Of a DNA stretch of 64,000 nt, positions 1 through 64,000 are shown piece after piece (position 1 is the stretch's first letter; each line of letters starts with the position of its first letter). Where the stretch lies: positions 2,144,001 to 2,208,000 of the forward strand of contig CATQHZ020000001.1 in NCBI GenBank assembly GCA_958296135.2. Direction: 5' to 3'. The stretch is from an uncultured Poribacteria bacterium. Lineage in GTDB: Bacteria > Poribacteria > WGA-4E > WGA-3G. Below the pieces are notes generated by a model. The model had not been told where the DNA came from, searched no databases, and saw only the letters and a program-made list of their open reading frames with translations. Both the position numbers and the translations under genes were made by a program.

Positions 1-2148
1 GAATGAGATGCCGAGGCGAGGCGCAATGCTCTGTTTGACAGTCGCCGCCACTGGGTTCTTGATAACCGGCAGCCCTACCTTGTAAACGCTTTTATCTAGT
101 TTAATCGTGCCATCCGTGTTGAGTTCAATCGGGTCGAGCGGATCGGCGGGGGAGACACCATCTGGCGCATAGAGCTCATACCGCACGCCGGCGTTGACAA
201 TCATCCCCGCGTATTCCATCTTGTCCTGCGCATAGACGCTGAGGGAGACAGGATTCACATCGTAAAACTCCATGTAGAGGTTTGAACTGCCATAATTGGT
301 AGCACCTAAATTATAGATGTTGTGCGCCGAAAATTCAACCCCAGTTTGGAGAAGATGATTTTGGGTGACTTGGCTGACAAAATCTGCCTTGAGGATATTC
401 GTGGTAGAATTGCGCGTCGTCCAAGAATTGTCATCACCCGCAATGAGGTAGTTCGTATCGTTATATGCCTGCTGCGTCGGGTTCCGAATCCGTCCTTCCG
501 CCTGATTCTGCTCAAACGATTTCTCCGGATCCCATGCGTTATCGTTGAACGTTTTATTCAGCGGGTCCCACAATTTATCGGGTTGGCGGCTCTCAAATGC
601 ACGCCGAAATTGCCCAAACGTCACAGTGTAAAATGTGCCAGAGTTGAGGTTATGCGAGAGCTGCACGGACATGCTTCGGGCATCTCTATCTCCGACCGGA
701 ATTGCACCCGGCAGAAAGCGTAACCTGCCGCCGTAGGAGTGGGTTTCCCGCTGGTCAAAGAGCCCACTTGCGCTCAACTTGAGTGCCGGCGTCACTTCAA
801 ACTTCAGTTTGCCCTGAAGGGTGTATCCCATTCCACCGTCGTTAGGAAGGTAACTTTCATCGCGCCGCAGTTGGCTGGCGAAGGAAAACGTCAACCGATT
901 CCCCCAGATGGGCCCGCTGAGAGCGAATTCACCGATATGACTGGGGCTCAAATCATAACTTTTCGTATTGTTGGAAAGCCCACTATACTGGTTCAGATCG
1001 ACGACGTAGCCGTCTAACAACGTAACCTGCTTTTTTTCGTAGTCAATGAGGGTGCCATCCGTGTCTTTGTAAGGCTGGCGCGCCATAAGCGTCTCGCCAG
1101 TATTCAGATCGACCTTAGGTTCGCCTGTCGCTTCGTCTATGACAGGTAGAAGTGGGTTTTCTGTCTTGTCGGCATAGACACCCGGCACAATCTGGGTAAA
1201 GACTACCTGCTCTTCGCCTTCACGCGATGCCAATTCGCCGACTGTAACAGTGTCACCCCGATAAGGTGTCTGATAATCGTAAGGTTTGCCGAGGAAAATG
1301 CCTCTGAAGGGTTCAAGGGCAACAGGACGAAATCCGTTGTCCGGGTCGCGCCAAGGGCCATAGAGCGGTTCGCCGTGGTGCGTCATCCATTGCCCGACAC
1401 GGTATCGGATTCTACCAGAAAACTTCTGTGTGCCAACTTTCGTGATGAGATTGATGATGCCAGATTGCGCGTCGCCGTGCTCGGCATTGAAACCGCCCGT
1501 GATGATTTCCATCTGCTCAAGCGCGTTAGTACTGATACTCACGCCGAGCCCTCTACCAATCGGATCGTTGACGGGGATGCCGTCAATCAGATATTTGATT
1601 TCCATAGAGCGGCCGCCGCGAATGTGTAGGGTGCCAGTCGAGTTGAGAACCGAAACGCCCGCCTGCGTTGCGATAATGCCGTTGACAGTATCGCGCGGCA
1701 TCGCGGCAATATCTTCCGCGTCAAGAATCTTCGTCGTCTGCGTTACATCCTTCTTAATCAGCGGTTTCGCGGCGGTTACGGTGATGCCTTCTAGTTGAAC
1801 AACCGCACTCGCCAAGGCGAAGTCCAATGTCGTCGTCAGTCCGGCTAAAACTGTCGCGCGCATTACAGTCTCGGAAGCGTAGCCGATGCGTTCAATTTTC
1901 ACATCGTAACTACCCGGCGCAATATTGGTGATGACGTAATAGCCATCCTCGTTTGTCGTCGTGGTGATGCTCGTCCCGACAACGGTTACCGTCGCATTTG
2001 TTAGCGGCGTGTTTGTCGTCTCATCGGTAGCAACACCGGAAATCTTGCCGGTAATGGCGGCTGCGGCATCCTGCGCGCCGGCCACGGATAAGCCTAATAT
2101 CACAATGCTCAGGAAAAAAAACCAGTTTCTCAAGATATTATTTCTCAT
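1..2148 (-). CDS. TonB-dependent receptor with N-terminal carboxypeptidase-regulatory-like domain (runs off window start; absent from ORF track)
   Basis: Manual translation from ATG 2148: MRNNILRNWFFFLSIVILGLSVAGAQDAAAAITGKISG...GYYVITNIAPGSYDVKIERIGY...HIRGGRSMEIKYLIDGIPVNDP...GGFNAEHGDAQSGIINLITK (signal peptide, CarboxypepD_reg, plug motifs); GAGGGAG RBS upstream. Confidence 0.9.
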   Translation of the reverse strand, partial: MRNNILRNWFFFLSIVILGLSVAGAQDAAAAITGKISGVATDETTNTPLTNATVTVVGTSITTTTNEDGYYVITNIAPGSYDVKIERIGYASETVMRATVLAGLTTTLDFALASAVVQLEGITVTAAKPLIKKDVTQTTKILDAEDIAAMPRDTVNGIIATQAGVSVLNSTGTLHIRGGRSMEIKYLIDGIPVNDPIGRGLGVSISTNALEQMEIITGGFNAEHGDAQSGIINLITKVGTQKFSGRIRYRVGQWMTHHGEPLYGPWRDPDNGFRPVALEPFRGIFLGKPYDYQTPYRGDTVTVGELASREGEEQVVFTQIVPGVYADKTENPLLPVIDEATGEPKVDLNTGETLMARQPYKDTDGTLIDYEKKQVTLLDGYVVDLNQYSGLSNNTKSYDLSPSHIGEFALSGPIWGNRLTFSFASQLRRDESYLPNDGGMGYTLQGKLKFEVTPALKLSASGLFDQRETHSYGGRLRFLPGAIPVGDRDARSMSVQLSHNLNSGTFYTVTFGQFRRAFESRQPDKLWDPLNKTFNDNAWDPEKSFEQNQAEGRIRNPTQQAYNDTNYLIAGDDNSWTTRNSTTNILKADFVSQVTQNHLLQTGVEFSAHNIYNLGATNYGSSNLYMEFYDVNPVSLSVYAQDKMEYAGMIVNAGVRYELYAPDGVSPADPLDPIELNTDGTIKLDKSVYKVGLPVIKNPVAATVKQSIAPRLGISF

Positions 2149-2194
2149 AGCAACTCCCTCAGGATTTACGCGAAAATCTCGTTCTGCGTAACTC

Positions 2195-2944
2195 CTACAA
2201 AGTTCTCTCAATAAATCTAAGGCTTTTGAGTTTCCTTTCGGTGTGGTATTCAATAAAACTGCCGAGCGCGCGCTTGAGTTCACGATGGTTGCGTTCTGAT
2301 GCGCGGATGCGGTTTAATCCGCCGAGTTCCGATTTTCGGAGCATCTTCAGCAATTCGCAACTTCCCTGTGCCATCGAAAATGTGGAAGCGTCGCGATACT
2401 CGCACTGCCTACAGAGCATCCCGCCGTGCCGCACGCTAAATGCCAACAATTGCCCGGCAAGGGTTGAACTACAATAGGCACATCGCGAGAGCCGCGGTCC
2501 GTAGCCTGCACAATCCAGAAACCTGAGCTCAAACGCGCGCGCGAGCAGTGGCACATCGGTAGCCTGTGCTAAACATTGATAGGTGCTTTGCAGTAAATCG
2601 AAAATCTCAGGATTCGCGGCACCCTCCGACGCAATCGCATCCACCAATTCGGCGAAATAACAGCCGTAGGTGATACGCGTGAAATCGGCGCGAATTGCGT
2701 CAAACCCGTTGATGAGACTAAAGTCGGTGATGCTTTGCAATTCCCGATTTTCGCGGTGATCAAAAAGAAGGGTGCCGTGGTTGAGGAGCTCTAAGCTGCC
2801 GCCGAGTCGGCTTTTCGCGCTTTTTACACCGTAAGCCACAGCCTTCACTTTACCAAAATCCGGCGTATAGAAGGTGATAATCTTATGAAATTCGCGGAGG
2901 GGGAAGGTGCGAATCACAATAGCCTGTGTTTTTTGCGCGGGCAT
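2195..2944 (-). CDS. recO: DNA repair protein RecO
   Basis: MPAQKTQAIVIRT...FYTPDFGKVKAVAYG OB-fold, CxxC...CxxC zinc motif, C-terminal KLKSLRF; start placed at Met74 of the track ORF because the extension overlaps a tRNA. Confidence 0.93.
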   Translation of the reverse strand: MPAQKTQAIVIRTFPLREFHKIITFYTPDFGKVKAVAYGVKSAKSRLGGSLELLNHGTLLFDHRENRELQSITDFSLINGFDAIRADFTRITYGCYFAELVDAIASEGAANPEIFDLLQSTYQCLAQATDVPLLARAFELRFLDCAGYGPRLSRCAYCSSTLAGQLLAFSVRHGGMLCRQCEYRDASTFSMAQGSCELLKMLRKSELGGLNRIRASERNHRELKRALGSFIEYHTERKLKSLRFIERTL

Positions 2945-3002
2945 GGTTTTCGTCCGTGCCGTGTGGGTGGAGAAGCATCTCGGCTGCTTTAAATGGGTTT
3001 GG

Positions 3003-3042
3003 AACCTCGTCGGAGAGTCCGTAAGAAATCTCCGACGAGGTT
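3003..3042. terminator. Perfect 14-bp inverted repeat downstream of tRNA-Pro (terminator or processing hairpin)
   Basis: aacctcgtcggaga (3003-3016) / tctccgacgaggtt (3029-3042). Confidence 0.5.
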
Positions 3043-3066
3043 TCAGAGAAGCGAAGTTACGAGAAA

Positions 3067-3141
<75 letters not shown>

Positions 3142-3184
3142 TCAAAAAATGGGATTTGTCCAAACGTCAACCCACACGTTATAT

Positions 3185-3213
3185 AGTATACCACAAAAAC
3201 CGGCATTTGTCAA
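3185..3213 (-). promoter_or_regulatory. Sigma70-type promoter for tRNA-Pro/recO
   Basis: TTGACA-17 bp-TATACT on minus strand. Confidence 0.8.
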
Positions 3214-3218
3214 ATTAA

Positions 3219-3420
3219 AAGGTCGATTTCCGCTGTTAGCCCGCCGCAACCTCTTTTTCCGACAACTTAAACCTCACCCGAGACCCGCCACCCTCCTTCG
3301 ATTCGGCACCCAGGGGCCACAAAAAGGGACTCAATCCGCCGCCATGCCAAGTTCCTAGGCACAGAGGTGCTGAAAATAGCGTTCAACGTCCTTTGGTGTC
3401 GCTTATTCAAAGGATACCTT
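3219..3420 (-). ncRNA. ssrS: Candidate 6S RNA (~200 nt)
   Basis: Perfect promoter directly upstream, no convincing ORF, complementary ends (AAGGU/ACCUU), UUGAAC/GUUUAA pairing next to a UAUUUUCA bubble-like segment and a 3' UGCGGCGG, all reminiscent of 6S RNA; no covariance search was run. Confidence 0.5.
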
Positions 3421-3424
3421 CTTA

Positions 3425-3453
3425 ATTATACCCTATTTTACCCGTTTTGTCAA
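3425..3453 (-). promoter_or_regulatory. Perfect consensus sigma70 promoter
   Basis: TTGACA-17 bp-TATAAT on minus strand (tgtcaa 3448-3453, attata 3425-3430). Confidence 0.85.
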
Positions 3454-3533
3454 ATTAAATTTTGAAAGTATCTCATCAATACCGGTAAACGCGCCGGAAA
3501 AGCGCGCAAACCGGCGTATTCTGGAATGCCTTA

Positions 3534-4796
3534 CTATTCCGATGGCAGCGTGTTCGGCATCTGGATCTGAACGCGATGGATGCGGCGTTCATCCGCCTCA
3601 ATGATTGTGAAACGGATGCCTCGGTAGACAAACAGCGTGTCCTGCTCCGGCACACGTCCAAGATGGTCCACGACGAACCCGCCGACGGTATCAATGTTTT
3701 CCGCCTCTAGTTCCGTGCCGAGTTTCTCGTTCAACTCAACAAGATTCAGCCTCGCGTCAACGGAGTAAGTGTTGGAATCAAGCTGAATATAGGCATCCTG
3801 TTCCCCGACTTCATCTTCATCGTGGATTTCGCCGACGATCTCCTCAATGATATTTTCTAGCGTTACGATGCCTGCTGTGCCGCCGTATTCATCAACGACG
3901 ATGGCGAGGTGCTGTTTGTGCTCTCGCAGTTCACGGAAGAGTGCTGAAATCTTCTTACTCTCCGGCGTGAAAAAAGGCACCCGGTCGACGATGAGCTGCC
4001 GCAGAGCGATCGGTTCGCCAGCCGCCCAGTATTCCAGCATATCTTTCACGTGTAGCACCCCGATGATGTTATCAATCGTCTCTTCATAGATAGGAATGCG
4101 CGTATGGCGGCACTCAATCGTCGTTTTCAGCACTGCCTCTTCAGGCGTTGAAATGTCTAAGCATACCATGTCTGTTCGCGCCACCATAATCTCGCGCGCG
4201 ACTTTGTCGGGCAGCCCGAGGATACGCGAGATCATCTCGCGTTCGTCTTTCTCTAAAATCTCTTGGCTATCTCCGACACTCACCAGCGTATCTAGCACTT
4301 CTGGTGAGACAAGGCTATCCTGTTCCGCGCGCACTTTGCCGCCAAACACTCGCACGGCGATGTTCGCAATGAAGTCCAAGGGAACAAAAATGACGCATCC
4401 GGCCCAATACACTCCCCGTAGCACGCGGAGTGCTTGGATAGTCGCATTCCCGGAACTACTCTGCACGTAGTTTTTCGGAAACAACTCGGCGAAAATGACA
4501 AGCATCACAACAGCGAGGGCAGCATTTGCCACACGATAGTGGAAAAGCGTCAGAAAAAGGAGGACGCTTACCACCATCAATATCGTTTTCGCCGTGATAA
4601 TCGTGAGCGAGTAGCGTCGCGGTTGGCGCAGCAGGGATGCCAAGACATCGTAACGTTTGCCCTCTCCTTCAGCAAAATTGAGGATATCCTCACGCGTTAA
4701 CCGAGTGAGCAGTGCCTCCGCTGCTGAAAGCAGTGCCGTTAACACCAATAATACCAATAAACTGAACAGTCTGAGGGCTATACCTAGGTCGTCCAA
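3534..4796 (-). CDS. HlyC/CorC (CNNM/DUF21-CBS-CorC) family transporter
   Basis: N-terminal TM helices, FAELFPK, tandem CBS domains (HTRIPIYEETIDNIIG; AIVVDEYGGTAGIVTLENIIEEIVGEI), CorC C-terminus; probable TTG start near an AGGAGG. Confidence 0.9.
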   Translation of the reverse strand: MDDLGIALRLFSLLVLLVLTALLSAAEALLTRLTREDILNFAEGEGKRYDVLASLLRQPRRYSLTIITAKTILMVVSVLLFLTLFHYRVANAALAVVMLVIFAELFPKNYVQSSSGNATIQALRVLRGVYWAGCVIFVPLDFIANIAVRVFGGKVRAEQDSLVSPEVLDTLVSVGDSQEILEKDEREMISRILGLPDKVAREIMVARTDMVCLDISTPEEAVLKTTIECRHTRIPIYEETIDNIIGVLHVKDMLEYWAAGEPIALRQLIVDRVPFFTPESKKISALFRELREHKQHLAIVVDEYGGTAGIVTLENIIEEIVGEIHDEDEVGEQDAYIQLDSNTYSVDARLNLVELNEKLGTELEAENIDTVGGFVVDHLGRVPEQDTLFVYRGIRFTIIEADERRIHRVQIQMPNTLPSE

Positions 4797-4889
4797 ACGA
4801 GCAATAACACCTCCTGGAAATTTTTCGTCGTTCGCAAGGCGTGCGGCAAAGGCTCCCGTTTTTGCCGGCACCGCCGCCGTTGGGGATTG

Positions 4890-5414
4890 CTACGTTTTTT
4901 CTGATGAACTGCTTCCGTTCAAGCGGAGCTCACGTAGAATCGCCTCTTGCTTCGCGAACATGACGGCCTCTTCTTGAGGCGTTTCGTGTTCATAACCGAG
5001 CAGATGCATCACGCCGTGCACCGCCAAAAACGCAACCTCTGTCTCAAGTGAGTGTTCCGCTTCGGTTGCCTGGCGGGCCGCTGTCTCTAACGAAATGATA
5101 ATATCGCCTAGGAGTGACAGAGGCCCTGCCTCGCAGTCTTCGCCTTCACGCATCGCAAAAGCGAGGACATCTGTCGGCGCGAGCATGCCGCGATATTCCG
5201 AATTAAGGAGCGTCATCTCCGCGTCATCTGTTAGTAAAACGCTGACCTCATACGCCGGCGGCGTTGCGCGCTTGGAACGCGCGCCTACCGGGGATGCGGC
5301 GGCGTGCGCCATCAGCGTTGCTGACACTGCCCTGTGAACTATGTCTACGTCACACTCAGTATCCGAGCAGTTTTGGGTGATGCCGATGGAATATGGGACT
5401 GCCTCGCTGCTCAC
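4890..5414 (-). CDS. ybeY: rRNA maturation endoribonuclease YbeY
   Basis: LNSEYRG..PTDVLAF, LLGDIIIS, HGVMHLLGYEH (H3xH5xH); lies between phoH and the corC-like gene. Confidence 0.93.
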   Translation of the reverse strand: MSSEAVPYSIGITQNCSDTECDVDIVHRAVSATLMAHAAASPVGARSKRATPPAYEVSVLLTDDAEMTLLNSEYRGMLAPTDVLAFAMREGEDCEAGPLSLLGDIIISLETAARQATEAEHSLETEVAFLAVHGVMHLLGYEHETPQEEAVMFAKQEAILRELRLNGSSSSEKT

Positions 5415-6433
5415 GCCGATGCCTCTTGCGCTTCAGCCGGTGCGGGAGCAGGTATCTGTCTCACGTTCTGCTGTGGTGATGCCTGCTCATAAGCCTCAAC
5501 GATGCGCTGCACCAATTCATGCCGCACGACATCAACCTTTGAGAAGTAGATGAATTCAATGCCTTTGATACCGGAAAGCACCTCTTGCGCGTCCGCGAGG
5601 CCGGACACTTTGTGTGTTGGCAAATCGGTTTGTGTGATGTCGCCTGTCACAACCGCTTTAGAATCAAAGCCGAGCCGCGTCAGGAACATCTTCATCTGTT
5701 CGATCGTCGCGTTTTGCGCTTCGTCCAGCACAACGAACGAATTGTTGAGCGTTCGGCCGCGCATGAAAGCGATAGGCGCAACTTCAATGACGTTCCGCTC
5801 AATGTATTTGTCCAGCGCGTCGGGGGACATCATATCATAGAGCGCGTCGTATAACGGGCGTAGATACGGATGCACCTTCGCCGCGATATCACCCGGTAAA
5901 AACCCGAGCCGTTCCCCCGCTTCCACGGCTGGCCGCGTGAGAATAATCCTGCTCACTTGTCCACTCTTGAGCGCGGAAACCGCCATCGCCATGGCGAGGT
6001 AGGTTTTCCCAGTCCCAGCGGGCCCGATGCCGAAAACCAGGTCATTGTGCTTAATCGCCTCAACATACCGTCGCTGCCCGGCGGTTTTAGGCCGGATGAC
6101 ACCCCGCTTTGAGAAGACAGGAATAGACTCCGCCTTGCTTTCCGCCAAGGTGTCGGCTTCCCCGGCTCCCGATGCGCGAATCATGTAGCTCACATCGGTA
6201 GTCTGAATCTGTTCGCCTTTCCGGATGCGGTGCAGTAGTGATTCCAACACGGTTGCGACGCGTTCGGTTTCGGCGGAATCTTCGCCGATAATCGCAATCC
6301 GGTCGCGTTTCAAAACGACGCGCACGTCAAAATCGTCTTCGATGAGTTTCAGGAAGGCATCGCTCTGTCCAAACAGGGCCTGCACTTCAGCATTGCTCTG
6401 GACAGGCACACTCTTCAATTCTTGTTTTTGCAA
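5411..6433 (-). CDS. phoH: PhoH family ATPase (YbeZ-like)
   Basis: GPAGTGKT, ILTRPAVEAGERLGFLPG, MRGRTL, LDEAQN, VVRH motifs. Confidence 0.95.
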   Translation of the reverse strand: MQKQELKSVPVQSNAEVQALFGQSDAFLKLIEDDFDVRVVLKRDRIAIIGEDSAETERVATVLESLLHRIRKGEQIQTTDVSYMIRASGAGEADTLAESKAESIPVFSKRGVIRPKTAGQRRYVEAIKHNDLVFGIGPAGTGKTYLAMAMAVSALKSGQVSRIILTRPAVEAGERLGFLPGDIAAKVHPYLRPLYDALYDMMSPDALDKYIERNVIEVAPIAFMRGRTLNNSFVVLDEAQNATIEQMKMFLTRLGFDSKAVVTGDITQTDLPTHKVSGLADAQEVLSGIKGIEFIYFSKVDVVRHELVQRIVEAYEQASPQQNVRQIPAPAPAEAQEASA

Positions 6434-6695
6434 TCGCGGTTCTAAACCTCCGATTCAGGTAAGGTGTTTTGATGACACCGGTTTGTATCAAAAATCAGAC
6501 GAAAATTGCAGTATGCGTTAATAGGATACCTTATTGTGCAAGAAAATGCAAGAAAATTCGCGGCGGCAGCCCCGGAGCGGCGGAGATGTTCAATTCTCCT
6601 TCGCTATCTCCTCCGACATCTTTAAGACTTCTTTCACAATCGTATCAATATCCGACATGGGTTGCTGATGCCGTTCCTCTTCGTGAGACCTCTAT

Positions 6696-6806
6696 ACACC
6701 GGCGGGGGACAGGCCCCCGCCCTACGGTGAAAGAAAAATCGAACACCTGGCGGATCAACACACCGGCGGGGGACAGGCCCCCGCCCTACGGTGAAAGAAA
6801 AATCGA
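6696..6806. repeat. Two copies of a GTAG-type palindromic (REP-like) unit
   Basis: acaccggcgggggacaggcccccgccctacggtgaaagaaaaatcga occurs twice, period ~64 bp. Confidence 0.8.
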
Positions 6807-6852
6807 CTGAGCGCGCAGCCGCGAACTGTGCCGTTTCGCACACGCACGCTCG

Positions 6853-7452
6853 CTACTGCCGCCCGTAAAATCTCACCTCACGGATAGAGGCACCTTTCAG
6901 CGGGATTTTGACCTGGTGCGTCTCCTTATTCCGAACCGAATGCTGCTGGTCCTCCATAGCATCGGCACTCAGCCGGAGGTAAAGCACCTTGCGCCCGATC
7001 TGGATTTTGACAGGTGTCTTGCCCTCTATACTTTCATGCTGTTTGTCGTAAACAACTTCAAAGGAGACATCAAGCCGAGGCTCTTCGTCAGTTGTCGTCA
7101 CCAAAGCAAGCGCGGGAACGCGCGATGCAGGGTAGACCTCGACGTAAGCGACATACATCGGCACGTCAAGTTTAATCACCGCGTCTGTCCGCTTAGTCCC
7201 ATCAATTTCGGTCCGATACTGCCGTTGAAGGTTGCCGCGGCGGCCGCTTTCCTCACCAACATGCACATACCCTTTTCGGACCGAACCTTTTACCTTAAAC
7301 GTGCTAATCGTCTCCAGATCTCCATCAACCAGCCCCGGATTCGTCGCGCAGGAAAGCTGCGACGAAGGTATCTCAACGACGGGGGTATCCTGAAGCACAG
7401 CACACCCTGTAACGCCGATGAGCAGAATGAACAAACCGCTTAAGATTCTCAT
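6853..7452 (-). CDS. Hypothetical lipoprotein
   Basis: Signal peptide with lipobox-like VTGC; AGGAG RBS; C-terminal IREVRFYG resembles discoidin-type sandwich ends. Confidence 0.7.
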   Translation of the reverse strand: MRILSGLFILLIGVTGCAVLQDTPVVEIPSSQLSCATNPGLVDGDLETISTFKVKGSVRKGYVHVGEESGRRGNLQRQYRTEIDGTKRTDAVIKLDVPMYVAYVEVYPASRVPALALVTTTDEEPRLDVSFEVVYDKQHESIEGKTPVKIQIGRKVLYLRLSADAMEDQQHSVRNKETHQVKIPLKGASIREVRFYGRQ

Positions 7453-7624
7453 TGCTTTTTCCTCCTATTATGCACGCGCAAATCGCGGGTAATATAGCAC
7501 AAAATCGTCTCATTTCGCTGTGAATGTCATACAAGAATGAATGTGTCTACTCCCAGATCAAAGTCGGGCTCAGGCGGGCCCGAACGCCAGAGGTGAAGCC
7601 AGAGGTGAATTGAGGACAAATCCT

Positions 7625-8689
7625 CTATGCCTCCTCCGGAAGGAGAGTTGGCGGTGGTGCAACGCCGCCCTGCTCTGCCGCCGTAACGAGCCGCTGCCAC
7701 GTTGCTTCTTCAATCGGGATGCCCTCTTTGAGTCGGCGTTCTCGGCTGCGCTCCTCAAATTCGCCCGGCACGTAGATTTCGTCAACGCCGGGCAGGCGCG
7801 CCGAGGATTTAACCCACGCCACGAGATGCTCTATCTCTTGTTCATAATCGCTTAAATCGATAAAATTGTCAATGTTAATTGCAAACATGACGATGCCGCT
7901 TGCGCCGCGCGTCGGGTTCTCGCGGCTACAGCCCGCCCATGAGAGCCCACCGGCAATTGCATCTATCATGACACCGAGCCCGAAGCCTTTGTACCCGAAC
8001 TGAAAGCCGCCAAGCGGCATCACAGCCGTGTCCGCCGGCCGTTCGCGAAATGCAACCGGATCGGTTATCGGGTTGCCTGCGGCATCTATCATCCACCCCT
8101 CTGGAATCTGTTCGTCGCGCGCGGTTTGGACAAGCAATTTTCCGCCCGCTACAACGCTCAGCGTCATATCAAGTAGCAGCGGTGCACCGTTTTCGCGTGG
8201 CACAGATATCGCAATCGGGTTTGGCGGCAATCGACGCGAGGTGCCGCCGTGCGGATGCATAAACCTCCCGCCGCCATTCAACAGGACGATGCCTATCATC
8301 CCAGCTGCAGCGGCGATTGGCGGATATTCGCCCATGCGGCCGGCGTGCCCGCAGCGGTGTAATCCCACCGCGCCGATAGTGCACGTCTTCGCTTTCTCAA
8401 CGGCGAGCTCCATCGCCTTGCGCGCCGCAACCATGCCGAGCGCACCGTTCGCGTTGATGACTGTCGCCGCCGGACTTTCACGGACGATTTCTAGCTTGGC
8501 CGCCGCCGGGCCGCCTTTCATCCCGCCGATGTAGTTCGGCGCGTTGATGACACCGTGTGAATCGTGGCCCGCAAGATTGGAATCAACGACATGGTCGCTG
8601 ACGATTTTGGCATCTTCTTCCGTGCCACCGGCCGCGCGGTAGATGTCATAGACAAATTTCCTTAAAACAACATGAGATACGGTAGGCAT
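7625..8689 (-). CDS. Ldh_2 family (malate/L-lactate/ureidoglycolate-type) oxidoreductase
   Basis: SNLAGHDSHG, HAGRMGEY, NPIAISVP, LLLDM, KGFGL, IYVPGE motifs. Confidence 0.9.
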   Translation of the reverse strand: MPTVSHVVLRKFVYDIYRAAGGTEEDAKIVSDHVVDSNLAGHDSHGVINAPNYIGGMKGGPAAAKLEIVRESPAATVINANGALGMVAARKAMELAVEKAKTCTIGAVGLHRCGHAGRMGEYPPIAAAAGMIGIVLLNGGGRFMHPHGGTSRRLPPNPIAISVPRENGAPLLLDMTLSVVAGGKLLVQTARDEQIPEGWMIDAAGNPITDPVAFRERPADTAVMPLGGFQFGYKGFGLGVMIDAIAGGLSWAGCSRENPTRGASGIVMFAINIDNFIDLSDYEQEIEHLVAWVKSSARLPGVDEIYVPGEFEERSRERRLKEGIPIEEATWQRLVTAAEQGGVAPPPTLLPEEA

Positions 8690-8835
8690 AATTGTCCTGT
8701 TCCCCGAAACGCTGACATTCGCAGGGAAGTGTCAGGTTTCTAAGTTCCTGCTTCATCACGATGTGCCTCCAAGCGAGGGCTTACCTCAGCACTTTGACGT
8801 GCTAGGACGATGCTCTTTTCGGCATGTAAGGAGAT

Positions 8836-9414
8836 TCAAACTCGCGGCAACTCAAAAAGTTCCGCAACTTGACAAACAAACCCTTCCACAACATCCTCCC
8901 CGGTGAGGGTATCGGCGCGCGTAAGCAGTGTGATGTCGGTTTCAGAACGATAGACGAGCACTGTTTTTGAGCCCGGTTCGATTACCCACACAAGCCGCGT
9001 TCCTGCCTCCAAATAGGCAAATGCTTTCTCAGCCACCTTCCGGAAAGTCTCCGACAGAGAAATCACCTCAACAGCAAGGTCTGGCGGAACTGGGAACGCC
9101 TTTATCAGGTCTGCAGGTAACCGTGGTGTTGAAACAAACGCGACATCCGGTTTTAGCACGCGCTCGCCCACTTGAAAGCCCGTTTCCGCGCAAACCACTT
9201 CACCCAGTTGATTCGCAATGACATAATTGCCGAGACGTATAAAGACTCGAGAACCAACTAGCCCGTGTTCCGCCGAGGGAGCCGCCATAGGTATCAATTT
9301 TCCTTTAACGTATTCGTATCCATCCACATCGCTCACAAGGAATTCATCCAACGTCATCGTGACATTTTCGGGGAGGATTCCTTCTGGCACGAACGGGTGA
9401 GTCTGTAGATTCAT
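8836..9414 (-). CDS. Uma2 (DUF820) family PD-(D/E)xK nuclease-like protein
   Basis: YEYVKGKL, PDVAFV, PPDLAVEVIS, GTRLVWVIEP; start at MNLQTHP with GGAGG RBS. Confidence 0.9.
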   Translation of the reverse strand: MNLQTHPFVPEGILPENVTMTLDEFLVSDVDGYEYVKGKLIPMAAPSAEHGLVGSRVFIRLGNYVIANQLGEVVCAETGFQVGERVLKPDVAFVSTPRLPADLIKAFPVPPDLAVEVISLSETFRKVAEKAFAYLEAGTRLVWVIEPGSKTVLVYRSETDITLLTRADTLTGEDVVEGFVCQVAELFELPRV

Positions 9415-9627
9415 TCTCTTATTCCTCCGGTGCTGTTTGTTGCATTTACCCGCTGTCTTCAATTAAAAGTATAACATATCGCAACCGAAATTGCAACAAT
9501 GCAACAAATTGATAGAAAAATATTGACATCACAGACTGAATTGGTGTATCATAAACCAATGTAGGAGAGACCTCCCGGTCTCGATTTCTCCTCGGTGTAT
9601 CATAAACCAATGAAGGAGGTAGCACCT

Positions 9628-9918
9628 ATGGCTTTCAGCGATTTCAAGACAGTTTCTGAAGTCCAAAAAAAATTCGGCATTAGGTACATGCACAAGGACT
9701 TCGTTGCGTCTGAAAATTCAATCCCATCGGCGCATTTTCTGCAAGAATTTGCATTTACGCAGGAGCATTTTGATGTTTTCGCCTCCGAGGCAACCCGGTG
9801 TCAGGCAATTATCTATCCGATTTTACGGGAAGTCTACAAGGCATACGCCGATGACTACGCGCTCTGGATAGAGAAATCCATCGCCCACGATGAAACTTTG
9901 AGTAGGCGCGGTTTGTAA
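9628..9918 (+). pseudogene. Truncated member of the 'MA(F/Y)SDF' ~200-aa family, ending inside a palindromic repeat
   Basis: AAGGAGG RBS; MAFSDFKTVSEVQKKF...SEATRCQAIIYPIL...DETLS then RRGL* encoded by gtaggcgcggtttgtaaccacgcctacc; lacks the EAKK..GQC half seen in the relatives at 50225-51450. Confidence 0.6.
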
Positions 9919-9954
9919 CCACGCCTACCAGGGCCGAATGATGTCCGCTGGGCA

Positions 9955-10773
9955 TTAGGTTCCGCTCTGCCGAAACCCCACCTCCGTCCGATGCCAATTG
10001 TGCCCCCGGTCTGCATCTCGGAACGGGATACTTCTCCCCAACAACTGCTTGAGGATATCGCTTTCACCCGCTAACGCTGCATCGGTTAACTGCCGAGGCA
10101 TGTCCTCCTGCGGATAGATAACCGAGCGGTTATACATGCCGAGCAACCCGACGCGCGGCGCGTCTGTCACGTTTGGCAGACACTGGTGCCAGATGGCACC
10201 GTTCGTAAACAAAATTGAACCTTTCGGCGCGACAGCGATGCTCTTCTCCAATCCCTCTGCTTCGCCTAACTCTGGGCGGCGCAGCGTTTTGTGCGAGCCA
10301 GCAATACACGCTGTCGCGCCGTTATCCGCTGTGAATGCATCCAGCATCCACACCGTCTGTCCCGTCAATGAACCCGAAGGAAACGGCGGCTGCATCGCCC
10401 AGTAGGGATAGTCAATGTGCCATCCGCCAGCGGGCGCGCCCGCACCAACGATGTTCGCCGTGAACGTTGAGGCGATGACATCCTCGCCGAGCATCCGTTT
10501 CCATACCGCAATAACTGTGGGATGTTGGACAAGCCGCCGAAAAATAGGCGATTTGCCAACGATGCCCCACACGCGCCGGATCTTACTATCGCCGTAAGTG
10601 TGGTCCCGGCCGTTTGCGATATCCTCCTCAACGAGGGCCCATATCGCCTTGCGCGCTTCGTCTGCCTCTTCGGGCGTGATGACGTTCTTGATAATGTGGA
10701 ACCCCACCTCGCCCAGGTCGCGTTCCACGCGGTCAAGTCTCTCTGAATCTAATGCCGATTTGATTTTTAGCAC
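9955..10773 (-). CDS. Phytanoyl-CoA dioxygenase (PhyH) family 2OG-Fe(II) enzyme
   Basis: WHID, LDAFTADNGAT..IAGSH, WH..N...R motifs. Confidence 0.9.
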   Translation of the reverse strand: MLKIKSALDSERLDRVERDLGEVGFHIIKNVITPEEADEARKAIWALVEEDIANGRDHTYGDSKIRRVWGIVGKSPIFRRLVQHPTVIAVWKRMLGEDVIASTFTANIVGAGAPAGGWHIDYPYWAMQPPFPSGSLTGQTVWMLDAFTADNGATACIAGSHKTLRRPELGEAEGLEKSIAVAPKGSILFTNGAIWHQCLPNVTDAPRVGLLGMYNRSVIYPQEDMPRQLTDAALAGESDILKQLLGRSIPFRDADRGHNWHRTEVGFRQSGT

Positions 10774-10790
10774 GGTTACACCTCAAAAAT

Positions 10791-11130
10791 CGCACGATAC
10801 CGTAGGGTGGGGGCCTGTCCCCCGCCATGCATGCAAAAGCCCTTTCTTTATCGCTCACCAAACGCACGCCAAAAAAAACGCACGATACCGTAGGGCGGGG
10901 GACAGGCCCCCGCTATGCATGCTAGAGCCCTTTTTTATCGCTCACCAAACGCACGCCAAAAAAAACGCACGATACCGTAGGGTGGGGGCCTGTCCCCCGC
11001 CATGCCTGTTAGCCCTTTTTCAACGCTCACCAAACGCACGACAAAAAAATCGCACGATACCGTAGGGTGGGGGCCTGTCCCCCGCCATGCCTGTTAGCCC
11101 TTTTTTTTAACGCTCACCAAACGCACGCCA
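10791..11130. repeat. Four ~86-bp tandem units, each containing a GTAG REP-like hairpin
   Basis: cgcacgataccgtaggg(t/c)gggg...ccccgc...cgctcaccaaacgcacg units start near 10791, 10879, 10966, 11051. Confidence 0.85.
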
Positions 11131-12126
11131 CAAATTTGTGGCAAGGGGAAGACTCTGAATACTTTCAATAATCCGATCCTCTCCATCATCTTCATCGCTA
11201 TTCGGCACGCGGTTGTGCTTGTCCATCCACGCGATGTTCTCTGCAACGCTTTCTGTCACAGGCGTTTGCGGGTCGAACTCAGGCAGAACCGCCGCCAACT
11301 TTGCGCCGCTGTAAATCTGCGTATGCCCGAAGTTGTCAAGCAGATGGATATACCGCTGCGTATCGATGCCGATGAGCGTATCTTGCGCTACATGCACGAA
11401 CTCTGCCGAAACACCGAGGACCGCCGCGGCCACTTCCTGCCACTCATCCCACGTGCGCGGCTGCGGGTGAACGAGGTTGTATATCTCGCCGAAGCACTCG
11501 GATTTGCCGAGCACCGCTGCAAACGCAACCCCCGCATCCCGCGATGCCAAAAATTGGAAATAGTTCGTCCCATCGCCCACAGAGATAATCGGTTTCGCTT
11601 TGCGGAGCCGGTCAATCCAGACCCCGCCGCATCCGAGCTGCCGATGTAGGGGTATCCCTGGCCCGTGCGTGTAGGACGGCTTGAAAATCGTCACGGGAAA
11701 CCCATCGCGTGCATGCGCTTCCAACAGCAGATTATCCGCCGCAATCTTGCCCAGTGCGTAATCCGAGGTGCCGTTCAACGGTGCTGTTTCCGGCAAATTT
11801 ATCCCATCAAAAGGCGGCCCGTATGTCATCACTGTTGAGCAGTGGACGAAGTGCCCGACGCGTCCCTGAAATGCCCGTATTGCGGAGGCAGTATCCTCAG
11901 CGTTGAAACTAATCATGTCGATGACAGCATCCCACTCTTCCGCGCCGACTTTGGCTTCAAAATGGACGCGCTGTCTCCTGTCTCCATAAATCACGCGCAT
12001 GTCTTCTGGCGGCACATCTACGTGCTGCCCGCGGTTAAACAGCACGACTTCATGGTTGCGCGCTTGCAACGCGGCGACAATACCGCGGCTAATGTTGCCG
12101 GTGCCGCCGATGACTAAGACTTTCAT
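11107..12126 (-). CDS. NAD-dependent epimerase/dehydratase family protein
   Basis: MKVLVIGGTGNIS, YxxxK (YALGK). Confidence 0.9.
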   Translation of the reverse strand: MKVLVIGGTGNISRGIVAALQARNHEVVLFNRGQHVDVPPEDMRVIYGDRRQRVHFEAKVGAEEWDAVIDMISFNAEDTASAIRAFQGRVGHFVHCSTVMTYGPPFDGINLPETAPLNGTSDYALGKIAADNLLLEAHARDGFPVTIFKPSYTHGPGIPLHRQLGCGGVWIDRLRKAKPIISVGDGTNYFQFLASRDAGVAFAAVLGKSECFGEIYNLVHPQPRTWDEWQEVAAAVLGVSAEFVHVAQDTLIGIDTQRYIHLLDNFGHTQIYSGAKLAAVLPEFDPQTPVTESVAENIAWMDKHNRVPNSDEDDGEDRIIESIQSLPLATNLWRAFGER

Positions 12127-13481
12127 TCGTTGTCTACCTCCTCGATTAACTTCACTTCGGAGTCCGTTAACCCATACAACGCGTAAACCAACGCGTCAAT
12201 CTTTTCCTCAAGGGCCGGGACTTCGCTGCTGTTCGGCTCGTCAAGGATTAACTGAACGTACTCCGCGAGGGCCGATTTCTGCTCCTCTGTCCGCTCCGCT
12301 ACCGGAAAACTCGGCAGTCGATATTCGTATCCCGGCTCGTAGAAATCGATCCAGTTCTTCGCACTCAGTGGTTTCTCATACGAGGATTGATATTGGGTTT
12401 GCGCATAGAAATGGAAAAGTTTGCCGTTCAAAATCGCCAGCAGCGAGAGGTCATCAGTCGGTATGTAACGACGACTCTTATTTAAGAGAAACGCCCCAGA
12501 TGCGTCATAGTAGGCCTGCATAGCAATCCCACCTCGATAGACAATTTTGGGATGCCGAAACTCAGGATACTCTGCACGCGCAGCAAGTTCCCAATAGAAT
12601 TCGCCTTGACGACTACGTGTTTTTAACTTATCACTATAGCCGTTGAGATGCTCGTGGATTGCCGGATATTCGTCCGCAAAAATATGCTCTGCTCCCGACT
12701 CGTTTCTGCCGGACCAGGGCCACTGTCTGAATTTGCCGCTTGGGATAAATATCAGATACTTCGGGGTCAGTTGCCACCTCTTTATCTGCGGCTTCCCAAT
12801 GGCACGTTTTATGAGCTCATCGCTTTTCGCATCCTCACCGATTAACTGCTCGCGTTTGGATTCGTCTATGACGAATGCCAAGTTGCATCCAGTTTCAATG
12901 TAATCACGGTTGAGCTCCAAAAGGTCTCCCAGTCGCGTTCCGGTATTATCAATCTTCGTCAACAACGCTTCAGACGGAACTTCCGCAATCGCTGGCGCGT
13001 TTCGTTTTGCAGGGAAGAAATCAGCCGGGATTTCATGGGCGGAGTCAATGTGGATGCGCGCCTGCTGCTCTCCCCACGAACGGATAGTCAACGCCGCACC
13101 TTCAAAGAAAGCAAACGCAAACGGACGAAAATGCTCATCAACACAGAGAAAACCGAAATCCACCGCGGTATAGCCTTGCCGCTGCAATCCTTCACTGACG
13201 TGAAACAGGAGCTTGGGATACCCTGCCTTCTCACGAAAGCGGATGAGGAACGGCAACCGAGTCCCGGAAGCGTCCCCAGCGCGAACGCGGAGCTCTTGGC
13301 ACTCAATGACCTGGGCGGCGACACCCCCTTCAAGCCGAAGATACGGTAACGGAAAGGGCCGTGCAATTTGCTCCAGCGTGGCACCTTCCGGAATAGGCAA
13401 CCCCAGTTTTTCGTCTAAAAACTGCATCAACGATGCCGCATCGCCGATGCCCTGAATATCGTCACGCGTAACGATACGCAT
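12123..13481 (-). CDS. Specificity cassette C4: conserved N-domain + TaqI_C-like TRD, no methyltransferase motifs
   Basis: MRIVTRDDIQGIGDAASLMQFLDEKLGLPIP start; FYWEL...PKIVY...DLSLLAILN...IDALVYALYGLT as in the TRD of the 1681-aa MTase. Confidence 0.85.
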   Translation of the reverse strand: MRIVTRDDIQGIGDAASLMQFLDEKLGLPIPEGATLEQIARPFPLPYLRLEGGVAAQVIECQELRVRAGDASGTRLPFLIRFREKAGYPKLLFHVSEGLQRQGYTAVDFGFLCVDEHFRPFAFAFFEGAALTIRSWGEQQARIHIDSAHEIPADFFPAKRNAPAIAEVPSEALLTKIDNTGTRLGDLLELNRDYIETGCNLAFVIDESKREQLIGEDAKSDELIKRAIGKPQIKRWQLTPKYLIFIPSGKFRQWPWSGRNESGAEHIFADEYPAIHEHLNGYSDKLKTRSRQGEFYWELAARAEYPEFRHPKIVYRGGIAMQAYYDASGAFLLNKSRRYIPTDDLSLLAILNGKLFHFYAQTQYQSSYEKPLSAKNWIDFYEPGYEYRLPSFPVAERTEEQKSALAEYVQLILDEPNSSEVPALEEKIDALVYALYGLTDSEVKLIEEVDNE

Positions 13482-13684
13482 TTAGCAATGTCCTCCTATC
13501 GTTTTCGGGATTCGGTGCAGCATGGGAACGCACGCTCTTTTCTTTGAAGAATAGACGCATTCGTTGAAGCCGAGGGACCGCGAGGGACAGGCCCTCGCGC
13601 TACGAGCCAAAGTACACGCTGCCCCTCTCCGAAGGGCGAGGGCCCGGCGATCGCGAATCGCCGAGGGTTCCCCTCGCCATGCTG
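13482..13684. repeat. Inter-cassette spacer repeat (near-identical to 18606-18810) with RBS and REP hairpins
   Basis: ttagcaatgtcctcctatcgttttcgggattcggtgcagcatggga...gcgagggacaggccctcgcgctac...cccctcgccatgctg. Confidence 0.9.
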
Positions 13685-15043
13685 CTACCGATGTTCTTCA
13701 ATTAATGCGCGTTCCGCCGCCGTTAGCCGATACAGCGCGTAAACCAACGCGTCGATCTCTTCCTCAAGGGCCGGGACTTCGCGACTGTCGGGTTCGTCAA
13801 GGATCGACTGAACGTACTCCGCGAGGGCCGATTTCTGCGCCTCTGTCCGCTCTGCTACCGGGAAGACTTCCATGATGCTTTTCTTGAAATCCAATCGACT
13901 CCCACTTGATGAGAGACACTCAGATCTCGCCCACCAACTAAACAGTTTGCTGTTCAAAACGGCGAGCAGCGAAAGGTCTGTTGTAGGGATGAAAAATGCC
14001 GGCGTTAAGACAAGCGCGTCCGACTCTTCATAACACGCCCGCATCGAATTGCCCCGGCTATACGGATAGATAATTTTGGGGTACTCTAGCAAAGCATAAC
14101 GCCTGCTTGAAGGGAACTCCCAATAGAATTCTCCCTGTTGCGTGCGCTCCTTCAAAGCGTCTCGGTAGCCGTTTAGATAACCACTAACCGCGGGATAAGT
14201 TATAGCAAAGATGCTCTCCGCTTCTACATCGTTAAGCGCATCAGTCCAAGGCCATCGCGTGTTTAGACTGCTTGGGATAAATATCAGATGCTTTGGCTCC
14301 GCTCTCCATTTTTTTCGCGAAGGTATGTCAACCATCGGCTTTATGATGTCCGCGCTGCTAGGATGTTCGTTTAACAACCTCTCATAAGTGGACACGTCCT
14401 CTATAACGAAGGCTTGGCGGTATCCGGTGTGAACACCACTGTAAATGTTCCCATGATGCCTCAAGAGCGTTCCCACCTCCGGCAGTTTGGCTAACAAACT
14501 CTCGCGCGTAGGACTCGGATCCGGTCGTACCGGCGGCTCAAAAACGAACTCAGGAGGAAGTTCATGTTCATAAGAGACGTGGATAGTCGTATTCTCCTGA
14601 GGCCATGAAAAAATAGTCAGCTCCGCGTTCTGCCAGTCATCCTCCGCCGAATCGTTGAAGTAGGCAAACGCGAACGGTTGGAGATGCTCATCTGTACAGA
14701 TAAACCGGAAAGGGGCAGAGCCTCCGGCATTCCGCTCAAGGGCCGGACAGATGGCGCGAAGTGCAGATTCGTAGCCCTGATTGGTGTTAAATCGCACCAA
14801 GAAGAGGATCCACGGTTCAGGATTTTCCGAAGTATCTCCAGGGAAAATCTGGAGTTTCTGGCAATCCAAAAAATGATCTGCGACAGGTCCTCTCAGCCCA
14901 AGGTCCCTTGGTCTAAACCGTGGACCTGTATCTTCAAGGGTTTCACCTTCCGGGATAGGCAACCCCAGTTTTTCACGCAAAAACTGCATCAACGATGCCG
15001 CATCGCTGATACCCTGAATATCATCACGCGTAACGATACGCAT
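13685..15043 (-). CDS. Specificity cassette C3 (N-domain + TaqI_C-like TRD)
   Basis: Same conserved termini as the other cassettes; unique TRD loops (IYSGVHTG, YWEFPSSRRY). Confidence 0.85.
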   Translation of the reverse strand: MRIVTRDDIQGISDAASLMQFLREKLGLPIPEGETLEDTGPRFRPRDLGLRGPVADHFLDCQKLQIFPGDTSENPEPWILFLVRFNTNQGYESALRAICPALERNAGGSAPFRFICTDEHLQPFAFAYFNDSAEDDWQNAELTIFSWPQENTTIHVSYEHELPPEFVFEPPVRPDPSPTRESLLAKLPEVGTLLRHHGNIYSGVHTGYRQAFVIEDVSTYERLLNEHPSSADIIKPMVDIPSRKKWRAEPKHLIFIPSSLNTRWPWTDALNDVEAESIFAITYPAVSGYLNGYRDALKERTQQGEFYWEFPSSRRYALLEYPKIIYPYSRGNSMRACYEESDALVLTPAFFIPTTDLSLLAVLNSKLFSWWARSECLSSSGSRLDFKKSIMEVFPVAERTEAQKSALAEYVQSILDEPDSREVPALEEEIDALVYALYRLTAAERALIEEHR

Positions 15044-15318
15044 TTAGCAATGTCCTCCTATCGTTTTCGGGATTCGGTGCAGCATGGGGAGGATATAAGC
15101 AACATCCATTCTGACGTTAGAGTCTACCATATCTCCCCCAAAACTGCAACCGATTTTCTTTCGATTAACAGAATGAATGCGTCTTCCGTTTGGAAACGAC
15201 ACATCGTCGGAAACTAACGTCTCTTCAGGTCTGCTAGGACCTGCATGTATAAAGAAAAACGTGTTGGCCCCTCTCAAGGTCTGCTAGGACCTAAATAGAT
15301 GTTTCCAGCGACGCTCGG
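15044..15318. repeat. Inter-cassette spacer; shares only the ~45-bp RBS block and contains two aggtctgctaggacct palindromes
   Basis: ttagcaatgtcctcctatcgttttcgggattcggtgcagcatggg then divergent sequence. Confidence 0.7.
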
Positions 15319-16824
15319 CTACCGATGTTCTTCAATTAACGCGCGTTCAGCCTCCGTTAGCCGATACAGCGCGTAAACCAACGCGTCAATCTCTTCCTCA
15401 AGGGCCGGGACTTCGCGACTGTCGGGTTCGTCAAGGATTAACTGAACGTACGCCGCAAGGGCCGCTTTCTGCGCCTCTGTCCGCTCCGCTACCGGAAAAC
15501 TCAACAGTTGAGATTTTTGTCCCGGCAGGTAGAAACTGATCCAACTCTTCGCACTCAGTGGTTTCCTAAACGAGGATTGATATCGGGCTTGCGCATAGAA
15601 ATGGAAAAGTTTGCCGTTCAAAATCGCCAGCAGCGAGAGGTCGTCAGTCGGTATGAAATAACAACTATTCTGTAAGATAAACGCCCCAGATGTGTCATAG
15701 TAGGCCTGAATAGCAATCCCACCTCGATAGACAATTTTGGGATGCCGAAACTCAGGATACTCTGCACGCGCAGCAAGTTCCCAATAGAATTCGCCTTGAC
15801 GACTACGTGTCTTTAACTTATCACTATAGCCGTTGAGATGCTCGTGGATTGCCGGATATTCGTCCGCAAAAATCTGCTCTGCTTCCGACTCGTTTCTGCC
15901 GGACCAGGGCCACTGTCTGAATTTGCCGCTTGGGATAAATATCAGATACTTCGGGGTCAGTTGCCACCTCTTTATCTGCGGCCTCCCAATGGCACGTTTT
16001 ATGAGCTCATCGCTTTTCGCATCTTCACCGATTAACTGCTCGCGTTTGGATTCGTCTATGACGAATGCCAAGTTGCATCCAGTTTCAACGTAACCACGGT
16101 TGAGCTCCCAACGGTCTCCCAGTGGCGGTCCGGTATTATCAATCTTCGCCAACAATGCATCAGACGAAGGTGAAACGACTCTCGCCAGCCCTGTCTCCTC
16201 CTGCACGGGAAGTTCCGGCACATTCAACGGAACTTCCGCATAGGAAACGACAGCGCGATCTTCAGGATCCGGCAGGTCATCCGGTCGCTCGTTGACCCCA
16301 GGCGTTACAGGTGGATCATCCGGTCCCGGAGACGGAGCGGGGAAGAAGACATCCGGTAATACATGCTCCGCACCAGTGTGAACGACCGTCTTCGCCTCTG
16401 TCCACGAAAAGACGGTTAATTCCGCGTTCTGCCAGTCACCTCCCGCCGAATCACTGAAATAGGCGAACGCGAACGGTTGATAATTCTCTCCCATACAGAT
16501 AAAACCGAAATCTGCAAGATTGCGGCCGCGCAACCTTGGTGCACCGCTCACAAGACGCAAGACTTCCGAACAGTCCTCTTCACTGCGAAATCGGATGAGG
16601 AAGATGCCGGAAGGTTCACCGGAAGCACCGCTGATTTCCTGGCAACTCAGAATCTCGCGAGCGATGTCTCCGCTGAGTCCCAGCGAATAGGGTGAAAAAT
16701 CTGCGACAATCTCTCCAAGGCCTAAACCTTCCGGAATAGGCAACCCCAGTTTTTCGTCTAAAAACTGCATCAACGATGCCGCATCGCCGATGCTTTGAAT
16801 ATCATCACGCGTAACGATACGCAT
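15319..16824 (-). CDS. Specificity cassette C2 (C1-type N-domain + C4-type TRD)
   Basis: N-half nearly identical to 17157-18605, C-half nearly identical to 12123-13481. Confidence 0.87.
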   Translation of the reverse strand: MRIVTRDDIQSIGDAASLMQFLDEKLGLPIPEGLGLGEIVADFSPYSLGLSGDIAREILSCQEISGASGEPSGIFLIRFRSEEDCSEVLRLVSGAPRLRGRNLADFGFICMGENYQPFAFAYFSDSAGGDWQNAELTVFSWTEAKTVVHTGAEHVLPDVFFPAPSPGPDDPPVTPGVNERPDDLPDPEDRAVVSYAEVPLNVPELPVQEETGLARVVSPSSDALLAKIDNTGPPLGDRWELNRGYVETGCNLAFVIDESKREQLIGEDAKSDELIKRAIGRPQIKRWQLTPKYLIFIPSGKFRQWPWSGRNESEAEQIFADEYPAIHEHLNGYSDKLKTRSRQGEFYWELAARAEYPEFRHPKIVYRGGIAIQAYYDTSGAFILQNSCYFIPTDDLSLLAILNGKLFHFYAQARYQSSFRKPLSAKSWISFYLPGQKSQLLSFPVAERTEAQKAALAAYVQLILDEPDSREVPALEEEIDALVYALYRLTEAERALIEEHR

Positions 16825-17156
16825 TTAGCAATGTTCTCCTATCGTTTTCGGGATTCGGTGCAGCATGGGAACGCACGCGCTTCTCTTTGAAGAATAGACG
16901 CATTCGTTGAAGCCGAGGGACCGCGAGGGACAAGCCCTCGCGCTACGGCCCAAAGCACACGCCGCCCCTCTCCGTAGGGCGAGGGCCGTCACGGTCACGC
17001 CTACAGCAAACGTGCGTGTGTCGCCTCGCGAAAGCACGGTCACGTCTACAGAAAATGTGCGTGTGTCGCCCCGCGTAAACACGCTACCTTACTTACTTTA
17101 ACGTTGTCCTCTCTGCCGCCTCGCTGCAGAGATGTCCACTGCCCCTCGCCATGCTG
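16825..17156. repeat. Inter-cassette spacer repeat with an extra insert containing a 45-bp imperfect direct repeat
   Basis: First ~160 bp match the other spacers; cacggtcacg(c/t)ctacag...gtgcgtgtgtcgcc at 16990 and 17035. Confidence 0.8.
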
Positions 17157-18605
17157 CTACCGATGTTCTTCAATTAACGCGCGTTCAGCCTCCGTTAGCC
17201 GATACAGCGCGTAAACCAACGCGTCGATCTCTTCCTCAAGGGCCGGGACTTCGCTGCTGTTCGGCTCGTCAAGGATCAACTGAACGTACCCCGCAAGGGC
17301 CGCTTTCTGCTCCTCTGTCCGCTCCGCTACCGGGAAGACTTCTATGTCGCTTTTCTTGAACTTCAACAGGGTTTCACCGGGGGCACGACACTCGGATTGC
17401 GCCCACCAATGAAAAAGTTTGCTGTTCAAAATCGCGAGCAGAGAGAGATCTGTCGTGGGTATGGAAAATGTGCCGAGGAAGCGAAGCGCATCCCCTTCTA
17501 CATAACACGCCCGCATTGAACTACCATCCGGATAGATAATTCTAGGGCGGTTATCAGGACTCTGGTCATCTACCGAGAGTTCCCAATAGAATTCACCTCG
17601 GTGAAATGCAGAACGGTTTTTTAATTTATCCCTATAACGGTTCAGGTGATTGCTGATTGCGGGATAGGTTTCCGCAAAAATTCGCTCCGCGGCCGCTTCA
17701 TCTGTCGTAACTGACCAGGGCCACTGTTTGTGCCGACCGTTCGGGATCCATATCAGATACGCCCGCTGCGGCCCCCATTTTTTCTTTTTGGGAACGCGAA
17801 CCAACGGCCTCATGAGTTGGGCACTGGCAGGGTCTTCCGCGATTAACTGTTCGCGTTTGAATTCCTCAATAACGAACGCGCGGTTGAGCCTAGTGACAAT
17901 GTTGCCGCTCAAAATGGTCCATTGCTGACCCAACGGTAACCCGCCCTTTTTCAGTTTGGCTAACAAACTCTCGCGAGAATACGAAACGACTTTCAGTTTG
18001 GCTAACAAACTCTCGCGAGAATACGAAACGACAGCGAGATCTTCAGGATCCGGCGGGTCATCCGGTCGCTCGTTGACCCCAGGCGTTACAGGTGGATCAT
18101 CCGGTCCCGGAGACGGAGCGGGGAAGAAGACATCCGGTAATACATGCTCCGCACTAGTGTGAACGACCGTCTTCGCCTCTGTCCACGAAAAGACGGTTAA
18201 TTCCGCGTTCTGCCAGTCACCTCCCACCGAATCACTGAAATAGGCGAACGCGAACGGTTGATAATTCTCTCCCATACAGATAAAACCGAAATCTGCAAGA
18301 TTGCGGCCGCGCAACCTTGGTGCACCGCTCACAAGACGCAAGACTTCCGAACAGTCCTCTTTACTGCGAAATCGGATGAGGAAGATGCTGGAAGGTTCAC
18401 CAGAAGCACCGCTGATTTCCTGGCAACTCATAATCTTGCGGGCGATGTCTCCGCTGAGTCCCAGCGAATAGGGTGAAAAATCTGCGACAATCTCTCCAAG
18501 GCCTAAACCTTCCGGAATAGGCAACCCCAGTTTTTCGTCTAAAAACTGCATCAACGATGCCGCATCGCCGATGCCCTGAATATCGTCACGCGTAACGATA
18601 CGCAT
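17157..18605 (-). CDS. Specificity cassette C1 (N-domain + TaqI_C-like TRD)
   Basis: Conserved termini; unique TRD; 14-aa tandem duplication VVSYSRESLLAKLK at the hinge. Confidence 0.85.
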   Translation of the reverse strand: MRIVTRDDIQGIGDAASLMQFLDEKLGLPIPEGLGLGEIVADFSPYSLGLSGDIARKIMSCQEISGASGEPSSIFLIRFRSKEDCSEVLRLVSGAPRLRGRNLADFGFICMGENYQPFAFAYFSDSVGGDWQNAELTVFSWTEAKTVVHTSAEHVLPDVFFPAPSPGPDDPPVTPGVNERPDDPPDPEDLAVVSYSRESLLAKLKVVSYSRESLLAKLKKGGLPLGQQWTILSGNIVTRLNRAFVIEEFKREQLIAEDPASAQLMRPLVRVPKKKKWGPQRAYLIWIPNGRHKQWPWSVTTDEAAAERIFAETYPAISNHLNRYRDKLKNRSAFHRGEFYWELSVDDQSPDNRPRIIYPDGSSMRACYVEGDALRFLGTFSIPTTDLSLLAILNSKLFHWWAQSECRAPGETLLKFKKSDIEVFPVAERTEEQKAALAGYVQLILDEPNSSEVPALEEEIDALVYALYRLTEAERALIEEHR

Positions 18606-18810
18606 TTAGCAATGTCCTCCTATCGTTTTCGGGATTCGGTGCAGCATGGGAACGCACGCGCTTTTCTTTGAAGAATAGACGCATTCGTTGAAGCCGAGGG
18701 ACCGCGAGGGACAGGCCCTCGCGCTACGGGCCAAAGCACACGCCGCCCCTCTCCGAAGGGCGAGGGGCCGGCGAGCGCGAATCGCCGAGGGTTCCCCCCT
18801 CGCCATGCTG
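18606..18810. repeat. Inter-cassette spacer repeat
   Basis: Near-identical to 13482-13684. Confidence 0.9.
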
Positions 18811-21800
18811 CTACCGATTTTCTTCGATTAACTCGCGCTCAGCCTCCGTTAACCCATACAACGCGTAAACCAACGCGTCGATCTCCTCCTCAAGGGCCGG
18901 GACTTCGTGGCTGTCGGGTTCGTCAAGGATTAACTGAACGTACTCTGCAAGGGCCGCTTTCTGCTCCTCTGTCCGCTCCGCTATGCGAACGTTCTGCATG
19001 TTCGCCTTCGTGAAATACAGAATGGATTTCCCGGGTGCCTTGCATTCGGTTCGCGCGTACCAACCGAAAAGTTTGCTGTTTAAAATCGCCAGCAGGGACA
19101 GATCTTCTGTCGGTATGAAGTGGATGGAACCTAAAGCAAATGCCCCTGTGGTGTCATAGCATGCCCGCAGAGAGCCGCCACTAAGCGGGTAGACAATCTT
19201 GGACGGTTGAAACGCCGGAGATTTGTCACGCCCCCCAAATTCCCAAAAGAATTCTCCGTTATGAGCAGCGTCCGGGTCCCTTAAAATGTCCCTATAGTTG
19301 CTGAGGTGTGCATGGATTGCCGGAAAGGTCTTGGCAAAAATCCGCTCTGCCTCGGCTTCATCTCTCGCCTTGGTCCAAAACCACTGTTTGTGCCGGCTGT
19401 TTGGAATGTAGATTAGTGATGCCGCTTCCGCTCTCCATTTGGTTCGACGAGGTATACGAATTAGCGACTTTAGGAGCTGAGCACTTTCAGGATCGGCATC
19501 AATCAACTCCCCACGTTTTGATGCGTCTATAACGTAAGCCCGATCGCATCCGGTTACAACCCCGCCGAAAATGTTACAATGCCGACTCAACGGTGCTCCG
19601 ACATTTTTCAACTTGGCCAACAAGGCCTCACGCGAAGTCGGCTCAACCCGATGAGGTGATGGCGGAACAGGAATAGGCTTCGGTTCCGGACCGTCAGAAC
19701 CTTCCCGAAAAAAGAGACGCGCCAAATCGTGTTCATAGGCTGTGTGGATAGAGGTGTTTTCCTCCGTCCACGAACAGATAGTCAACTCCGCGGACTGCAA
19801 GCCTTCGGATGCCGAATCGCTGAAGTAAGCAATAGCGAACGGTTGGAAATCCTCACCCGCGCAGATAAAGCGGCAATCGGCCAACTCGTAACCCTGCTGT
19901 TGCAGTCCATCACTGACCTGGCGCAGGACTCCCGGATAACCCGCTTTACTATTAAACCGGACGAGGAAAGGTTTTTGGTTTGCTGAGGTACCCCCAGGAC
20001 GAACCCTGATTTCATAGCAATCTTTAACCTGTTCTGCGACAGAATCGCCCAGGCCAAGGAAAACTAAAGGCAATGGAAGTGCAATCCGTTCAAAAACTGC
20101 ATCTTCCCGGATAGGCAACCCCAGTTTTTCGTCTAAAAATTGCATCAACGATGCCGCATCGCCGATGCCCTGAATATCGTCACGGGTAATGATACGCATA
20201 GGCATATCCTCCTTTTCTGGCGGCAATTCGCCGGGTTCGGGTAACGGTATGCCAGCATCGCAATACGTTTTCTTGATTAACGCAATCTCGGTATCCGTTA
20301 ACCCATAGACTTCGTAGACTAACTCATCGATAGCATGCTCAAGTGCAGGCACCGCATCTCCTGCAGGATCGGCGAGGATCCGCGCAACCCAGCGCGTGAG
20401 TTGTGCCCGCTGCTCCGAGGTCATCTCCGCGATTGGGAAACGTTTCATGTAGAGCGCGATAAAGCGTAAACTGCCACCCGCCCACGCATCGTTGAAGCTC
20501 TGAAACTTGTAGCGAGCATACCAATCAAACAGTGTGCTATTCAAAATCGCAAGCAAGGATAAGTCTGTCGTCGGTATGAAGTAGGCAGTGGCAACACTAA
20601 TCGTTTGCGCCGTGTCATAACTGGCGTATAGAGATTGCGCCGTTTCGGGCCAGACGATTTTCGGCTTTTCAAACTCAGCTCGATAACTGCACGAACGCAA
20701 TTCCCAATAAAATTTACCGCGAGCAGTCCGGCGAATCAGTTCCTCGCGATAGCGTTTCAGATGCTGGTAAACCGCCGGATAGCACTCCGCAAAGATTCGC
20801 TCCGCCTCTGTGTCATTTTCGGCATTCGACCAGGGCCAATCCGCGTTTGTGCTGCTTGCAATCGCTATCAGATACTCGTTTGACTCTTTCGCGTCCCACT
20901 TCCGGGTATAACGTCCCCGCAGCAGTGGCTTTATGAATGCACTGCTCTGGGGGGAATCAGCGATGAGTTGTTTGCGCGTGGAAGAATCTATCACGAACGC
21001 AGGGTCGTATCCGGTGACAAGCCCGCGGTAAATATCGCCGTTGACATACTCTTCCAACAGTGTCCCGGTATCTTGAAGTTTTTCAAGCAGCGCGAATGTC
21101 TCAGGGGCAGCCAAAATCCACGCGTCAGGAGAGAGTTGGGAAATCTGCATCGGGAACACCTGTTCTTGAAACGCCTCCCTGATGTCAAATTTCTTGGCGT
21201 TTTCTCTTAAAGTTGCCGCGGAGAAGAGCTGATCTGGGCTGGGACAACGATTTTCAGCGAGGACGATGCACGTGTCAACTGCCGCCTCAAAAACGGAGAT
21301 GCTCCCAAAATCCAAAAGGTTCTTCAGTGACATTTCTGTGGCAAGAAACTGGCGTAGGTTTTCGCCATAGGCCGCCCGGAAAAACTTATTGGTGCAGATA
21401 TAGGTCAAGATGCCATCGGGCTTCAGTAGCTCGGCTGCGCGTTTGTAGAAATAGACGCTAATATCCGCAGGCCTAAAGAAGAAGTCGCCAAAATAGGATT
21501 GCAATGCCGGTGCGAGATTGACTACCATCTCATGCCGGTAATCAACATACGGCGGATTGCCGATGACGATGTCAAACCCATCCTTCACACCGAACATCTC
21601 CTCCGCATCGAAGAAATCCGCGCTGGCGTTCCTGTCGTAGGGATTCCACTGCGCGATTTTCGTTGCTTCGTCAACGACACCGGTTCGCGCCTCCAGAGCC
21701 CATTCCGTAGACAATTCGGTCAGCGCGTTGACTAATTCGCCCCGGCATGCCTCTTCTTCGTTCATCAGCGAGAGTTTCATCTGCCGGGTGTTCGCGCTGA

Positions 21801-23856
21801 AGTAGTTCTCGCGAATCTTTGAAATTTGCTGGCGTTTCTGCTCAATCACGTCTGTCTCAAGGAGCATTTGGAAATCGGGTTTCTTGAGCCCGATGAGCGT
21901 ATCGGCGGCGACGAATCGGATCTCCAAGTTCGGCAGCGGTTGGATACCGTAGTTGTCGTCAGCGTTATCGTTCGGCACCTGCTCAATGATAAGCGAGATG
22001 AAAAAGCGCAGTTTAGCAATCGTCACGGCGATGGGTTGGATGTCTACCCCGTAGATGCTCTTTTGAATGAGGTAGAGTTTCCGTCCGTAGTTGTTATGCC
22101 GATTTTCTTCGGCGAAAGCCTTCTCAATCGCCGCAATCGCCAAGTTCCGGACGATAGCATCCGGAATCAGATATGCCTGCTGAATTTGGTACTGTTTCCA
22201 CCGTTTGTTCCGCCGGTCAAGTTTTTTGAGGATAAGCACCAATTTGTTCAGAATGCCCATCGGGAAGGCACCTGAGCCGACGGCCGGGTCGAGCAGCTTG
22301 AGCTCGTCTATCGCTTGGATGAGTTGCGTTACCTCACTTTCGCGGATGAGGTGTTCGGTCTGCGAATCCGCTTCCCCCTCTGCTTCATAAGCGAGCAAAT
22401 CGTCGCGGAGGCGTTCTTCCAGAAAGTCCCTATTTCCATCAAACGGTTCGACCTTCTGCAGGAAATAGGCGATGAGTGCCTCGTCTACCATGTAGTCAAC
22501 AATCTGGCGCGGTGTGTAGTAAGAGCCGGTGGATTTCCGCGCGCTGGATTGCGTTTCAGGGTTGTAGTCGCCGAGCAGGTTCTCAAACACGCGCCCGAGG
22601 AGTTCGGGTTCAAGCGCGACTTCCTGTTCAATCGGCGTGTTTTCCTCCACGGTAAACTTATAGCGCGAAAAGAGCGGGAAGATACCTTTTCCATCCTGAA
22701 AAAAGAGTTTGTCCGGCACGTGCAGTTTCTGCCGCTCGTTTTCGTTATCGGTGAAGCAATCGATGCGTCCGCCGCCGTCGCGCGTCGCCTCAAACGTATC
22801 AAGGCAGTCAAACAGCCCGCCGTTGACAAATGGCACCTGCTTGAGTTTTTCGAGAAATGCATCGGGTTCGTGCAACAGATCGGCGTAGCGATATTTGCTT
22901 GCGTCTCGATGGTTTCGGTTATCCGCAGTGCTGAAGGCGCGTTCGGTTATCGGCGTATTCAGCGTCGCGAAGAAAAGGTTTTGCAGGATGGCCTTGTAGT
23001 ATGTGTCATCAGGGGACGCTTCAACAAAGAGCTCGACAGGGATCAGGCCTTTCTCCTTCAGAAACCAGATGAAGAGCAGTCGGGTAATCAAGCGGATGAC
23101 CTGGGGTTCAGTCTCGCCATCTGGGAAACGGCATTCCGATTTTGCCCACTCATACCACTCAAACAGTTCTCGATAAAACTTGCGGTTGAGGGTTTCGGTG
23201 TTGAGCACACCTTCCCACGCGTTGTGTAGCGTATCAAAATTGCGAACGTCCTCGGTCTCAATGAGAGCCTCCAGATGCAATTCGGCAAGAATATCCAGAT
23301 GCGCGCGGTGCGGGTTGCGCAACTTGATGTCCTTGATGAGCGTCACTTTTTCCAGCACCTGTTTCGTCGCGTCGCGTTTGTGCCATCGGCGGTTGATAAT
23401 CGCCAGCGTCAGGACATCGCCGTATCGGAACATCACCAGAATCGGCACTACGAAGCGGCCGTTGACAAAGCGGGTGATATTGGCAAGCTGTGTGCGCGTA
23501 TAGTTCTCCCCACTGAGTTGCATAGCGACGAAGATATAGGAGAGCCTCAGATTTTCGTCAAACTTCGCGGTTTCAAACAGCATTTCCTGCTGATTGATCT
23601 CGCTGTCGGTAATCTGGAAGATGAGGTGGAATTTCTCCCAATCGTCAACACAGAGTTTATCGGCGGCATCGGCAGGTGCTTGCGTGCGGCGCGCCGCCGC
23701 GGCCTCCCGGAGGGTGCCGAACAGCTGCTCATCTAAACCCTTGTTCCCGGTTCTATCGCTGTGGTAACCGAGGGCGTTGAGGAAGCGCGTGGCAGCCTCG
23801 CGCAGCGGCGTTTCCGCGAAGGAGCTTATACAGTTTTGGATATCGGTTCTGTTCAT
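18811..23856 (-). CDS. Eco57I/TaqI-like (Type IIG-style, gamma-class) N6-adenine DNA methyltransferase with TRD1 plus a fused C-terminal cassette module (TRD2)
   Basis: PELLGRVFENLL, TGSYYTPR, motif I LLDPAVGSGAF, IYGVDI, motif IV GFDIVIGNPPYV, TaqI_C-like FYWELRSCSY..FEKPKIVW; a second module starts at Met1220 (MRIITRDDIQGIGDAASLMQF). Confidence 0.92.
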   Translation of the reverse strand: MNRTDIQNCISSFAETPLREAATRFLNALGYHSDRTGNKGLDEQLFGTLREAAAARRTQAPADAADKLCVDDWEKFHLIFQITDSEINQQEMLFETAKFDENLRLSYIFVAMQLSGENYTRTQLANITRFVNGRFVVPILVMFRYGDVLTLAIINRRWHKRDATKQVLEKVTLIKDIKLRNPHRAHLDILAELHLEALIETEDVRNFDTLHNAWEGVLNTETLNRKFYRELFEWYEWAKSECRFPDGETEPQVIRLITRLLFIWFLKEKGLIPVELFVEASPDDTYYKAILQNLFFATLNTPITERAFSTADNRNHRDASKYRYADLLHEPDAFLEKLKQVPFVNGGLFDCLDTFEATRDGGGRIDCFTDNENERQKLHVPDKLFFQDGKGIFPLFSRYKFTVEENTPIEQEVALEPELLGRVFENLLGDYNPETQSSARKSTGSYYTPRQIVDYMVDEALIAYFLQKVEPFDGNRDFLEERLRDDLLAYEAEGEADSQTEHLIRESEVTQLIQAIDELKLLDPAVGSGAFPMGILNKLVLILKKLDRRNKRWKQYQIQQAYLIPDAIVRNLAIAAIEKAFAEENRHNNYGRKLYLIQKSIYGVDIQPIAVTIAKLRFFISLIIEQVPNDNADDNYGIQPLPNLEIRFVAADTLIGLKKPDFQMLLETDVIEQKRQQISKIRENYFSANTRQMKLSLMNEEEACRGELVNALTELSTEWALEARTGVVDEATKIAQWNPYDRNASADFFDAEEMFGVKDGFDIVIGNPPYVDYRHEMVVNLAPALQSYFGDFFFRPADISVYFYKRAAELLKPDGILTYICTNKFFRAAYGENLRQFLATEMSLKNLLDFGSISVFEAAVDTCIVLAENRCPSPDQLFSAATLRENAKKFDIREAFQEQVFPMQISQLSPDAWILAAPETFALLEKLQDTGTLLEEYVNGDIYRGLVTGYDPAFVIDSSTRKQLIADSPQSSAFIKPLLRGRYTRKWDAKESNEYLIAIASSTNADWPWSNAENDTEAERIFAECYPAVYQHLKRYREELIRRTARGKFYWELRSCSYRAEFEKPKIVWPETAQSLYASYDTAQTISVATAYFIPTTDLSLLAILNSTLFDWYARYKFQSFNDAWAGGSLRFIALYMKRFPIAEMTSEQRAQLTRWVARILADPAGDAVPALEHAIDELVYEVYGLTDTEIALIKKTYCDAGIPLPEPGELPPEKEDMPMRIITRDDIQGIGDAASLMQFLDEKLGLPIREDAVFERIALPLPLVFLGLGDSVAEQVKDCYEIRVRPGGTSANQKPFLVRFNSKAGYPGVLRQVSDGLQQQGYELADCRFICAGEDFQPFAIAYFSDSASEGLQSAELTICSWTEENTSIHTAYEHDLARLFFREGSDGPEPKPIPVPPSPHRVEPTSREALLAKLKNVGAPLSRHCNIFGGVVTGCDRAYVIDASKRGELIDADPESAQLLKSLIRIPRRTKWRAEAASLIYIPNSRHKQWFWTKARDEAEAERIFAKTFPAIHAHLSNYRDILRDPDAAHNGEFFWEFGGRDKSPAFQPSKIVYPLSGGSLRACYDTTGAFALGSIHFIPTEDLSLLAILNSKLFGWYARTECKAPGKSILYFTKANMQNVRIAERTEEQKAALAEYVQLILDEPDSHEVPALEEEIDALVYALYGLTEAERELIEENR

Positions 23857-24152
23857 AAATCGTCAGAGCTCTCTTTGCGTTTGCGCCGCGAGAGGGACAG
23901 CCCTCCGAAGCCGCTAACTACGGCCATATAAAACCCGACGTCATACCACCAGCCTGTATTAAGCGGTTCATAGACGCGGATATCCGAGTTGAAGATGCCC
24001 CAAATCAGCGATACCGGGGCGAGCCAGCCGTGCCAGATGCCCCAGAAAAAGCCGGCAGGCTTTTCTACGGTGTGCTTCCCATCGCCGGGGAGGCACCCGC
24101 TCTGCAGCATCAGTACCGTTAACAGCAGGATACAAAGCAACCGTCTTGCCAT
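23853..24152 (-). CDS. Small conserved membrane (lipo)protein
   Basis: Lipobox-like QSGC, PAGFFWGIWHGW...NTGWWYDVGF; stop overlaps the MTase ATG (ATGA). Confidence 0.75.
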   Translation of the reverse strand: MARRLLCILLLTVLMLQSGCLPGDGKHTVEKPAGFFWGIWHGWLAPVSLIWGIFNSDIRVYEPLNTGWWYDVGFYMAVVSGFGGLSLSRRKRKESSDDL

Positions 24153-24155
24153 GAC

Positions 24156-24545
24156 TTATGCCTCTTGCGATTCTTCCTGTTCAAGCCGCTTGAACCATGA
24201 GCTGATCTGGCGAGGCGTCGCATTGGGGACCGCCGCTTGCATCTTTTTGAGAATCTCCCGCTTGGACATCCCCGGTGTCTTCGCTAGGAAGACGGTTCGA
24301 GCTTTCGCATACAAGACCGGATCGACTTTTCTGCGGCCGACACGGGTGCGGAAGTTCCGCGGTCCTTCGTAGTTCAGCGCGTCAAGGGCAGCGTTCCACT
24401 CGTCGGTTTTGATCCAACGGTATAAGGTGCGTGAGGAAACGCCGATGGCGAGGGCGATCGCATCGGCGTTCCTATTACCGCCAGCGAAGATGTCCACCGC
24501 GGTCTTCATTTTTTTCTTTCTTACATCGCTTGGTAGTGCAGGCAT
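24156..24545 (-). CDS. Helix-turn-helix DNA-binding protein
   Basis: ADAIALAIGVSSRTLYRW HTH, possible second HTH near ATPRQISSWF. Confidence 0.7.
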   Translation of the reverse strand: MPALPSDVRKKKMKTAVDIFAGGNRNADAIALAIGVSSRTLYRWIKTDEWNAALDALNYEGPRNFRTRVGRRKVDPVLYAKARTVFLAKTPGMSKREILKKMQAAVPNATPRQISSWFKRLEQEESQEA

Positions 24546-24555
24546 TTCTCTCTTT

Positions 24556-24635
24556 CCTATCTTTTTTGAAATAGGCCTATCTTTTTTGAAATAGGCCTAT
24601 CTTTTTTGAAATAGGCCTATCTTTTTTGAAATAGG
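24556..24635. repeat. Four perfect tandem 20-bp quasi-palindromes (possible operator array or VNTR)
   Basis: cctatcttttttgaaatagg x4, ending 10 bp upstream of the HTH start codon. Confidence 0.9.
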
Positions 24636-24774
24636 CCTGACGCAACTCCGACACCGTAGGTGCGGTTTGCAACCGCGCCTACCGGTGGAGAATGACGGTA
24701 TTTGCGTCATACCAAATTAGGCTGCTTCGCAGGAACCCGAACGACTCAGGTTAATTGGATCTAAGTCCTATTTT

Positions 24775-25869
24775 TTAGTCTATTATCGTCACAACACGTT
24801 TATTTGTCAAGAAAAAATCGGTTTGCGGATGCTCAGCATCAACAATGGCGCGTGCCAATGCCCAATCTAACCGTCGGCGATATTGGCCATCGCGGCGTAA
24901 CCCCTTGAACGCTGTCAGAAAAACGTCGTGCGTTCTCTCGCGGATGGTGGTGAGACGTGCATTGAGATTCTCTACATCTACCTGCCACGGGACGCGGAGT
25001 TTCGTGATGGAACGTCCCTGATAACGGACAGGATACCCCGCTAACTCCGCCGGCGGACAAAAACAGATGGAGGCGCAAACCGTATTGTCTACGGCGACGA
25101 GCCCCACATTTCCCGTCGGTTCATTGAACACAATCTCGCGATTGCGCGAAGGCATCGGCAGGTGCGTGCGGAGCTCCGAGAGGGTTCCGAGGAACTGATT
25201 GTTGCGCCATATTCTCACTGAAGGGACGCGCGTGGAAAGCGTATTTACTGTCGGTGCAGGCCCGAACAGCGCGAGCCCAACTGGATGTTCGGTATCCGCA
25301 AACATAAACGTTTCCGGCGGCCGCGCTTTTTCCACATCCCCCGGGAGGCGCGCTTTGGCAGCGCGCGCCTGTATGTCCACCGGTTGCATTTGTGGAACTA
25401 ATGAGACAAAATCGTGCAACCGGTGCAGGAACAGCCTACTCCGAATGAACGCCTCTGGGATAATCGCCGCTACCCACTTACAATTTGCCAAGCACTTCTC
25501 CAACGCGTATTTGTAAAGATCATCGTGTTGGATATCGCGTGGAAACGGCAGTCCCCGGCGCGTCGCGGAGTTGCGCGCCAGCCACGGCGGGTTTGTAATG
25601 CACACCTCAAACCCTCTCGGAAAATCAGCGAGTGTATCGCGTCGCCGGACCTCGGCGGCGGCGGGCTCAATGTCAAAAAGGGCCCACTCTCGGCACTGCA
25701 ACCGCGCTTCACTTAGCAGCCGTGGAATGCTGTTATCACCGGCGAAAGGTTCCAACGCGTGCTGCTGGTTTAAGTTGAGTGCCGCTGCCCACGCGCGGAA
25801 GGGTTTCAACTGAAACGGATTTCCGCGGGTGTAGTAGCGGCCCGTTGCACGTTTTTCCTCTATATGCAT
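24775..25869 (-). CDS. Putative solitary amino-DNA methyltransferase
   Basis: GRYYT, LEPFAGDNS (motif I-like), FDIEP, ITNPPW (motif IV), DDLYKYAL; gamma motif order. Confidence 0.7.
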   Translation of the reverse strand: MHIEEKRATGRYYTRGNPFQLKPFRAWAAALNLNQQHALEPFAGDNSIPRLLSEARLQCREWALFDIEPAAAEVRRRDTLADFPRGFEVCITNPPWLARNSATRRGLPFPRDIQHDDLYKYALEKCLANCKWVAAIIPEAFIRSRLFLHRLHDFVSLVPQMQPVDIQARAAKARLPGDVEKARPPETFMFADTEHPVGLALFGPAPTVNTLSTRVPSVRIWRNNQFLGTLSELRTHLPMPSRNREIVFNEPTGNVGLVAVDNTVCASICFCPPAELAGYPVRYQGRSITKLRVPWQVDVENLNARLTTIRERTHDVFLTAFKGLRRDGQYRRRLDWALARAIVDAEHPQTDFFLTNKRVVTIID

Positions 25870-25872
25870 CGT

Positions 25873-26628
25873 TTATTCAGGTATCTCCGGCCAGTTATAT
25901 TCCGGTGCGTACCCTAAATCCGCTTCCGCCTGCTTCCAATCGAAACGTGCATCGGTGCGGCCGGCGACAGCGTGATATGCGCCATACGTCACCGTTTCTG
26001 TCTCAATGGCGCGTCCTACGCACTGCGCCACATCCCTCGGATCGACGTAAACGAACCACGGGCCCGTGACGACATCTGGTGCCGACGGCCCCGGATTATG
26101 CCCATCGCCCGCGATGACACCGGGCCGGATGTGAATCACGCTGAGCCCATGCGCCTGATGATACGCGAGACAGAGCTGCTCGCCGAGCTGCTTCGCCAGC
26201 GCGTAACGGATGTCACCTTTGCTGAAGTGGACAGCATCGCCCTCTCGATATGGTAACTCGCCGCCGGGTGCCGGTGGGCACGCAGAGATGCTTGAGATGT
26301 TCACCAGTTTTTGCACGCCTTGATGCACGCACGCTTCCGCCACATGCCACGTGCCTTTCACCATCACATCTGCATAGAGTGAGGCGGGTTTACCGTGCCG
26401 CTCCCGAACCAACGCGACAAGATGAACAACAGCATCTTGTCCCGCACACGCTGCCTCAACTTCGTCTATCTTCGTAACATCCGTTCTGATAAAGCGAATG
26501 TCCGCAAAATCGCGACTCGGTTCAACAATATCCGCCAGCGTGAGTTGGTATGAGGATTGCAACCGTTCAATAACAAATCGCGCGAGATATCCAGCCGCAC
26601 CGGTGATGAGAATTTTTTCAATAGTCAT
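25873..26628 (-). CDS. NAD-dependent epimerase/dehydratase family protein
   Basis: ILITGAAGYLA, YALAK. Confidence 0.9.
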   Translation of the reverse strand: MTIEKILITGAAGYLARFVIERLQSSYQLTLADIVEPSRDFADIRFIRTDVTKIDEVEAACAGQDAVVHLVALVRERHGKPASLYADVMVKGTWHVAEACVHQGVQKLVNISSISACPPAPGGELPYREGDAVHFSKGDIRYALAKQLGEQLCLAYHQAHGLSVIHIRPGVIAGDGHNPGPSAPDVVTGPWFVYVDPRDVAQCVGRAIETETVTYGAYHAVAGRTDARFDWKQAEADLGYAPEYNWPEIPE

Positions 26629-26700
26629 CGGTTTTTTCCAATTGTAGGGGCAGATGTCGTTTCAAGCCCGCCGGAAACAGGCGGATAGAGAAATCCGCCC

Positions 26701-27042
26701 TTACGTTCCAAGCGGGACCTCTGCGTATAGCGCGTCGTTGTAACCGACGTAAAAAACATCGGCGATTTGCACCGTCGGAGCGCGAAGGTTGCCGCTCCGG
26801 CCCATCACGGCCTTCAGAATTGCGTCCTGCGCGTCCTCGGTGGGGACGAAGGTTTCGACGCGCCTCCCCTTCGCTACCACGACGCGTGCCGCGGTGCCGA
26901 TGCGTTCCCAAACCGCTGTCGCATCTAGTTTCTCTTTTCGTGCATCCGCCCGGTTCGCTACCGCTACGTTCTGTGTGTCAAGAACCTCTTGCACTTTTTT
27001 GCACGAGGTTCATCCGTTACGTAAATATGCCCAATTTACCAT
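26701..27042 (-). CDS. ArsC-like selenoprotein (UxxC), in-frame TGA at 27010-27012
   Basis: GGAGG RBS, ATG 27042: MVNWAYLRNG-U-TSCKKVQEVL...GRSGNLRAPTVQI...VGYN; SECIS-like hairpin GTGCAAGA-GGT-TCTTGACAC just downstream of the TGA. Confidence 0.8.
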
Positions 27043-27136
27043 GACAATGCCTCCACATTAATAATGAAGAAAAGAGACATAAGCATTGACAACGTCAATG
27101 CAACTTAAGGAATAACCGCTACTCAACCAGAAAGGT

Positions 27137-28153
27137 TCAACGCTCGCCTTGCGAACAACAAACAAATCCCCCGGTGCCCCTGCTTTTGACAGCGGCATCG
27201 ATGAGTGCTAGCGTTTCAAGCGCGTCGGCGAAATCCGAACGAATCAGCGTTCTGTCGCCTGTCGCAATGGCATGCAGCCACGCGCCGGTTTTATCCAACC
27301 CCAAACTATTCTCCGATGCCGCAGGTTCGTTAATTTCCTCGCCGTTTAGATACCCGCGAACCCGATTGTCGGAAAGATTCGCGTGTAAACGGAGATGCGG
27401 CCCGACGACTTCTACTTCAAAACTAAACCGTTCAGTCCCGCAGTGATTCATGTGCGTGCCGAAAACGCCGTTGTCTAATTGATATGTCATCTGGATAGCA
27501 TTTTCAGCGTCAAACTCCGCGCGTTCTAGTGCCATATTTTTGACAGCAAGCGCGTGAGCCTGCACCGGTTTCGGGTTCCCCATAATGAAACGGGCACAAT
27601 CAAGCACATGCACGCCCTGCTCTGGCAAAGGCCCACCGCTTATCGCAGACTGTAAAAACCACGGTGACATGCGGAAACTGAGGTAGTAATCGCAGGTGCA
27701 GACCGTGCGCACTAAATGCACCGTCTCCGAAGCAATCAGCGCCTTCAACCGTTCATAGAGGGGATGATAACGGAGTTGGAAACCGACAGCGGCAATCACA
27801 TCCGCTTCCGCAATGCACGCGAGACATTTCCGTCCCTCTTCCATGTTTAGCGCGGGCGGTTTTTCCACCATCAGCGCGATGCCGCGTTCGCACGCGCGCC
27901 GGATAGGCTCCAACCGAACGGGAGGCGGCGTGGTAATCACCACGCCATCCATCTCCGCTTGAAAAAAGGTATCCAAGGTATCCATCGCGATTTCTGCGCC
28001 AGCAAGCGTTGCTAATTGTTGCGCCGTTTCAGGCACAACATCGTGAACGGCAACAACGCGCGCGCCGTAGTCTGTAATCGCTTTGTAGTGGTGCCTGCCC
28101 ATTCCGCCTGCACCGATAATGCCGATGGACAACTGCTTTTCAGATATGCTCAC
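27137..28153 (-). CDS. Gfo/Idh/MocA family oxidoreductase
   Basis: IGIIGAGGMG, VEKP, GFQLRY, GGPLPEQGVHVLD. Confidence 0.92.
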   Translation of the reverse strand: MSISEKQLSIGIIGAGGMGRHHYKAITDYGARVVAVHDVVPETAQQLATLAGAEIAMDTLDTFFQAEMDGVVITTPPPVRLEPIRRACERGIALMVEKPPALNMEEGRKCLACIAEADVIAAVGFQLRYHPLYERLKALIASETVHLVRTVCTCDYYLSFRMSPWFLQSAISGGPLPEQGVHVLDCARFIMGNPKPVQAHALAVKNMALERAEFDAENAIQMTYQLDNGVFGTHMNHCGTERFSFEVEVVGPHLRLHANLSDNRVRGYLNGEEINEPAASENSLGLDKTGAWLHAIATGDRTLIRSDFADALETLALIDAAVKSRGTGGFVCCSQGER

Positions 28154-28869
28154 CGTTTCAGGGCTCCCCAGGTCACCGCCAGTTTGCCTTTCGGCTCAAC
28201 CGGGGTCGGGTTAAAGTCCGGGGTGACAACGATGATGTTATCATACTGCGCGTGTTCGCCAGCCCGGTCGCCGCCGCTCATGCGGAAGCCGATTTTGCCT
28301 TCCGCGTGCGCGCTCTCCGAATCAGTCCACTCGCTCACGAGTGCCAAATCGGCAAGGCTCGCCCCGACTGAGCCAATGTATGCCTTGAAACTGTATCCTG
28401 CGCGGATTTCAAACTTCACGCGATACCAGACATCCTGCTCCCGGTCGACTCCATCGGCGAACGCGCCCGGTTCGGCTGCCCAGTTTCCGTTGACGCGTCT
28501 GTGCCACCGGATGTGCTGCGGCGTATGCCCGGAACCCGCCGTGGAGACCTGGTGCATATAGATATTATTGCCATCGGTGCCGTGGAAGACGAACCCAGTG
28601 AGCCCGCCATCCATGGCTTTGAAATCGGCGTAATAGTCAAATTCTTCGGGGAAGTCATCAACGCTAAGGCCGACACCGCCGCCCCACACGTCGAGAACCT
28701 TCTTGCCGAGCACCTCGTGGTTATCGGCATTGTCCTCAATAAGCCATGTGCCTTGCGCGTCCCATTTGGCAGCGTCAACGCTCCCACTCTCAAAATCGTC
28801 TTGAAACAGAATCTCGGCAGACACAGTGCCTGCCCAGAGAATCAGCATGAAACAAATTGCGTATCGCAT
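28150..28869 (-). CDS. Secreted LamG/DUF1080-like beta-sandwich protein
   Basis: Signal peptide, ILFQDDFESG, WYRVKFE, GKIGFR, C-terminal PVEPKGKLAVTWGALK. Confidence 0.75.
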   Translation of the reverse strand: MRYAICFMLILWAGTVSAEILFQDDFESGSVDAAKWDAQGTWLIEDNADNHEVLGKKVLDVWGGGVGLSVDDFPEEFDYYADFKAMDGGLTGFVFHGTDGNNIYMHQVSTAGSGHTPQHIRWHRRVNGNWAAEPGAFADGVDREQDVWYRVKFEIRAGYSFKAYIGSVGASLADLALVSEWTDSESAHAEGKIGFRMSGGDRAGEHAQYDNIIVVTPDFNPTPVEPKGKLAVTWGALKR

Positions 28870-28916
28870 TTTAGGTAATCTCCTTTTTGTTTAGGACTTA
28901 TGCAGCAGCCGCAACC

Positions 28917-28950
28917 CCGTAGGCGCGGTTTGTAACCGCGCCTACCGGGG
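28917..28950. repeat. GTAG REP-like palindrome
   Basis: gtaggcgcggtttgtaaccgcgcctacc; relatives at ~9902, 24657, 35676, 38133, 40118, 63738. Confidence 0.8.
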
Positions 28951-29028
28951 GCGTTCTGCGTAAGCCCTATTGTTCAAATGTGTAGGGACAACACTGTTGG
29001 TTCGGGAGCTGCCCCCACGCTTGAAGCG

Positions 29029-29757
29029 TTATTGACGCTTCAACTGCCCCCATGTCACAGCAAGTTTATCTCTCGGTTCAACAGGAAAAATGTCAAATTC
29101 CGGGGTAGCGACGACAACGTTATCGTATTGGGCGTGTTCGCCGGCCCGGTTGCCGCCGCTCATGCGGAAGCCGATTTTGCCTGTCTCAAATGATTTCTGG
29201 CCATCAGTCCACTCACTGACGAGCCCCAGGTCTTCGTTTTCCACGCCGACATCGCCCAGATACACCTTGAACTTGTAGTTCTTGCGCACCTCAAACTTCA
29301 CGCGATACCAGACGTTCTGGTCGCGATTTTCCTTATCGCCAAAGGGCTCGGGTTCAACACCCCACGCGCCGCCGATTCTCCGATGCCATCGGATGTGCTG
29401 CGGCGTATGCCCAGAGCCCGCGGTGGAGACCTGGTGCATATAGATGTTGTTGCCATCCGCCCCATGGAAGACAAACCCGGTGAGGCCGCCATCCATGGTT
29501 TTGAAATCGGCGTAATAGTCGAATTCTTCGGGGAACTCATCCACAGTGAGTCCGACACCGCCGCCCCACACGTCAAGCACTTTTTTGCCGAGCGCGTCGT
29601 GCTTGTCGTCGTTGTTTTCAACTAGCCAACTGGCTTGCGCGTCCCATTTGGCCTTGTCAATGTTCCCACTCTCAAAATCGTCTTGGAACAGGATATCGGC
29701 AAACGCCGTTCCCGCCAAGAGACTGAAGATGAGGGTGAAAAAGATTGTATTTCGCAT
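29029..29757 (-). CDS. Secreted LamG/DUF1080-like protein, tandem paralog of 28150-28869
   Basis: Long identical peptide blocks (FPEEFDYYADFK, GNNIYMHQVSTAGSGHTPQHIRWHRR); C-terminal PVEPRDKLAVTWGQLK. Confidence 0.75.
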   Translation of the reverse strand: MRNTIFFTLIFSLLAGTAFADILFQDDFESGNIDKAKWDAQASWLVENNDDKHDALGKKVLDVWGGGVGLTVDEFPEEFDYYADFKTMDGGLTGFVFHGADGNNIYMHQVSTAGSGHTPQHIRWHRRIGGAWGVEPEPFGDKENRDQNVWYRVKFEVRKNYKFKVYLGDVGVENEDLGLVSEWTDGQKSFETGKIGFRMSGGNRAGEHAQYDNVVVATPEFDIFPVEPRDKLAVTWGQLKRQ

Positions 29758-29770
29758 GTGAATCTCCTTA

Positions 29771-30487
29771 TCAGAACTGATCCGATTTCACTTGTGCCCA
29801 GAGCGTCGTCAATTTCGCTGTGGGTTCAACCGCCCTCGGGTCTTTGCCGCCATAAATCTCGATTTCATCGACGCGTGCGCCGCCGTTGGTACGGATATGG
29901 AGGCGCACCCACCGCGCTTCCACATCTTTAAAGGTAAACTCGGTGGTTTTGCTAACCGGGTCGCCTTTGTGCTCGTAAACCTTCGTCCACGTGTTCGCGT
30001 CGGAGTCTGCATCCGCTTTCTTCGTGGCGACAAGGATGTCAAAGTCAGCAGTCGTCCTATCAAGGAATCCTTGCGAATGGTCGCTGGCGAAAAAGATGCG
30101 GTTCACATTCGCGACCGCGCCCATGTCTATTTGTGCCCAGCCCGGTATCGCACCGATAATCCAACTCCGGCAGTTATTATAGAACCCATCGTTGAGATAT
30201 TCAATACAGTGCCGCTGTGGGCACCACCCTGCCAGCTGCGAGGAAGCCTCCGCCTTCGCATCTTTCAGCAGTGCCAAATTTGGCTCCTTATCCCGAACCG
30301 TTGGGACAAATTCGGGACCGGGTTTACCGCCCGCGTCGCAAGCATCGGTTGCGTCCTTGATGTCCTGCTCCTTGAATTCGTAACGCCCGAATTTTTCGGG
30401 GCCCTTATCTTCGTCATGGAGTGCCAACACCGCGGGTGCGATGAGCATCGTTACCATGACAATCCAACAACACATCGTGAATTTCAT
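29771..30487 (-). CDS. Secreted discoidin (F5/8 type C)-like domain protein
   Basis: NLAL..A.ASS, WAQIDMG, EARWVRLHI, DEIEIYG; C-terminal AVEPTAKLTTLWAQVK. Confidence 0.75.
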   Translation of the reverse strand: MKFTMCCWIVMVTMLIAPAVLALHDEDKGPEKFGRYEFKEQDIKDATDACDAGGKPGPEFVPTVRDKEPNLALLKDAKAEASSQLAGWCPQRHCIEYLNDGFYNNCRSWIIGAIPGWAQIDMGAVANVNRIFFASDHSQGFLDRTTADFDILVATKKADADSDANTWTKVYEHKGDPVSKTTEFTFKDVEARWVRLHIRTNGGARVDEIEIYGGKDPRAVEPTAKLTTLWAQVKSDQF

Positions 30488-30696
30488 TGGATTCCTCCTT
30501 ATGAAAATCAGAGTCTTCCATCTATTGTGGATATTTTAGCAAAAGTCGCAGATTATTGCAAGTTTTGCGTTATTTGTCTGAATCAAGATTGGCGGGATTA
30601 ACGGAATACCGCTGCGAAATGATTCTGACAATTTGACTTTTTCTCGCAAGGTGTGGTATACTTATTTCAAACGAAACGCTCAAAGGAGGACAAATT

Positions 30697-31446
30697 ATGG
30701 ATAGAAACTACATCGTAAAAGTCATCGGCGGCGCAATCTGTCTGCTGCTTGTCATTTGCAGCGGGTTCCTGCTCTATGAACACTGGGCGCGCCAGCAGTT
30801 TGACGAATCGCTGCCTCCCGCGCCACAAACGGTGACAACGGAAAACTCTGACAAAACATCGCTAGCGGAACCTGAGACGCAATCACGACAGGAGATGCCA
30901 TCCCCCGATATGGTGGCAGTAGAGCCCGACATGCCTGAGCTCCAAACAGAAGAACCAGCCGCGCTAGACGATGCACGCCTCGACATGTTTGAAGAGCAAG
31001 CTCTCGCCGCGCTACGCGAAAGCGTTGATATTACCGACGAGGAACTCAATAACGAAGAACTTGTTGAGGCGATCGAAGAGGCATACGGCCACTCACCGGA
31101 AGTGGATGTGATGTCTGATGTGATGGAGCGGATTCAGGCAGACACGGCGACACTCAATGACCTGGTTGACATGGTAGAGGCATCCCTCGCCATCGCGCCT
31201 GAAGATTCGCATGGGGTCCAACAAGTTCTGGAAATACTCCGAGAAGCGGGGCATCGCGGTGGTGCCACCGTCATGAGGTTTAAAAATGTTCCGGGAGGGT
31301 TACCCTCAAACGGACCGGCAATCCTGATAGGAACTACCGATATGAAGAACCTCACCAAAGGTGCAAAAATCACTCTTCAGCTTGATGATGGCACAACGGT
31401 AGATCTTGATGAGTCAGACATTGAAGTAGTTACCGTCATCAAGTAG
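30697..31446 (+). CDS. Hypothetical membrane-anchored acidic protein
   Basis: AAGGAGG RBS, upstream TTGACT..TATACT promoter, N-terminal TM helix. Confidence 0.7.
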   Translation: MDRNYIVKVIGGAICLLLVICSGFLLYEHWARQQFDESLPPAPQTVTTENSDKTSLAEPETQSRQEMPSPDMVAVEPDMPELQTEEPAALDDARLDMFEEQALAALRESVDITDEELNNEELVEAIEEAYGHSPEVDVMSDVMERIQADTATLNDLVDMVEASLAIAPEDSHGVQQVLEILREAGHRGGATVMRFKNVPGGLPSNGPAILIGTTDMKNLTKGAKITLQLDDGTTVDLDESDIEVVTVIK

Positions 31447-31585
31447 GACGGCAGGACAATTCTCCCCTTCTGAGGCAGGCTCAGACGAGCCTGCCCTACG
31501 CGGAGAGGCCCGTTGTTGAGTCAGGTAGAAATGGTCTGAATCAGCGGGAGGATGTAGAAACCCTCTCGTCAACGTGGAGGGGCTT

Positions 31586-32611
31586 ATGGCAAATGAGACG
31601 CGAATTTACCACGTTCAAACCGAGCAGCACGGCACCCGCTTGGATCGATTTCTGTTGAAACAGCTGCAAGCGGGCGAATACAGCAATTCGCTCTTACAGA
31701 CAGAAACAACAGCAAGGCTATCCCGAACTTCTCTCCAGAAACTGATTCGCGATGGGGCAGTCACTGTCAACAGCAAGGTTGCGAAACAGCCGAGTTACTC
31801 TCTCCGAACCGGAGACAGCCTCTGTCTTTCCGTTCCGCAGCCGCGTGCAGTGGAAACCCTTCAGCCTGAACCCATTCCGCTTGACATCTCTTACGAAGAC
31901 AGCGTCCTCATCGTTATCAACAAACCGGCGGGGATGCTCGTGCATCCCGCAAGTGGCGTTAACACGGGGACGCTTGTCAACGCGCTCCTCGCGCATAGCA
32001 AAAACTTATCTAGCATTGGCGGTGCAGAACGCCCCGGCATCGTGCATCGGCTTGACAAGGATACCTCCGGTCTGCTCGTCATCGCCAAAACAGATGACGT
32101 GCATCGCGAGCTCTCTACGCAGTTGGAAACGCGCGCGATGACGCGGCGATATGTCGCCGTGGTGTGCGGCACGCCCGCGAATGCATCCGGGACAATCGAT
32201 GCACAGATTGCAAGAAGCCGCCGCGACCGGCGACGGATGACAACGGTAGAGGAAGATGGCCGGCCGGCCATCACGCACTATGAAGTTGCAGAAAGTTATG
32301 AGAAATTCGCGCGCCTTCAATTGCAATTGGAGACAGGGCGGCTCCACCAGATCCGCGTGCATCTGCAACACATCGGGCATCCTGTTGTCGGCGACGCTGT
32401 CTACGGCGGTGAGAAACGCGCACTGCACGATGCCAATGCTAGCGGTGTCAAGCAGGCCCTCTCGCAACTGAAACGTCAAGCGTTGCATGCGCACACGCTA
32501 GGGTTTGAACATCCTGTCACACAGGAACGTTTAACGTTTTCCGCGCCAATACCAGCCGATATGCAGCGGCTGGTTGATGCCCTATTTGACCCAAAATGTG
32601 AAATGTGGTAG
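31586..32611 (+). CDS. rluD: RluA-family pseudouridine synthase (RluD-like, with S4 domain)
   Basis: RLDRFL S4, NKPAGMLVHP, RPGIVHRLDKDTSG, LETGR.HQIRVH, RQALHA. Confidence 0.9.
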   Translation: MANETRIYHVQTEQHGTRLDRFLLKQLQAGEYSNSLLQTETTARLSRTSLQKLIRDGAVTVNSKVAKQPSYSLRTGDSLCLSVPQPRAVETLQPEPIPLDISYEDSVLIVINKPAGMLVHPASGVNTGTLVNALLAHSKNLSSIGGAERPGIVHRLDKDTSGLLVIAKTDDVHRELSTQLETRAMTRRYVAVVCGTPANASGTIDAQIARSRRDRRRMTTVEEDGRPAITHYEVAESYEKFARLQLQLETGRLHQIRVHLQHIGHPVVGDAVYGGEKRALHDANASGVKQALSQLKRQALHAHTLGFEHPVTQERLTFSAPIPADMQRLVDALFDPKCEMW

Positions 32612-32650
32612 AATCTCTCTATATTGACAGCCATTTATTCTCCGCGGTAG

Positions 32651-32810
32651 TCCCGACATGAAACGCATCGCAGTAGGAGGGACATCCCTGTCCCGACATG
32701 AAACGCATCGCAGTAGGAGGGACATCCCTGTCCCGACATGAAACGCATCGCAGTAGGAGGGACATCCCTGTCCCGACATGAAACGCATCGCAGTAGGAGG
32801 GACATCCCTG
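32651..32810. repeat. Four perfect 40-bp tandem copies of a GTAG REP-like unit
   Basis: tcccgacatgaaacgcatcgcagtaggagggacatccctg x4, no spacers. Confidence 0.92.
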
Positions 32811-32873
32811 TCCCGATACGTCGAAAATCGAGACCGGGAGGTCTCTCCTACCGGATGACCGGCATAAGGAAAA

Positions 32874-33752
32874 ATGATGTTTGAACAAAACGATTTATCT
32901 CACACAAGCGAGCCCGTTGCGCTGCAACCGATGGATTTTACGGATATTCTGGATGGCACTTTCAGCCTCTATCGGAACCACTTCCGCTTGTTTATGAGCG
33001 TTTGCGCCATTTACGGTATCTCGATATTCGCGACGAATCTGGTTTCGCTCTTCATCGTTACAGCGCGCATTTCACCCCTCACGGCGTTAGTGATATTGGG
33101 CATCACGAGTTGCGCGAGTTTTGGGGTAACAATTCTGAGTTTTGGTGCCCTCATCTTCGCGAGCGCGCAGACTTATCTCCAGCGCGACGTTATCGCTTCT
33201 GACGCATTGTGGCAAGGCTTCCGCCGCTTCTGGGCCTACCTCCTCAGTAACCTAGTCTGGTTTTTAGTTGTCGTTGGTTTGTCAGCAACGCTCATCGGTT
33301 TCCCCTTTGGTATCTATTTTGGAATCCGTTGGGGGTTATGTGGCATGCCTGCACTGCTGGAAGGGTGCCCAGCGCGGGCTGCATTGAAACGGAGCAGCGA
33401 ATTGGTGAAAGGCACATGGTGGCGCGTCTTCGGTATCTCACTAGCAATTTTTCTGCTTTGGGTGATGCTCCTATTCATACTGAAGTCCACTGTCGGATTT
33501 GTCTTGACCTTGATAGGCGTTACAGATCCGGTGAACCTACCAGAAATGTTACGCCGAATGGTGATTCCTCCATCCCCTGATGAAGTCGGCATGCTCGCTA
33601 ATGTGATTAGGGTTTTTACAGATAGTATCGCCTCCATTTTGACAATGCCAATTTTAACCATCGGTTCCATGCTCCTCTACTTCGATCTGCGCATTCGGAA
33701 AGAAGGGTTTGATATTGAAATGATGGTGAATACCCGTGAATCCATTGACTAA
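32874..33752 (+). CDS. Multi-pass membrane protein (GDPD-membrane-domain/YciC-like)
   Basis: LQPMDFTDILDGTFSLYR, ALKRSSELVKGTWWR, LLYFDLRIRKEGFD. Confidence 0.75.
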   Translation: MMFEQNDLSHTSEPVALQPMDFTDILDGTFSLYRNHFRLFMSVCAIYGISIFATNLVSLFIVTARISPLTALVILGITSCASFGVTILSFGALIFASAQTYLQRDVIASDALWQGFRRFWAYLLSNLVWFLVVVGLSATLIGFPFGIYFGIRWGLCGMPALLEGCPARAALKRSSELVKGTWWRVFGISLAIFLLWVMLLFILKSTVGFVLTLIGVTDPVNLPEMLRRMVIPPSPDEVGMLANVIRVFTDSIASILTMPILTIGSMLLYFDLRIRKEGFDIEMMVNTRESID

Positions 33753-34386
33753 CAAGGCAGTCGCGCTTTGGTTTATCCTCATCTTCGCAAGTCTCCTCTC
33801 TGTGATATTTGTCATGGCGAATGAGGAACAGCACTTCAGAGAGGAACTCGCATCCGACCGGACGCGCATGGATGTCTCTTTTGAGAAATACCAAACGATC
33901 CTATCCAAACTCCGCCGGCACAACGACATGGGATGGGACGTTGAATTCAGCAAAGTGTTGCTCGTGCTAGGCATCATCGCGCTGGCAGCCGCGGTTATCT
34001 TTTTTGGCAGAAAGATTCGCAGCAACTTGATTACCGAAGCGCGGGACAAGGCACCAGACCTTGCCCTAGAAACTTTGGCAACAGAAAAAGCCGCGCTAGC
34101 GCACGCCGAGACAGCAGAAGCCGCAAGCGACTTTCGGCACGCACTCCGGTTTCTTTACCTGTCGGCAATCTTGCATCTCCAAGAACGCGGCCGCCTCACG
34201 CACGATAAAAGTCTAACGAATTGGGAGTATCTCCGCGCGTTGCAAACGGACACTGAATTGCAACGCGCCTTGCTGCCTGCCATTCAGGTTTTTGATGAGG
34301 TGTGGTATGGCTACCAGCCGTGCAACGCGGAAACCGTCGCTAATTACCGCGAATTGTTGAAAGAGGTCTACAGAACAAACCGATGA
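33736..34386 (+). CDS. DUF4129 domain protein
   Basis: ALRFLYL..., SLTNWEY, FDEVWYG; typical MoxR-cluster member. Confidence 0.8.
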   Translation: MNPLTNKAVALWFILIFASLLSVIFVMANEEQHFREELASDRTRMDVSFEKYQTILSKLRRHNDMGWDVEFSKVLLVLGIIALAAAVIFFGRKIRSNLITEARDKAPDLALETLATEKAALAHAETAEAASDFRHALRFLYLSAILHLQERGRLTHDKSLTNWEYLRALQTDTELQRALLPAIQVFDEVWYGYQPCNAETVANYRELLKEVYRTNR

Positions 34387-35651
34387 GAGACACCACTTGT
34401 CCGAATAATACTGCAGGACTGACGCAGCATGAACTCGGTAGGCGCGGTTTTCAACCGCGCATCCGTGCACGGCTACAAACCGCGACAACGGACAACTATA
34501 GACATCTGTCCTTACAGTCTCGCTTCCTGAAAATCGCCTTAATCGTGTCCATCTGTTTCGTGCTATCGGCGTGCGACGGCTTGGATCGAAGTGGCAGCAC
34601 GCTGAACAGCGTTTTGCGCGCCTTGAAATTCCGCGTGACAGAAATATCCCATGTCTCCCCTGCACGGCTAGAAAGATTCGATGTGCTGTTTCTGTGGCAA
34701 ATCAGAAGGGCCCTCGCCGAAGAAGAGTTTCAGAAAATACACGCTTTCGTTCATGAAGGCGGCACCCTGATTGTCGCCGGTGATGACACGGCACTTGAGC
34801 CCCTCTTCTCGGAGTATGGGTTTGAGTTGCACACGGCACAAAGCGAGCTCATTGATGCAGAACGGATTCCGAGAAAACCGCTCTTTCCGGCGCGCCCAGT
34901 AGCCGAAATCCACGCGCGAACGGATGTTTTCATCACCGGGACAAACGCGATAGACGCAGATAAGATAGCGATGCCGCTCTATGGCAGCGGAACAGAATAC
35001 ACCATCGTAACGTTTCGGCACGGTAACGGGCGCGCCTTTTTCATGTCGTGTCCCTATATTTTCAGCGCGTCGGGACTGGCACATGCAGGAAACGCAACGT
35101 TCCTCTATAACTTGATGTCGACGGTGCCGCGCAAGGCGCGCATCGGGCTCGCCGAATACCGATATTACGGCACCGGCGCGGCAAATTCACCAGACCCGCT
35201 GATAGCACTGCTGTTTGAAACACCGGGAGGATTAGGAGTCCTCTATATCGGCATCACCTTTTTTGTGTTTCTCATGCTGCGCGGGCGGCGGTTTGGAAAA
35301 CCGTTGGAAGTCCAAGAAACGCAACGGCGGCTCAACTCCGAATACGTCCTCGCTATGACTGCACTCTATCAGAAGGGGAACACGCGTCACGAGATTTTGA
35401 GACAGCTGCGCGACGGATTGAGAACTGACCTCGGGGCGCGGTGGCATCTCAACATATCGGATGCTCTGTCTATAACCCCGCAAGCACTCGTGGAGGAAAT
35501 CGCCAAGCGTAGTCCCCTGGCTTCCGATGAACTGCGGAAGTTATTGATGGACTTGGAGCCGCGCGGGGATATATCAGAAGCGCAGCTCCTTGAAATCGCC
35601 AAAAAGGTCGAGGCGTATTACGATACATCCAACATGAGACGGAGGCACTGA
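34383..35651 (+). CDS. DUF4350-like protein
   Basis: FVHEGGTLIVAGD, G.GRAF, RGRRFGKP, EYVLAMTALY; start overlaps previous stop (ATGA). Confidence 0.75.
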   Translation: MRDTTCPNNTAGLTQHELGRRGFQPRIRARLQTATTDNYRHLSLQSRFLKIALIVSICFVLSACDGLDRSGSTLNSVLRALKFRVTEISHVSPARLERFDVLFLWQIRRALAEEEFQKIHAFVHEGGTLIVAGDDTALEPLFSEYGFELHTAQSELIDAERIPRKPLFPARPVAEIHARTDVFITGTNAIDADKIAMPLYGSGTEYTIVTFRHGNGRAFFMSCPYIFSASGLAHAGNATFLYNLMSTVPRKARIGLAEYRYYGTGAANSPDPLIALLFETPGGLGVLYIGITFFVFLMLRGRRFGKPLEVQETQRRLNSEYVLAMTALYQKGNTRHEILRQLRDGLRTDLGARWHLNISDALSITPQALVEEIAKRSPLASDELRKLLMDLEPRGDISEAQLLEIAKKVEAYYDTSNMRRRH

Positions 35652-35758
35652 GCGGCAGGAAGGATTTCCTAAAGCGCGTAGTTGGAAGCCGCGCCTACGG
35701 GGATTTCCAATTGTAAGCGCGGATTTCCATATCCTCCCGATAGGACTCACAAAAATCA

Positions 35759-36709
35759 ATGCAAACAACTCAGTTCGTCTTTGAAAAAATGAGACAAGAG
35801 GCACAAAAAATTATCGTCGGACAGGAGGAACTGTTTAAACTGGTAGTCGTCAGTTTCTTTACTGGCGGACATGTGCTAATGGAAGGCGTGCCGGGCACAG
35901 CGAAAACCTTGATCGCGAAGACTTTGGCGATGCTCGTCTCCGGCGAATTCAGTCGGGTGCAATTTACCCCAGATCTGATGCCCTCGGATATCGTCGGCAC
36001 GAGTGTGTATGAGCTGGCGACGCACCAGTTTAACCTCAAGCGGGGCCCCGTGTTCACAAACGTGCTCCTCGCTGACGAAATCAATCGCGCGCCTGCCAAA
36101 ACACAATCCGCGCTGCTTGAATGCATGGAGGAACGACAGGTTAGCATTGACGGTGTCCGGCACGAACTTCCACCGCCGTTTATCGTCTTGGCGACGCAAA
36201 ACCCTGTGGAATACGAAGGCACCTATCCGCTGCCTGAAGCGCAGCTGGACCGGTTTCTTTTCAAATTGCGCGTGGAGTACCCGGGGCGCGAGAGGGAGCG
36301 GCAGATTCTCATGAATTATCATGAAGGCTTTAATGCAACGCGGCTGGAAAACGCGGGGGTTGCAAGCGTCGTAGACAGAGAGTTGCTCCTGCAGTGCCAA
36401 GAAGAAATTCAGGCAGTCACAGTTGAGGATTCGATCTTTGACTACATTGTGAGTCTCGCGGAAGCGTCACGCGAGTCCATCGAACTGGTTTTGGGAGGCA
36501 GTCCGCGCGCCTCCATCGCGCTGTTGTTGGCGAGCAAAACCTACGCCGCGTTGGAAGGCCGCAATTACATTCTGCCCGACGATGTCAAATTTCTAGCACC
36601 GCATGTCTATCGGCACCGCATTCTGCTGAAACCCGAGGCGGAGCTCGAGGGGTTATCGGCGGATAACGTGATTGAGCGATTGCTCGCCGCCGCCGAAATC
36701 CCGCGGTGA
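35759..36709 (+). CDS. moxR: MoxR family AAA+ ATPase
   Basis: [57 protein letters not shown]. Confidence 0.95.
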
Positions 36710-36744
36710 TAACAGCAAACAGGCCCCGAGATTAGGACAAAACA

Positions 36745-38121
36745 ATGCAACTCAGCAACCGGCTCCTCTGCCTCCTCTTTCTCGTAGCAATACCAATGAT
36801 GCTTTCAGGCATCTCGCCGAATCTGTTGTTCGTCGGCGGAGGTTATGTGTTGCTCCTGTGCATCGTCTGTGCGATAGATTATCTAACGAATCCGCTGTTT
36901 ACAAAAATAGACGCGCGGCGTGAGATGAATTCCAAATTTTCATTAGGCGTGGAAAACGTGGTGACGCTACAAATAGTGAACCGGTCGCGCCATCACCTCA
37001 AACTCCACCTGAAAGACGATTTTCCATCAGAATTTCAGTTTTATCGGGCAATACACGAGGTGCCTCTACCCCCATCAGCAGAGAAGACGCTTGTCTACCG
37101 GCTCACGCCGCTGCGACGCGGGACTTACAGATTTGAAGACATCCATCTGCGGTGCCGGGGAGTTCTAGGACTGATTATCCGACAACGACACATTGCCGCT
37201 GCGGCCGCGGTGAAAGTCTATCCAAACCTGCAAGCAGTACGGCAATATGAACTGTTGGTAAGGCGTGGTATGCTCGGCCAGCTGGGACTTAAAAATTCGC
37301 GGCAGTTTGGGGAAGGCACGGAAGTCGAGCGGCTCCGCGAATACGCACCCGACGACGACTTTCGCCGCATTGACTGGAAGGCGACAGCACGGCACCGAAA
37401 ACCGATCGTCCGAGAATTTGAGACTGAACGGAGCCAAGATGTCATCATCATGTTAGACACCGGCAGATTGATGGCATCGCCGATTGTGCTGGAAACATCG
37501 GAAAATGCCAAACCAGACCGGCGGGACAGATACAGCAATCTGTCCTTACAAACAGCAATGATTAAGTTGGATTATGCAATCAACACAACCCTGATGGCCG
37601 GCTATGTCTCAACGCTCAAAGGCGATAAGGTAGGGTTAATCGCGTTTGCGGACACGGTGCATCAATACCTTGCGCCGAAGTCGGGCAAAAAGCAGTTTCT
37701 GACGATGCTGGAGAGCATCTACGCGTTACAGGTGCAGCCAGTTGAACCCGATTTTGAGAGCGCGTTCACGTATTTAGCATCAAAACAGCGCAAACGCGCC
37801 CTGGTTATCCTCTTCACAGACATCTTGGACAGAGACGCGGCGGAAGGGCTTGCGACTTACGTCGCGCAGCTCTCAAGACATCACCTCGTCGTTTGTGTGA
37901 CGTTGATGGATTCAACGATTATCGCGCTCGCGGCGCAAAAGTTGACTGATTCCAAAAGCCTCTATCAGAAGATGATAGCAGAAAAATTGCTTCAGGAGAA
38001 ACAGGCGACGTTGGAAATCCTGCGTCGGCGTGGTGTCATCACGCTTGATGTGCCAGCACATCAATTGACGATGACGGTGGTGAATAAATATTTGGAACTC
38101 AAGGCGAAATCTCGGATTTAG
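36745..38121 (+). CDS. DUF58 (vWA-like) protein
   Basis: LREYAPDDDFRRIDWKATAR, LDTGRLM, DKVGL. Confidence 0.9.
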   Translation: MQLSNRLLCLLFLVAIPMMLSGISPNLLFVGGGYVLLLCIVCAIDYLTNPLFTKIDARREMNSKFSLGVENVVTLQIVNRSRHHLKLHLKDDFPSEFQFYRAIHEVPLPPSAEKTLVYRLTPLRRGTYRFEDIHLRCRGVLGLIIRQRHIAAAAAVKVYPNLQAVRQYELLVRRGMLGQLGLKNSRQFGEGTEVERLREYAPDDDFRRIDWKATARHRKPIVREFETERSQDVIIMLDTGRLMASPIVLETSENAKPDRRDRYSNLSLQTAMIKLDYAINTTLMAGYVSTLKGDKVGLIAFADTVHQYLAPKSGKKQFLTMLESIYALQVQPVEPDFESAFTYLASKQRKRALVILFTDILDRDAAEGLATYVAQLSRHHLVVCVTLMDSTIIALAAQKLTDSKSLYQKMIAEKLLQEKQATLEILRRRGVITLDVPAHQLTMTVVNKYLELKAKSRI

Positions 38122-38151
38122 CAGCTCGGCATGCGCGCGTCCAAAGCGCGC

Positions 38152-39114
38152 CTACGGTATCTGTTCTGCGTCAGTCCTAAACAGATAGCCGAACAGGAGA
38201 ATCCCTGTTATCGCACCGAAGCCAATTTTAACCGATGGCGGCAACCCGGAAGGAGAAATAAACCCCTCAATAACGCCAGCGATGAGGAACAAGGCGATAC
38301 ACCCGCCGAGGAGATGCACAGCGGTTTTCGCCGCCTCGGTCAGCGCGCGTTTCCGTGTGAGCAAGCCGGGCGCGATGAGCGCATACCCCATTTTCAACCC
38401 GGCACCACCCGCAATAAAAATAGCCGTCAACTCAATATAACCGTGCGGCGAGACGAAGGACCAGAGTGCCAGCGAAAGCCCATGAACGTGACTGAGCCCT
38501 GCAATCGCGCCGATAAACACCCCGTTAAACGCTAACACGTAGACAGAACCTAGCATGAAAACGATGCCGGCGGCGAATGCCAAAAACGCCACCCGAATGT
38601 TATTCGTGATGACGAAAGAGGAGAGTAAGTTTCTCGCTTCTGCCGATGTGTTGTTCCACGTCGTCTTGTCGGTTTTACGTAAATGATCGAGCAGGCGGGG
38701 CGGAACGATGTCTTCCGCGAAGCCGGGATTCGCCACAGCAAGCCAATAAGAGGCAGCAAATCCGAGCGCGAACAACAAAAACGCGGCACCAATGAAACTG
38801 ACATTTTCGCGAAACAGCGAGGGAAATCCAGAACGGAAAAACTGCCCGAGCGTGCCGCGTTTGAAAGGCGCAGTCTGGTAAATCCCCGAATGCGCACGCG
38901 AGGCGAGTTGGTTAAGGTAGGGAACGTAAGGCGTTTGCGGAAAATCGCGCCGCGCCACCGCTAAATCTGAGGTAACGCGGCGATAGAGATACCCTAACCG
39001 GTCGAGTTGCGGAGGGGACAATTTGTTCCGCCGCGCGCCGCGCACCCGCTCTAACAATGCCTCCAATTCCGACCAGGTTGGCTGTTTTTTGTTGACGAAT
39101 TCTTCCAAGGTCAT
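38152..39114 (-). CDS. SpoIIM-family (DUF95) membrane protein
   Basis: LYRRVTSDLA, NNIRVAF, PHGYIELTAI, IEGFIS. Confidence 0.9.
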   Translation of the reverse strand: MTLEEFVNKKQPTWSELEALLERVRGARRNKLSPPQLDRLGYLYRRVTSDLAVARRDFPQTPYVPYLNQLASRAHSGIYQTAPFKRGTLGQFFRSGFPSLFRENVSFIGAAFLLFALGFAASYWLAVANPGFAEDIVPPRLLDHLRKTDKTTWNNTSAEARNLLSSFVITNNIRVAFLAFAAGIVFMLGSVYVLAFNGVFIGAIAGLSHVHGLSLALWSFVSPHGYIELTAIFIAGGAGLKMGYALIAPGLLTRKRALTEAAKTAVHLLGGCIALFLIAGVIEGFISPSGLPPSVKIGFGAITGILLFGYLFRTDAEQIP

Positions 39115-39249
39115 ATTCGTTAAATCATCTTATGTCTGATGAATTTGGAATTATATGAAATTAACTTGATTTGTATCGTCCCTGCAGGGCAAGATCCGAC
39201 GAATCTCCACGCAACGTCATTTGGAATAATTCCATTACAAACGGTTTTC

Positions 39250-39999
39250 ATGAACAACCACTTATCCATCAAAACCCCAGAACAGATTGAACTCACCTAT
39301 AGCGTAGCGGGCATTGGCTCGCGCTTTTATGCAGCGATGCTAGATACCCTACTGCTAACGCTCATCGGTGTGATAGGCGGCTTTGTCATCGCCACCGCGA
39401 TAACAGAACTAGACGACATATTCGGGAATTGGCTTGCCGCTATCGGCGGACTTGTCGTCTTCGCGCTGTTCTGGGGTTACTATATGCTTTTTGAGGTGAC
39501 GATGAACGGACAGTCGCCCGGCAAACGTGCCTTAGGCTTGCGCGTTATCAAAGAGGGCGGCTATCCAGTCAGCTTCGCCGATTCCGCTATTCGGAATCTG
39601 GTGCGGATAATCGATTTCCTTCCGTTCTGCTACGGCATCGGGCTCATTGCGATGCTGATGAATAAAAATTGGCGGCGGCTCGGCGATCTCGCCGCCGGTA
39701 CTCTTGTCGTGAGAGATGGCACGAAATCAGCAAACGCGGGAAACCTCCCGGCTGCGCAGCCTCGGCCGCAATCCGCGCTAACCTATGCCGACTGGATGCA
39801 ACCGGAACTCGTGACAGCTGCGGAACTGGAGGCGGTGCGGATGTATCTGTCGCGCCGTGCGATGCTCCCGAAACTGCGCCGACAGGAACTGGCGCGCACA
39901 CTCGCGGCCCCAATCGTCCAAAAAATGGGCGGCAGCACCCGGGTCGATTATGAGGTATTTTTGTATGAGCTCCATATCCTCATGAATCAACAGCAGTAG
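39250..39999 (+). CDS. RDD family protein
   Basis: IKTPEQIEL..AGIGSRFYAAMLD, GQSPGKR, RRLGDLAAGTLVV. Confidence 0.9.
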   Translation: MNNHLSIKTPEQIELTYSVAGIGSRFYAAMLDTLLLTLIGVIGGFVIATAITELDDIFGNWLAAIGGLVVFALFWGYYMLFEVTMNGQSPGKRALGLRVIKEGGYPVSFADSAIRNLVRIIDFLPFCYGIGLIAMLMNKNWRRLGDLAAGTLVVRDGTKSANAGNLPAAQPRPQSALTYADWMQPELVTAAELEAVRMYLSRRAMLPKLRRQELARTLAAPIVQKMGGSTRVDYEVFLYELHILMNQQQ

Positions 40000-40161
40000 G
40001 AGCGCCCTCCGTTACGCCTAGTGAAGAATGCCTGCGTTGTCTCGCAAAAATAGGCTATCTTTTCCCGATACCGTATGCATCAAGACTGCTGGGAGCTCGC
40101 CGGCACCCTTTGGAGGAGCGCGGTTGCAAACCGCAACTACGGGGGCCGTTCCGCTTCGGTA

Positions 40162-41241
40162 TCATTCAACCCGAGGGTGTCTCGCCGTTGGGTTTCTCTG
40201 CAAACGCACCTTGGAATCGGTTAGCGGCAATTCCACCCGCGCGCCGTTGCGCAAGTGCGACTCAATCACGCCGAAGATTAACTCCGTGCTGGCATACGCA
40301 CACCGGACACCACCTCGCGTGGGTTCGCCGGTATCCAATGCGCGAACCAAATCTTTTATCAGGTTCGCCGTGCTGCTGGTGCGCTCAAATTCCGGGAATA
40401 CCTCTGGTACTCTGCAAGCGCGCCAGCCGGGAATATCCTGTTGTTTGCGGATATGCCACTGCCAGCCGTTATTCCAGCAGGTGACAGTGCCGCGTTCGCA
40501 AATCGCCTCCCACTCGGAACTGCGCGGTGTGAGCAAAGCATGCGCTGTCACACCGTTTTCAAATTGGATTGTGCCTTGGCCCGCCGGGTCTTCACGAAGG
40601 ACATCGCCATCAATGACGTTATCCCCGTTTGGAAGGTATCCCGAAACCCACTTCGCCGGGGCATCGCTATTCAAGCGCAGAACCAGATCGATGTTATGAC
40701 TCGCCGTGTTGAACAGCGTGCCGTTTGAATAGATAATCAGCGTGCGGAGCCGCCCCAGCTCGCCGCTGTCAATAACCTCCTTCATCTTATCAAAACCGGT
40801 GTGCCACCGGCGATTGGTGCCGAGGTTAAAAGCGACGTTGTTCGCTTCCACCGCTGATACCATCGCCGCTGCCTCGTCCATGGAGGCGGCCATCGCCTTC
40901 TCGGCGTAGATGGCTTTCGTGCCGTGCTCTGCGGCGTAGATAACAATCTCAGCGCGATGTTCCGGCTGCGTCGCAACGCTGACGATGTCCGGTTGCTCCT
41001 TTTCCAGCATCTCGCGATAATCGGTATACTGACTCGATTCCGGCACGTTGTAGCGGTGGCCGAAATGTGCCATCACGTCCGGACGCAGGTCTGCGCAGGC
41101 GATGAGTGCTGTCCGTTCTTCGGCGAAATAGCCGGCGGCATGCGAATACGGCAGGCGGATCGCCTCGTAATCCGGGACTTCGTTGTCAATAAATGCTCCC
41201 ATCCGGCTACAGCCGATGACAGCTGCGCGATACGTTTTCAT
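40162..41241 (-). CDS. Gfo/Idh/MocA family oxidoreductase
   Basis: AAVIGCSRMG, PDIVSVAT, AEKAMA, HNIDL. Confidence 0.9.
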   Translation of the reverse strand: MKTYRAAVIGCSRMGAFIDNEVPDYEAIRLPYSHAAGYFAEERTALIACADLRPDVMAHFGHRYNVPESSQYTDYREMLEKEQPDIVSVATQPEHRAEIVIYAAEHGTKAIYAEKAMAASMDEAAAMVSAVEANNVAFNLGTNRRWHTGFDKMKEVIDSGELGRLRTLIIYSNGTLFNTASHNIDLVLRLNSDAPAKWVSGYLPNGDNVIDGDVLREDPAGQGTIQFENGVTAHALLTPRSSEWEAICERGTVTCWNNGWQWHIRKQQDIPGWRACRVPEVFPEFERTSSTANLIKDLVRALDTGEPTRGGVRCAYASTELIFGVIESHLRNGARVELPLTDSKVRLQRNPTARHPRVE

Positions 41242-41274
41242 TGTTCCCTCCTCCTTCGCGATTGGGGATTGCTC

Positions 41275-42267
41275 TTACCGCGGCAAGAAAAATTTATTCG
41301 CAACCTCGGTGAGGAAATTCTGTCCCATCACCCGGTATCCTTCTGCATTGGGATGCAAATCATCTGGCAGCAGATGCCCGAGGTCCGGGCCGAATACGTC
41401 AAGTCCATTAACGTAGTGGACATGCTTGTCTCCGTGGGACTGCAGTGCCTCCGCGGCGGCTTGCACTTCTTCGCGCATTCCCTGTAGATGGAAACCCACC
41501 GCGTTCGGTTTTTCCTCCCTCGGCGGCGAATAGATGGGCGACATCAGCACGAGCGGGATATCGGGATGCTTCTCGCGGATAATCTGCACCGAGCCGATAA
41601 TCGCCGGGCGAAATGCGCGCAGCCCCAAACTCGCCGCGCCCTGGATGTTAATACCGAGGCACATAGAGATGTAGTCTGCGGGCAGACCACGAATCATCCG
41701 AGCCACCATTGCATCGAGGTGACATTGGCCGCCATAGCCGAGGCAGGTTAAATTGAACCCTCGTTCGCGCGCAGCGATGGCGGGCCACGTCTGCGTCGGC
41801 GATGCCGCTTGACGACACTGCGTGATCGAGCTGCCGTAGGTAACCCATCGGGGCCGCCCATCACTAAACGGTTCTATCGTCGCACCATCGTCTATCTCCA
41901 GATTGCGCAGTTGGAAGATGCCGTATTGCGGCAGCCACAAGTCAATCCATTTCATTTCCGACGACAGCTTTTCAAAGGCGAAGGTGTCTCTACCGGTTAA
42001 ATCAATGGAATTGATAAACTCGCCATCACAACAAAGATCGAGCCTGCCGCTTTCGCGCTGCGGGACGATGTTGCCCGCGACGCGCGTCGTGTCACTTGAG
42101 AAACTGATGCGGACACCCGCGGGCATAGCGGAACGTTCAAGCAACGGTTCGGGAAATAAGACGTGTTCAGCATACGGCGTGCGCCACGGCATCGTCCACG
42201 CCGCTGTCTCTTGGAATGAGATGGCTCCCTGCCAATTGAGGGCGGGATGGTTAGGGTTTATGTGCAT
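41275..42267 (-). CDS. SGNH/GDSL hydrolase
   Basis: YGSSITQ, GIN, DDLHP. Confidence 0.9.
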   Translation of the reverse strand: MHINPNHPALNWQGAISFQETAAWTMPWRTPYAEHVLFPEPLLERSAMPAGVRISFSSDTTRVAGNIVPQRESGRLDLCCDGEFINSIDLTGRDTFAFEKLSSEMKWIDLWLPQYGIFQLRNLEIDDGATIEPFSDGRPRWVTYGSSITQCRQAASPTQTWPAIAARERGFNLTCLGYGGQCHLDAMVARMIRGLPADYISMCLGINIQGAASLGLRAFRPAIIGSVQIIREKHPDIPLVLMSPIYSPPREEKPNAVGFHLQGMREEVQAAAEALQSHGDKHVHYVNGLDVFGPDLGHLLPDDLHPNAEGYRVMGQNFLTEVANKFFLPR

Positions 42268-42347
42268 AGTAGCTCCTCGTATTGAACAGGCAGATATGAC
42301 ATCTGCCCTTACCAGCGTGGCATACGGGCGGATATAGCCATCCGCCC

Positions 42348-43160
42348 TTACAAAGCGTCAACAACGGCGCGGAGTTGGCGAATGCCTTCTAACATCTGCT
42401 CCGGCGTTCCCCAATGCTCAATGCTCGCCGCCCCGGTGAACCCGTCTGCGACAAGCGTCTCTAGCAGCTGCACATAGCGCAAACCTGTCTCTCCGATCGG
42501 CTCGAGGCTTTTCTGCCCATTCGGTTTGACATGCACGTGCGTTACCAACCCTCTGATGTGGGAATAGCCTTCCGGCAGCGGGTTTTCGCCGCAATGTAAT
42601 CCGTTATTGACATCCCAACACGAAGTAAGCGCGGGGCTATTGCCGAGTTCATTGATAACAGCGCGCGTCTCTTCGCACGTGCCAGCGAGACAAGCACTCT
42701 CGTTTTCAAAGGCGAGCGTCACGTCCGCGCCTTCTGCAATTGGAACAACCGGGGCGAGTTTCTCGGCGATAAGTTCCAGATAGTCGTTGATATCCGGGCG
42801 CGCCGCGCCGCGCACACCGCGATTCGGATTCCAGAAGGTGAAGCCTCGGATGACACGGGTATCAAATGCATGCGCGAGCTCTACCATCCGGTCGAAGTGC
42901 CGCAGGTGCTGTTCGTATTCCTGTTGGTTGTCAATCGCGCATTTGCCAAACGGCGAACCGATGCAGGCGACTCGTACATCGTAAGCATTCAGCACATCTT
43001 GGACGCGTTTGACATCGTCGTCGTCAATTTCGGTGACGTGTTTGCCCCACACGCCGCCGCGGATTTCAACGGTGTTCGCCCCGGCTCCAACGCCGAGTTT
43101 GATGGCCGCCTCAAAATCGGTTTTGGAAACCTCGTCAGCGAAAAAACAGACATCGATCAT
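42348..43160 (-). CDS. Sugar-phosphate isomerase/epimerase (AP-endonuclease-2 TIM barrel)
   Basis: FADEV, FENE, WDVNN, HVHVK, SIE. Confidence 0.85.
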   Translation of the reverse strand: MIDVCFFADEVSKTDFEAAIKLGVGAGANTVEIRGGVWGKHVTEIDDDDVKRVQDVLNAYDVRVACIGSPFGKCAIDNQQEYEQHLRHFDRMVELAHAFDTRVIRGFTFWNPNRGVRGAARPDINDYLELIAEKLAPVVPIAEGADVTLAFENESACLAGTCEETRAVINELGNSPALTSCWDVNNGLHCGENPLPEGYSHIRGLVTHVHVKPNGQKSLEPIGETGLRYVQLLETLVADGFTGAASIEHWGTPEQMLEGIRQLRAVVDAL

Positions 43161-43180
43161 TCTGAAGTCCTCCGTTTATG

Positions 43181-43495
43181 TCATGTCGTGAAGATAATGA
43201 GCAGGTGCATAATCAACGATGCCGCCATTAAAATCGCCCCAAGGCTCATAATGACAGAATGTTGCGCTAAAAACGCCGCGGATCGGTGACTTCTTGATTG
43301 GAAGTAAAGCGAAATTAGCCAAATTACGCCACTGAACAAGAAAATGCCACCGATAGCGATGTTGCGTTCATAAGCCAAGCCGCCACGTTGCCATTCAACG
43401 CAAGCTTTAACGAGATGAAGAGTCCCGTTGAATAAACAACAGAGGCACATAACACGCATCGCCTTTCGGTTGGACATTTTGAAACGTGAAAGCAT
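43181..43495 (-). CDS. Small 3-TM hypothetical protein
   Basis: Hydrophobic segments; GGAGG upstream of MLSRFK; layout similar to the neighbour 43503-43919. Confidence 0.5.
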   Translation of the reverse strand: MLSRFKMSNRKAMRVMCLCCLFNGTLHLVKACVEWQRGGLAYERNIAIGGIFLFSGVIWLISLYFQSRSHRSAAFLAQHSVIMSLGAILMAASLIMHLLIIFTT

Positions 43496-43502
43496 TGAAG
43501 CG

Positions 43503-43919
43503 TTAGCCTCCCTCGAAACCGAGCCAAACATCAATGAATTGGATAAGCAGTGAGAGCCCTAACAGCCCCCAAGAGATACGAGTCAACACGAGGGAATTCC
43601 GGTGCCACGCGTTCGGTGCGTCGGATTGTCCCGATTTGATATAGACTGCTCTTAGGCCCGCAGTGCTGCCTAACAGCATCAGTCCGCCTGCGATGATTTT
43701 CACATGATAATACCGGCGTTCTGCCTCACGCTGTCGCGGGGTAAGCCAATCTTTTCGCTCCCGGCGACGCAGTGCCTCTTCTATCTCCTGGTGCTCCTGC
43801 AGCCCTGTGTAACCCGAGAAAAGACTGGTAAGCCCCATGATTGCTATACAGAGATACATGCATGCTTCCGATTTCGGGTGAATTTTCTTGAGTCGCGCAA
43901 ACATCGAATTCGTCTCCAT
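43503..43919 (-). CDS. Small 3-TM hypothetical protein
   Basis: Hydrophobic segments; in line with flanking genes. Confidence 0.55.
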   Translation of the reverse strand: METNSMFARLKKIHPKSEACMYLCIAIMGLTSLFSGYTGLQEHQEIEEALRRRERKDWLTPRQREAERRYYHVKIIAGGLMLLGSTAGLRAVYIKSGQSDAPNAWHRNSLVLTRISWGLLGLSLLIQFIDVWLGFEGG

Positions 43920-44061
43920 CTCATGAGGTGGTAATCTTCCTTGAAATACCCCCTTCCATCAGGGCGATTCAGTTCTCGGCTGAACTGTAAGGACAGATTT
44001 TTATCGCTGCCCGTTAACGCCTTGTTCGTCGGAAAACTGAATCGTCCTAGCCTTCCATCCT

Positions 44062-45105
44062 TCAATCTGCATCAGATGCCTTCTGGCGGTTTAATTCGAT
44101 TTGCAATTGCCGATAAGCCGCTTGGAGTTCAGCGAGTTCCTCTTCGACCTGGTTGGCTCTTGCATCGGCTTGTGCCGCCTCAACGCTTTTTCGCTCGGCA
44201 TCTGATTCAGCGCGATGACGTTCCGCTTCGGCGCGTTGGCGCGCGGCGGCTTCTTCTCGCGCAAGGGATTCAGCGCGTTGGCGCGCGGCGGCTTCTTCTC
44301 GCGCAAGGGATTCAGCGTGTTGGCGCGCGGCGGCTTCTTCTCGCGCAAGGGATTCAGCATGTTGGCGCGCAAGAGCCGCCTGCGCGACGTTTTCCTTCGC
44401 CTGTTCCGCTTCTGCCGCGAGCTGATCGGCAAGGGTTGCAGCTTCCTCGGCTTTCTCTGCCGCTGCATCCATCGGTGTCTCTAACCACCGCGCCGCACCC
44501 GGGTCATAGAATCCGAAGCCGTCGCCGCGTAAACCGAGGAATAACCCCAAAGTCTCTGCAAAGACTTTGCCATCTGGCGCCGGCCGAATTGGAACGTATT
44601 CGGTGCCGACAAGACGAAAACCCATCAATGGGGTGGGTAAAAACTTGCGCTCGGCATCGTAAAGGAAATATTCCCGGACACCCAGCCTTTCGGCGTAGAG
44701 CTTCTTCTTCGGACCTAAGTCGTTCTTAAACGTATTTTCGCTAGAAAACTCTAGCACGAAGTCCGGCGGTTTCCCCTCTTCCCAAACGCGGTAGATGCGC
44801 CGTTGCTTCCGTTCAATACCGAACGTGACGAAGACATCGGGCGAGACCGATTGCTTGGCACGGCCGATAGCGTAATACATGAACATGTTGCCGGATACGC
44901 AGACATCCGGCACGTCTTGGAAACGCGCGTCGAGCGTCAAGAGGGAGTCAATCAGCAGGTCGCGATGAAGTTCGGTTTCAGCCATAGGTTGTCCATCCGA
45001 TTCGGGATAGTCGGTATCGTCCTCAAATGCCGGCTCATAAGGGAGCGGCGGCGGTGCCCCGCGGTAAGGCGGGTATATCTCCGCAGTGTGTTGATTGGTT
45101 TGCAT
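44062..45105 (-). CDS. Uma2 family protein with C-terminal coiled coil (42-bp repeats)
   Basis: YPESDGQPMAET, VSPDVFV, GKPPDFVLEFSS, GVREYFLYD; AESLAREEAAARQ(H/R) x3. Confidence 0.9.
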   Translation of the reverse strand: MQTNQHTAEIYPPYRGAPPPLPYEPAFEDDTDYPESDGQPMAETELHRDLLIDSLLTLDARFQDVPDVCVSGNMFMYYAIGRAKQSVSPDVFVTFGIERKQRRIYRVWEEGKPPDFVLEFSSENTFKNDLGPKKKLYAERLGVREYFLYDAERKFLPTPLMGFRLVGTEYVPIRPAPDGKVFAETLGLFLGLRGDGFGFYDPGAARWLETPMDAAAEKAEEAATLADQLAAEAEQAKENVAQAALARQHAESLAREEAAARQHAESLAREEAAARQRAESLAREEAAARQRAEAERHRAESDAERKSVEAAQADARANQVEEELAELQAAYRQLQIELNRQKASDAD

Positions 45106-45210
45106 TGTCGCTCTCCTTGATTCAGGATAAATCTTATGTTAAGTTTACCACAAAAATACGCGAGTGTCAAGTTTTTCTCGCGATTTTTCGGGAAACCGAA
45201 TAATTTGGTA

Positions 45211-46335
45211 TCAGATGTCAACCTCTAGCTGCCTGCCCTTAAAATGCCGCGCCGATTTCGGACGCGCCTCAATCCGCCACGGTAACTTCACCAAGTCGTG
45301 ATACCGCCGGTTATGATTGGCAAGTGTCACTGCTTCTTGCACATTAGTAGGATAGCCATAGATTTCATAGTCAACCGAAGGCAGCAGCCCGTGTCTCTCC
45401 TTGAGCCTTCTCTGCACCGGATCCAGCGCGAGAATGGTGAGATCGATGCCGATCCAACGTCGGTTGAGGGTTTCAGCAGCATCCAGCGTTGTGCCGCCGC
45501 CACAGAAGGGATCGAGGACAATGTCCCCTTCATTGGTAGACGCTTTGATGAGGCGTTCCAGCAAAGCCCGCGGCTTTTGCGTCGGATACCCCATCCGTTC
45601 GTTTGCCAGCCTGCCGACAGGTGTCATGTTATCCCGTTCTTCCAGCCAATAGTCCTCCGGGATTTTGCCGCGCGCATCGAGCTCATAATCCACCTTAAAG
45701 ATACCCTGCGTCTTCCCAGTCTGGCGTTTTTTGTAGGGAATCTTCACGGCATCGGGATTGAACGTGTGTCCCTGTTCAGCGACGGTATAGAAGAGGAGCG
45801 TATCATGCTTCCGCGGGAACCACTTCTTCGTATTGCTCGGTCCGGTATAACACCACACGATTTCGTTTCTGAAGTTTTTGTTATCCTTCAGATTCCTCGC
45901 GTCAAAAATCGCATCAAGGAGCCCTTTGAGATAGTGCGATGCCGTTGCATTGCAGTGCAGATAAAACGAACCGGTCTCTTTCAGCACGCGATGCACCTCG
46001 GCGAGGCGTGGCCCCATGAAAGCGAGGTAGGCGCGCATCGCACCTTTATTGCCGGTCGTTGCCTCCTGAAGGACGAGATCATAGCCTTGAAGGCATTTGT
46101 TGAGCCGTTGATAGGTCTCGGTGGTTTGTTCAGCAACGAAGTGGCGTGCTTCTCTCGCCGCGTCGTCCCATCGCCAGATATCGGTGAACGCCTTCTTCTG
46201 TGCCTGGGAGTTTGGCAAAAAGGTGTTATAGACGCGCCCGCTGTTGAACGGCGGGTCTGCATAGCCGCAATCTACGGAATTATCTGGGAACTCGCGTAAG
46301 ATTTCCAAGTTGTCGCCGAAGTAGATGCTGTTCAT
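45211..46335 (-). CDS. Beta-class N4/N6 DNA methyltransferase
   Basis: YFGDNL, DPPF (motif IV), YPTQKP, LDPFCGGGTT (motif I). Confidence 0.9.
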   Translation of the reverse strand: MNSIYFGDNLEILREFPDNSVDCGYADPPFNSGRVYNTFLPNSQAQKKAFTDIWRWDDAAREARHFVAEQTTETYQRLNKCLQGYDLVLQEATTGNKGAMRAYLAFMGPRLAEVHRVLKETGSFYLHCNATASHYLKGLLDAIFDARNLKDNKNFRNEIVWCYTGPSNTKKWFPRKHDTLLFYTVAEQGHTFNPDAVKIPYKKRQTGKTQGIFKVDYELDARGKIPEDYWLEERDNMTPVGRLANERMGYPTQKPRALLERLIKASTNEGDIVLDPFCGGGTTLDAAETLNRRWIGIDLTILALDPVQRRLKERHGLLPSVDYEIYGYPTNVQEAVTLANHNRRYHDLVKLPWRIEARPKSARHFKGRQLEVDI

Positions 46336-48059
46336 TCGCGCGCTTCTCCTTCTGTCTCAGATGCTTCCTCCTGCTGATTTTGCAGATTCCAGGCGATAAA
46401 CGGTGCCAAGTTCGCCAACACCTCAAGCGGTGCTTCTTCTTCAGAGAAAACCGCCTCTACTACGGCCTCATTGCCTTTCACCGAGAGCCACGCCAGCAGC
46501 GGTGACATCTCTTTCACATTGCTAATCGCCACTTCCGGTGGGAGGGAACTCCCTGTTGCCTCCAACAGCCGCGCGAGGTTGAGTTGCGCCACTACCGTCG
46601 GTGTCTTCGGCAGCTGCTTTAATGCATCCGGTCTCTTTTTCTGCTGAATCGTGTCAACGAGCGCGTAGATCTGGTCTTCTGAGAAACTGAGCAAAAATAG
46701 CCCATCGCTTTTGCAGTGGTAAACATTCTCCGCGAACTCTGACACTGTTGTGCCGCTGTAATCCGTTTGCGAGACAGACGCATTGCTCACATTCAAGATG
46801 CTGTTGCCGATGAGATTCAATTTTGAAGGGTTGCTGGAATTGAAAATCAGGGAGCCTTGCGTTTCCACATCGCCGAAATCTATCGCCAAGGCACCATCGA
46901 ATTCGACGTTTAATCCGCTGAAGACTTCCGGGTCAAACTGCGTCAAATCGGAAACGGACAAGGCGAGTTCGCCGGTTAGCCCTGCCATCACATCTGTCTC
47001 AAGATCCAAATGCAGGTTCTCTTCAAAGAGTGAAAGGGCTGTGTAGGTTTCTTCTGTGGAATTATTCTCAATCTCGGCGTGAGCGAATTGCCACACTTTC
47101 TCCAAAATCGGCGGCGCAAGGGCAACAAATAGCTCTTCCTCCCCTGAAAGTGCTTTGAGCGTGCGCAACTGCGAGCCTTCCTTCAGGAACATCGTTACCC
47201 CTTTATCCAATTTATCCAACGGGTCCGGCGGCGTAAATTGGGTGTAAACTTGGAGGCATTTCCCACCTTCTAGCAAATTGAGCCGGGCGTATGCATGTTC
47301 AAAGAACTCAAGTTGCTTCCGGGTGCTTTTGCTTAAGTCTTTGAGCATCGACAAGGCTTGTGGCACATCAACGAACGTCGTGAGCTCTCCCGCACCAAAC
47401 TTTTTAGTCGCCTTGGCAAAGTCAGGGTTCTTCGCGATAGAGGATGCCTTCTTTCGGAAAGTATCAATGAGTTTTTCAAAGCTGCCTTTCCCGATGCCCG
47501 CAACCAGAAATTCGTCAACAAACCCGTAGGTGATGAAATGTTCTGGAGTCTCTAGGGTGCTATAGTGGTTCTTTCGGTATATTCCCGCTTCTGGTATGAG
47601 TGTGCCTTCATTCATGCCCATCATACCGGCGATGATTTTAGTCAGCCGCTGGAGTTCGCCGATATTTCCGCCGGAATGGACGAGGAGCCCGATTTGCGTT
47701 TCTCCCGCTTCGTTTTGCCACATCGCGAGGCCGGTGCGATAGCCTACCGTCTTGATGAGTCCGCGCATGTCTGTGCCGAACAGCGTCAGTCCCATTGTCA
47801 AGCCTTGCTGCATTTCGGGGACAGCACCCGGCAAGAGTGTCTGCATCTTTTGCCAGTTTTCGGAGAGTTCGATCTCGGCGTAGACTTCGTCCAGATCTCG
47901 CAGTTGCAGATAGAGCGCGCTCTCTTTGGGGATGAAATCTTGAACCTTTGCAGCGTTTGTCGACATTGCGAAAAAGACGATACCTATTAAGGCAATGGCT
48001 CCGTATATAGCGCGCTTGCAAAGCGCGCCTACCGGGATTGGATTCAGTTTTCGTCGCAT
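46332..48059 (-). CDS. Exported hypothetical protein (DUF3352-like)
   Basis: Signal peptide, FIPKES, long intact ORF with RBS. Confidence 0.65.
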   Translation of the reverse strand: MRRKLNPIPVGALCKRAIYGAIALIGIVFFAMSTNAAKVQDFIPKESALYLQLRDLDEVYAEIELSENWQKMQTLLPGAVPEMQQGLTMGLTLFGTDMRGLIKTVGYRTGLAMWQNEAGETQIGLLVHSGGNIGELQRLTKIIAGMMGMNEGTLIPEAGIYRKNHYSTLETPEHFITYGFVDEFLVAGIGKGSFEKLIDTFRKKASSIAKNPDFAKATKKFGAGELTTFVDVPQALSMLKDLSKSTRKQLEFFEHAYARLNLLEGGKCLQVYTQFTPPDPLDKLDKGVTMFLKEGSQLRTLKALSGEEELFVALAPPILEKVWQFAHAEIENNSTEETYTALSLFEENLHLDLETDVMAGLTGELALSVSDLTQFDPEVFSGLNVEFDGALAIDFGDVETQGSLIFNSSNPSKLNLIGNSILNVSNASVSQTDYSGTTVSEFAENVYHCKSDGLFLLSFSEDQIYALVDTIQQKKRPDALKQLPKTPTVVAQLNLARLLEATGSSLPPEVAISNVKEMSPLLAWLSVKGNEAVVEAVFSEEEAPLEVLANLAPFIAWNLQNQQEEASETEGEARE

Positions 48060-48126
48060 GATGCACCTCTATTTGAAAAATGTAGCATGGCGAGGAACAG
48101 CCCCTCGCCCTACGGCGATGAAGCAC

Positions 48127-49824
48127 TTACGGAACCCGAATGTCTTCAACTAACGCTTGCACCTCGGCGGGTGGCGGCGGTGTGAGTGCAGACACGGCGA
48201 TGGAGACGATGAAGTTCAGCACCATCCCTAGCGTGCCGATTCCCTCCGGCGAAATACCCCACCACCAATGCGCAGGCGTATTATGCGCCGGATTGATGAA
48301 TTTGAAATAGACGATGTAAGCCGCCGTAAACGTAATGCCGACAATCATCCCGCTCACCGCGCCTGCCTTGTTCATCCGTTTGGAGAAGATGCCCATTACA
48401 ATAGCGGGGAAAAATGAACTCGCGGCGAGCCCAAAGGCGAATGCCACTACTTGCCCGACGAAGCCGGGCGGGTCCATCCCGAAATATCCGGCGATGCAGA
48501 CAGCGATGCCCGCGGCGATACGCGCCGCGCCTAATTCCTGTCTCTCACTCAACTCTGGCACGAGCGCGCCTTTGAGGAGATCGTGCGCGATAGCAGTGGA
48601 GATGACGAGCAGTAAACCGGCAGCCGTAGACAGTGCAGCCGCCAAACCGCCCGCGGCGACTAACCCGACTATCCAATTCGGCAGCTTTGCGATTTCTGGG
48701 TTTGCCAGCACTATGATGTCTCTGTCAATCGTGAGTTCATTTGGCACATCGGATTTCGGGCCGCGGTATTGAATTGCACCGTCGCCGTTTCTGTCTTCAA
48801 ACTTGATGAGCCCTGTCGCCTCCCAGTTCTTGAACCATTCCGGCACCTCCTCATATTTGACATCCATCATCTCTCCGTTCTGTTCAACCCTGACAGTTTT
48901 GAGTAGGTTCGTGCGGGCGAACACGGCGACTGCGGGGGCTGTCGTATAGAGAATCGCTATGAACAACAACGCCCATCCCGCAGAGATGCGCGCTTCGGAT
49001 GCCTTGCGCACCGTATAAAACCTGATGATAACGTGCGGCAGTCCCGCCGTGCCAAGCATCAACGCAGCTGTGATGAAAAAGACATCAATAGTGGATTTAG
49101 TCCCATCGGTGTATCGGTTAAAGCCGAGTTCTTCGTTGAGTCCGTTGAGTCTGTCAAGGAGATACATGCCGGAGCCATCGGCAACCTTCGCAACGAGTCC
49201 CATCTGCGGAATAACGTTGTCGGTGATAAGAATAGAGATGAAAATGGCAGGGACGAGATAGGCGAAGATAAGGACGCAGTATTGCGCCACTTGCGTGTAG
49301 GTAATGCCTTTCATTCCGCCGAGCACGGCGTAAAAGAAGACGATGCCCATACCGATGAAAACGCCGACATCGATGTTGACGTTCAGGAACCGGGAGAAGA
49401 CGATGCCGACACCGCGCATTTGTCCTGCGACGTAGGTAAATGAGACGAAGATGGCGCACACCACTGCGACAATCCGCGCCAATTGCGAATAATACCGGTC
49501 GCCGACGAAATCAGGCACTGTATACTTACCGAATTTTCGGAGATAGGGTGCGAGCAGCAGTGCCAGCAAGACGTAGCCGCCTGTCCACCCGAGCAGATAG
49601 ACGGAGCCGTCGCGTCCCATGAAGGCGATGAGGCCTGCCATGGAGATGAAGGAGGCGGCACTCATCCAATCGGCGGCGGTGGCCATGCCGTTGACGATGG
49701 GATGCACGTTGCTCCCGGCGACGTAGAAATCGCCTGTTGATTTCGCCTTGGACCAGATTGCCACGCCGATATACAGCGCGAAGGAGATGCCCACCATTAC
49801 GAAAGTCCATGCTTGCACGTTCAT
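48127..49824 (-). CDS. actP: Cation:acetate symporter (SSS family)
   Basis: NGMATAADWMSAASF, LRKFGKYTVPDF, GTAGLPHVIIRFYTV, AAALSTAAGLLL. Confidence 0.9.
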   Translation of the reverse strand: MNVQAWTFVMVGISFALYIGVAIWSKAKSTGDFYVAGSNVHPIVNGMATAADWMSAASFISMAGLIAFMGRDGSVYLLGWTGGYVLLALLLAPYLRKFGKYTVPDFVGDRYYSQLARIVAVVCAIFVSFTYVAGQMRGVGIVFSRFLNVNIDVGVFIGMGIVFFYAVLGGMKGITYTQVAQYCVLIFAYLVPAIFISILITDNVIPQMGLVAKVADGSGMYLLDRLNGLNEELGFNRYTDGTKSTIDVFFITAALMLGTAGLPHVIIRFYTVRKASEARISAGWALLFIAILYTTAPAVAVFARTNLLKTVRVEQNGEMMDVKYEEVPEWFKNWEATGLIKFEDRNGDGAIQYRGPKSDVPNELTIDRDIIVLANPEIAKLPNWIVGLVAAGGLAAALSTAAGLLLVISTAIAHDLLKGALVPELSERQELGAARIAAGIAVCIAGYFGMDPPGFVGQVVAFAFGLAASSFFPAIVMGIFSKRMNKAGAVSGMIVGITFTAAYIVYFKFINPAHNTPAHWWWGISPEGIGTLGMVLNFIVSIAVSALTPPPPAEVQALVEDIRVP

Positions 49825-50102
49825 GGTTGCGTTTCGCCCTCCGAGTCTTCAGTCGCCCGGTATTTTTTATCAAGCCGGTTCATCAGCATCGCGTAGACAA
49901 AGATGAGCTCCACAAAAATCCAGATGGATGCCTGTTGCGCGAAATAGAACCCGATGCGATAGCCTCCAAGTTGGAGCCGGTCGAGTTGCTCAACGAACAC
50001 GATGGAGCACAAGAACGACGTGACGAACCAGATGCCGAGTAAGATGGCGAGGTATTGCAGGTTTTTCCGCCAGTAAGCGCGGTTGCTATCCGATGTTTTC
50101 AT
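49821..50102 (-). CDS. DUF4212/DUF485 small partner of ActP
   Basis: AYWRKNL, GFYFAQQ, MNRLDKKY; overlaps actP start. Confidence 0.85.
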   Translation of the reverse strand: MKTSDSNRAYWRKNLQYLAILLGIWFVTSFLCSIVFVEQLDRLQLGGYRIGFYFAQQASIWIFVELIFVYAMLMNRLDKKYRATEDSEGETQP

Positions 50103-50224
50103 GCGGTGTTCTCCTCCGGCTTTTTTGACTTGCAAGGGATTCTATCAAAAAATAGGATTTTTGTCAAGGAAAATGTTTGCATAGGGCTGTGTAGCGCGAG
50201 GCCTGTCCCTCGCGCTCTTGGATG

Positions 50225-50830
50225 TTACCCTTTCTGTGCCACCATGCTGACGAGGATGCCGAGGATTTTATCACACTCGCGGATAGTGTAACTCGCCATA
50301 TCAATGGAGAGACACCCTTCCGTTAACTTCAGGAATTTCCACGCCAGGCCTGTTGTGCTTACGCCGTAAATCGTGGGAATGTCATTCCCTCTCTTAGCAT
50401 TAAAGCGTTGGGCGGCGAGCATCTCGGCGGTGCACTGCCCGAGGCCGAGCGTCATGTCATCCTTTTTCGCCTCCACAAGCGTAATGACAGGTGCCTGTAA
50501 CACATGTTGCACGGGTGACAGGCTCACTAAGAAGTCACACACACCGATCAAACCGTCATCGGCATCAATGCTGAAATCAATCCCGGAAAAGACGCTGATG
50601 CGCCAATCCAAGTGCTCTTGCAGCTCAAACAGCATCCCGGCGACAATCAGTTCTGATTTTGCCTTTTCGGTGTTGATAGCCGTCGCCAACCACACCTTTC
50701 TCTCCAGATCGGAGGTAAAATGCTCCCGCGGTGCAACCGGTTCTACTTCAGCGAAGAGCTCTTCGGAGTCAACGATGTCTAACTCAAACGTCTCAACGAC
50801 TTTTGCTAACGTAAAACTGCTGTCAGCCAT
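50225..50830 (-). CDS. Conserved ~200-aa PD-(D/E)xK-like protein, paralog B
   Basis: NTEKAKSELIV, GVCDF, VEAKK, GLGQC.AEMLAAQ. Confidence 0.75.
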   Translation of the reverse strand: MADSSFTLAKVVETFELDIVDSEELFAEVEPVAPREHFTSDLERKVWLATAINTEKAKSELIVAGMLFELQEHLDWRISVFSGIDFSIDADDGLIGVCDFLVSLSPVQHVLQAPVITLVEAKKDDMTLGLGQCTAEMLAAQRFNAKRGNDIPTIYGVSTTGLAWKFLKLTEGCLSIDMASYTIRECDKILGILVSMVAQKG

Positions 50831-50844
50831 CGAAAATTACCTCC

Positions 50845-51450
50845 TTACACTTTCTGCGCCACCATGCTGACAAGGATGCCGAGGATTTTATCGCACTCGC
50901 GGATAGTGTAACTCGCCACATCTATGTAGAGTCGCTTCTCCATCAATTTCAGGAATTTCCACGCCAGGCCTGTTGTGCTTACGCCGTAAACGGTGGGAAT
51001 GTCATTCCCTCTCTTGGCATTAAAGCGTTGGGCGGCGAGCATCTCGGCGGTGCACTGCCCGAGGCCCGAGAGAAAGTCGTCCCGCTTTGCCTCAACGAGC
51101 GCGATGATAGGTGCCTGTAACAGGTACTGCACGGGCGATAGGCTTACCAGAAAATCGCAGACACCTACCAAGCCGTCACTAGCATCAACGCTGAAGTCAA
51201 TCCCGGAAAAGAGGCTGATGCGCCGGTCGAACTGTTCGCGGAGCTCCACTAGCACCTCGGCAACAATCAGTTCCGACCGCGCCTTTTCCGTGTTGATCGC
51301 TTCCGCTAACTGCACCTTTCGCTCCAACGCCGTGTTGAGATGGGCCCCCAGTGCTATCGGTTCTACTTCAGCGAAGAGCTCTTCGGAGTCAACGATGTCT
51401 AACTCAAACGTCTCAACGACTTTTGCTAACGTAAAACTGCTGTCAGCCAT
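50845..51450 (-). CDS. Conserved ~200-aa PD-(D/E)xK-like protein, paralog A
   Basis: First 31 aa identical to paralog B; same motifs; AAGGAGG RBS. Confidence 0.75.
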   Translation of the reverse strand: MADSSFTLAKVVETFELDIVDSEELFAEVEPIALGAHLNTALERKVQLAEAINTEKARSELIVAEVLVELREQFDRRISLFSGIDFSVDASDGLVGVCDFLVSLSPVQYLLQAPIIALVEAKRDDFLSGLGQCTAEMLAAQRFNAKRGNDIPTVYGVSTTGLAWKFLKLMEKRLYIDVASYTIRECDKILGILVSMVAQKV

Positions 51451-51956
51451 GGGAAATTACCTCCTTGGATCAGGGCGATTCAGTTTTCGCTGCCGCAATT
51501 GAAAATTGGCAAATGTCTCCGCCCGCGTAGGGTAAGATCGCCCGATTATGACCTGTTTGCGATGGGGACATTGCGCGTAGCGCAACTTCGCCCGCAAACG
51601 ACAGAAAAGGGACAATTAAATGCCTCTATCCCTAGATGAAATTGAAAAGAGGGTTGCACATTACCTTTAATTATGCCATATTTCGGATGCATTTGCAACA
51701 CTTTTAGCAAAGTCATTTAGTTATTCCGTTTCTGTCGTTTGAATTGGCATGAAAAATAAAAAATAAAGGGTCATTTTTGCCGCTGGAAACGGGTGGATAT
51801 AGAAATCCGCCCTTACAGTTGCCGAGCGCGCACGCGTCCCGAAAATAATCTCCTTAATTACTGAAACTTCATCCTGATCTTGAACAAGTCAGGATCGGGC
51901 GAGCTTGTCCTATGAAGGGACGCGACAATGTGAAAACAGAATCGTCCTAGCATATT

Positions 51957-51994
51957 AAAAAAAGCAGGGTATCCGAAATACATCGGAACCCTGC
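51957..51994 (-). terminator. Rho-independent terminator after the cohesin/dockerin gene
   Basis: gcagggt.tccga/tcgga.accctgc stem followed by a T-run on the minus strand. Confidence 0.7.
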
Positions 51995-52032
51995 CTGAAA
52001 CGAAAGTCGTTTACTCCTGAAACGAAAGTCGT

Positions 52033-53397
52033 TTACTTACGTACCAGCATTTTCCTCGTTGCGGTAAAACCGCCAGCGGTGAGTGTGTAGAAATAGACAC
52101 CACTCGCGACAGGTTCACGTTGTTCATTTCGGCCATCCCAATATGCTGCATGATGCCGGTCATGATAGATTCCAACCGGCTGATGCCCTAATGCCAGTGT
52201 CCGAATGAGTCTTCCGTTCGCAGCATAGATGCGCAACGTTACATTTGCTGCTTGGGCCAACTGATAGGGTATCCACGTTTCCGGGTTGAATGGGTTTGGA
52301 TAGTTTGGCAAAAGTGCCGTCGCTTTCGGAGTCAAGGCTACGAGGAGTTGCTGCAATTTCGAGATGCCACGCCGATAGATAGGATGGGCCATGTCAAGTT
52401 GCTGCGCTTGGATGAGCCATTGTTGAACGTCAGATCTGGCTGGCGCGCCAGCGGCATTGCCCAACGCCCTCGCAACTAAGACGAGATCAGCGATGTTGAC
52501 AGAACCGTCCTCGTTCACATCCGCAGCATGTTCACCGCGTAATCCGAACCATGAAGCGACTAGCACCAAATCCTGAATGTTCACCACACCGTCGCGGTTC
52601 ACATCTCCGGTAATTCCTGGTTCTTCTACCACCGCTGCACTCTCAACGCGAGGACGCGATACTGCGCCTGCACTGTCAGACAGGACTACGTCGGACAACC
52701 TCAAAATTGAAGGGTTGTAAGAAATGCTGACGAATGTGATGCTTGCAAGAGTCCCATCACCGTTGTTTTCCCCGGTTAGCGACGTTGCAGCAAACGTCAC
52801 GTCACCATCTGAAACAACCGGCGGCACAATAAATGGGTTGCCGGGCAAATAGTCTTCGTTCCTTATTGAGACAAAGCGGAGAGCGTCAGGGTCAAAACTC
52901 AAGGTGAATTGATACCCTGCAACGTTTTCACCACCGGCAATATCAATGTTGAACGTCAATTGTTCGCCTACGGCCGGGACACTGACTGATGCCGGAACCA
53001 GTCTCACAATTATGCTTGAGTGAACACCCAGTAGACTGGGAGCGGCAAACGCGCGTCCACTTTGCACTCCAAGCACAGCGGGTTCCGCCGACGTTTCTCT
53101 CCAGCCAGGACGTTTTTTGAGGTTCCGCAGCTCTTTGGCGGCGGTAAACCATCTTGTCCGGGGGATGCCTAGGGTGTTTTTCCGCGGGTTGAGAATCAGT
53201 ACTGTATCGTCCTCAAAGCCAAATCTGCCGCGGTTTTTCGCCCTGTCATGCGCACCCCGCGCCTGTCCATCATCAACGGAACTTCCCGCGCCTGCGTTTA
53301 ACAACCACGCGTAGATTGGGCCGTGAGCCTCCAATGCCATCACTTGCGGGACTATCGTCAGGAGACTCAGTATGAAAAGGGTTAGAAGTCTCGTCAT
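52033..53397 (-). CDS. Secreted cohesin + dockerin + FlgD-Ig (T9SS-CTD-like) protein
   Basis: NVAGYQFTLSFDP, GDGTLA (cohesin); GDVNRDGVVNIQDL, DVNEDGSVNIADL (dockerin); NYPNPFNPET, WDGRN, SGVYFY. Confidence 0.85.
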   Translation of the reverse strand: MTRLLTLFILSLLTIVPQVMALEAHGPIYAWLLNAGAGSSVDDGQARGAHDRAKNRGRFGFEDDTVLILNPRKNTLGIPRTRWFTAAKELRNLKKRPGWRETSAEPAVLGVQSGRAFAAPSLLGVHSSIIVRLVPASVSVPAVGEQLTFNIDIAGGENVAGYQFTLSFDPDALRFVSIRNEDYLPGNPFIVPPVVSDGDVTFAATSLTGENNGDGTLASITFVSISYNPSILRLSDVVLSDSAGAVSRPRVESAAVVEEPGITGDVNRDGVVNIQDLVLVASWFGLRGEHAADVNEDGSVNIADLVLVARALGNAAGAPARSDVQQWLIQAQQLDMAHPIYRRGISKLQQLLVALTPKATALLPNYPNPFNPETWIPYQLAQAANVTLRIYAANGRLIRTLALGHQPVGIYHDRHHAAYWDGRNEQREPVASGVYFYTLTAGGFTATRKMLVRK

Positions 53398-53995
53398 TAA
53401 AATTTCTCCTTTTTAGCCCTTCTGGGCGTTATTTTTTGCCGAAGCAAAAAGGAAATGCTAACAAAAACGGACGCGGCTAAACGCTGCGTCTCAACGAAAA
53501 TAGCCCGCACGCGCTCGCCATAAATAGCAGAGCACGTGCGGGCACGAAAACAGAACGACGAAAAAAAGTCGCTGTTCCGCAAAGAAAGTAGAACCTATTC
53601 GTCGGGTTCGTATGCGGATTATACTTAACGTTTGTGCGATAGCGGGGGGGGGGTAAACCTTAAATTATCGGCGGACAACCGGTAACCTTTGTGAGCGCGA
53701 CAAGAGTCCCCAGCCCTACACTTCGCGTGCATTCCGTGGTTAGTCCCTTGTTCTTGAATTGTGACGTTCACAAGCCGGTTCTCCATTGGCGTTACCCGTT
53801 AAAGTGGATTTCTGTCGGTCTGCAATGGTGTGATGCTTCAATGCAACACCATGCTGTTACGTAATGATACAGTAATTCCAAAACACAATGCAAGTTTTTT
53901 GCGATGAAAACGAGCATCGGTTCAAGAATACCATAAAATGCATTTCGCGGTCAAGATTTTTTCAGGAAAATAATGAGCTGAATATAGAATTCCCA

Positions 53996-54583
53996 CTAAT
54001 AATTTTCAGGAAACATCAACCGTTCCACGTTCTCAATCAAAATGTGCAACACCTTCATGTGGATTTCCTGAATCCGGTCTGCCGTGTCGCCGGGTGCGAT
54101 GAGGAAAATATCGCAGAGATGCTTTAGTTCACCGCCATCTCTGCCGAGCAGTCCGAATACTTTCATCCGGCGCGATTTTGCCGCTTCCGCCGCGCGCACG
54201 ACGTTGGCAGAATTCCCACTGGTAGAAATCGCCACGAGTAGATCGCCGGGGTGCCCGAGTGCTTCTATCGGCCGCGCGAAGATTTCCGCGAACCCGAAAT
54301 CGTTCGCCGTGCAGGTGATATGGCCCGCATCGCTGAGCGCAATGGCAGGCAAAGGGCGACGAGCCGCTCGGAATCTTCCAGTGCATTCTTCGGCGAAATG
54401 GATGGCATCGCATAAACTGCCGCCGTTCCCGCACGTGAAGATTCTGCCGTGCCGCTCAAAAACGTCGCGCATCAGTGCCGCTGTCTCGGCGAGCGTCGCG
54501 ACGTTTTCGGGGTTTTGGATGAACTGGGCAAGCGCGTCTTGTGCTTCTAACAGCGCAAGACGAATGCTATCTGAAATGTCCAT
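53996..54583 (-). CDS. gmhA: Phosphoheptose isomerase
   Basis: CGNGGS, NDFGF, ISTSGNS, RIQEIH. Confidence 0.93.
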   Translation of the reverse strand: MDISDSIRLALLEAQDALAQFIQNPENVATLAETAALMRDVFERHGRIFTCGNGGSLCDAIHFAEECTGRFRAARRPLPAIALSDAGHITCTANDFGFAEIFARPIEALGHPGDLLVAISTSGNSANVVRAAEAAKSRRMKVFGLLGRDGGELKHLCDIFLIAPGDTADRIQEIHMKVLHILIENVERLMFPENY

Positions 54584-54595
54584 GAGCGTTCCTTA

Positions 54596-56353
54596 TTAAA
54601 TCCGGAAAATCTCCCCTAACTTCCCGCCAAGCACTTTGCCTGCACCGAGTAGACATGCAATCAAAATAAGCATTCCTACAACCCCTAACGCGCTCGCGGT
54701 ATATGCACCGTGGTCTGGACGCTGCGAGAGCGACCAGATTGCTTTGGTAATCGGATAGTGCTGGTCCCGCATGGCCAAAATCAGGCTATCGCTCACCTCT
54801 AGCATGGAAAACGAGAAGACTAGGATTGCCCCGGCGAGGATATTGGCGATAACCAAAGGCAACGTGATTTTATACAACGTTCGCATCGGTGTCGCGCCCA
54901 TGTTCTGCGATGCCTCTTCGTAGGTGACGCTCGTCTGCTGGAGGCCGGCATAGATGGAGCGCAACATGTAGGGCAATCGCCGCACGGAATAACTGATAAT
55001 CAGCAGGAACGTCGGATTCTGCCTCGGGTCTAGCACGGAAACGATGCCATCGGGCAAGTGCCGCAGGAGCAGCGTTGTATCCGCGAAACTGCCGAGGTAG
55101 CCGAACGCAATCGCAACGCCGGGCAACGCTAACGGCAACATCGCCACGGCATCCAGCAGGTTTTGAAACGGGACGCGTTTGCGCGTCAAAAGATATGAAA
55201 CCACAACCCCGACGAGCATAGCGAGCAGCGTGCTGAAGATGCTATACTTCAGGCTGTTGAGGATACTCGGTAGCGTATCCGAATGTGTGAACGTTTCAAC
55301 GTAGTGCGCGAATGTCCACGATTGCGGCAGCACGCTCAACCGCCACTGGCTTGAATCCGGCGTTAACGAAACCAAGATGACGCTGATATGCGGCAGCAGG
55401 GCCATAAGCGTCAACCCGCCGATAAAGAGGTAGATGATACTGCGCATTCCCCAATTCGCATCCGTTTCACGCGAGGAGACATGCCCGCGCCCAAGCATCT
55501 CGTAGTGCTTACTGCCGGTCCAACGTTTAGAGACGTAAAACGCGAGTGCCGTCAGCACGATAATCAACACGACGAGTGCGTATCCCATCGGATTCGCGTT
55601 CGCCTCGGTGACTTGGCGGAAGATGCGCACCGCGATAACTTCGTTATAGTCAAAGATGAGCGGTGTCCCGAGGTCTGTGAATGCCCAGATAAAGACGAGA
55701 ATCGCCCCTGCGAAATAGCCGGGCATCATCAACGGCAAGGTTATTCGCCGAAAGACTTGGAACCGCGACGCGCCCATGTTCTCCGCTGCCTCCTCTAAAC
55801 TCGGGTCAACGTTCGCGAGGGCCGCCACGATGTTCAGATACATGATCGGATAGAGGTGCAGCGTTGACAAAAGCACGACACCCCAGAAACCGCCGCCGAA
55901 CCAGTCGATAGTCTCGGTAATGTCGATTAGCTTCAGTTTGACGAGGAGCATATTGACACTGCCGTATAATCCAAAGAATTGTTTCATGCCGATTGCCCCG
56001 ACGAACGGCGGCATAATCATCGGAATCAAGATGACAGAGCGTAACATATCGCGCCCCGGATACCGGTAGCGCGTCAAAAAATACGCCAGCGGCAGGCTCA
56101 CAATGCTCGTGATTAGCGTTACCATTACTCCGATTTTGAAACTGTTGACGACGAGCGTGCGGATGCTCGGGTCTGTCACCATCAGTTTGAAATACGTCAG
56201 GTTGAAAGTATTCTCTATCCAGAACGCCTCTTTGAAAACGTAGAGGAGCGGGTAGATAAGGAACACCACGAAGAACAGCGTCGTCAGCACGAGGATGAGG
56301 CTAATCGATGGAGTTAAATCGTATCTGTTTCGCATTTTTGTTGTTTCTAGCAA
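54596..56353 (-). CDS. FbpB-type ABC transporter permease (iron/thiamine class)
   Basis: Two EAA loops (SLEEAAENMGA; YEEASQNMGA), PMIMPPFVGA. Confidence 0.9.
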   Translation of the reverse strand: MLETTKMRNRYDLTPSISLILVLTTLFFVVFLIYPLLYVFKEAFWIENTFNLTYFKLMVTDPSIRTLVVNSFKIGVMVTLITSIVSLPLAYFLTRYRYPGRDMLRSVILIPMIMPPFVGAIGMKQFFGLYGSVNMLLVKLKLIDITETIDWFGGGFWGVVLLSTLHLYPIMYLNIVAALANVDPSLEEAAENMGASRFQVFRRITLPLMMPGYFAGAILVFIWAFTDLGTPLIFDYNEVIAVRIFRQVTEANANPMGYALVVLIIVLTALAFYVSKRWTGSKHYEMLGRGHVSSRETDANWGMRSIIYLFIGGLTLMALLPHISVILVSLTPDSSQWRLSVLPQSWTFAHYVETFTHSDTLPSILNSLKYSIFSTLLAMLVGVVVSYLLTRKRVPFQNLLDAVAMLPLALPGVAIAFGYLGSFADTTLLLRHLPDGIVSVLDPRQNPTFLLIISYSVRRLPYMLRSIYAGLQQTSVTYEEASQNMGATPMRTLYKITLPLVIANILAGAILVFSFSMLEVSDSLILAMRDQHYPITKAIWSLSQRPDHGAYTASALGVVGMLILIACLLGAGKVLGGKLGEIFRI

Positions 56354-56620
56354 TGGTTTGGCTTTTCGTTGGCTTATCAGGCCGTCTGGACGTTGTCAAG
56401 ACTTGCATGTTACGGCAAAAACGTGCTTTAATGCATTATACCTTATATTCGCGCAAAATTGCACCTCTTTTTTCTTGACAGATACTTGCGATTCATGCGA
56501 TAATTAATGGCGTGCCCTGATTGTAAGGGCAGATTGCTATATCTGCCCATCCACGTTTGTTACAAACAGGCGGATACGGACATCCGCCGTTACGGTTCGT
56601 CCGTCAAACAGCATCACACT

Positions 56621-57766
56621 ATGGCAACAGTCAAACTCGAAAACGTCACAAAACGCTTCGGCGAACTCATCGCCCTAGATAACATCACATTTGATGTCCA
56701 CGACCGGGAGTTCTTCGTCCTCCTTGGACAAACAGGCGCGGGGAAGACGACGACGCTCCGCTGCATCGCAGGGCTGGATAAACCCGAAGAAGGCGAAATC
56801 TATCTGGACGATGTCTCTGTCAACGATAAAACGCCAGCGGCGCGCGATGTCGCCTTTGTTTTTCAATCGCACATTCTCTATCCGCACCTCACCGTCTACG
56901 ATAACATGGCGTTCCCGTTGCATCCGCGGAAACTACCGCCTGAGGAGATCGACCGGCGCGTCAAGGATATCGCACAAATGCTACATATTGAGCATCTCCT
57001 CAGACGGATGCCGAGTCAATTGAGCGGCGGCGAAACGCAGCGCGTCGGGCTCGGTAGAGCCATGGTGCGCCGGCCGCAAGTGTTTCTCATGGATGAACCT
57101 ATCTCTAATCTCGATGCGAAACTGCGCACCGAAATGCGCGCTGAAATCCGGTGGCGGCAGCGTGAACTCGGAACAACAACGTTCTACGTCACGCACGATC
57201 AGATTGAAGCAATGTCAATGGCAGACCGGATTGCAGTGTTGGAAGCAGGAAAAATCCAACAGTTGGGGACACCCTCGGATATCTACAATCATCCGGTGAA
57301 CCTGTTTGTCGCCGGTTTCATCGGCAGCCCAAGCATGAATTGCATCCCGTGTGAATTCTCGCGTGCCAACGGCAAGTTGCAGTTCACGCTAGGCGCGGGG
57401 TTACAAACCTCGTCTATGGATAATTCTGGGCGCACTATCGCAATTGAGGATGCCGACATTGCTAAAACCATCGGAGCTATTGCTGGAAACAGCGACGTTA
57501 TTTTCGGCGCGCACCCAGAAGATGTCCTCGTCAGCCATCAACCGATGCCGAACGCGTGCCAGGCGGAAGTTTACAGTGTTGAACCACTCGGCGCAGAGAC
57601 AATAGTCGAGTTGACGCTCGGCACGGACGCGGCCGGCGCGCATACGATTGTCAAATCACGCACCGCTCCTAACTTTGAGGCCCGAATCGGGGAGCACCTC
57701 TCTGTTATGTTTGTTGCGGAACGCATCCATTTCTTTGACAAAACGACAGGCGAGGCACTCTTATGA
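56621..57766 (+). CDS. MalK-type ABC transporter ATP-binding protein
   Basis: GQTGAGKT, LSGGE, MDEP, YVTHDQ, TOBE-type C-terminus. Confidence 0.92.
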   Translation: MATVKLENVTKRFGELIALDNITFDVHDREFFVLLGQTGAGKTTTLRCIAGLDKPEEGEIYLDDVSVNDKTPAARDVAFVFQSHILYPHLTVYDNMAFPLHPRKLPPEEIDRRVKDIAQMLHIEHLLRRMPSQLSGGETQRVGLGRAMVRRPQVFLMDEPISNLDAKLRTEMRAEIRWRQRELGTTTFYVTHDQIEAMSMADRIAVLEAGKIQQLGTPSDIYNHPVNLFVAGFIGSPSMNCIPCEFSRANGKLQFTLGAGLQTSSMDNSGRTIAIEDADIAKTIGAIAGNSDVIFGAHPEDVLVSHQPMPNACQAEVYSVEPLGAETIVELTLGTDAAGAHTIVKSRTAPNFEARIGEHLSVMFVAERIHFFDKTTGEALL

Positions 57767-57880
57767 ATTGGCGGCTGAAACTTTTCAATCTCATCCCCAA
57801 GTTTGTCAAGCGCATCGGATGCACGCTGCTCCGCAAACTCGGCTACGAACCTGATGTCTGGCTAGAAAATTTTCTCAAAA

Positions 57881-57951
57881 AACACCGGTAGGAGGGCCCT
57901 CCCGGTCCCGAAAGGAGCAACCGGTAGGAAAGCCCTCCCTGTCCCGAAAGG
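57881..57951. repeat. Two GTAG REP-like units
   Basis: accggtagga(gg/aa)gccctccc(g/c)..gtcccgaaagga occurs twice. Confidence 0.7.
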
Positions 57952-57962
57952 AGACACAAAAC

Positions 57963-59597
57963 GTGATAGGCGGAGATATTCTCATCGAATGCTTGAAAGC
58001 GCAGGGCGTTACAGCCGTTTTTGGCATGCCCGGCACCCAAAATATCCAGATTTACGATGCCTTGCTGAGGCGCGGTGCCGGCAAGATCGACCACTATCTC
58101 GTCCGGCATGAATACGCGGCGACGCAGATGGCAGACGGGTTCGCCCGCTCAACCGGCGAGGTCGGCGTTGCAATTACCGTGCCGGGGCCCGGCGCAAGCA
58201 ACGCCTCAACAGGCATTTTAGAGGCGTTCACCGACCGCGCTCCTGTCTTGCTCATCACCGGGCAAAGCCACACGGAACTCTACAGTAAATCTCCGGACAA
58301 AATGTTCCACGGGCTGGACCAGATGCGGTTTTTTGAGTCGTTTACCAAATACTGCGCAATTGCCCACACTGTCGCCGAAATTCCGGTCGTCGTTGAAAAT
58401 GCCTTTAAGGCAATGCGCACCGGCCGCCCGGGCCCGACAGTGTTGGAATTCCCGATGGATGTCGTCATGGGTGAAGGGGATGTCCGCATTCCACGGCGGG
58501 TTGAACGGCCGATGGGACATCCGCCCGACGATGCCCTCCTGCGCGATGCCGTTGACACTATCCGCAAGGCGAAGCGTCCCCTGATTTTCGCCGGTTCGGC
58601 CGTCTTCCATGCAAATGCGCGGAACGAGTTGCGTCTGCTCGCCGAGAAGTTGAACGCGCCTGTCATTGTCACGCGCTGCGCAAAAGGCGTTTTACCGGAA
58701 GACCATCCGTTGGCGTTGCAAATCTGCTACGGCTATTTGGCGAAGCAGGCATTACAACATACCGACTGCCTCATCGGCATCGGCCCGCGCTTCACCTCTA
58801 TTGATACACGAAGTTGGAGCATGCAGCTGCCGCAGCCGTTCATCCAAATTGACGAAGACGCAAACGAGATTGGGCGCGAATACCCCTGTGATATCGGTGT
58901 CGTCGGCGATATGAGGTTCACCTTGCAAGCACTCATTGAGGATGTCGCAGCCATTGAAGACGGTTGGGATGCTGTGTTGACTCCCCACCGCGCGGAATTC
59001 AATGCGCAACCCGCTCTTCCTATTATCCATGAATTACAAGAGGTGCTTCCGCGCGATACCCTCTATGCGATTGATGTCCACGCGCTCGGCTACGCCTCCT
59101 TCGCCGAATTTCCCATCTATGACCCGAGGACGTTCCTCTATCCGAATATCGGCGTGGCGTTAGGGCATGCCTTCCCGGCGGCCCTCGGTGCGAAAGTTGC
59201 GCATCCAGAGCGTCCTGTTATCTGCTTCAGTGGAGACGGAGGTTTCCTCATGGGCGCGGTTGAGATGGCAACGGCGATGAAATACGGCATAAACGTCGTC
59301 TCTATCGTCGTCAACGACGGGGCGTTGTCCGCTATCAAAGGTTCGCAGTTGAAAGGCTGCGAAGGACGCACTATTGATACCGATTTGCAAAACCCAGATT
59401 TCGTTCAATTGGCGGCGGCTTTCGGGGCGTATGCAAGGAAGGTGGAAAACGTGGCAGACTTCAAGCCGGCGTTACGCGACGCGCTCGCCGCTGAAAAACC
59501 GGCACTCATTGAGGTGATGATGCAGGACAAGCAGGCGGAGATTATCGGTTCGATCGGATGGTTGCAAGGAGATGGGCTGCGCAAATCAACTTGGTAG
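57963..59597 (+). CDS. Thiamine-pyrophosphate-binding enzyme (acetolactate-synthase-like)
   Basis: VRHE, GPGASN, GRPGP, GDGGF...VNDG. Confidence 0.9.
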   Translation: MIGGDILIECLKAQGVTAVFGMPGTQNIQIYDALLRRGAGKIDHYLVRHEYAATQMADGFARSTGEVGVAITVPGPGASNASTGILEAFTDRAPVLLITGQSHTELYSKSPDKMFHGLDQMRFFESFTKYCAIAHTVAEIPVVVENAFKAMRTGRPGPTVLEFPMDVVMGEGDVRIPRRVERPMGHPPDDALLRDAVDTIRKAKRPLIFAGSAVFHANARNELRLLAEKLNAPVIVTRCAKGVLPEDHPLALQICYGYLAKQALQHTDCLIGIGPRFTSIDTRSWSMQLPQPFIQIDEDANEIGREYPCDIGVVGDMRFTLQALIEDVAAIEDGWDAVLTPHRAEFNAQPALPIIHELQEVLPRDTLYAIDVHALGYASFAEFPIYDPRTFLYPNIGVALGHAFPAALGAKVAHPERPVICFSGDGGFLMGAVEMATAMKYGINVVSIVVNDGALSAIKGSQLKGCEGRTIDTDLQNPDFVQLAAAFGAYARKVENVADFKPALRDALAAEKPALIEVMMQDKQAEIIGSIGWLQGDGLRKSTW

Positions 59598-59657
59598 GCA
59601 AGCCCTCCCAGACTCGATTGCGTGCGTGTCGGGACCGGGAGAGATGTCATTTCCAAC

Positions 59658-59693
59658 AAAAAAGGAGTGTTGATGACACAAACACTCCTTTTT
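59658..59693. terminator. Bidirectional rho-independent terminator
   Basis: aaaaaggagtgtt...aacactccttttt between convergent units. Confidence 0.8.
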
Positions 59694-59697
59694 CGCA

Positions 59698-59770
<73 letters not shown>

Positions 59771-59806
59771 TTATGGATAGCCACGAAAAGCGAACCCTTA
59801 TAGAGA

Positions 59807-59879
<73 letters not shown>

Positions 59880-59894
59880 TTGTTGCTATTACTA

Positions 59895-59923
59895 ATTATA
59901 CCCTATTTCGCGCCAAAATGCAA
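59895..59923 (-). promoter_or_regulatory. Sigma70-type promoter of the tRNA-Asn pair
   Basis: TTGCAT-17 bp-TATAAT; shares ttaatttg...atagggtataatta context with the promoter at 3425-3453. Confidence 0.8.
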
Positions 59924-59967
59924 ATTAAAATGCACTTTTTTGCGATTTTTCTAAAAAAAGTCTTTTT

Positions 59968-62277
59968 TTACCGTTTCGCCGAAAATATCTGAATGTTGCT
60001 ACCCGACTTTGCTACCACGCTTCGCGCAGGGATTCCCAAACCTTTATGCTCAAAATCCTTCTGCCCGAAGTTCGCGAACAGTTCAACAGCACTACCAAAC
60101 TCGGTGCGTTGGACAAATCTGTCTGGACTCAGCCATTCAAAATCTGTCATCGCCTTTCCGCCGATTTTTCGATGGAGCGGCGAGAAGAAAGCGTAGTGCC
60201 TTTTGATGCGCGCGACATGCTTTTCAAATTCCGCCAGATTGAGATGATACAACGGCGGAACATTGTAGAGCAATTCCAACAGAGCCAAGGTTTCCACTGC
60301 CTCCTGAAACTTCAGACTGCTAGAAAGCCAGTGGTTCGTCGTCACCAGCGAATCATGAAACACAATCTGATAAAGCGGTAGCCGAAACCTCGGGTCAAAA
60401 TAAAGATGCAGATAGCGTTGTTTGAGAGGCACCTGTTTGACGTGAATAGCGGGTGCTTCGGGCGGCCAGTAGCCGCCGATGTAGTAGGGTGAATCTTTCG
60501 CCTTCATGTCCATGTCGCCCCATCCGATAACGGGTGTCATCATTCCGTGTGCGAAGTGGAGCGTCGCCGCGGCATAGGCGGCACCTCCCTCCGAGCCGAC
60601 TACCATTTGATGCGTATCCTTAATCCATGCCATCCGTTTCAATCGTGCGTGCATGTCGTCCAGCTGCGTCGCCGGATGTTCCACCGAATAATCGTCAAAG
60701 AGTTCGCCGTATGCATCGCAATCAATGAACCACGAATTAAACGTCGTCGGCATCTGCGCGATAATGTCGTTGACGCGCTTTTCAACGGCCGGTTGCGCCA
60801 CCAGCGGGCTCAAGTGATACCCTTTCTGCTGAAACCCTCGGTTTTTTGTGCCATCAGCGTTGATAATCGCGCCGCGCTCATAAAGCACCAGATCGAACTG
60901 CGCCGTTTCCCATGTCTCCGGCTCCTGTGGGTGATGGATGCTGTGATAGGAATCATAAGGGCCTATGAGATAGCCGCGCTCTTTCGCCTTGGCGACAGCT
61001 GCGGGGTGGCGAAATCCTGCCTGCCATGAATCCACGCCGAGCCAGAGCCGGTCGAGCCCATTGTCAGAAAACCTCTCCAGCATTTTTACAGAGAGGCCGT
61101 CTCCCCATTCATCTGGGTGCCGAAGTTCATCGGGAAACGCCGCGTAAAAGAGGAGACTGTTAAGACGGTAAACCTCCGTGAAAGATAGAGAAGCAACGTC
61201 CTGTGCGAGTAATTTTTCCGCTTCTGGATGCAGGGAGACACTCTCTTCTTGCATGCACACTTGTAATCGCCGCGCTGTTTCGCGTGCTTCAAGCAGTTCG
61301 CTTAAAGCACGACAGACAACCCGTTGCGCATAGGCGTGCGGAAGGGCATCCCTTATGGCTTGCTGCGCTTCAGGATTTAGCCGTTCCCAAATATCCTTTT
61401 CTACGGCGTTTTCACCGCTGCTGAGTTTTGCCGCAAACGCCTTCCTGTCCGTTATATCGTATCGGCTGAGGAGCTGCCCAGCCCACAAATAGATATGCGC
61501 GGCACCGAGCAGTTTCTCAGCCGCTGGAAGGTTATCGATTTTTTCAGCAAAGGTAACGAATTCCGAGTTTTGCATCAGCCAGCGTCTGTAGTGCGTCGCT
61601 GGCGCGACAGGCGATGCTTCTCCCAATGCAATCCGCACCCCGTAACCCTTCCGTTTCCAATTCGGCGTGAAGGCATGCGATACTTGCATATCCAAGCCAG
61701 AGTCCATCGTTGAAGCAAACGAAAGGGAATTGTTGAACGGATTCGTCAAAATATAGGTAAGCGTCCATTCGCCAAAATCTAGTCCCCAAAACGGCATCGA
61801 GAGTCCCGCTGTGGTATTTATCGGCCCTTGCTCGGACAAGAAGTCTTGCCACAACTTGTCATCTTTCGGGACGTAACTTCCCTCAAAAAACGGTAGCATG
61901 TAGCCGCGAAGCACCGGAGTGTCCGGAATCATCGGCCACATCAAATTCCCCGCTGTCGCCGAGACAAATTCAACCGAGAGCGATTCGGCTATTAACGCAA
62001 CGCGGACGGTAAGGGCTATTTCCGGCAGTCTCCAACTCGCCTGATTCTCGTGCTGAACGAGTGCTGTCACGTTGCCGAGTCCCGTTTGTCCCCTTGAAAT
62101 CGGAACCGCTGGTTTGCCTTCCGGACGCGCGAAGAATTCCAGGGATTGCGGTGCAATTTCAATAGTCCATTCATCGTTGCTCAGCCGAACCACTTCGGGT
62201 GTAGCACTGAAACCGATTGCATGCATCAGAAACACCCCGAGACACACCCCATATTTTGCTACACGCTGTAGAAACAT
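59968..62277 (-). CDS. Putative secreted glycoside hydrolase (GH129/GH101-like)
   Basis: Signal peptide, LSMPFWG, GPYDSYHSIH, SWFIDCD, GSEGG, RLPLYQIVFHDS; family assignment from recalled motifs only. Confidence 0.65.
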   Translation of the reverse strand: MFLQRVAKYGVCLGVFLMHAIGFSATPEVVRLSNDEWTIEIAPQSLEFFARPEGKPAVPISRGQTGLGNVTALVQHENQASWRLPEIALTVRVALIAESLSVEFVSATAGNLMWPMIPDTPVLRGYMLPFFEGSYVPKDDKLWQDFLSEQGPINTTAGLSMPFWGLDFGEWTLTYILTNPFNNSLSFASTMDSGLDMQVSHAFTPNWKRKGYGVRIALGEASPVAPATHYRRWLMQNSEFVTFAEKIDNLPAAEKLLGAAHIYLWAGQLLSRYDITDRKAFAAKLSSGENAVEKDIWERLNPEAQQAIRDALPHAYAQRVVCRALSELLEARETARRLQVCMQEESVSLHPEAEKLLAQDVASLSFTEVYRLNSLLFYAAFPDELRHPDEWGDGLSVKMLERFSDNGLDRLWLGVDSWQAGFRHPAAVAKAKERGYLIGPYDSYHSIHHPQEPETWETAQFDLVLYERGAIINADGTKNRGFQQKGYHLSPLVAQPAVEKRVNDIIAQMPTTFNSWFIDCDAYGELFDDYSVEHPATQLDDMHARLKRMAWIKDTHQMVVGSEGGAAYAAATLHFAHGMMTPVIGWGDMDMKAKDSPYYIGGYWPPEAPAIHVKQVPLKQRYLHLYFDPRFRLPLYQIVFHDSLVTTNHWLSSSLKFQEAVETLALLELLYNVPPLYHLNLAEFEKHVARIKRHYAFFSPLHRKIGGKAMTDFEWLSPDRFVQRTEFGSAVELFANFGQKDFEHKGLGIPARSVVAKSGSNIQIFSAKR

Positions 62278-62285
62278 CAAATCGT

Positions 62286-63044
62286 TTACCTCGCCAACTC
62301 TTCCCATAACGCGCGGTAATAATGCATCACGCGCATCGGATCGGAGCTCCCCGCGATTTCTGCCAAGCAGTAGCCGGAATACCCAGACTCCCTCAACGAT
62401 GTGAATAACTCTCTCCAAGGATACTCGCGCCGATACAATTCGGTGATATGCACCAGGCCGATTCTGTCTTTCACAAGGTTGAAGTTGTGTTGGATAGTGC
62501 CGTTTTCCACTTCCCCGAAGTTAGAATTCCAACAGACGTAGACGTTACCGTGGTCTGCTGCATCGAGGATAGTGCGGATGTGCGGTAGTTCAGACGTGCC
62601 TCCGCCGTGCACCTCCAAGCGAATCTGCACGCCGAGGTTCGCTGCGAATTCTGCGCACTCCCGCAGGGCGAGCCCAATCTGCTCCAGCGTCTTTTCCACC
62701 GGGACTTCTTCAGGTAACCCATTCGGCCGCACCTTCACGCCGGGCGCGCCGACATCCGCCGCTAACTGTGAGTAAACCTTCGTGCCCTCTATATTCTGCC
62801 GAACGACTTCCGCATCGACAGCGTGGTAGTCAAACGCGGAACCTAAGCCCGCAATCTCAATCGGCGAGTCGGCGAACTGTTGCTTCACGGCGGCGCGCTC
62901 GCTCGCCGAGAGTTCTACTTCAACGCCGTGCGCGTGTGTCGTCCGCAGCTCCACACCGGCGAATCCTGTTTCCACGCATCGTTCAATGATGGTAGGAACA
63001 TCCCAATCTTTTGCCATGTTATATGTAACCAAACCGAGTTTCAT
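62286..63044 (-). CDS. Sugar-phosphate isomerase/epimerase
   Basis: GVELRTTHAHGVE, RLEVHG, CWNSN, LAEI. Confidence 0.85.
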   Translation of the reverse strand: MKLGLVTYNMAKDWDVPTIIERCVETGFAGVELRTTHAHGVEVELSASERAAVKQQFADSPIEIAGLGSAFDYHAVDAEVVRQNIEGTKVYSQLAADVGAPGVKVRPNGLPEEVPVEKTLEQIGLALRECAEFAANLGVQIRLEVHGGGTSELPHIRTILDAADHGNVYVCWNSNFGEVENGTIQHNFNLVKDRIGLVHITELYRREYPWRELFTSLRESGYSGYCLAEIAGSSDPMRVMHYYRALWEELAR

Positions 63045-63077
63045 AAATTCTCCTTTGAGCGTCGCGCCCAGATTTCT

Positions 63078-63659
63078 CTATTCAAAAAGTTCCGCCACCT
63101 GACAGGCAAATCCTTCGACGACATCCTCACCGGTGAGCGTATCGCTGAGCTTAAGCGTCTCAAAGTCACTCTCGGAACGATACACCGTCACCGTTTTTGC
63201 GACAGGTTCTATCACCCACACGAGGCGCGTCCCCGCGCTCAGATAGACAAACGCCTTTTCGATGACACTATACAACTTATCCGATGGCGAGACTACCTCA
63301 ACGGCGAGGTCCGGCGGAACTGGGGATGCTTTTCTTTTATCCTCGGGGACGCGTGCCGCTGAGAGAAACGCGACATCCGGTCTGAGCACACGCTCGCCTA
63401 CCCGAAAACCTGCCTCTGCGAGAACCTTCCCTCCCAATTGATTTTCGCGTACGTGCACGCGCAAAAAACTACTGATATTCACGCAGAGCTCAGCATGTTC
63501 CAAGGACGTAGCGGACATAGGTACTAACTCTCCTTTCACGTACTCATAATCGTCCAAGTCGCTTGTTAGGAATTCCTCCAACGTCATCGTGCCGGGCACC
63601 GGCGCGGGGCTCTCTGGCGGAAATCCGTGCGTCTCAATAGGATTAACCATCACCTTCAT
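63078..63659 (-). CDS. Uma2 family protein
   Basis: PDVAF, PPDLAVEVVSPSD, GTRLVWVIEP; close paralog of 8836-9414. Confidence 0.9.
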   Translation of the reverse strand: MKVMVNPIETHGFPPESPAPVPGTMTLEEFLTSDLDDYEYVKGELVPMSATSLEHAELCVNISSFLRVHVRENQLGGKVLAEAGFRVGERVLRPDVAFLSAARVPEDKRKASPVPPDLAVEVVSPSDKLYSVIEKAFVYLSAGTRLVWVIEPVAKTVTVYRSESDFETLKLSDTLTGEDVVEGFACQVAELFE

Positions 63660-63796
63660 CCTCCCTTTGCAGTGTCAATTTCACGTTGACTTTTGCCAAC
63701 CGTTATGCTATCATTTAAGACCTCGGCAGCACAACCCCGTAGGCACTTTCCAAGCGCGCCTACCAACCGGGCGTTTCAGGAATTTGCGTAAGTCCG

Positions 63797-64000
63797 CTAT
63801 TCAAAAAGTTCCGCCACCTGACAGGCAAACCCTTCGACGACATCCTCACCGGTGAGCGTGTCGCTAGGCATGAGCAGCGTGATGTCTGTCTCCGAACGAT
63901 ATACCATCACCGTTTTCGATACGGGCTGAAGAACCCAGACTCTCCGCGTCCCGGCTTCCAGATAGGCGAATGCCTTTTCGACAACTCGCTGTGAAACATC
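63797..64000 (-). CDS. Uma2 family protein, 3' part (runs off window end)
   Basis: Manual translation ...VVEKAFAYLEAGTRRVWVLQPVSKTVMVYRSETDITLL...GEDVVEGFACQVAELFE*. Confidence 0.85.
   Translation of the reverse strand, partial: DVSQRVVEKAFAYLEAGTRRVWVLQPVSKTVMVYRSETDITLLMPSDTLTGEDVVEGFACQVAELFE

Follow-up and report, generated by a model that had tools for sequence, protein, structure and literature searches.

The locus analysed here lies within a window of 64,000 nt from an uncultured Poribacteria bacterium and carries five paralogous modules in tandem (F, C1, C2, C3 and C4), one fused to a large Eco57I-family enzyme and four as free-standing genes. An earlier note on this DNA had regarded these modules as mosaic cassettes, in which C2 combines the N-domain of C1 with the TRD of C4. 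This raises the question of how such a hybrid came about in an array that still contains both parents, and whether the modules are genes in use or silent copies. Our overall reading, to which we assign a probability of about 0.6, is that they form a family of expressed recognition modules with homogenised arms, in which C2 arose by duplication and conversion, and that its TRD then diverged.

Layout of the locus

The features discussed below are:

24775..25869, (-): upstream neighbour, a small gamma-class methylase-like protein of 364 aa; conserved
20200..23856, (-): Eco57I-family (Type IIG-like) enzyme core, by Pfam and PADLOC; the whole gene encodes 1681 aa
18811..20199, (-): module F, an in-frame extension of the enzyme by N-domain, hinge and TRD
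18606..18810, (-): F-C1 junction, with REP-like GC-rich hairpins (distal ~120 nt) and an 84-nt locus-specific leader
16825-17156, 15044-15318 (divergent) and 13482-13684: junctions equivalent to 18606..18810
17157..18605, (-): module C1, 482 aa, free-standing; donor type for the C2 N-domain
15319..16824, (-): module C2, 501 aa, hybrid by alignment, BLAST blocks, informative sites and AU tests
16244..16985, (-): C1-like block of C2, comprising the N-domain and 160 nt of upstream intergenic leader
16167..16243, (-): private long hinge of C2, AEVPLNVPELPVQEETGLARVVSPS, 77 nt
15353..16166, (-): C4-like block of C2 (TRD), 93.1% identical to 12163-12976
13685..15043, (-): module C3, 452 aa, free-standing; separate N-domain and TRD lineage
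12123..13481, (-): module C4, 452 aa; resident orthologue of the single module gene of other genera
11107..12126, (-): NAD-dependent epimerase gene, the conserved downstream neighbour that marks the end of the array

The reading frames and coordinates in the earlier note agree with those that we recomputed, and the modules follow each other on one strand (-) in the order F-C1-[C1N.C4T]-C3-C4. They occupy a variable slot bracketed by the gene for the 364-aa methylase-like protein, which is present in 36/36 genomes of the family, and the epimerase gene, whose ATG overlaps the stop codon of C4 (ATGA). The 84-nt leader of the F-C1 junction contains the ribosome-binding site TAGGAGGA, the hinge of C1 holds a perfect 42-nt tandem duplication (17949-18032), and both domains of C3 share 81% identity with P0032/P0033. 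The spacers between the modules have been invaded by REP-like and MITE-like repeats.

In the large enzyme, an N-terminal region and a helical region are combined with a gamma-class N6-adenine methylase (GNPPY), the enzyme's own TRD (TRD0, aa ~922-1196, nt 20269-21093) and a Pro-rich linker of 23 aa. Pfam detects Eco57I (1.3e-33, aa 600-856) and TaqI_C (3.3e-18) in the 1681-aa protein, and PADLOC detects REase_MTase_IIG (6.7e-112), with models that stop at about aa 1196. A methylase with an NPPY motif is thus followed by a TRD in the same chain, as in Type IIG enzymes, which makes this a candidate member of that class. Residues 1 to ~210 are not covered by a Type IIG nuclease model and match DUF4391 weakly (E 0.018), and a search for a solved relative of these first ~210 aa gave none.

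A predicted pairing domain joined to a TRD

Each module consists of an N-domain of ~160 aa, a disordered hinge and a full TaqI/MmeI-type TRD. In the AlphaFold2 model of C4 (pLDDT 83), one TRD lies behind an alpha/beta N-domain. The module TRD is 43% identical to that of the adjacent enzyme (BLASTP, E 3e-58), and the fold of the C4 TRD matches M.BseCI (E 2.4e-11), CamA and MmeI in Foldseek. The Pfam model PF12950 (TaqI_C) scored the modules at 18.7, 21.9 and 25.9 bits, under its cut-off of 26.5, and gave no score for C4; it is by homology and fold that the module TRD belongs to the TaqI_C/MmeI type. The modules were also considered as Type I-like HsdS subunits, a candidate that we rejected since TaqI_C is their only Pfam domain and there is one TRD per chain.

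The N-domain matched 531 clusters at E<=1e-3. Among the matches listed, 148/150 begin in the first 64 residues, and an Eco57I methylase domain was found in 8/8 of the long members tested. By these sequence matches, the N-domain is a domain without annotation at the N-terminus of many single-chain enzymes of the Eco57I family. Predictions of a C4 homodimer gave ipSAE values of 0.45, 0.45 and 0.46, compared to 0.00 for the best of 3 controls; in the calibration of the tool 20/30 solved homo-pairs and 1/23 solved single chains reach the mark, counts that apply only roughly to C4, as its dimer was run on a custom alignment. The runs have at least 81% of contacts in common, with a partner pLDDT of at least 79 and an interface wholly in residues 1-160, and by this model the N-domain is predicted to homodimerise. 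Because a search for a solved look-alike gave none (best E 0.025, TM about 0.3), and no conserved catalytic-looking set of residues was found in the N-domain, its putative role is deduced solely from the predicted dimer and from where the domain occurs in full-length enzymes. As the modules comprise only an N-domain and a TRD, they look like methylase-less derivatives of Eco57I-family enzymes that keep the pairing and DNA-reading parts.

Half-size HsdS subunits dimerise into a two-TRD specificity unit via conserved HsdS helical regions. The modules are similar in having one TRD per chain, with chain pairing proposed to join two TRDs, but their pairing is predicted through an unrelated alpha/beta N-domain. 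The TRD fold is shared with single-chain Type IIG/IIL and TaqI-class enzymes (MmeI, 5hr4; M.BseCI, 7qw6; CamA, 7lni; PglX/BrxX, 8c45), in which the TRD is always part of the methylase chain, whereas at this locus it is also found behind the N-domain, in chains that lack a methylase.

C2 is a recent hybrid of C1 and C4

C2 is a genuine recent hybrid of two other modules, and its proposed composition, a C1 N-domain followed by a C4 TRD, was confirmed by alignment, BLAST blocks, informative sites and domain trees. As had been noticed before, the C2 protein tracks C1 up to ...AVVSY and then C4 from ...LLAKIDNTG. In 90-nt windows, C1 and C2 are 94-100% identical over alignment columns 1-180, versus 40-77% for C2 and either C3 or C4 past the first window, and the identity between C2 and C4 is 95-99% at columns 241-361 and 83-93% at columns 376-451. 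Ungapped BLAST matched C2 16244-16985 to C1 18025-18766 (742 nt, 18 mismatches, 97.6%) and C2 15353-16166 to C4 12163-12976 (814 nt, 56 mismatches, 93.1%). At the 450 informative sites, 180/182 left of the best breakpoint are C1-like and 236/268 on the right are C4-like; ~20/32 of the exceptions on the right are the last sites, where the 3' end of C2 reverts to C1-like sequence. A breakpoint scan, a check that the earlier note had suggested, placed the break in the C2 hinge, with a maximum chi-square of 329 that was matched in 0/10,000 permutations.

The junction, ...GTC GTT TCC TAT / GCG GAA GTT CCG... (VVSY/AEVP), is in frame, and the 14-bp hinge block reported to be common to C2 and C4, the reverse complement of TGCGGAAGTTCCGT, is indeed present in both. 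The private 77-nt hinge of C2 (16167..16243) sits between the C1-like and C4-like blocks, and hinges homologous to it are present in C4-type modules of other organisms; 63 nt of this region have been lost from C4 itself. With a dS of 0.031 between the C1 and C2 N-domains and of 0.033-0.043 between the C2 and C4 TRDs, the two halves of C2 are equally old. The formation of C2 was recent, since these values of ~0.03 compare with a dS of 0.45-0.81 to the sister-species orthologues.

Separate histories of N-domain and TRD

Trees were built for the N-domain and the TRD separately, using 58 family members. C1 groups with C2 in the N-domain tree (support 100/99), and C2 with C4 in the TRD tree (95/77, nested in a 100/98 clade). 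Constraining C1 and C2 to group on the TRD lowers lnL by 204.6 (p-AU 3.8e-55), and constraining C2 and C4 to group on the N-domain lowers it by 164.4 (p-AU 2.3e-54), so that the separate phylogenies, another suggested check, reject congruence at p about 1e-54. Together, the incongruent trees, the breakpoint and the junction bear out that N-domains and TRDs reassort independently, with the break in the hinge. Separate histories hold family-wide: the 8 N-domain types require 7 changes on their own tree versus 21 on the TRD tree, and 31-39 with shuffled labels. Recombination thus reshuffles the DNA-reading half of the modules and the half for which modelling predicts a pairing role.

Two further resemblances had been taken as signs of reassortment. 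The N-domain of C4 is indeed closer to that of the fused module (48% versus 43-45% identity), which reflects an old shared split and not a recent exchange. The fine patchwork between C1 and C3 is explained by their sister TRD clades (96/85) and by a longer homogenised 3' arm, in which 13670-13888 matches 17142-17360 at 92% (BLAST).

Homogenised arms and replacement of modules

The variable cores are flanked by a 5' arm of ~90 nt, a 3' arm of ~175-220 nt and a locus-specific leader, and gene conversion keeps these arms and the leader nearly identical within this genome. Among the five modules the 5' arms are 89-100% and the 3' arms 84-95% identical, and in the genome the arms are found at this locus only. 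Among modules, the first 30 codons have a dS of 0-0.39 and the last 61 codons one of 0.18-0.66, compared to >1.2 in the cores, and the reading frame is identical in all 5' arms. The 5' arm of C4 is 100% identical to that of C1 and 81% identical to that of its own sister-species orthologue.

The homologous arms allow whole modules to be gained, lost and replaced, also in the enzyme-fused slot. The sister species has the same fusion in a 1684-aa protein, and the fused slots of both species share the linker, the internal SD (in module F, AAGGAGGA, 7 nt ahead of its ATG) and initial codons that are specific to the slot, ATCATTACC. From ~nt 90 on, the fused module is C1-type in the sister species and F-type here; the sister-species orthologue of C1 is the fused module there (N-domain 80%, TRD 68%). 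The sister species has 1 free module, versus 4 here.

Formation of C2

The origin of C2 would have taken at least two events, a duplication and a conversion tract, because a single crossover cannot yield F-C1-[C1N.C4T]-C3-C4 and also preserve the two parents. The first would have been a duplication inside the array, followed by a conversion tract with one end in a homologous arm and the other joined in frame inside the disordered hinge; the latter end would be illegitimate, since the hinge junction lacks homology. Since then, nearly all substitutions in three loop regions of the C2 TRD have been amino-acid changes.

The earlier note had attributed the hybrid to unequal crossover, and a one-step exchange between C1 and C4 would fit the tandem, direct repeats, with blocks of 89-477 nt that are 92-100% identical, as well as the copy-number difference between the species. 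We consider it very improbable, however, as one crossover gives either F-[C1N.C4T], with C3 and the two parents deleted, or a duplication that contains a C4N.C1T hybrid, and what we observe is C1, C1N.C4T, C3 and C4. Moreover, there is no sequence in common at the hinge junction, and the 3' end of C2 goes back to the C1/C3 type, as expected of a patch and not of a crossover. The chance that C2 was mis-joined from C1 and C4 reads during assembly is close to negligible. Both blocks are long near-repeats, at which the short unitigs of the public read data (four runs, one sample) break, and the linkage of the two halves of C2 is as in the assembly; yet C2 differs from C1 at 18/742 and from C4 at 56/814 positions, its private 77-nt hinge encodes protein that matches the hinges of related modules in other organisms, and the depth of the shared segments is 1.6-1.9 times that of the unique flanks. 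In addition, the four variant letters in the unitigs are exactly those of the paralogue, so that the reads contain each block in both of its copies.

Expression signals and selection

Each free module is a full ORF with its own ATG and Shine-Dalgarno site, which is located 9 nt upstream of the ATG in 4/4 cases (TAGGAGGA, or TAGGAGAA in C2). In two other genera, four genomes have a single orthologue with an SD-like site, flanked by the methylase-like gene and the epimerase gene as here, and the large enzyme gene is absent from the locus. The term cassette, which implies silent copies, fits poorly with modules that all have a ribosome-binding site of their own and whose orthologues elsewhere are ordinary single genes. 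Promoter-like and terminator-like sites at the locus are no commoner than in shuffled sequence. The dN/dS between old paralogues is 0.16-0.42, and the modules are under purifying selection. From these sequence features C1-C4 are probably not silent, and we infer that the modules may act as expressed DNA-recognition subunits.

It is unlikely, then, that C1-C4 are only donors to the fused slot via gene conversion, as pilS is to pilE, with hybrids as by-products. The homogenised arms, restricted to this locus, the one frame across all 5' arms and the switch within the 5' arm that makes the fused-slot module type differ between the two species are all in line with such a store, and flanks are common to the expression site and the donors as in pilE/pilS, but the donors do have start signals. 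Silent copies in known systems are mostly truncated or lack starts, which counts against a silent store here: each module carries a separate start codon preceded by a strong ribosome-binding site, C4 shows translational coupling to the gene that follows, and the four genomes of the two other genera have a single module and no recipient enzyme gene at the locus. Quite unlikely as well is that the array is a neutral by-product of duplication beside a mobile restriction-modification gene, with roleless free modules and an accidental hybrid. This would agree with an N-domain without a known fold, REP-like and MITE-like repeats in the spacers and unequal copy number in the two species, but not with five intact frames of 452-501 codons despite a paralogue dS >1.2 and at a dN/dS of 0.16-0.42, with orthologues retained across species and genera, or with an in-frame hinge junction in C2.

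Divergence of the C2 TRD

In our preferred reading, duplication and conversion were followed by divergence of the TRD. At columns 376-450, C2 and C4 show 24 non-synonymous and 2 synonymous differences, an excess of amino-acid changes that is modestly significant against a synonymous share of 0.24 (binomial p 0.033); the first part of the TRD, with 12 non-synonymous and 3 synonymous differences, does not differ from it significantly (Fisher p 0.34). A diversity-generating retroelement target, in which copies would differ at template adenines alone, was considered and rejected, the 56 C4-to-C2 substitutions being from A 22, G 16, C 10 and T 8. The amino-acid changes cluster in three loop regions, at C4 residues 182-195, 332-339 and 362-390, a pattern that is suggestive of selection towards a new DNA specificity, with the pairing domain left unchanged.

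Comparison with known systems

A search for inverted repeats of at least 25 nt in 11000-24500 gave 0 pairs, a genome-wide search for the tyrosine recombinase PF00589 (genome 94.7% complete) gave none, and the 3 genome matches to the serine recombinase PF00239 are all >1.3 Mb from the window. An inverting specificity shufflon or epigenetic inverton was rejected, since there are no inverted repeats, no nearby recombinase and the modules are co-oriented. At this locus, then, known TRD shuffling takes a direct-repeat form, and a recombinase was not detected in its vicinity.

Phase-variable Type I hsdS loci, such as pneumococcal SpnD39III, have inverted repeats and usually an invertase (PMC7394358, PMC7672463). 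They likewise combine alternative TRD genes beside one enzyme with conserved repeats around the TRDs and recombined combinations, but they have paired HsdS-type TRDs and partial silent copies, whereas the copies here are direct, complete and separately translatable, with a single TaqI/MmeI-type TRD. Programmed inversions swap the variable region in PglX, Eco57I-domain, Cj0031-like Type IIG and DISARM methylases (PMC9881135). These belong to the same enzyme superfamily, and there too the specificity region varies between constant ends; they are recombinase-driven and use partial inverted copies, in contrast to the direct-repeat whole modules with an extra N-domain found here, for which the evidence concerns conversion and module replacement over evolutionary time and not switching within a population. 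In the domain movement (DoMo) of Helicobacter pylori (PMC3077401), TRDs move between positions and genes in Type I and Type IIG S genes, and, as at our locus, recombination at flanking repeats relocates TRDs and their number rises or falls. DoMo concerns two-TRD HsdS-like subunits compared between strains, whereas here a non-TRD domain is the partner that reassorts, one linker junction is non-homologous, and parents and hybrid stand in one array.

Organization of the module array

Judging from the names attached to homologues and to the one related genome record, the organism belongs to Candidatus Poribacteria. The locus encodes a 1681-aa Eco57I-family, Type IIG-like enzyme, followed on the same strand by four free-standing ORFs (C1 to C4) that are paralogous to the C-terminal part of the enzyme itself (module F). 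The relevant features are:

24775-25869, minus strand, 364-aa methylase-like protein upstream of the enzyme, with gamma-class motifs GRYYT, EPFAGDNS, and TNPPW and a weak Eco57I Pfam match
18811-23856, minus strand, Eco57I-family enzyme (1681-aa ORF) with an Eco57I-type N6-adenine methylase domain and a TaqI-like target-recognition domain (TRD)
18811-20199, minus strand, module F, the in-frame C-terminal part of the enzyme ORF
17157-18605, minus strand, module C1, free-standing ORF
15319-16824, minus strand, module C2, free-standing ORF, hybrid
13685-15043, minus strand, module C3, free-standing ORF
12123-13481, minus strand, module C4, free-standing ORF

The Type IIG models of PADLOC stop at approximately residue 1196 of the 1681-aa protein, and this core is followed by a 23-residue proline-rich linker and then, in frame, by the 462 residues of module F. 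All five modules are built on a common plan, consisting of an N-domain of ~160 residues, a proline-rich hinge, and a TRD of ~280 residues with 43% identity to the TRD in the enzyme core (E 3e-58). When C4 was modelled with AlphaFold2 (pLDDT 83), the result contained two folded domains connected by a linker with a pLDDT below 50, and the TRD in this predicted structure matched the TRDs of M.BseCI, CamA, MmeI, PglX, and M.TaqI. No inverted repeats of at least 25 nt were found in the array region.

Immediately ahead of the large enzyme gene is a 99-aa ORF (23853-24152, minus strand) whose stop codon overlaps the enzyme's ATG (ATGA). Its product has hydrophobic stretches and a lipoprotein-like signal, and a family search with this ORF gave no match. 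A gene for a Uma2-family putative restriction endonuclease is located three genes downstream of the array (8836-9462, minus strand), and at the same relative position the sister species contains an ORF of corresponding length (207 aa).

C2 is a hybrid of C1 and C4

An earlier note had proposed, from the sequence alone, that C2 combines the N-domain of C1 with the TRD of C4, and this was confirmed by identity blocks, informative sites, and domain trees. C1 and C2 share 742 ungapped nt (18025-18766 versus 16244-16985) that are 97.6% identical, with 18 differences, and the C1-like block of C2 extends 160 nt beyond the start codon into the upstream spacer. C4 and C2 share 814 nt (12163-12976 versus 15353-16166) that are 93.1% identical, with 56 differences, and in C2 the two blocks are separated by 77 private nt. 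When 450 informative sites were examined, 180 of the 182 located before the best breakpoint were C1-like and 236 of the 268 after it were C4-like, and the maximum chi-square of the breakpoint scan (329) was matched in 0 of 10,000 permutations. In domain trees built from 58 family members, C2 is the sister of C1 based on the N-domain (support 100/99) and of C4 based on the TRD (95/77, within a 100/98 clade). Congruence of the two trees was rejected, with AU p-values of 3.8e-55 and 2.3e-54 for the opposite groupings; the two groupings at issue had been fixed by the earlier note ahead of tree building.

The linkage of the two halves is taken from the assembly; no read bridging the hinge was seen among the Logan unitigs, which end at repeats, from four runs of one sample in one study. 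Nevertheless, an assembly artefact is unlikely, because C2 carries its own 18 and 56 differences from C1 and C4, because its private hinge has homology to the long hinge that C4-type modules possess in other organisms (the hinge of C4 itself has lost 63 nt relative to this long form), because the four variant letters in the short-read unitigs are exactly those of the paralogue, and because the depth of the shared segments is 1.6-1.9 times that of the unique flanks. Depth dips over 15.8-16.6 kb are not interpretable, since the runs of this same sample disagree there. The many apparent unitig "joints" all begin in REP-like hairpins and connect to other places in the genome.

How C2 may have formed

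The junction in C2 lies at VVSY/AEVP, where the two parents have no sequence in common, and the far 3' end of the module reverts to a C1/C3-like sequence. Synonymous divergence is alike for both halves (dS 0.031 for C1-C2 and 0.033-0.043 for C2-C4), approximately 1/20 of the value relative to the sister species (0.45-0.81). The earlier suggestion of a one-step unequal crossover between C1 and C4 does not hold, since this cannot leave the order C1, hybrid, C3, C4. A two-step route is more likely, with duplication followed by a conversion patch, of which one end would lie in a homologous arm (the near-identical module ends) and the other would be an illegitimate join in the disordered hinge, where in-frame joining is tolerated. 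After the hybrid was formed, its TRD acquired 24 non-synonymous and 2 synonymous changes in 73 codons (binomial p 0.033), clustered at C4 residues 182-195, 332-339, and 362-390. DGR-like mutagenesis was rejected as the source of the C2/C4 differences, and there is modest support for possible selection for a changed DNA target.

The free modules resemble expressed genes in a fixed slot

The description of the array as cassettes implied that the free modules are silent copies, and this is probably wrong, to judge from their own ribosome binding site-type sequences, their dN/dS ratios, the overlap of the C4 stop codon, and lone orthologues in other genera. A TAGGAGGA-type site is located 9 nt ahead of the ATG in every free module, dN/dS between old paralogues is 0.16-0.42, and the C4 stop codon overlaps the epimerase start codon. 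In two other genera (four genomes), the same two conserved genes flank one module gene with an SD-like site of its own, and the large enzyme gene is absent from the locus. Promoter and terminator scans did not exceed shuffled sequence (8 versus 9.1 and 16 versus 16.5, respectively), and the function that we assign to the modules is an inferred one.

All 36 genomes of the family that were searched contain the 364-aa gene, and in 19 of the 36 the N-domain was detected, thus the module is an accessory gene in a fixed slot, and the 364-aa gene is a core gene that brackets this slot. For the same reason, the 364-aa gene was rejected as the dedicated partner of the modules. Its product, for which no solved relative was found and which was present in 0 of 24 genomes of three other families searched, is possibly a core orphan methylase. 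The slot in this genus has gained the large enzyme gene, which was fused to a module.

All five modules contain a terminator-like hairpin 30-57 nt past the ATG, inside the homogenized 5' arm (RNA fold z -2.6):

20142-20168, minus strand, 12-bp hairpin with 3-nt loop, then a U-run, in F
18548-18574, minus strand, 12-bp hairpin with 3-nt loop, then a U-run, in C1
16767-16793, minus strand, 12-bp hairpin with 3-nt loop, then a U-run, in C2
14986-15012, minus strand, 12-bp hairpin with 3-nt loop, then a U-run, in C3
13424-13450, minus strand, 12-bp hairpin with 3-nt loop, then a U-run, in C4

The U-run is missing from the free module of the sister species. This hairpin may act as an attenuator or a recombination hot spot, or its presence may be coincidental.

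Concerted arms, module exchange, and re-pairing of domains

Synonymous divergence among the modules is 0-0.39 over the first 30 codons, 0.18-0.66 over the last 61 codons, and above 1.2 in the cores. The 5' arm of C4 is 100% identical to the arm of C1 and 81% identical to the arm of the C4 orthologue from the sister species, whereas the protein core of the C4 N-domain is 81% identical to this orthologue and 39% to C1. The array therefore evolves in concert. The arms, together with an 84-nt leader, are confined to this locus.

The sister species has the same fusion, with an enzyme core that is 74% identical, but its fused module is the orthologue of the free C1 (80-84% for the N-domain, 68% for the TRD), and its sole free module is the orthologue of C4. 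Both fused modules have the linker, an internal AGGAGGA, and slot-specific first codons in common, and diverge from approximately nucleotide 90, inside the 5' arm, therefore the arms served as crossover sites for whole-module replacement. The number of free modules has evidently changed as well, from one to four or the reverse.

The proposal that N-domains and TRDs reassort independently at the hinge was borne out by the break in the hinge of C2, the incongruent trees, and re-pairing throughout the family. Eight well-supported N-domain types require 7 changes when mapped on the N-domain tree, 21 when mapped on that of the TRD, and 31-39 with shuffled labels, therefore the domains are partly linked, yet have been re-paired many times. 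Two homologues outside the window (P0009 and P0013, 758-785 aa) consist of a single N-domain and, after it, two complete TRDs that both have C-terminal helices of their own, an architecture that is another product of TRD mobility. A search of genome contigs for other arrays returned one locus only, and the exact 5'-arm pattern had 0 matches in metagenome contigs. A profile search yielded 16 loci, comprising one full module (L039), 14 TRD-only matches, and L038, a homologue of the enzyme core (54% identity) behind which the contig continues for 574 nt and contains no N-domain.

The N-domain is a candidate pairing domain

No Pfam, NCBIfam, or PADLOC model covers the N-domain, and a structure search found no solved look-alike; the best candidate, TSEN15/34, was not accepted (E 0.025, TM ~0.3), and protein-atlas matches, scoring at most 0.80, are leads only. 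The N-domain is not related detectably to the N-terminal 210 aa of the enzyme (hhalign probability 0.05%), and BLASTP against the whole enzyme core gave no match. A nuclease function was rejected, as 23 sequences contained no invariant acidic/lysine set, D8 being the sole invariant charged residue.

A profile of the N-domain (A2; 13008-13481 and equivalents) matched 531 clusters at E<=1e-3. Among the 150 clusters listed, the match starts within the first 64 residues in 148, and 49 are at least 900 aa long, and all eight long members tested contain an Eco57I methylase domain. In some of these Eco57I-family proteins, Schlafen AlbA_2 or Type ISP C-terminal domains are present as well. The N-domain is thus widespread, unannotated, and almost always N-terminal, and could merit a domain family entry of its own. 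Relatives encode a ~1050-aa protein in which the N-domain precedes a region with homology to enzyme residues 186-1203, therefore the modules resemble such enzymes from which the helical and methylase parts have been left out.

The prediction of a C4 homodimer passed (ipSAE 0.45, 0.45, and 0.46; best of three controls 0.00) a mark that 20 of 30 solved homo-pairs but 1 of 23 solved single chains attained in calibration, here with our own alignment. At least 81% of the contacts agreed between runs, the partner pLDDT was at least 79, and all confident contacts fall within residues 1-160. The model supports a candidate homodimer of C4 that would pair through the N-domain. Between N-domain types, predicted interface residues did not differ clearly from the rest (29-56% versus 40-54%).

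Relation to known systems

Shuffling of TRDs is how restriction-modification and BREX-type systems alter recognition. Most descriptions of it so far concern Type I HsdS genes and the inversion-driven switching of PglX/Eco57I-type enzymes. Type I hsdS loci shuffle TRDs by inversion (PMC7394358, PMC7672463), PglX, Eco57I-domain, and Cj0031-like enzymes switch by programmed inversion (PMC9881135), and in Helicobacter pylori TRDs are shuffled by domain movement (PMC3077401). In contrast to these three settings, the copies here are direct, complete, and translatable, no recombinase gene lies nearby, and the reassorting partner is a non-TRD domain. In the literature searched, supplements aside, no description of direct-repeat arrays of N-domain and TRD modules was found. 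A PF00589 tyrosine recombinase, present in 14 of 14 control genomes, had no match at E<=0.001 in the genome under study (94.7% complete), so that XerC/D-type proteins are either very divergent or missing from the assembly.

We consider it possible, with a probability of about one in four, that the modules are undescribed trans-acting specificity subunits for single-chain Eco57I-family enzymes, that is, methylase-less "half enzymes" composed of an N-terminal pairing domain and a TRD. The N-domains would pair mutually and with the fused module, providing combinatorial targets for one core, and the repertoire would be renewed without an invertase by arm-mediated exchange and by hinge joins that connect a new TRD to an old pairing domain. 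If N-domain dimerization is true, it would explain both the pairing of single-chain Eco57I-family enzymes and how a methylase-less TRD could be used. The locus represents a different layout within the same enzyme superfamily, with complete direct-repeat modules of which one is fused to the enzyme, and its history can be read directly, with the parents beside the hybrid, flanks evolving in concert, and slot replacement between sister species. The system could serve as a simple test bed for the specificity of the modules.

Repeats within the array

GC-rich, REP-like hairpin elements directly follow module stop codons (18690-18810, 16870-16985, and 13565-13684) and also occur near 11016-11134. 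This repeat forms the distal ~120 nt of the spacers and has 749 BLAST matches elsewhere in the genome, and the unitig depth over these elements reaches thousands. The C1-C2 spacer contains a MITE-like dispersed element of ~165 nt (16986-17156), including a 45-nt tandem pair (16990-17079), with 366 matches elsewhere, 22 of which are at least 160 nt; the best six are 95-97% identical. C1 carries a perfect 42-nt tandem duplication (17949-18032), which doubles a 14-residue stretch (VVSYSRESLLAKLK) spanning the hinge/TRD boundary and must be very recent, since both copies are 100% identical.

Follow-up and report, generated by a model that had tools for sequence, protein, structure and literature searches.

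A giant DNA-methylase gene of a sponge-symbiont bacterium, read in a 64,000-nucleotide window of an uncultured Poribacteria genome, holds in its interior an AGGAGG hexamer and, 8 nt further on, an in-frame ATG at the first residue of a fused recognition module. This stretch was probably retained from the translation-initiation region of a once stand-alone module gene and is now for the most part a vestigial footprint of gene fusion. The AGGAGG-ATG pair is best read as the module's original initiation region because unfused relatives of the methylase end at the junction, the module occurs elsewhere as a free gene that has a Shine-Dalgarno (SD) sequence of its own, and in this genus the methylase sits between the module and a methylase-like gene, X.

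Initiation signals at the methylase-module junction

The frame was found to be open through the junction, as the original prediction had stated: the open reading frame (ORF; 18811..23856, minus strand) encodes 1,681 amino acids without a stop. From 20217 to 20191 the minus strand reads GAAAAGGAGGATATGCCTATGCGTATC, and the internal SD and ATG that had been placed at the exact start of the cassette were both recovered there, with an 8-nt spacer, ATATGCCT, between them (Table 1). The longer ORF thereby contains an in-frame start codon with a properly spaced ribosome-binding site. Since (23856 - 20199)/3 equals 1219, this ATG is codon 1220, and Met1220 is the exact residue at which four free downstream paralogs of the module begin. 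A second in-frame ATG, codon 1218, is badly spaced because it lies just 2 nt after AGGAGG, and the position is Ile (ATA) in a congener. The 3' end of the 16S rRNA of this genome (...GGATCACCTCCTTTCT) contains the anti-SD CCTCCT, and AGGAGG is therefore fully complementary to it. Genome-wide, the hexamer lies 4 to 10 nt before the first ATG of 98 of 2,151 long ORFs (4.6%) and before 28 of 18,462 internal in-frame ATGs (0.15%). The linker between the methylase and the module (codons 1204 to 1219) would be a former noncoding leader; it is 7 aa shorter in the congener (G002) than in the genome of the window (G000).

Table 1. Positions of the locus features within the window
Feature	Position	Strand	Remarks
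X, 364-aa methylase-like protein without a recognition domain	24775..25869	-	LEPFAG, CITNPPW; adjoins the free module (upstream) in other genera
Type IIG-like methylase part, codons 1-1203	20248..23856	-	Eco57I-type N6A methylase and first TaqI_C domain (TRD1)
Linker, codons 1204-1219	20247..20200	-	PLPEPGELPPEKEDMP; between native methylase C terminus (...TYCDAGI) and module
AGGAGG, SD-like hexamer inside the 1,681-aa ORF	20213..20208	-	overlapped by codons K1215-E1216-D1217
Second in-frame ATG, codon 1218	20205..20203	-	2 nt after AGGAGG
ATG, codon 1220 (Met), first residue of fused module	20199..20197	-	8 nt after AGGAGG
Fused module, 462 aa from Met1220	18811..20199	-	N-domain, disordered Pro-rich linker, TaqI-like TRD, conserved C-terminal helices
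Free module 1, 482 aa	17157..18605	-	leader AGGAGGACATTGCTAA at 18606..18621
Free module 2, 501 aa	15319..16824	-	leader AGGAGAACATTGCTAA (AGGAGA)
Free module 3, 452 aa	13685..15043	-	leader AGGAGGACATTGCTAA; AlphaFold model
Free module 4, 452 aa	12123..13481	-	leader AGGAGGACATTGCTAA; stop overlaps start of epimerase gene (11107..12126) by 4 nt

The methylase part is a gamma-class N6-adenine methylase with a TaqI-like recognition domain (TRD) on the same chain: Pfam matched Eco57I at aa 600 to 856 (1.3e-33) and TaqI_C in two stretches (3.3e-18), the translation contains DPAVGSGAF and GNPPYV, and TRD1 spans approximately aa 1000 to 1203. The best PADLOC model for it was REase_MTase_IIG (6.7e-112), which stops at aa 1196, near the junction. 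The Type IIG and IIL enzymes (MmeI, BpuSI) and PglX of BREX systems share this order, an Eco57I-type gamma N6A methylase with a TaqI-like TRD behind it, but the present protein continues past the complete enzyme into a second, fused unit of N-domain plus TRD. As a further apparent difference, sequence searches recognized no nuclease domain in the N terminus; within aa 1 to 420 no nuclease family was found, and DUF4391 (E 0.0027) and MmeI_hel (E 0.23) remained below threshold. No BREX partner family was found among the 13 neighboring ORFs scanned with Pfam. The Type IIB enzymes AloI, CjeI, and TstI share with the fusion a single polypeptide that carries a methylase and two recognition domains; in those enzymes, the TRD pair builds a unit resembling HsdS, with long conserved helices, whereas here the second TRD has its own N-domain, follows a flexible linker, and is a recent add-on.

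A search with aa 1150 to 1330 returned 34 matches, 31 of which are 1,395 to 1,813 aa long and cover 93 to 100% of the junction. Among 33 close orthologs (clusters at least 85% identical over aa 300 to 760), 31 are fused and 2 are unfused. All 31 fused orthologs carry E-[PKE]-E-D-x-x-M with the Met at the module start, and the two residues between Glu-Asp and Met take eight different forms; DAG, PE, and LPP are further invariant residues of the linker. G002 has a syntenic 1,684-aa fusion with GAGGAGGATATACCTATG, in which AGGAGG is conserved, and a broken contig of a third congener (G001) contains X, a small membrane ORF, and the beginning of the methylase gene. The original prediction had suggested looking in homologs for a stop before the ATG, and the unfused relatives do stop at the junction, two codons after ...DAGM: a 1,202-aa paralog in the window's own genome ends in ...TYRDAGMGV, and the unfused orthologs P0138 (1,289 aa) and P0139 (1,274 aa) end in ...TYRDAGMEV or ...TYRDAGMAV. 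Junction DNA was compared for G000 and G002; for the remaining 29 fused orthologs and both unfused ones, the comparison was made on protein sequences. G002 was the only find in a pattern scan of genome contigs for fused-junction DNA, and pattern and protein-guided scans of metagenome contigs found no fused-ortholog DNA; third-codon-position conservation of GAG-GAT is therefore readable in two genomes only.

Gene X, the free modules, and a proposed route to fusion

X was present in 79 of 81 other genomes of this Poribacteria family, in which it is a core, single-copy gene, and it is intact in this genus, the G000 and G002 copies being 80% identical. LEPFAG and CITNPPW were invariant in all 11 X sequences, and Pfam Eco57I matched 11/11 X sequences (best E, 2.6e-6), with the window's own X below the cutoff; X aligned with a full-length methylase in hhalign (E 4.7e-4). 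Of 18 genomes with both X and a free-type module, 17 have the module on the strand of X, starting 37 to 1,533 nt downstream; the distance is 4.6 kb in G000 and 4.0 kb in G002, the methylase gene filling the gap. Given that X has catalytic motifs, lacks a TRD, and shows this adjacency to a TRD gene, X and the module may form a split methylase, with X as the catalytic and the module as the recognition subunit. The complex prediction for X with free module 3 scored 0.00 in two runs, which were made without controls, and so speaks neither for nor against such a pair.

Approximately 100 clusters of free modules (436 to 500 aa) were found, and the three for which a source is named are listed as hypothetical proteins from Ca. 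Poribacteria. Most leaders of free modules in other genera have a purine-rich GGAG/GAGG 7 to 10 nt before the ATG. The four free modules of the window begin with MRIVTRDD, and an in-frame TAA directly precedes each ATG. In the model of the free paralog, the TRD matched those of M.BseCI, CamA, MmeI, BpuSI, and PglX (Foldseek E from 4e-12 to 1e-3). The fold of the N-domain had no clear match (best Foldseek E, 0.05; best Z in a wide VIA-align search, 5.7, with an rmsd of 3.8 over 104 residues), hhalign found no match between the methylase N terminus and the module, and an atlas search gave no more than weak leads, which pointed to N-terminal segments of PglX/MmeI-type proteins (score, 0.80).

Comparison of 51 modules resolved 9 types of N-domain and 15 of TRD, joined in 26 combinations, with the same types in fused and free slots, which shows at the sequence level that module parts are mosaics shuffled between the two slots. 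A division of fused (MRII...) and free (MRIV...) modules into separate 5' lineages was rejected, the free-module matches P0036 to P0126 comprising 5 with MRII and 8 with MRIV. Variable TRDs between conserved blocks, shuffled among alleles and positions, are likewise seen in Type I hsdS cassettes and in Helicobacter pylori, for which PMC3077401 and PMC3575425 describe the 'domain movement' of recognition domains. In contrast to hsdS systems, all cassettes here are in direct orientation, and in contrast to the two-TRD HsdS proteins, each has a single TaqI-like TRD and an extra N-domain without a recognized fold. The five modules are direct repeats on the same strand rather than the inverted repeats of an inverting shufflon, and Pfam found no recombinase family among the 13 neighboring ORFs scanned. 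Logan contigs gave no evidence of cassette switching within the sample: their joints fall in a genome-wide repeat element of the spacers, and the base differences are at positions where cassettes 2 and 4 differ. A hairpin and T-run inside the conserved 5' block had no covariation support outside the genus.

These arrangements suggest the following route. In the ancestral state, a module of approximately 460 aa (N-domain and TaqI-like TRD), preceded by a GGAG-type ribosome-binding site of its own, would have lain directly downstream of X. A Type IIG-like methylase gene would then have been inserted between the two in this genus. The native terminus of this methylase (...TY[RC]DAGM-x-V-stop) would later have been lost, allowing read-through of 27 to 48 nt of former leader into the module ATG. 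The outcome would be one 1,681-aa protein with two recognition domains, in which the old SD now codes for the Glu-Asp of E-D-x-x-M, within a linker rich in Pro and Glu, and the former start codon for Met1220. We infer the order as insertion followed by stop loss with a 2-nt deletion, the direction of events being taken from parsimony over genera and not from a rooted tree. From SD to ATG, 11 of 14 positions match between the fused and the free leaders, and a 2-nt gap removes the in-frame TAA. When the linker was aligned locally to the free leaders with AGGAGG masked out, the scores were 6 for G000 and 8 for G002, neither of them significant (73% and 18%, respectively, of 4,000 background contexts scored as high); the SD, its offset, and the ATG are therefore what carries the read-through step. 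That a formerly separate gene had been fused by loss of a stop codon, as was first proposed, is supported by this match together with the unfused relatives that stop at the junction and the occurrence of the module in other genera as a separate gene preceded by its own SD. Separate-gene relatives thus exist, with the upstream part ending at the junction, as in a gene fusion.

Possible present use of the internal start

The SD is intact and matches the 16S anti-SD, and nested translation, the other reading first offered, is therefore possible; on physical grounds, some internal initiation at Met1220 is likely. It is a different matter whether the site is a functional nested gene, in which selection would keep the SD and ATG and one mRNA would yield both the 1,681-aa fusion and a free module of approximately 52 kDa acting in trans, e.g., by providing X with its recognition subunit or by competing with the fused form. 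This reading is compatible with the fusion origin and differs from it solely in claiming a present function; we hold it possible but doubtful. No evidence of selection for the internal start was found, the conservation statistics do not discriminate, and a search for RNA records of the sequence found none. The full complementarity of AGGAGG to the anti-SD, the 8-nt spacing, and the survival of the SD in G002 despite the 7-aa indel in the linker upstream all speak for a nested gene. Met1220 and Glu-Asp are invariant in 31/31 fused orthologs while the spacer residues vary, a pattern that also fits a selected SD-spacer-ATG, so a purely vestigial status is not established; conservation of the Met and SD is, however, equally expected from recent common descent and nucleotide-level conservation of the junction block, and the other linker residues (DAG, PE, LPP) are just as invariant. 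X is intact and conserved in the genus, and a free recognition partner is therefore presumably still needed, but both genomes have free modules with their own SD (four in G000, one in G002), and X therefore does not need a nested product.

Synonymous sites fit a role of the conserved blocks as recombination anchors and do not single out the start site. Codons 1179 to 1240 differ synonymously at 4 of 37 identical-residue codons versus 33% overall, as would be expected of a nested gene but equally of a recombination anchor. Few stretches of the gene are as conserved as this junction block (1/18 and 3/19 identical-residue codons in its two parts versus 370/1107 overall), the C-terminal block is similarly conserved (3/20), and 50 to 85% of identical-residue codons differ in the variable domains. 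The mRNA near the internal start is averagely structured (51st to 63rd percentile of the gene's 50-nt windows, versus the 99th for the main start), which argues against a nested gene, but it is equally average at the free modules' own starts, making local structure uninformative.

A precedent in a restriction system is described in PMC12707154, in which McrB-S, a short form that arises by internal in-frame initiation in E. coli McrBC, modulates assembly. The two cases are alike in having an in-frame internal start in a restriction-related gene and a possible C-terminal product beside the full-length protein; the McrB short product is demonstrated, whereas here the start is known from sequence, is the remnant of a gene fusion, and has free paralogs alongside. 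The same phenomenon, an internal SD and ATG giving N-terminally truncated proteoforms, is seen at the alternative in-frame initiation sites that bioRxiv 10.1101/520783 maps in E. coli by retapamulin ribosome profiling, although in a different organism; ours is an uncultured lineage in which the start was read from the DNA.

The hexamer might instead be kept as a translational pause at the domain boundary, delaying emergence of the module until the methylase and TRD1 have folded. Ribosomes can be slowed by internal SD-like motifs, and the site falls exactly at the boundary of two folded units, within a disordered linker rich in Pro and Glu, but the pausing effect of such motifs is disputed and descent from a free leader explains the motif without an added function; this reading is very improbable.

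Chance placement of an SD-like motif before an ordinary internal Met, or an assembly or sequencing error that deleted a stop between two genes, can be dismissed on the present data: AGGAGG does precede other internal ATGs in this genome (28 cases, as given above), but at the low rate stated there and not at the exact start residue of four paralogs, and the junction is unchanged in the contigs of all four sequencing runs while the frame is also open in G002 and 29 further database proteins. In runs X1 and X2, a 4,431-nt Logan contig spans 20155..24585 with 0 differences, and the corresponding 4,432-nt contig of runs X3 and X4 has one T inserted after 22608, 2.4 kb from the junction; the four runs are of one sample, probably the source of the assembly. 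The sequencing error named at the outset as a potential source of the missing stop is refuted by these contigs and by the fused database orthologs.

Meaning for the Poribacteria locus

The locus appears to be undescribed; full-text literature searching turned up no more than general remarks about restriction-modification in sponge symbionts and about how TRDs move in other bacteria. It combines X, a core single-copy gene of one Poribacteria family, with an adjoining hypervariable recognition-module gene, to which one genus adds an in-frame captured Type IIG-like methylase and up to four spare modules. Taken alone, the internal motif is an ordinary gene-fusion footprint that gives the fusion a precise date and explanation. 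If the internal start is not used, the junction is a clean example of a 5' leader turned into a protein linker. If it is used, the locus would offer a natural example of two enzymes served by a single cassette. It is conceivable, though rather unlikely, that a working second start lets one cassette program two methylases, the Type IIG-like enzyme in cis and, as a free 52-kDa protein, the core methylase X in trans. Were this true, a cassette swap in the fused slot would change the specificity of both enzymes in one step.

The fusion junction and its internal start signal

The minus-strand ORF 18811..23856 encodes 1681 aa without any interruption of its frame. Residues 1-1203 match an Eco57I-type N6A methylase (Pfam, 1.3e-33) with a TaqI_C recognition domain and form a Type IIG-like enzyme; the match to the best PADLOC model, REase_MTase_IIG (6.7e-112), stops at residue 1196, and a domain search recognised no nuclease domain at the N-terminus. 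Residues 1220-1681 make up an extra module behind this part, and four free same-strand ORFs (482, 501, 452, and 452 aa) share 52-56% identity with residues 1218-1681 and have nearly invariant N-termini (MRIVTRDDIQ...) and C-termini. The leader of each free module reads AGGAGGACATTGCTAA-ATG (AGGAGA in one), with an in-frame TAA just before the ATG. The fused gene carries GAAAAGGAGGATATGCCTATGCGTATC on the minus strand at 20217..20191, and the original prediction that an AGGAGG precedes Met1220, the residue at which the free modules begin, proved right by both coordinates and paralog comparison. A second in-frame ATG, codon 1218 (Ile in a congener, G002), follows the hexamer by 2 nt and sits too near to be served by it. 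With ORFs of at least 300 codons in this genome as gene proxies, AGGAGG was found 4-10 nt ahead of 0.15% of the in-frame ATGs inside them (28 of 18,462) and 4.6% of their first ATGs (98 of 2,151), and any 4-mer SD core ahead of 5% versus 41%. Because the motif lies at the first residue of four paralogs, chance was ruled out.

The open junction is no assembly error. A 4431-nt contig in sequencing runs X1 and X2 spans 20155..24585 with 0 differences, and the X3 and X4 contigs depart from it only by one T inserted after 22608 (GGGTT becoming GGGTTT) and absent from X1/X2; it would put the methylase out of frame around codon 416 and reflects either an error or a subpopulation. All four runs come from one sample, probably the assembly source, so that their contigs confirm the read-out and not its independence; independent support comes from relatives that carry the same fusion. 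The contigs and the relatives refute the possibility that a sequencing error had removed a stop codon.

A search with residues 1150-1330 returned 34 proteins, 31 of which (1395-1813 aa, including those of the source genome and G002) cross the junction and share ...TY[RCH]DAG[MI]...PE[PKE]ED-x-x-M[RG]..; the Met and the Glu-Asp never vary, and the residue pair that separates them occurs in 8 variants. The other three (1052-1275 aa) match only the first third of the query. The G002 fusion is syntenic (1684 aa, ...CCCGAAGAGGAGGATATACCTATGCGT...) with a linker 7 aa shorter, and in a third congener, G001, the contig breaks off after the methylase-like gene X, a small membrane ORF, and the methylase start. 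Some homologs end at the junction: of 33 clusters with 85% or more identity across residues 300-760, one of 1289 aa finishes with ...TYRDAGMEV and one of 1274 aa with ...TYRDAGMAV, and a 1202-aa paralog elsewhere in the source genome ends ...TYRDAGMGV-stop. Since these end at ...DAGM-x-V, the native methylase end lies two codons past ...DAGM, exactly at the start of the fused-form linker. The fusion is conserved yet not universal.

The first recognition domain of the methylase has several forms. Orthologs P0004-P0024 (about aa 285-400) and the X of G001 (L048 1117..2679) hold variable-length low-complexity inserts in frame, with repeats VARLQSAPTGGGAEA, VGAVSNRAP, or KARLPG, which resemble a repetitive DNA element that coding regions tolerate. 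The four tandem 20-nt units (CCTATCTTTTTTGAAATAGG, each an inverted repeat) upstream of the HTH_23 gene are possibly operator sites.

Features of the locus
Feature	Position	Strand	Remark
AGGAGG hexamer	20213..20208	minus	inside methylase ORF; 8 nt ahead of ATG
ATG, codon 1220	20199..20197	minus	in frame with ORF 18811..23856
Free modules 1-4	17157..18605, 15319..16824, 13685..15043, 12123..13481	minus	
Hairpin + T-run	20142..20168, 18548..18574, 16767..16793, 14986..15012, 13424..13450	minus	one per module
Inter-module spacers	13482..13684, 16825..17156, 18606..18810		GC-rich palindromic element
42-nt tandem duplication	17949..18032		free module 1
X-module-epimerase-dioxygenase order	9955..13481 + 24775..25869		also loci L032, L034-L042
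Membrane-like ORF, 99 aa	23853..24152		stop overlaps methylase start
HTH_23 protein gene, 129 aa	24156..24545		precedes membrane-like ORF
Tandem 20-nt units	24556..24655		directly upstream of HTH_23 gene

Fold and exchange of module parts

In the AlphaFold model of free module 3 (pLDDT 87, 81-row alignment), an alpha/beta N-domain (1-150) is followed by a Pro-rich disordered stretch and a recognition domain resembling those of M.BseCI, CamA, MmeI, BpuSI, and PglX (Foldseek E 4e-12 to 1e-3). Folded alone (pLDDT 81), the N-domain had no clear relative among solved structures. Classing 51 modules of the genus-level group by both variable parts gave 26 combinations of 9 N-domain and 15 recognition-domain types. 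The same types occupy fused and free slots. In the window, the N-domains of modules 1 and 2 share a segment of 98% identity, and the recognition domains of 2 and 4 share segments of 86-100%; over evolutionary time, then, module parts move between slots. The cassettes in the window are all direct repeats, and a scan of 13 neighbouring ORFs revealed no recombinase; the route was therefore presumably general homologous recombination. Recognition-domain mobility described for Type I and IIG genes of Helicobacter pylori (PMC3077401, PMC3575425) is a parallel. The contigs here gave no support for switching within the population.

The spacer palindrome (AGGGACCGCGAGGGACAGGCCCTCGCGCTACGG) is a REP-like genome-wide repeat, with 237 genome copies at up to 4 mismatches and a contig depth in the thousands, which is why so many "joints" appear in the read lay-out. 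All five modules carry, 31-57 nt past the ATG, a 12-bp hairpin (GCATCGGCGATG-CGG-CATCGTTGATGC) and T-run that looks like a terminator; covariation support was not found in other genera (consensus energy -2.4 kcal/mol). The exact duplication repeats ...SRESLLAKLK... within the linker that precedes the recognition domain of free module 1. Some free modules reach 758-826 aa (P0042, P0043, and in genomes G072 and G006); that of G006 (L032 4276..6756, 826 aa) has one N-domain followed by two recognition domains, another fusion type in this family. A second methylase class (~1050 aa) begins with a module-like N-domain (35-37% identity); its G010 member (L044 2674..5829) lies behind a helicase gene and an ORF of 247 aa that likewise has an N-domain-like stretch. 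Genome G113 has eight ORFs of 295-297 aa with a module-like N-domain.

Gene X and the origin of the fusion

Free modules form about 100 clusters, and the three with a source name are each "hypothetical protein", Candidatus Poribacteria. Ten loci from other genera have the module downstream of X (326-385 aa), with one ORF in between at two of them and none at the rest. Gene order is kept across genera: X, module, NAD-dependent epimerase (330 aa; identity confirmed in 7/7 loci scanned), and PhyH-type dioxygenase (270 aa), with the epimerase start overlapping the module stop by 4 nt, also in the window. These last two are odd company for a DNA-recognition protein and may reflect operon hitch-hiking or a functional link. 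X is 66-78% identical between genera, with LEPFAG and CITNPPW invariant; it matches Pfam Eco57I (11/11 sequences, best E 2.6e-6), aligns with motifs IV-VIII of a full-length methylase (hhalign E 4.7e-4), and has no recognition domain. It is present in 79 of 81 other family genomes sampled. Among 18 genomes with both X and a free-type module, 17 have the module starting 37-1533 nt behind X and on its strand; the remaining genome has the two on different contigs. The distance is 4.6 kb in the source genome and 4.0 kb in G002, a gap taken up by the Type IIG-like gene.

Most module leaders of other genera have GGAG or GAGG 7-10 nt ahead of the ATG. From SD to ATG, fused and free leaders match at 11 of 14 positions, a 2-nt gap taking out the TAA. 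In the simplest history suggested by these comparisons, a methylase gene would have arrived between X and the module in the ancestor of the genus and then lost its stop, reading through the final 27-48 nt of the module leader; similarity upstream of the SD was not significant, and hence we only infer this read-through. The original suggestion of a separate gene fused by stop loss is supported, with unfused relatives ending at the junction and modules elsewhere free with their own SD-type leader.

Use of the internal start

We regard biologically meaningful nested translation from the internal signal as possible but less likely than not. The 16S rRNA 3' end reads ...CACCTCCTTTCT, to which the AGGAGG is a perfect anti-SD match with good spacing, the signal is kept in G002 although an indel lies just upstream, and the Met is invariant. 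However, further linker residues are invariant as well, and free modules have their own SD in both genomes. Codons 1179-1240 are conserved at synonymous sites as a whole block (4 of 37 identical-residue codons differ versus 33% gene-wide), as is the C-terminal block, whereas 50-85% differ in the variable domains, a pattern suggestive of recombination anchors flanking old alleles; local mRNA structure is average for the gene, and the sequencing runs listed included none of RNA. Internal initiation described for mcrB (PMC12707154) is among the closest known cases, and internal start sites have been mapped in E. coli (10.1101/520783); a full-text literature search found nothing on this Poribacteria locus. 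By itself the internal AGGAGG-ATG appears to be an ordinary scar of the fusion; of greater interest is the locus around it.
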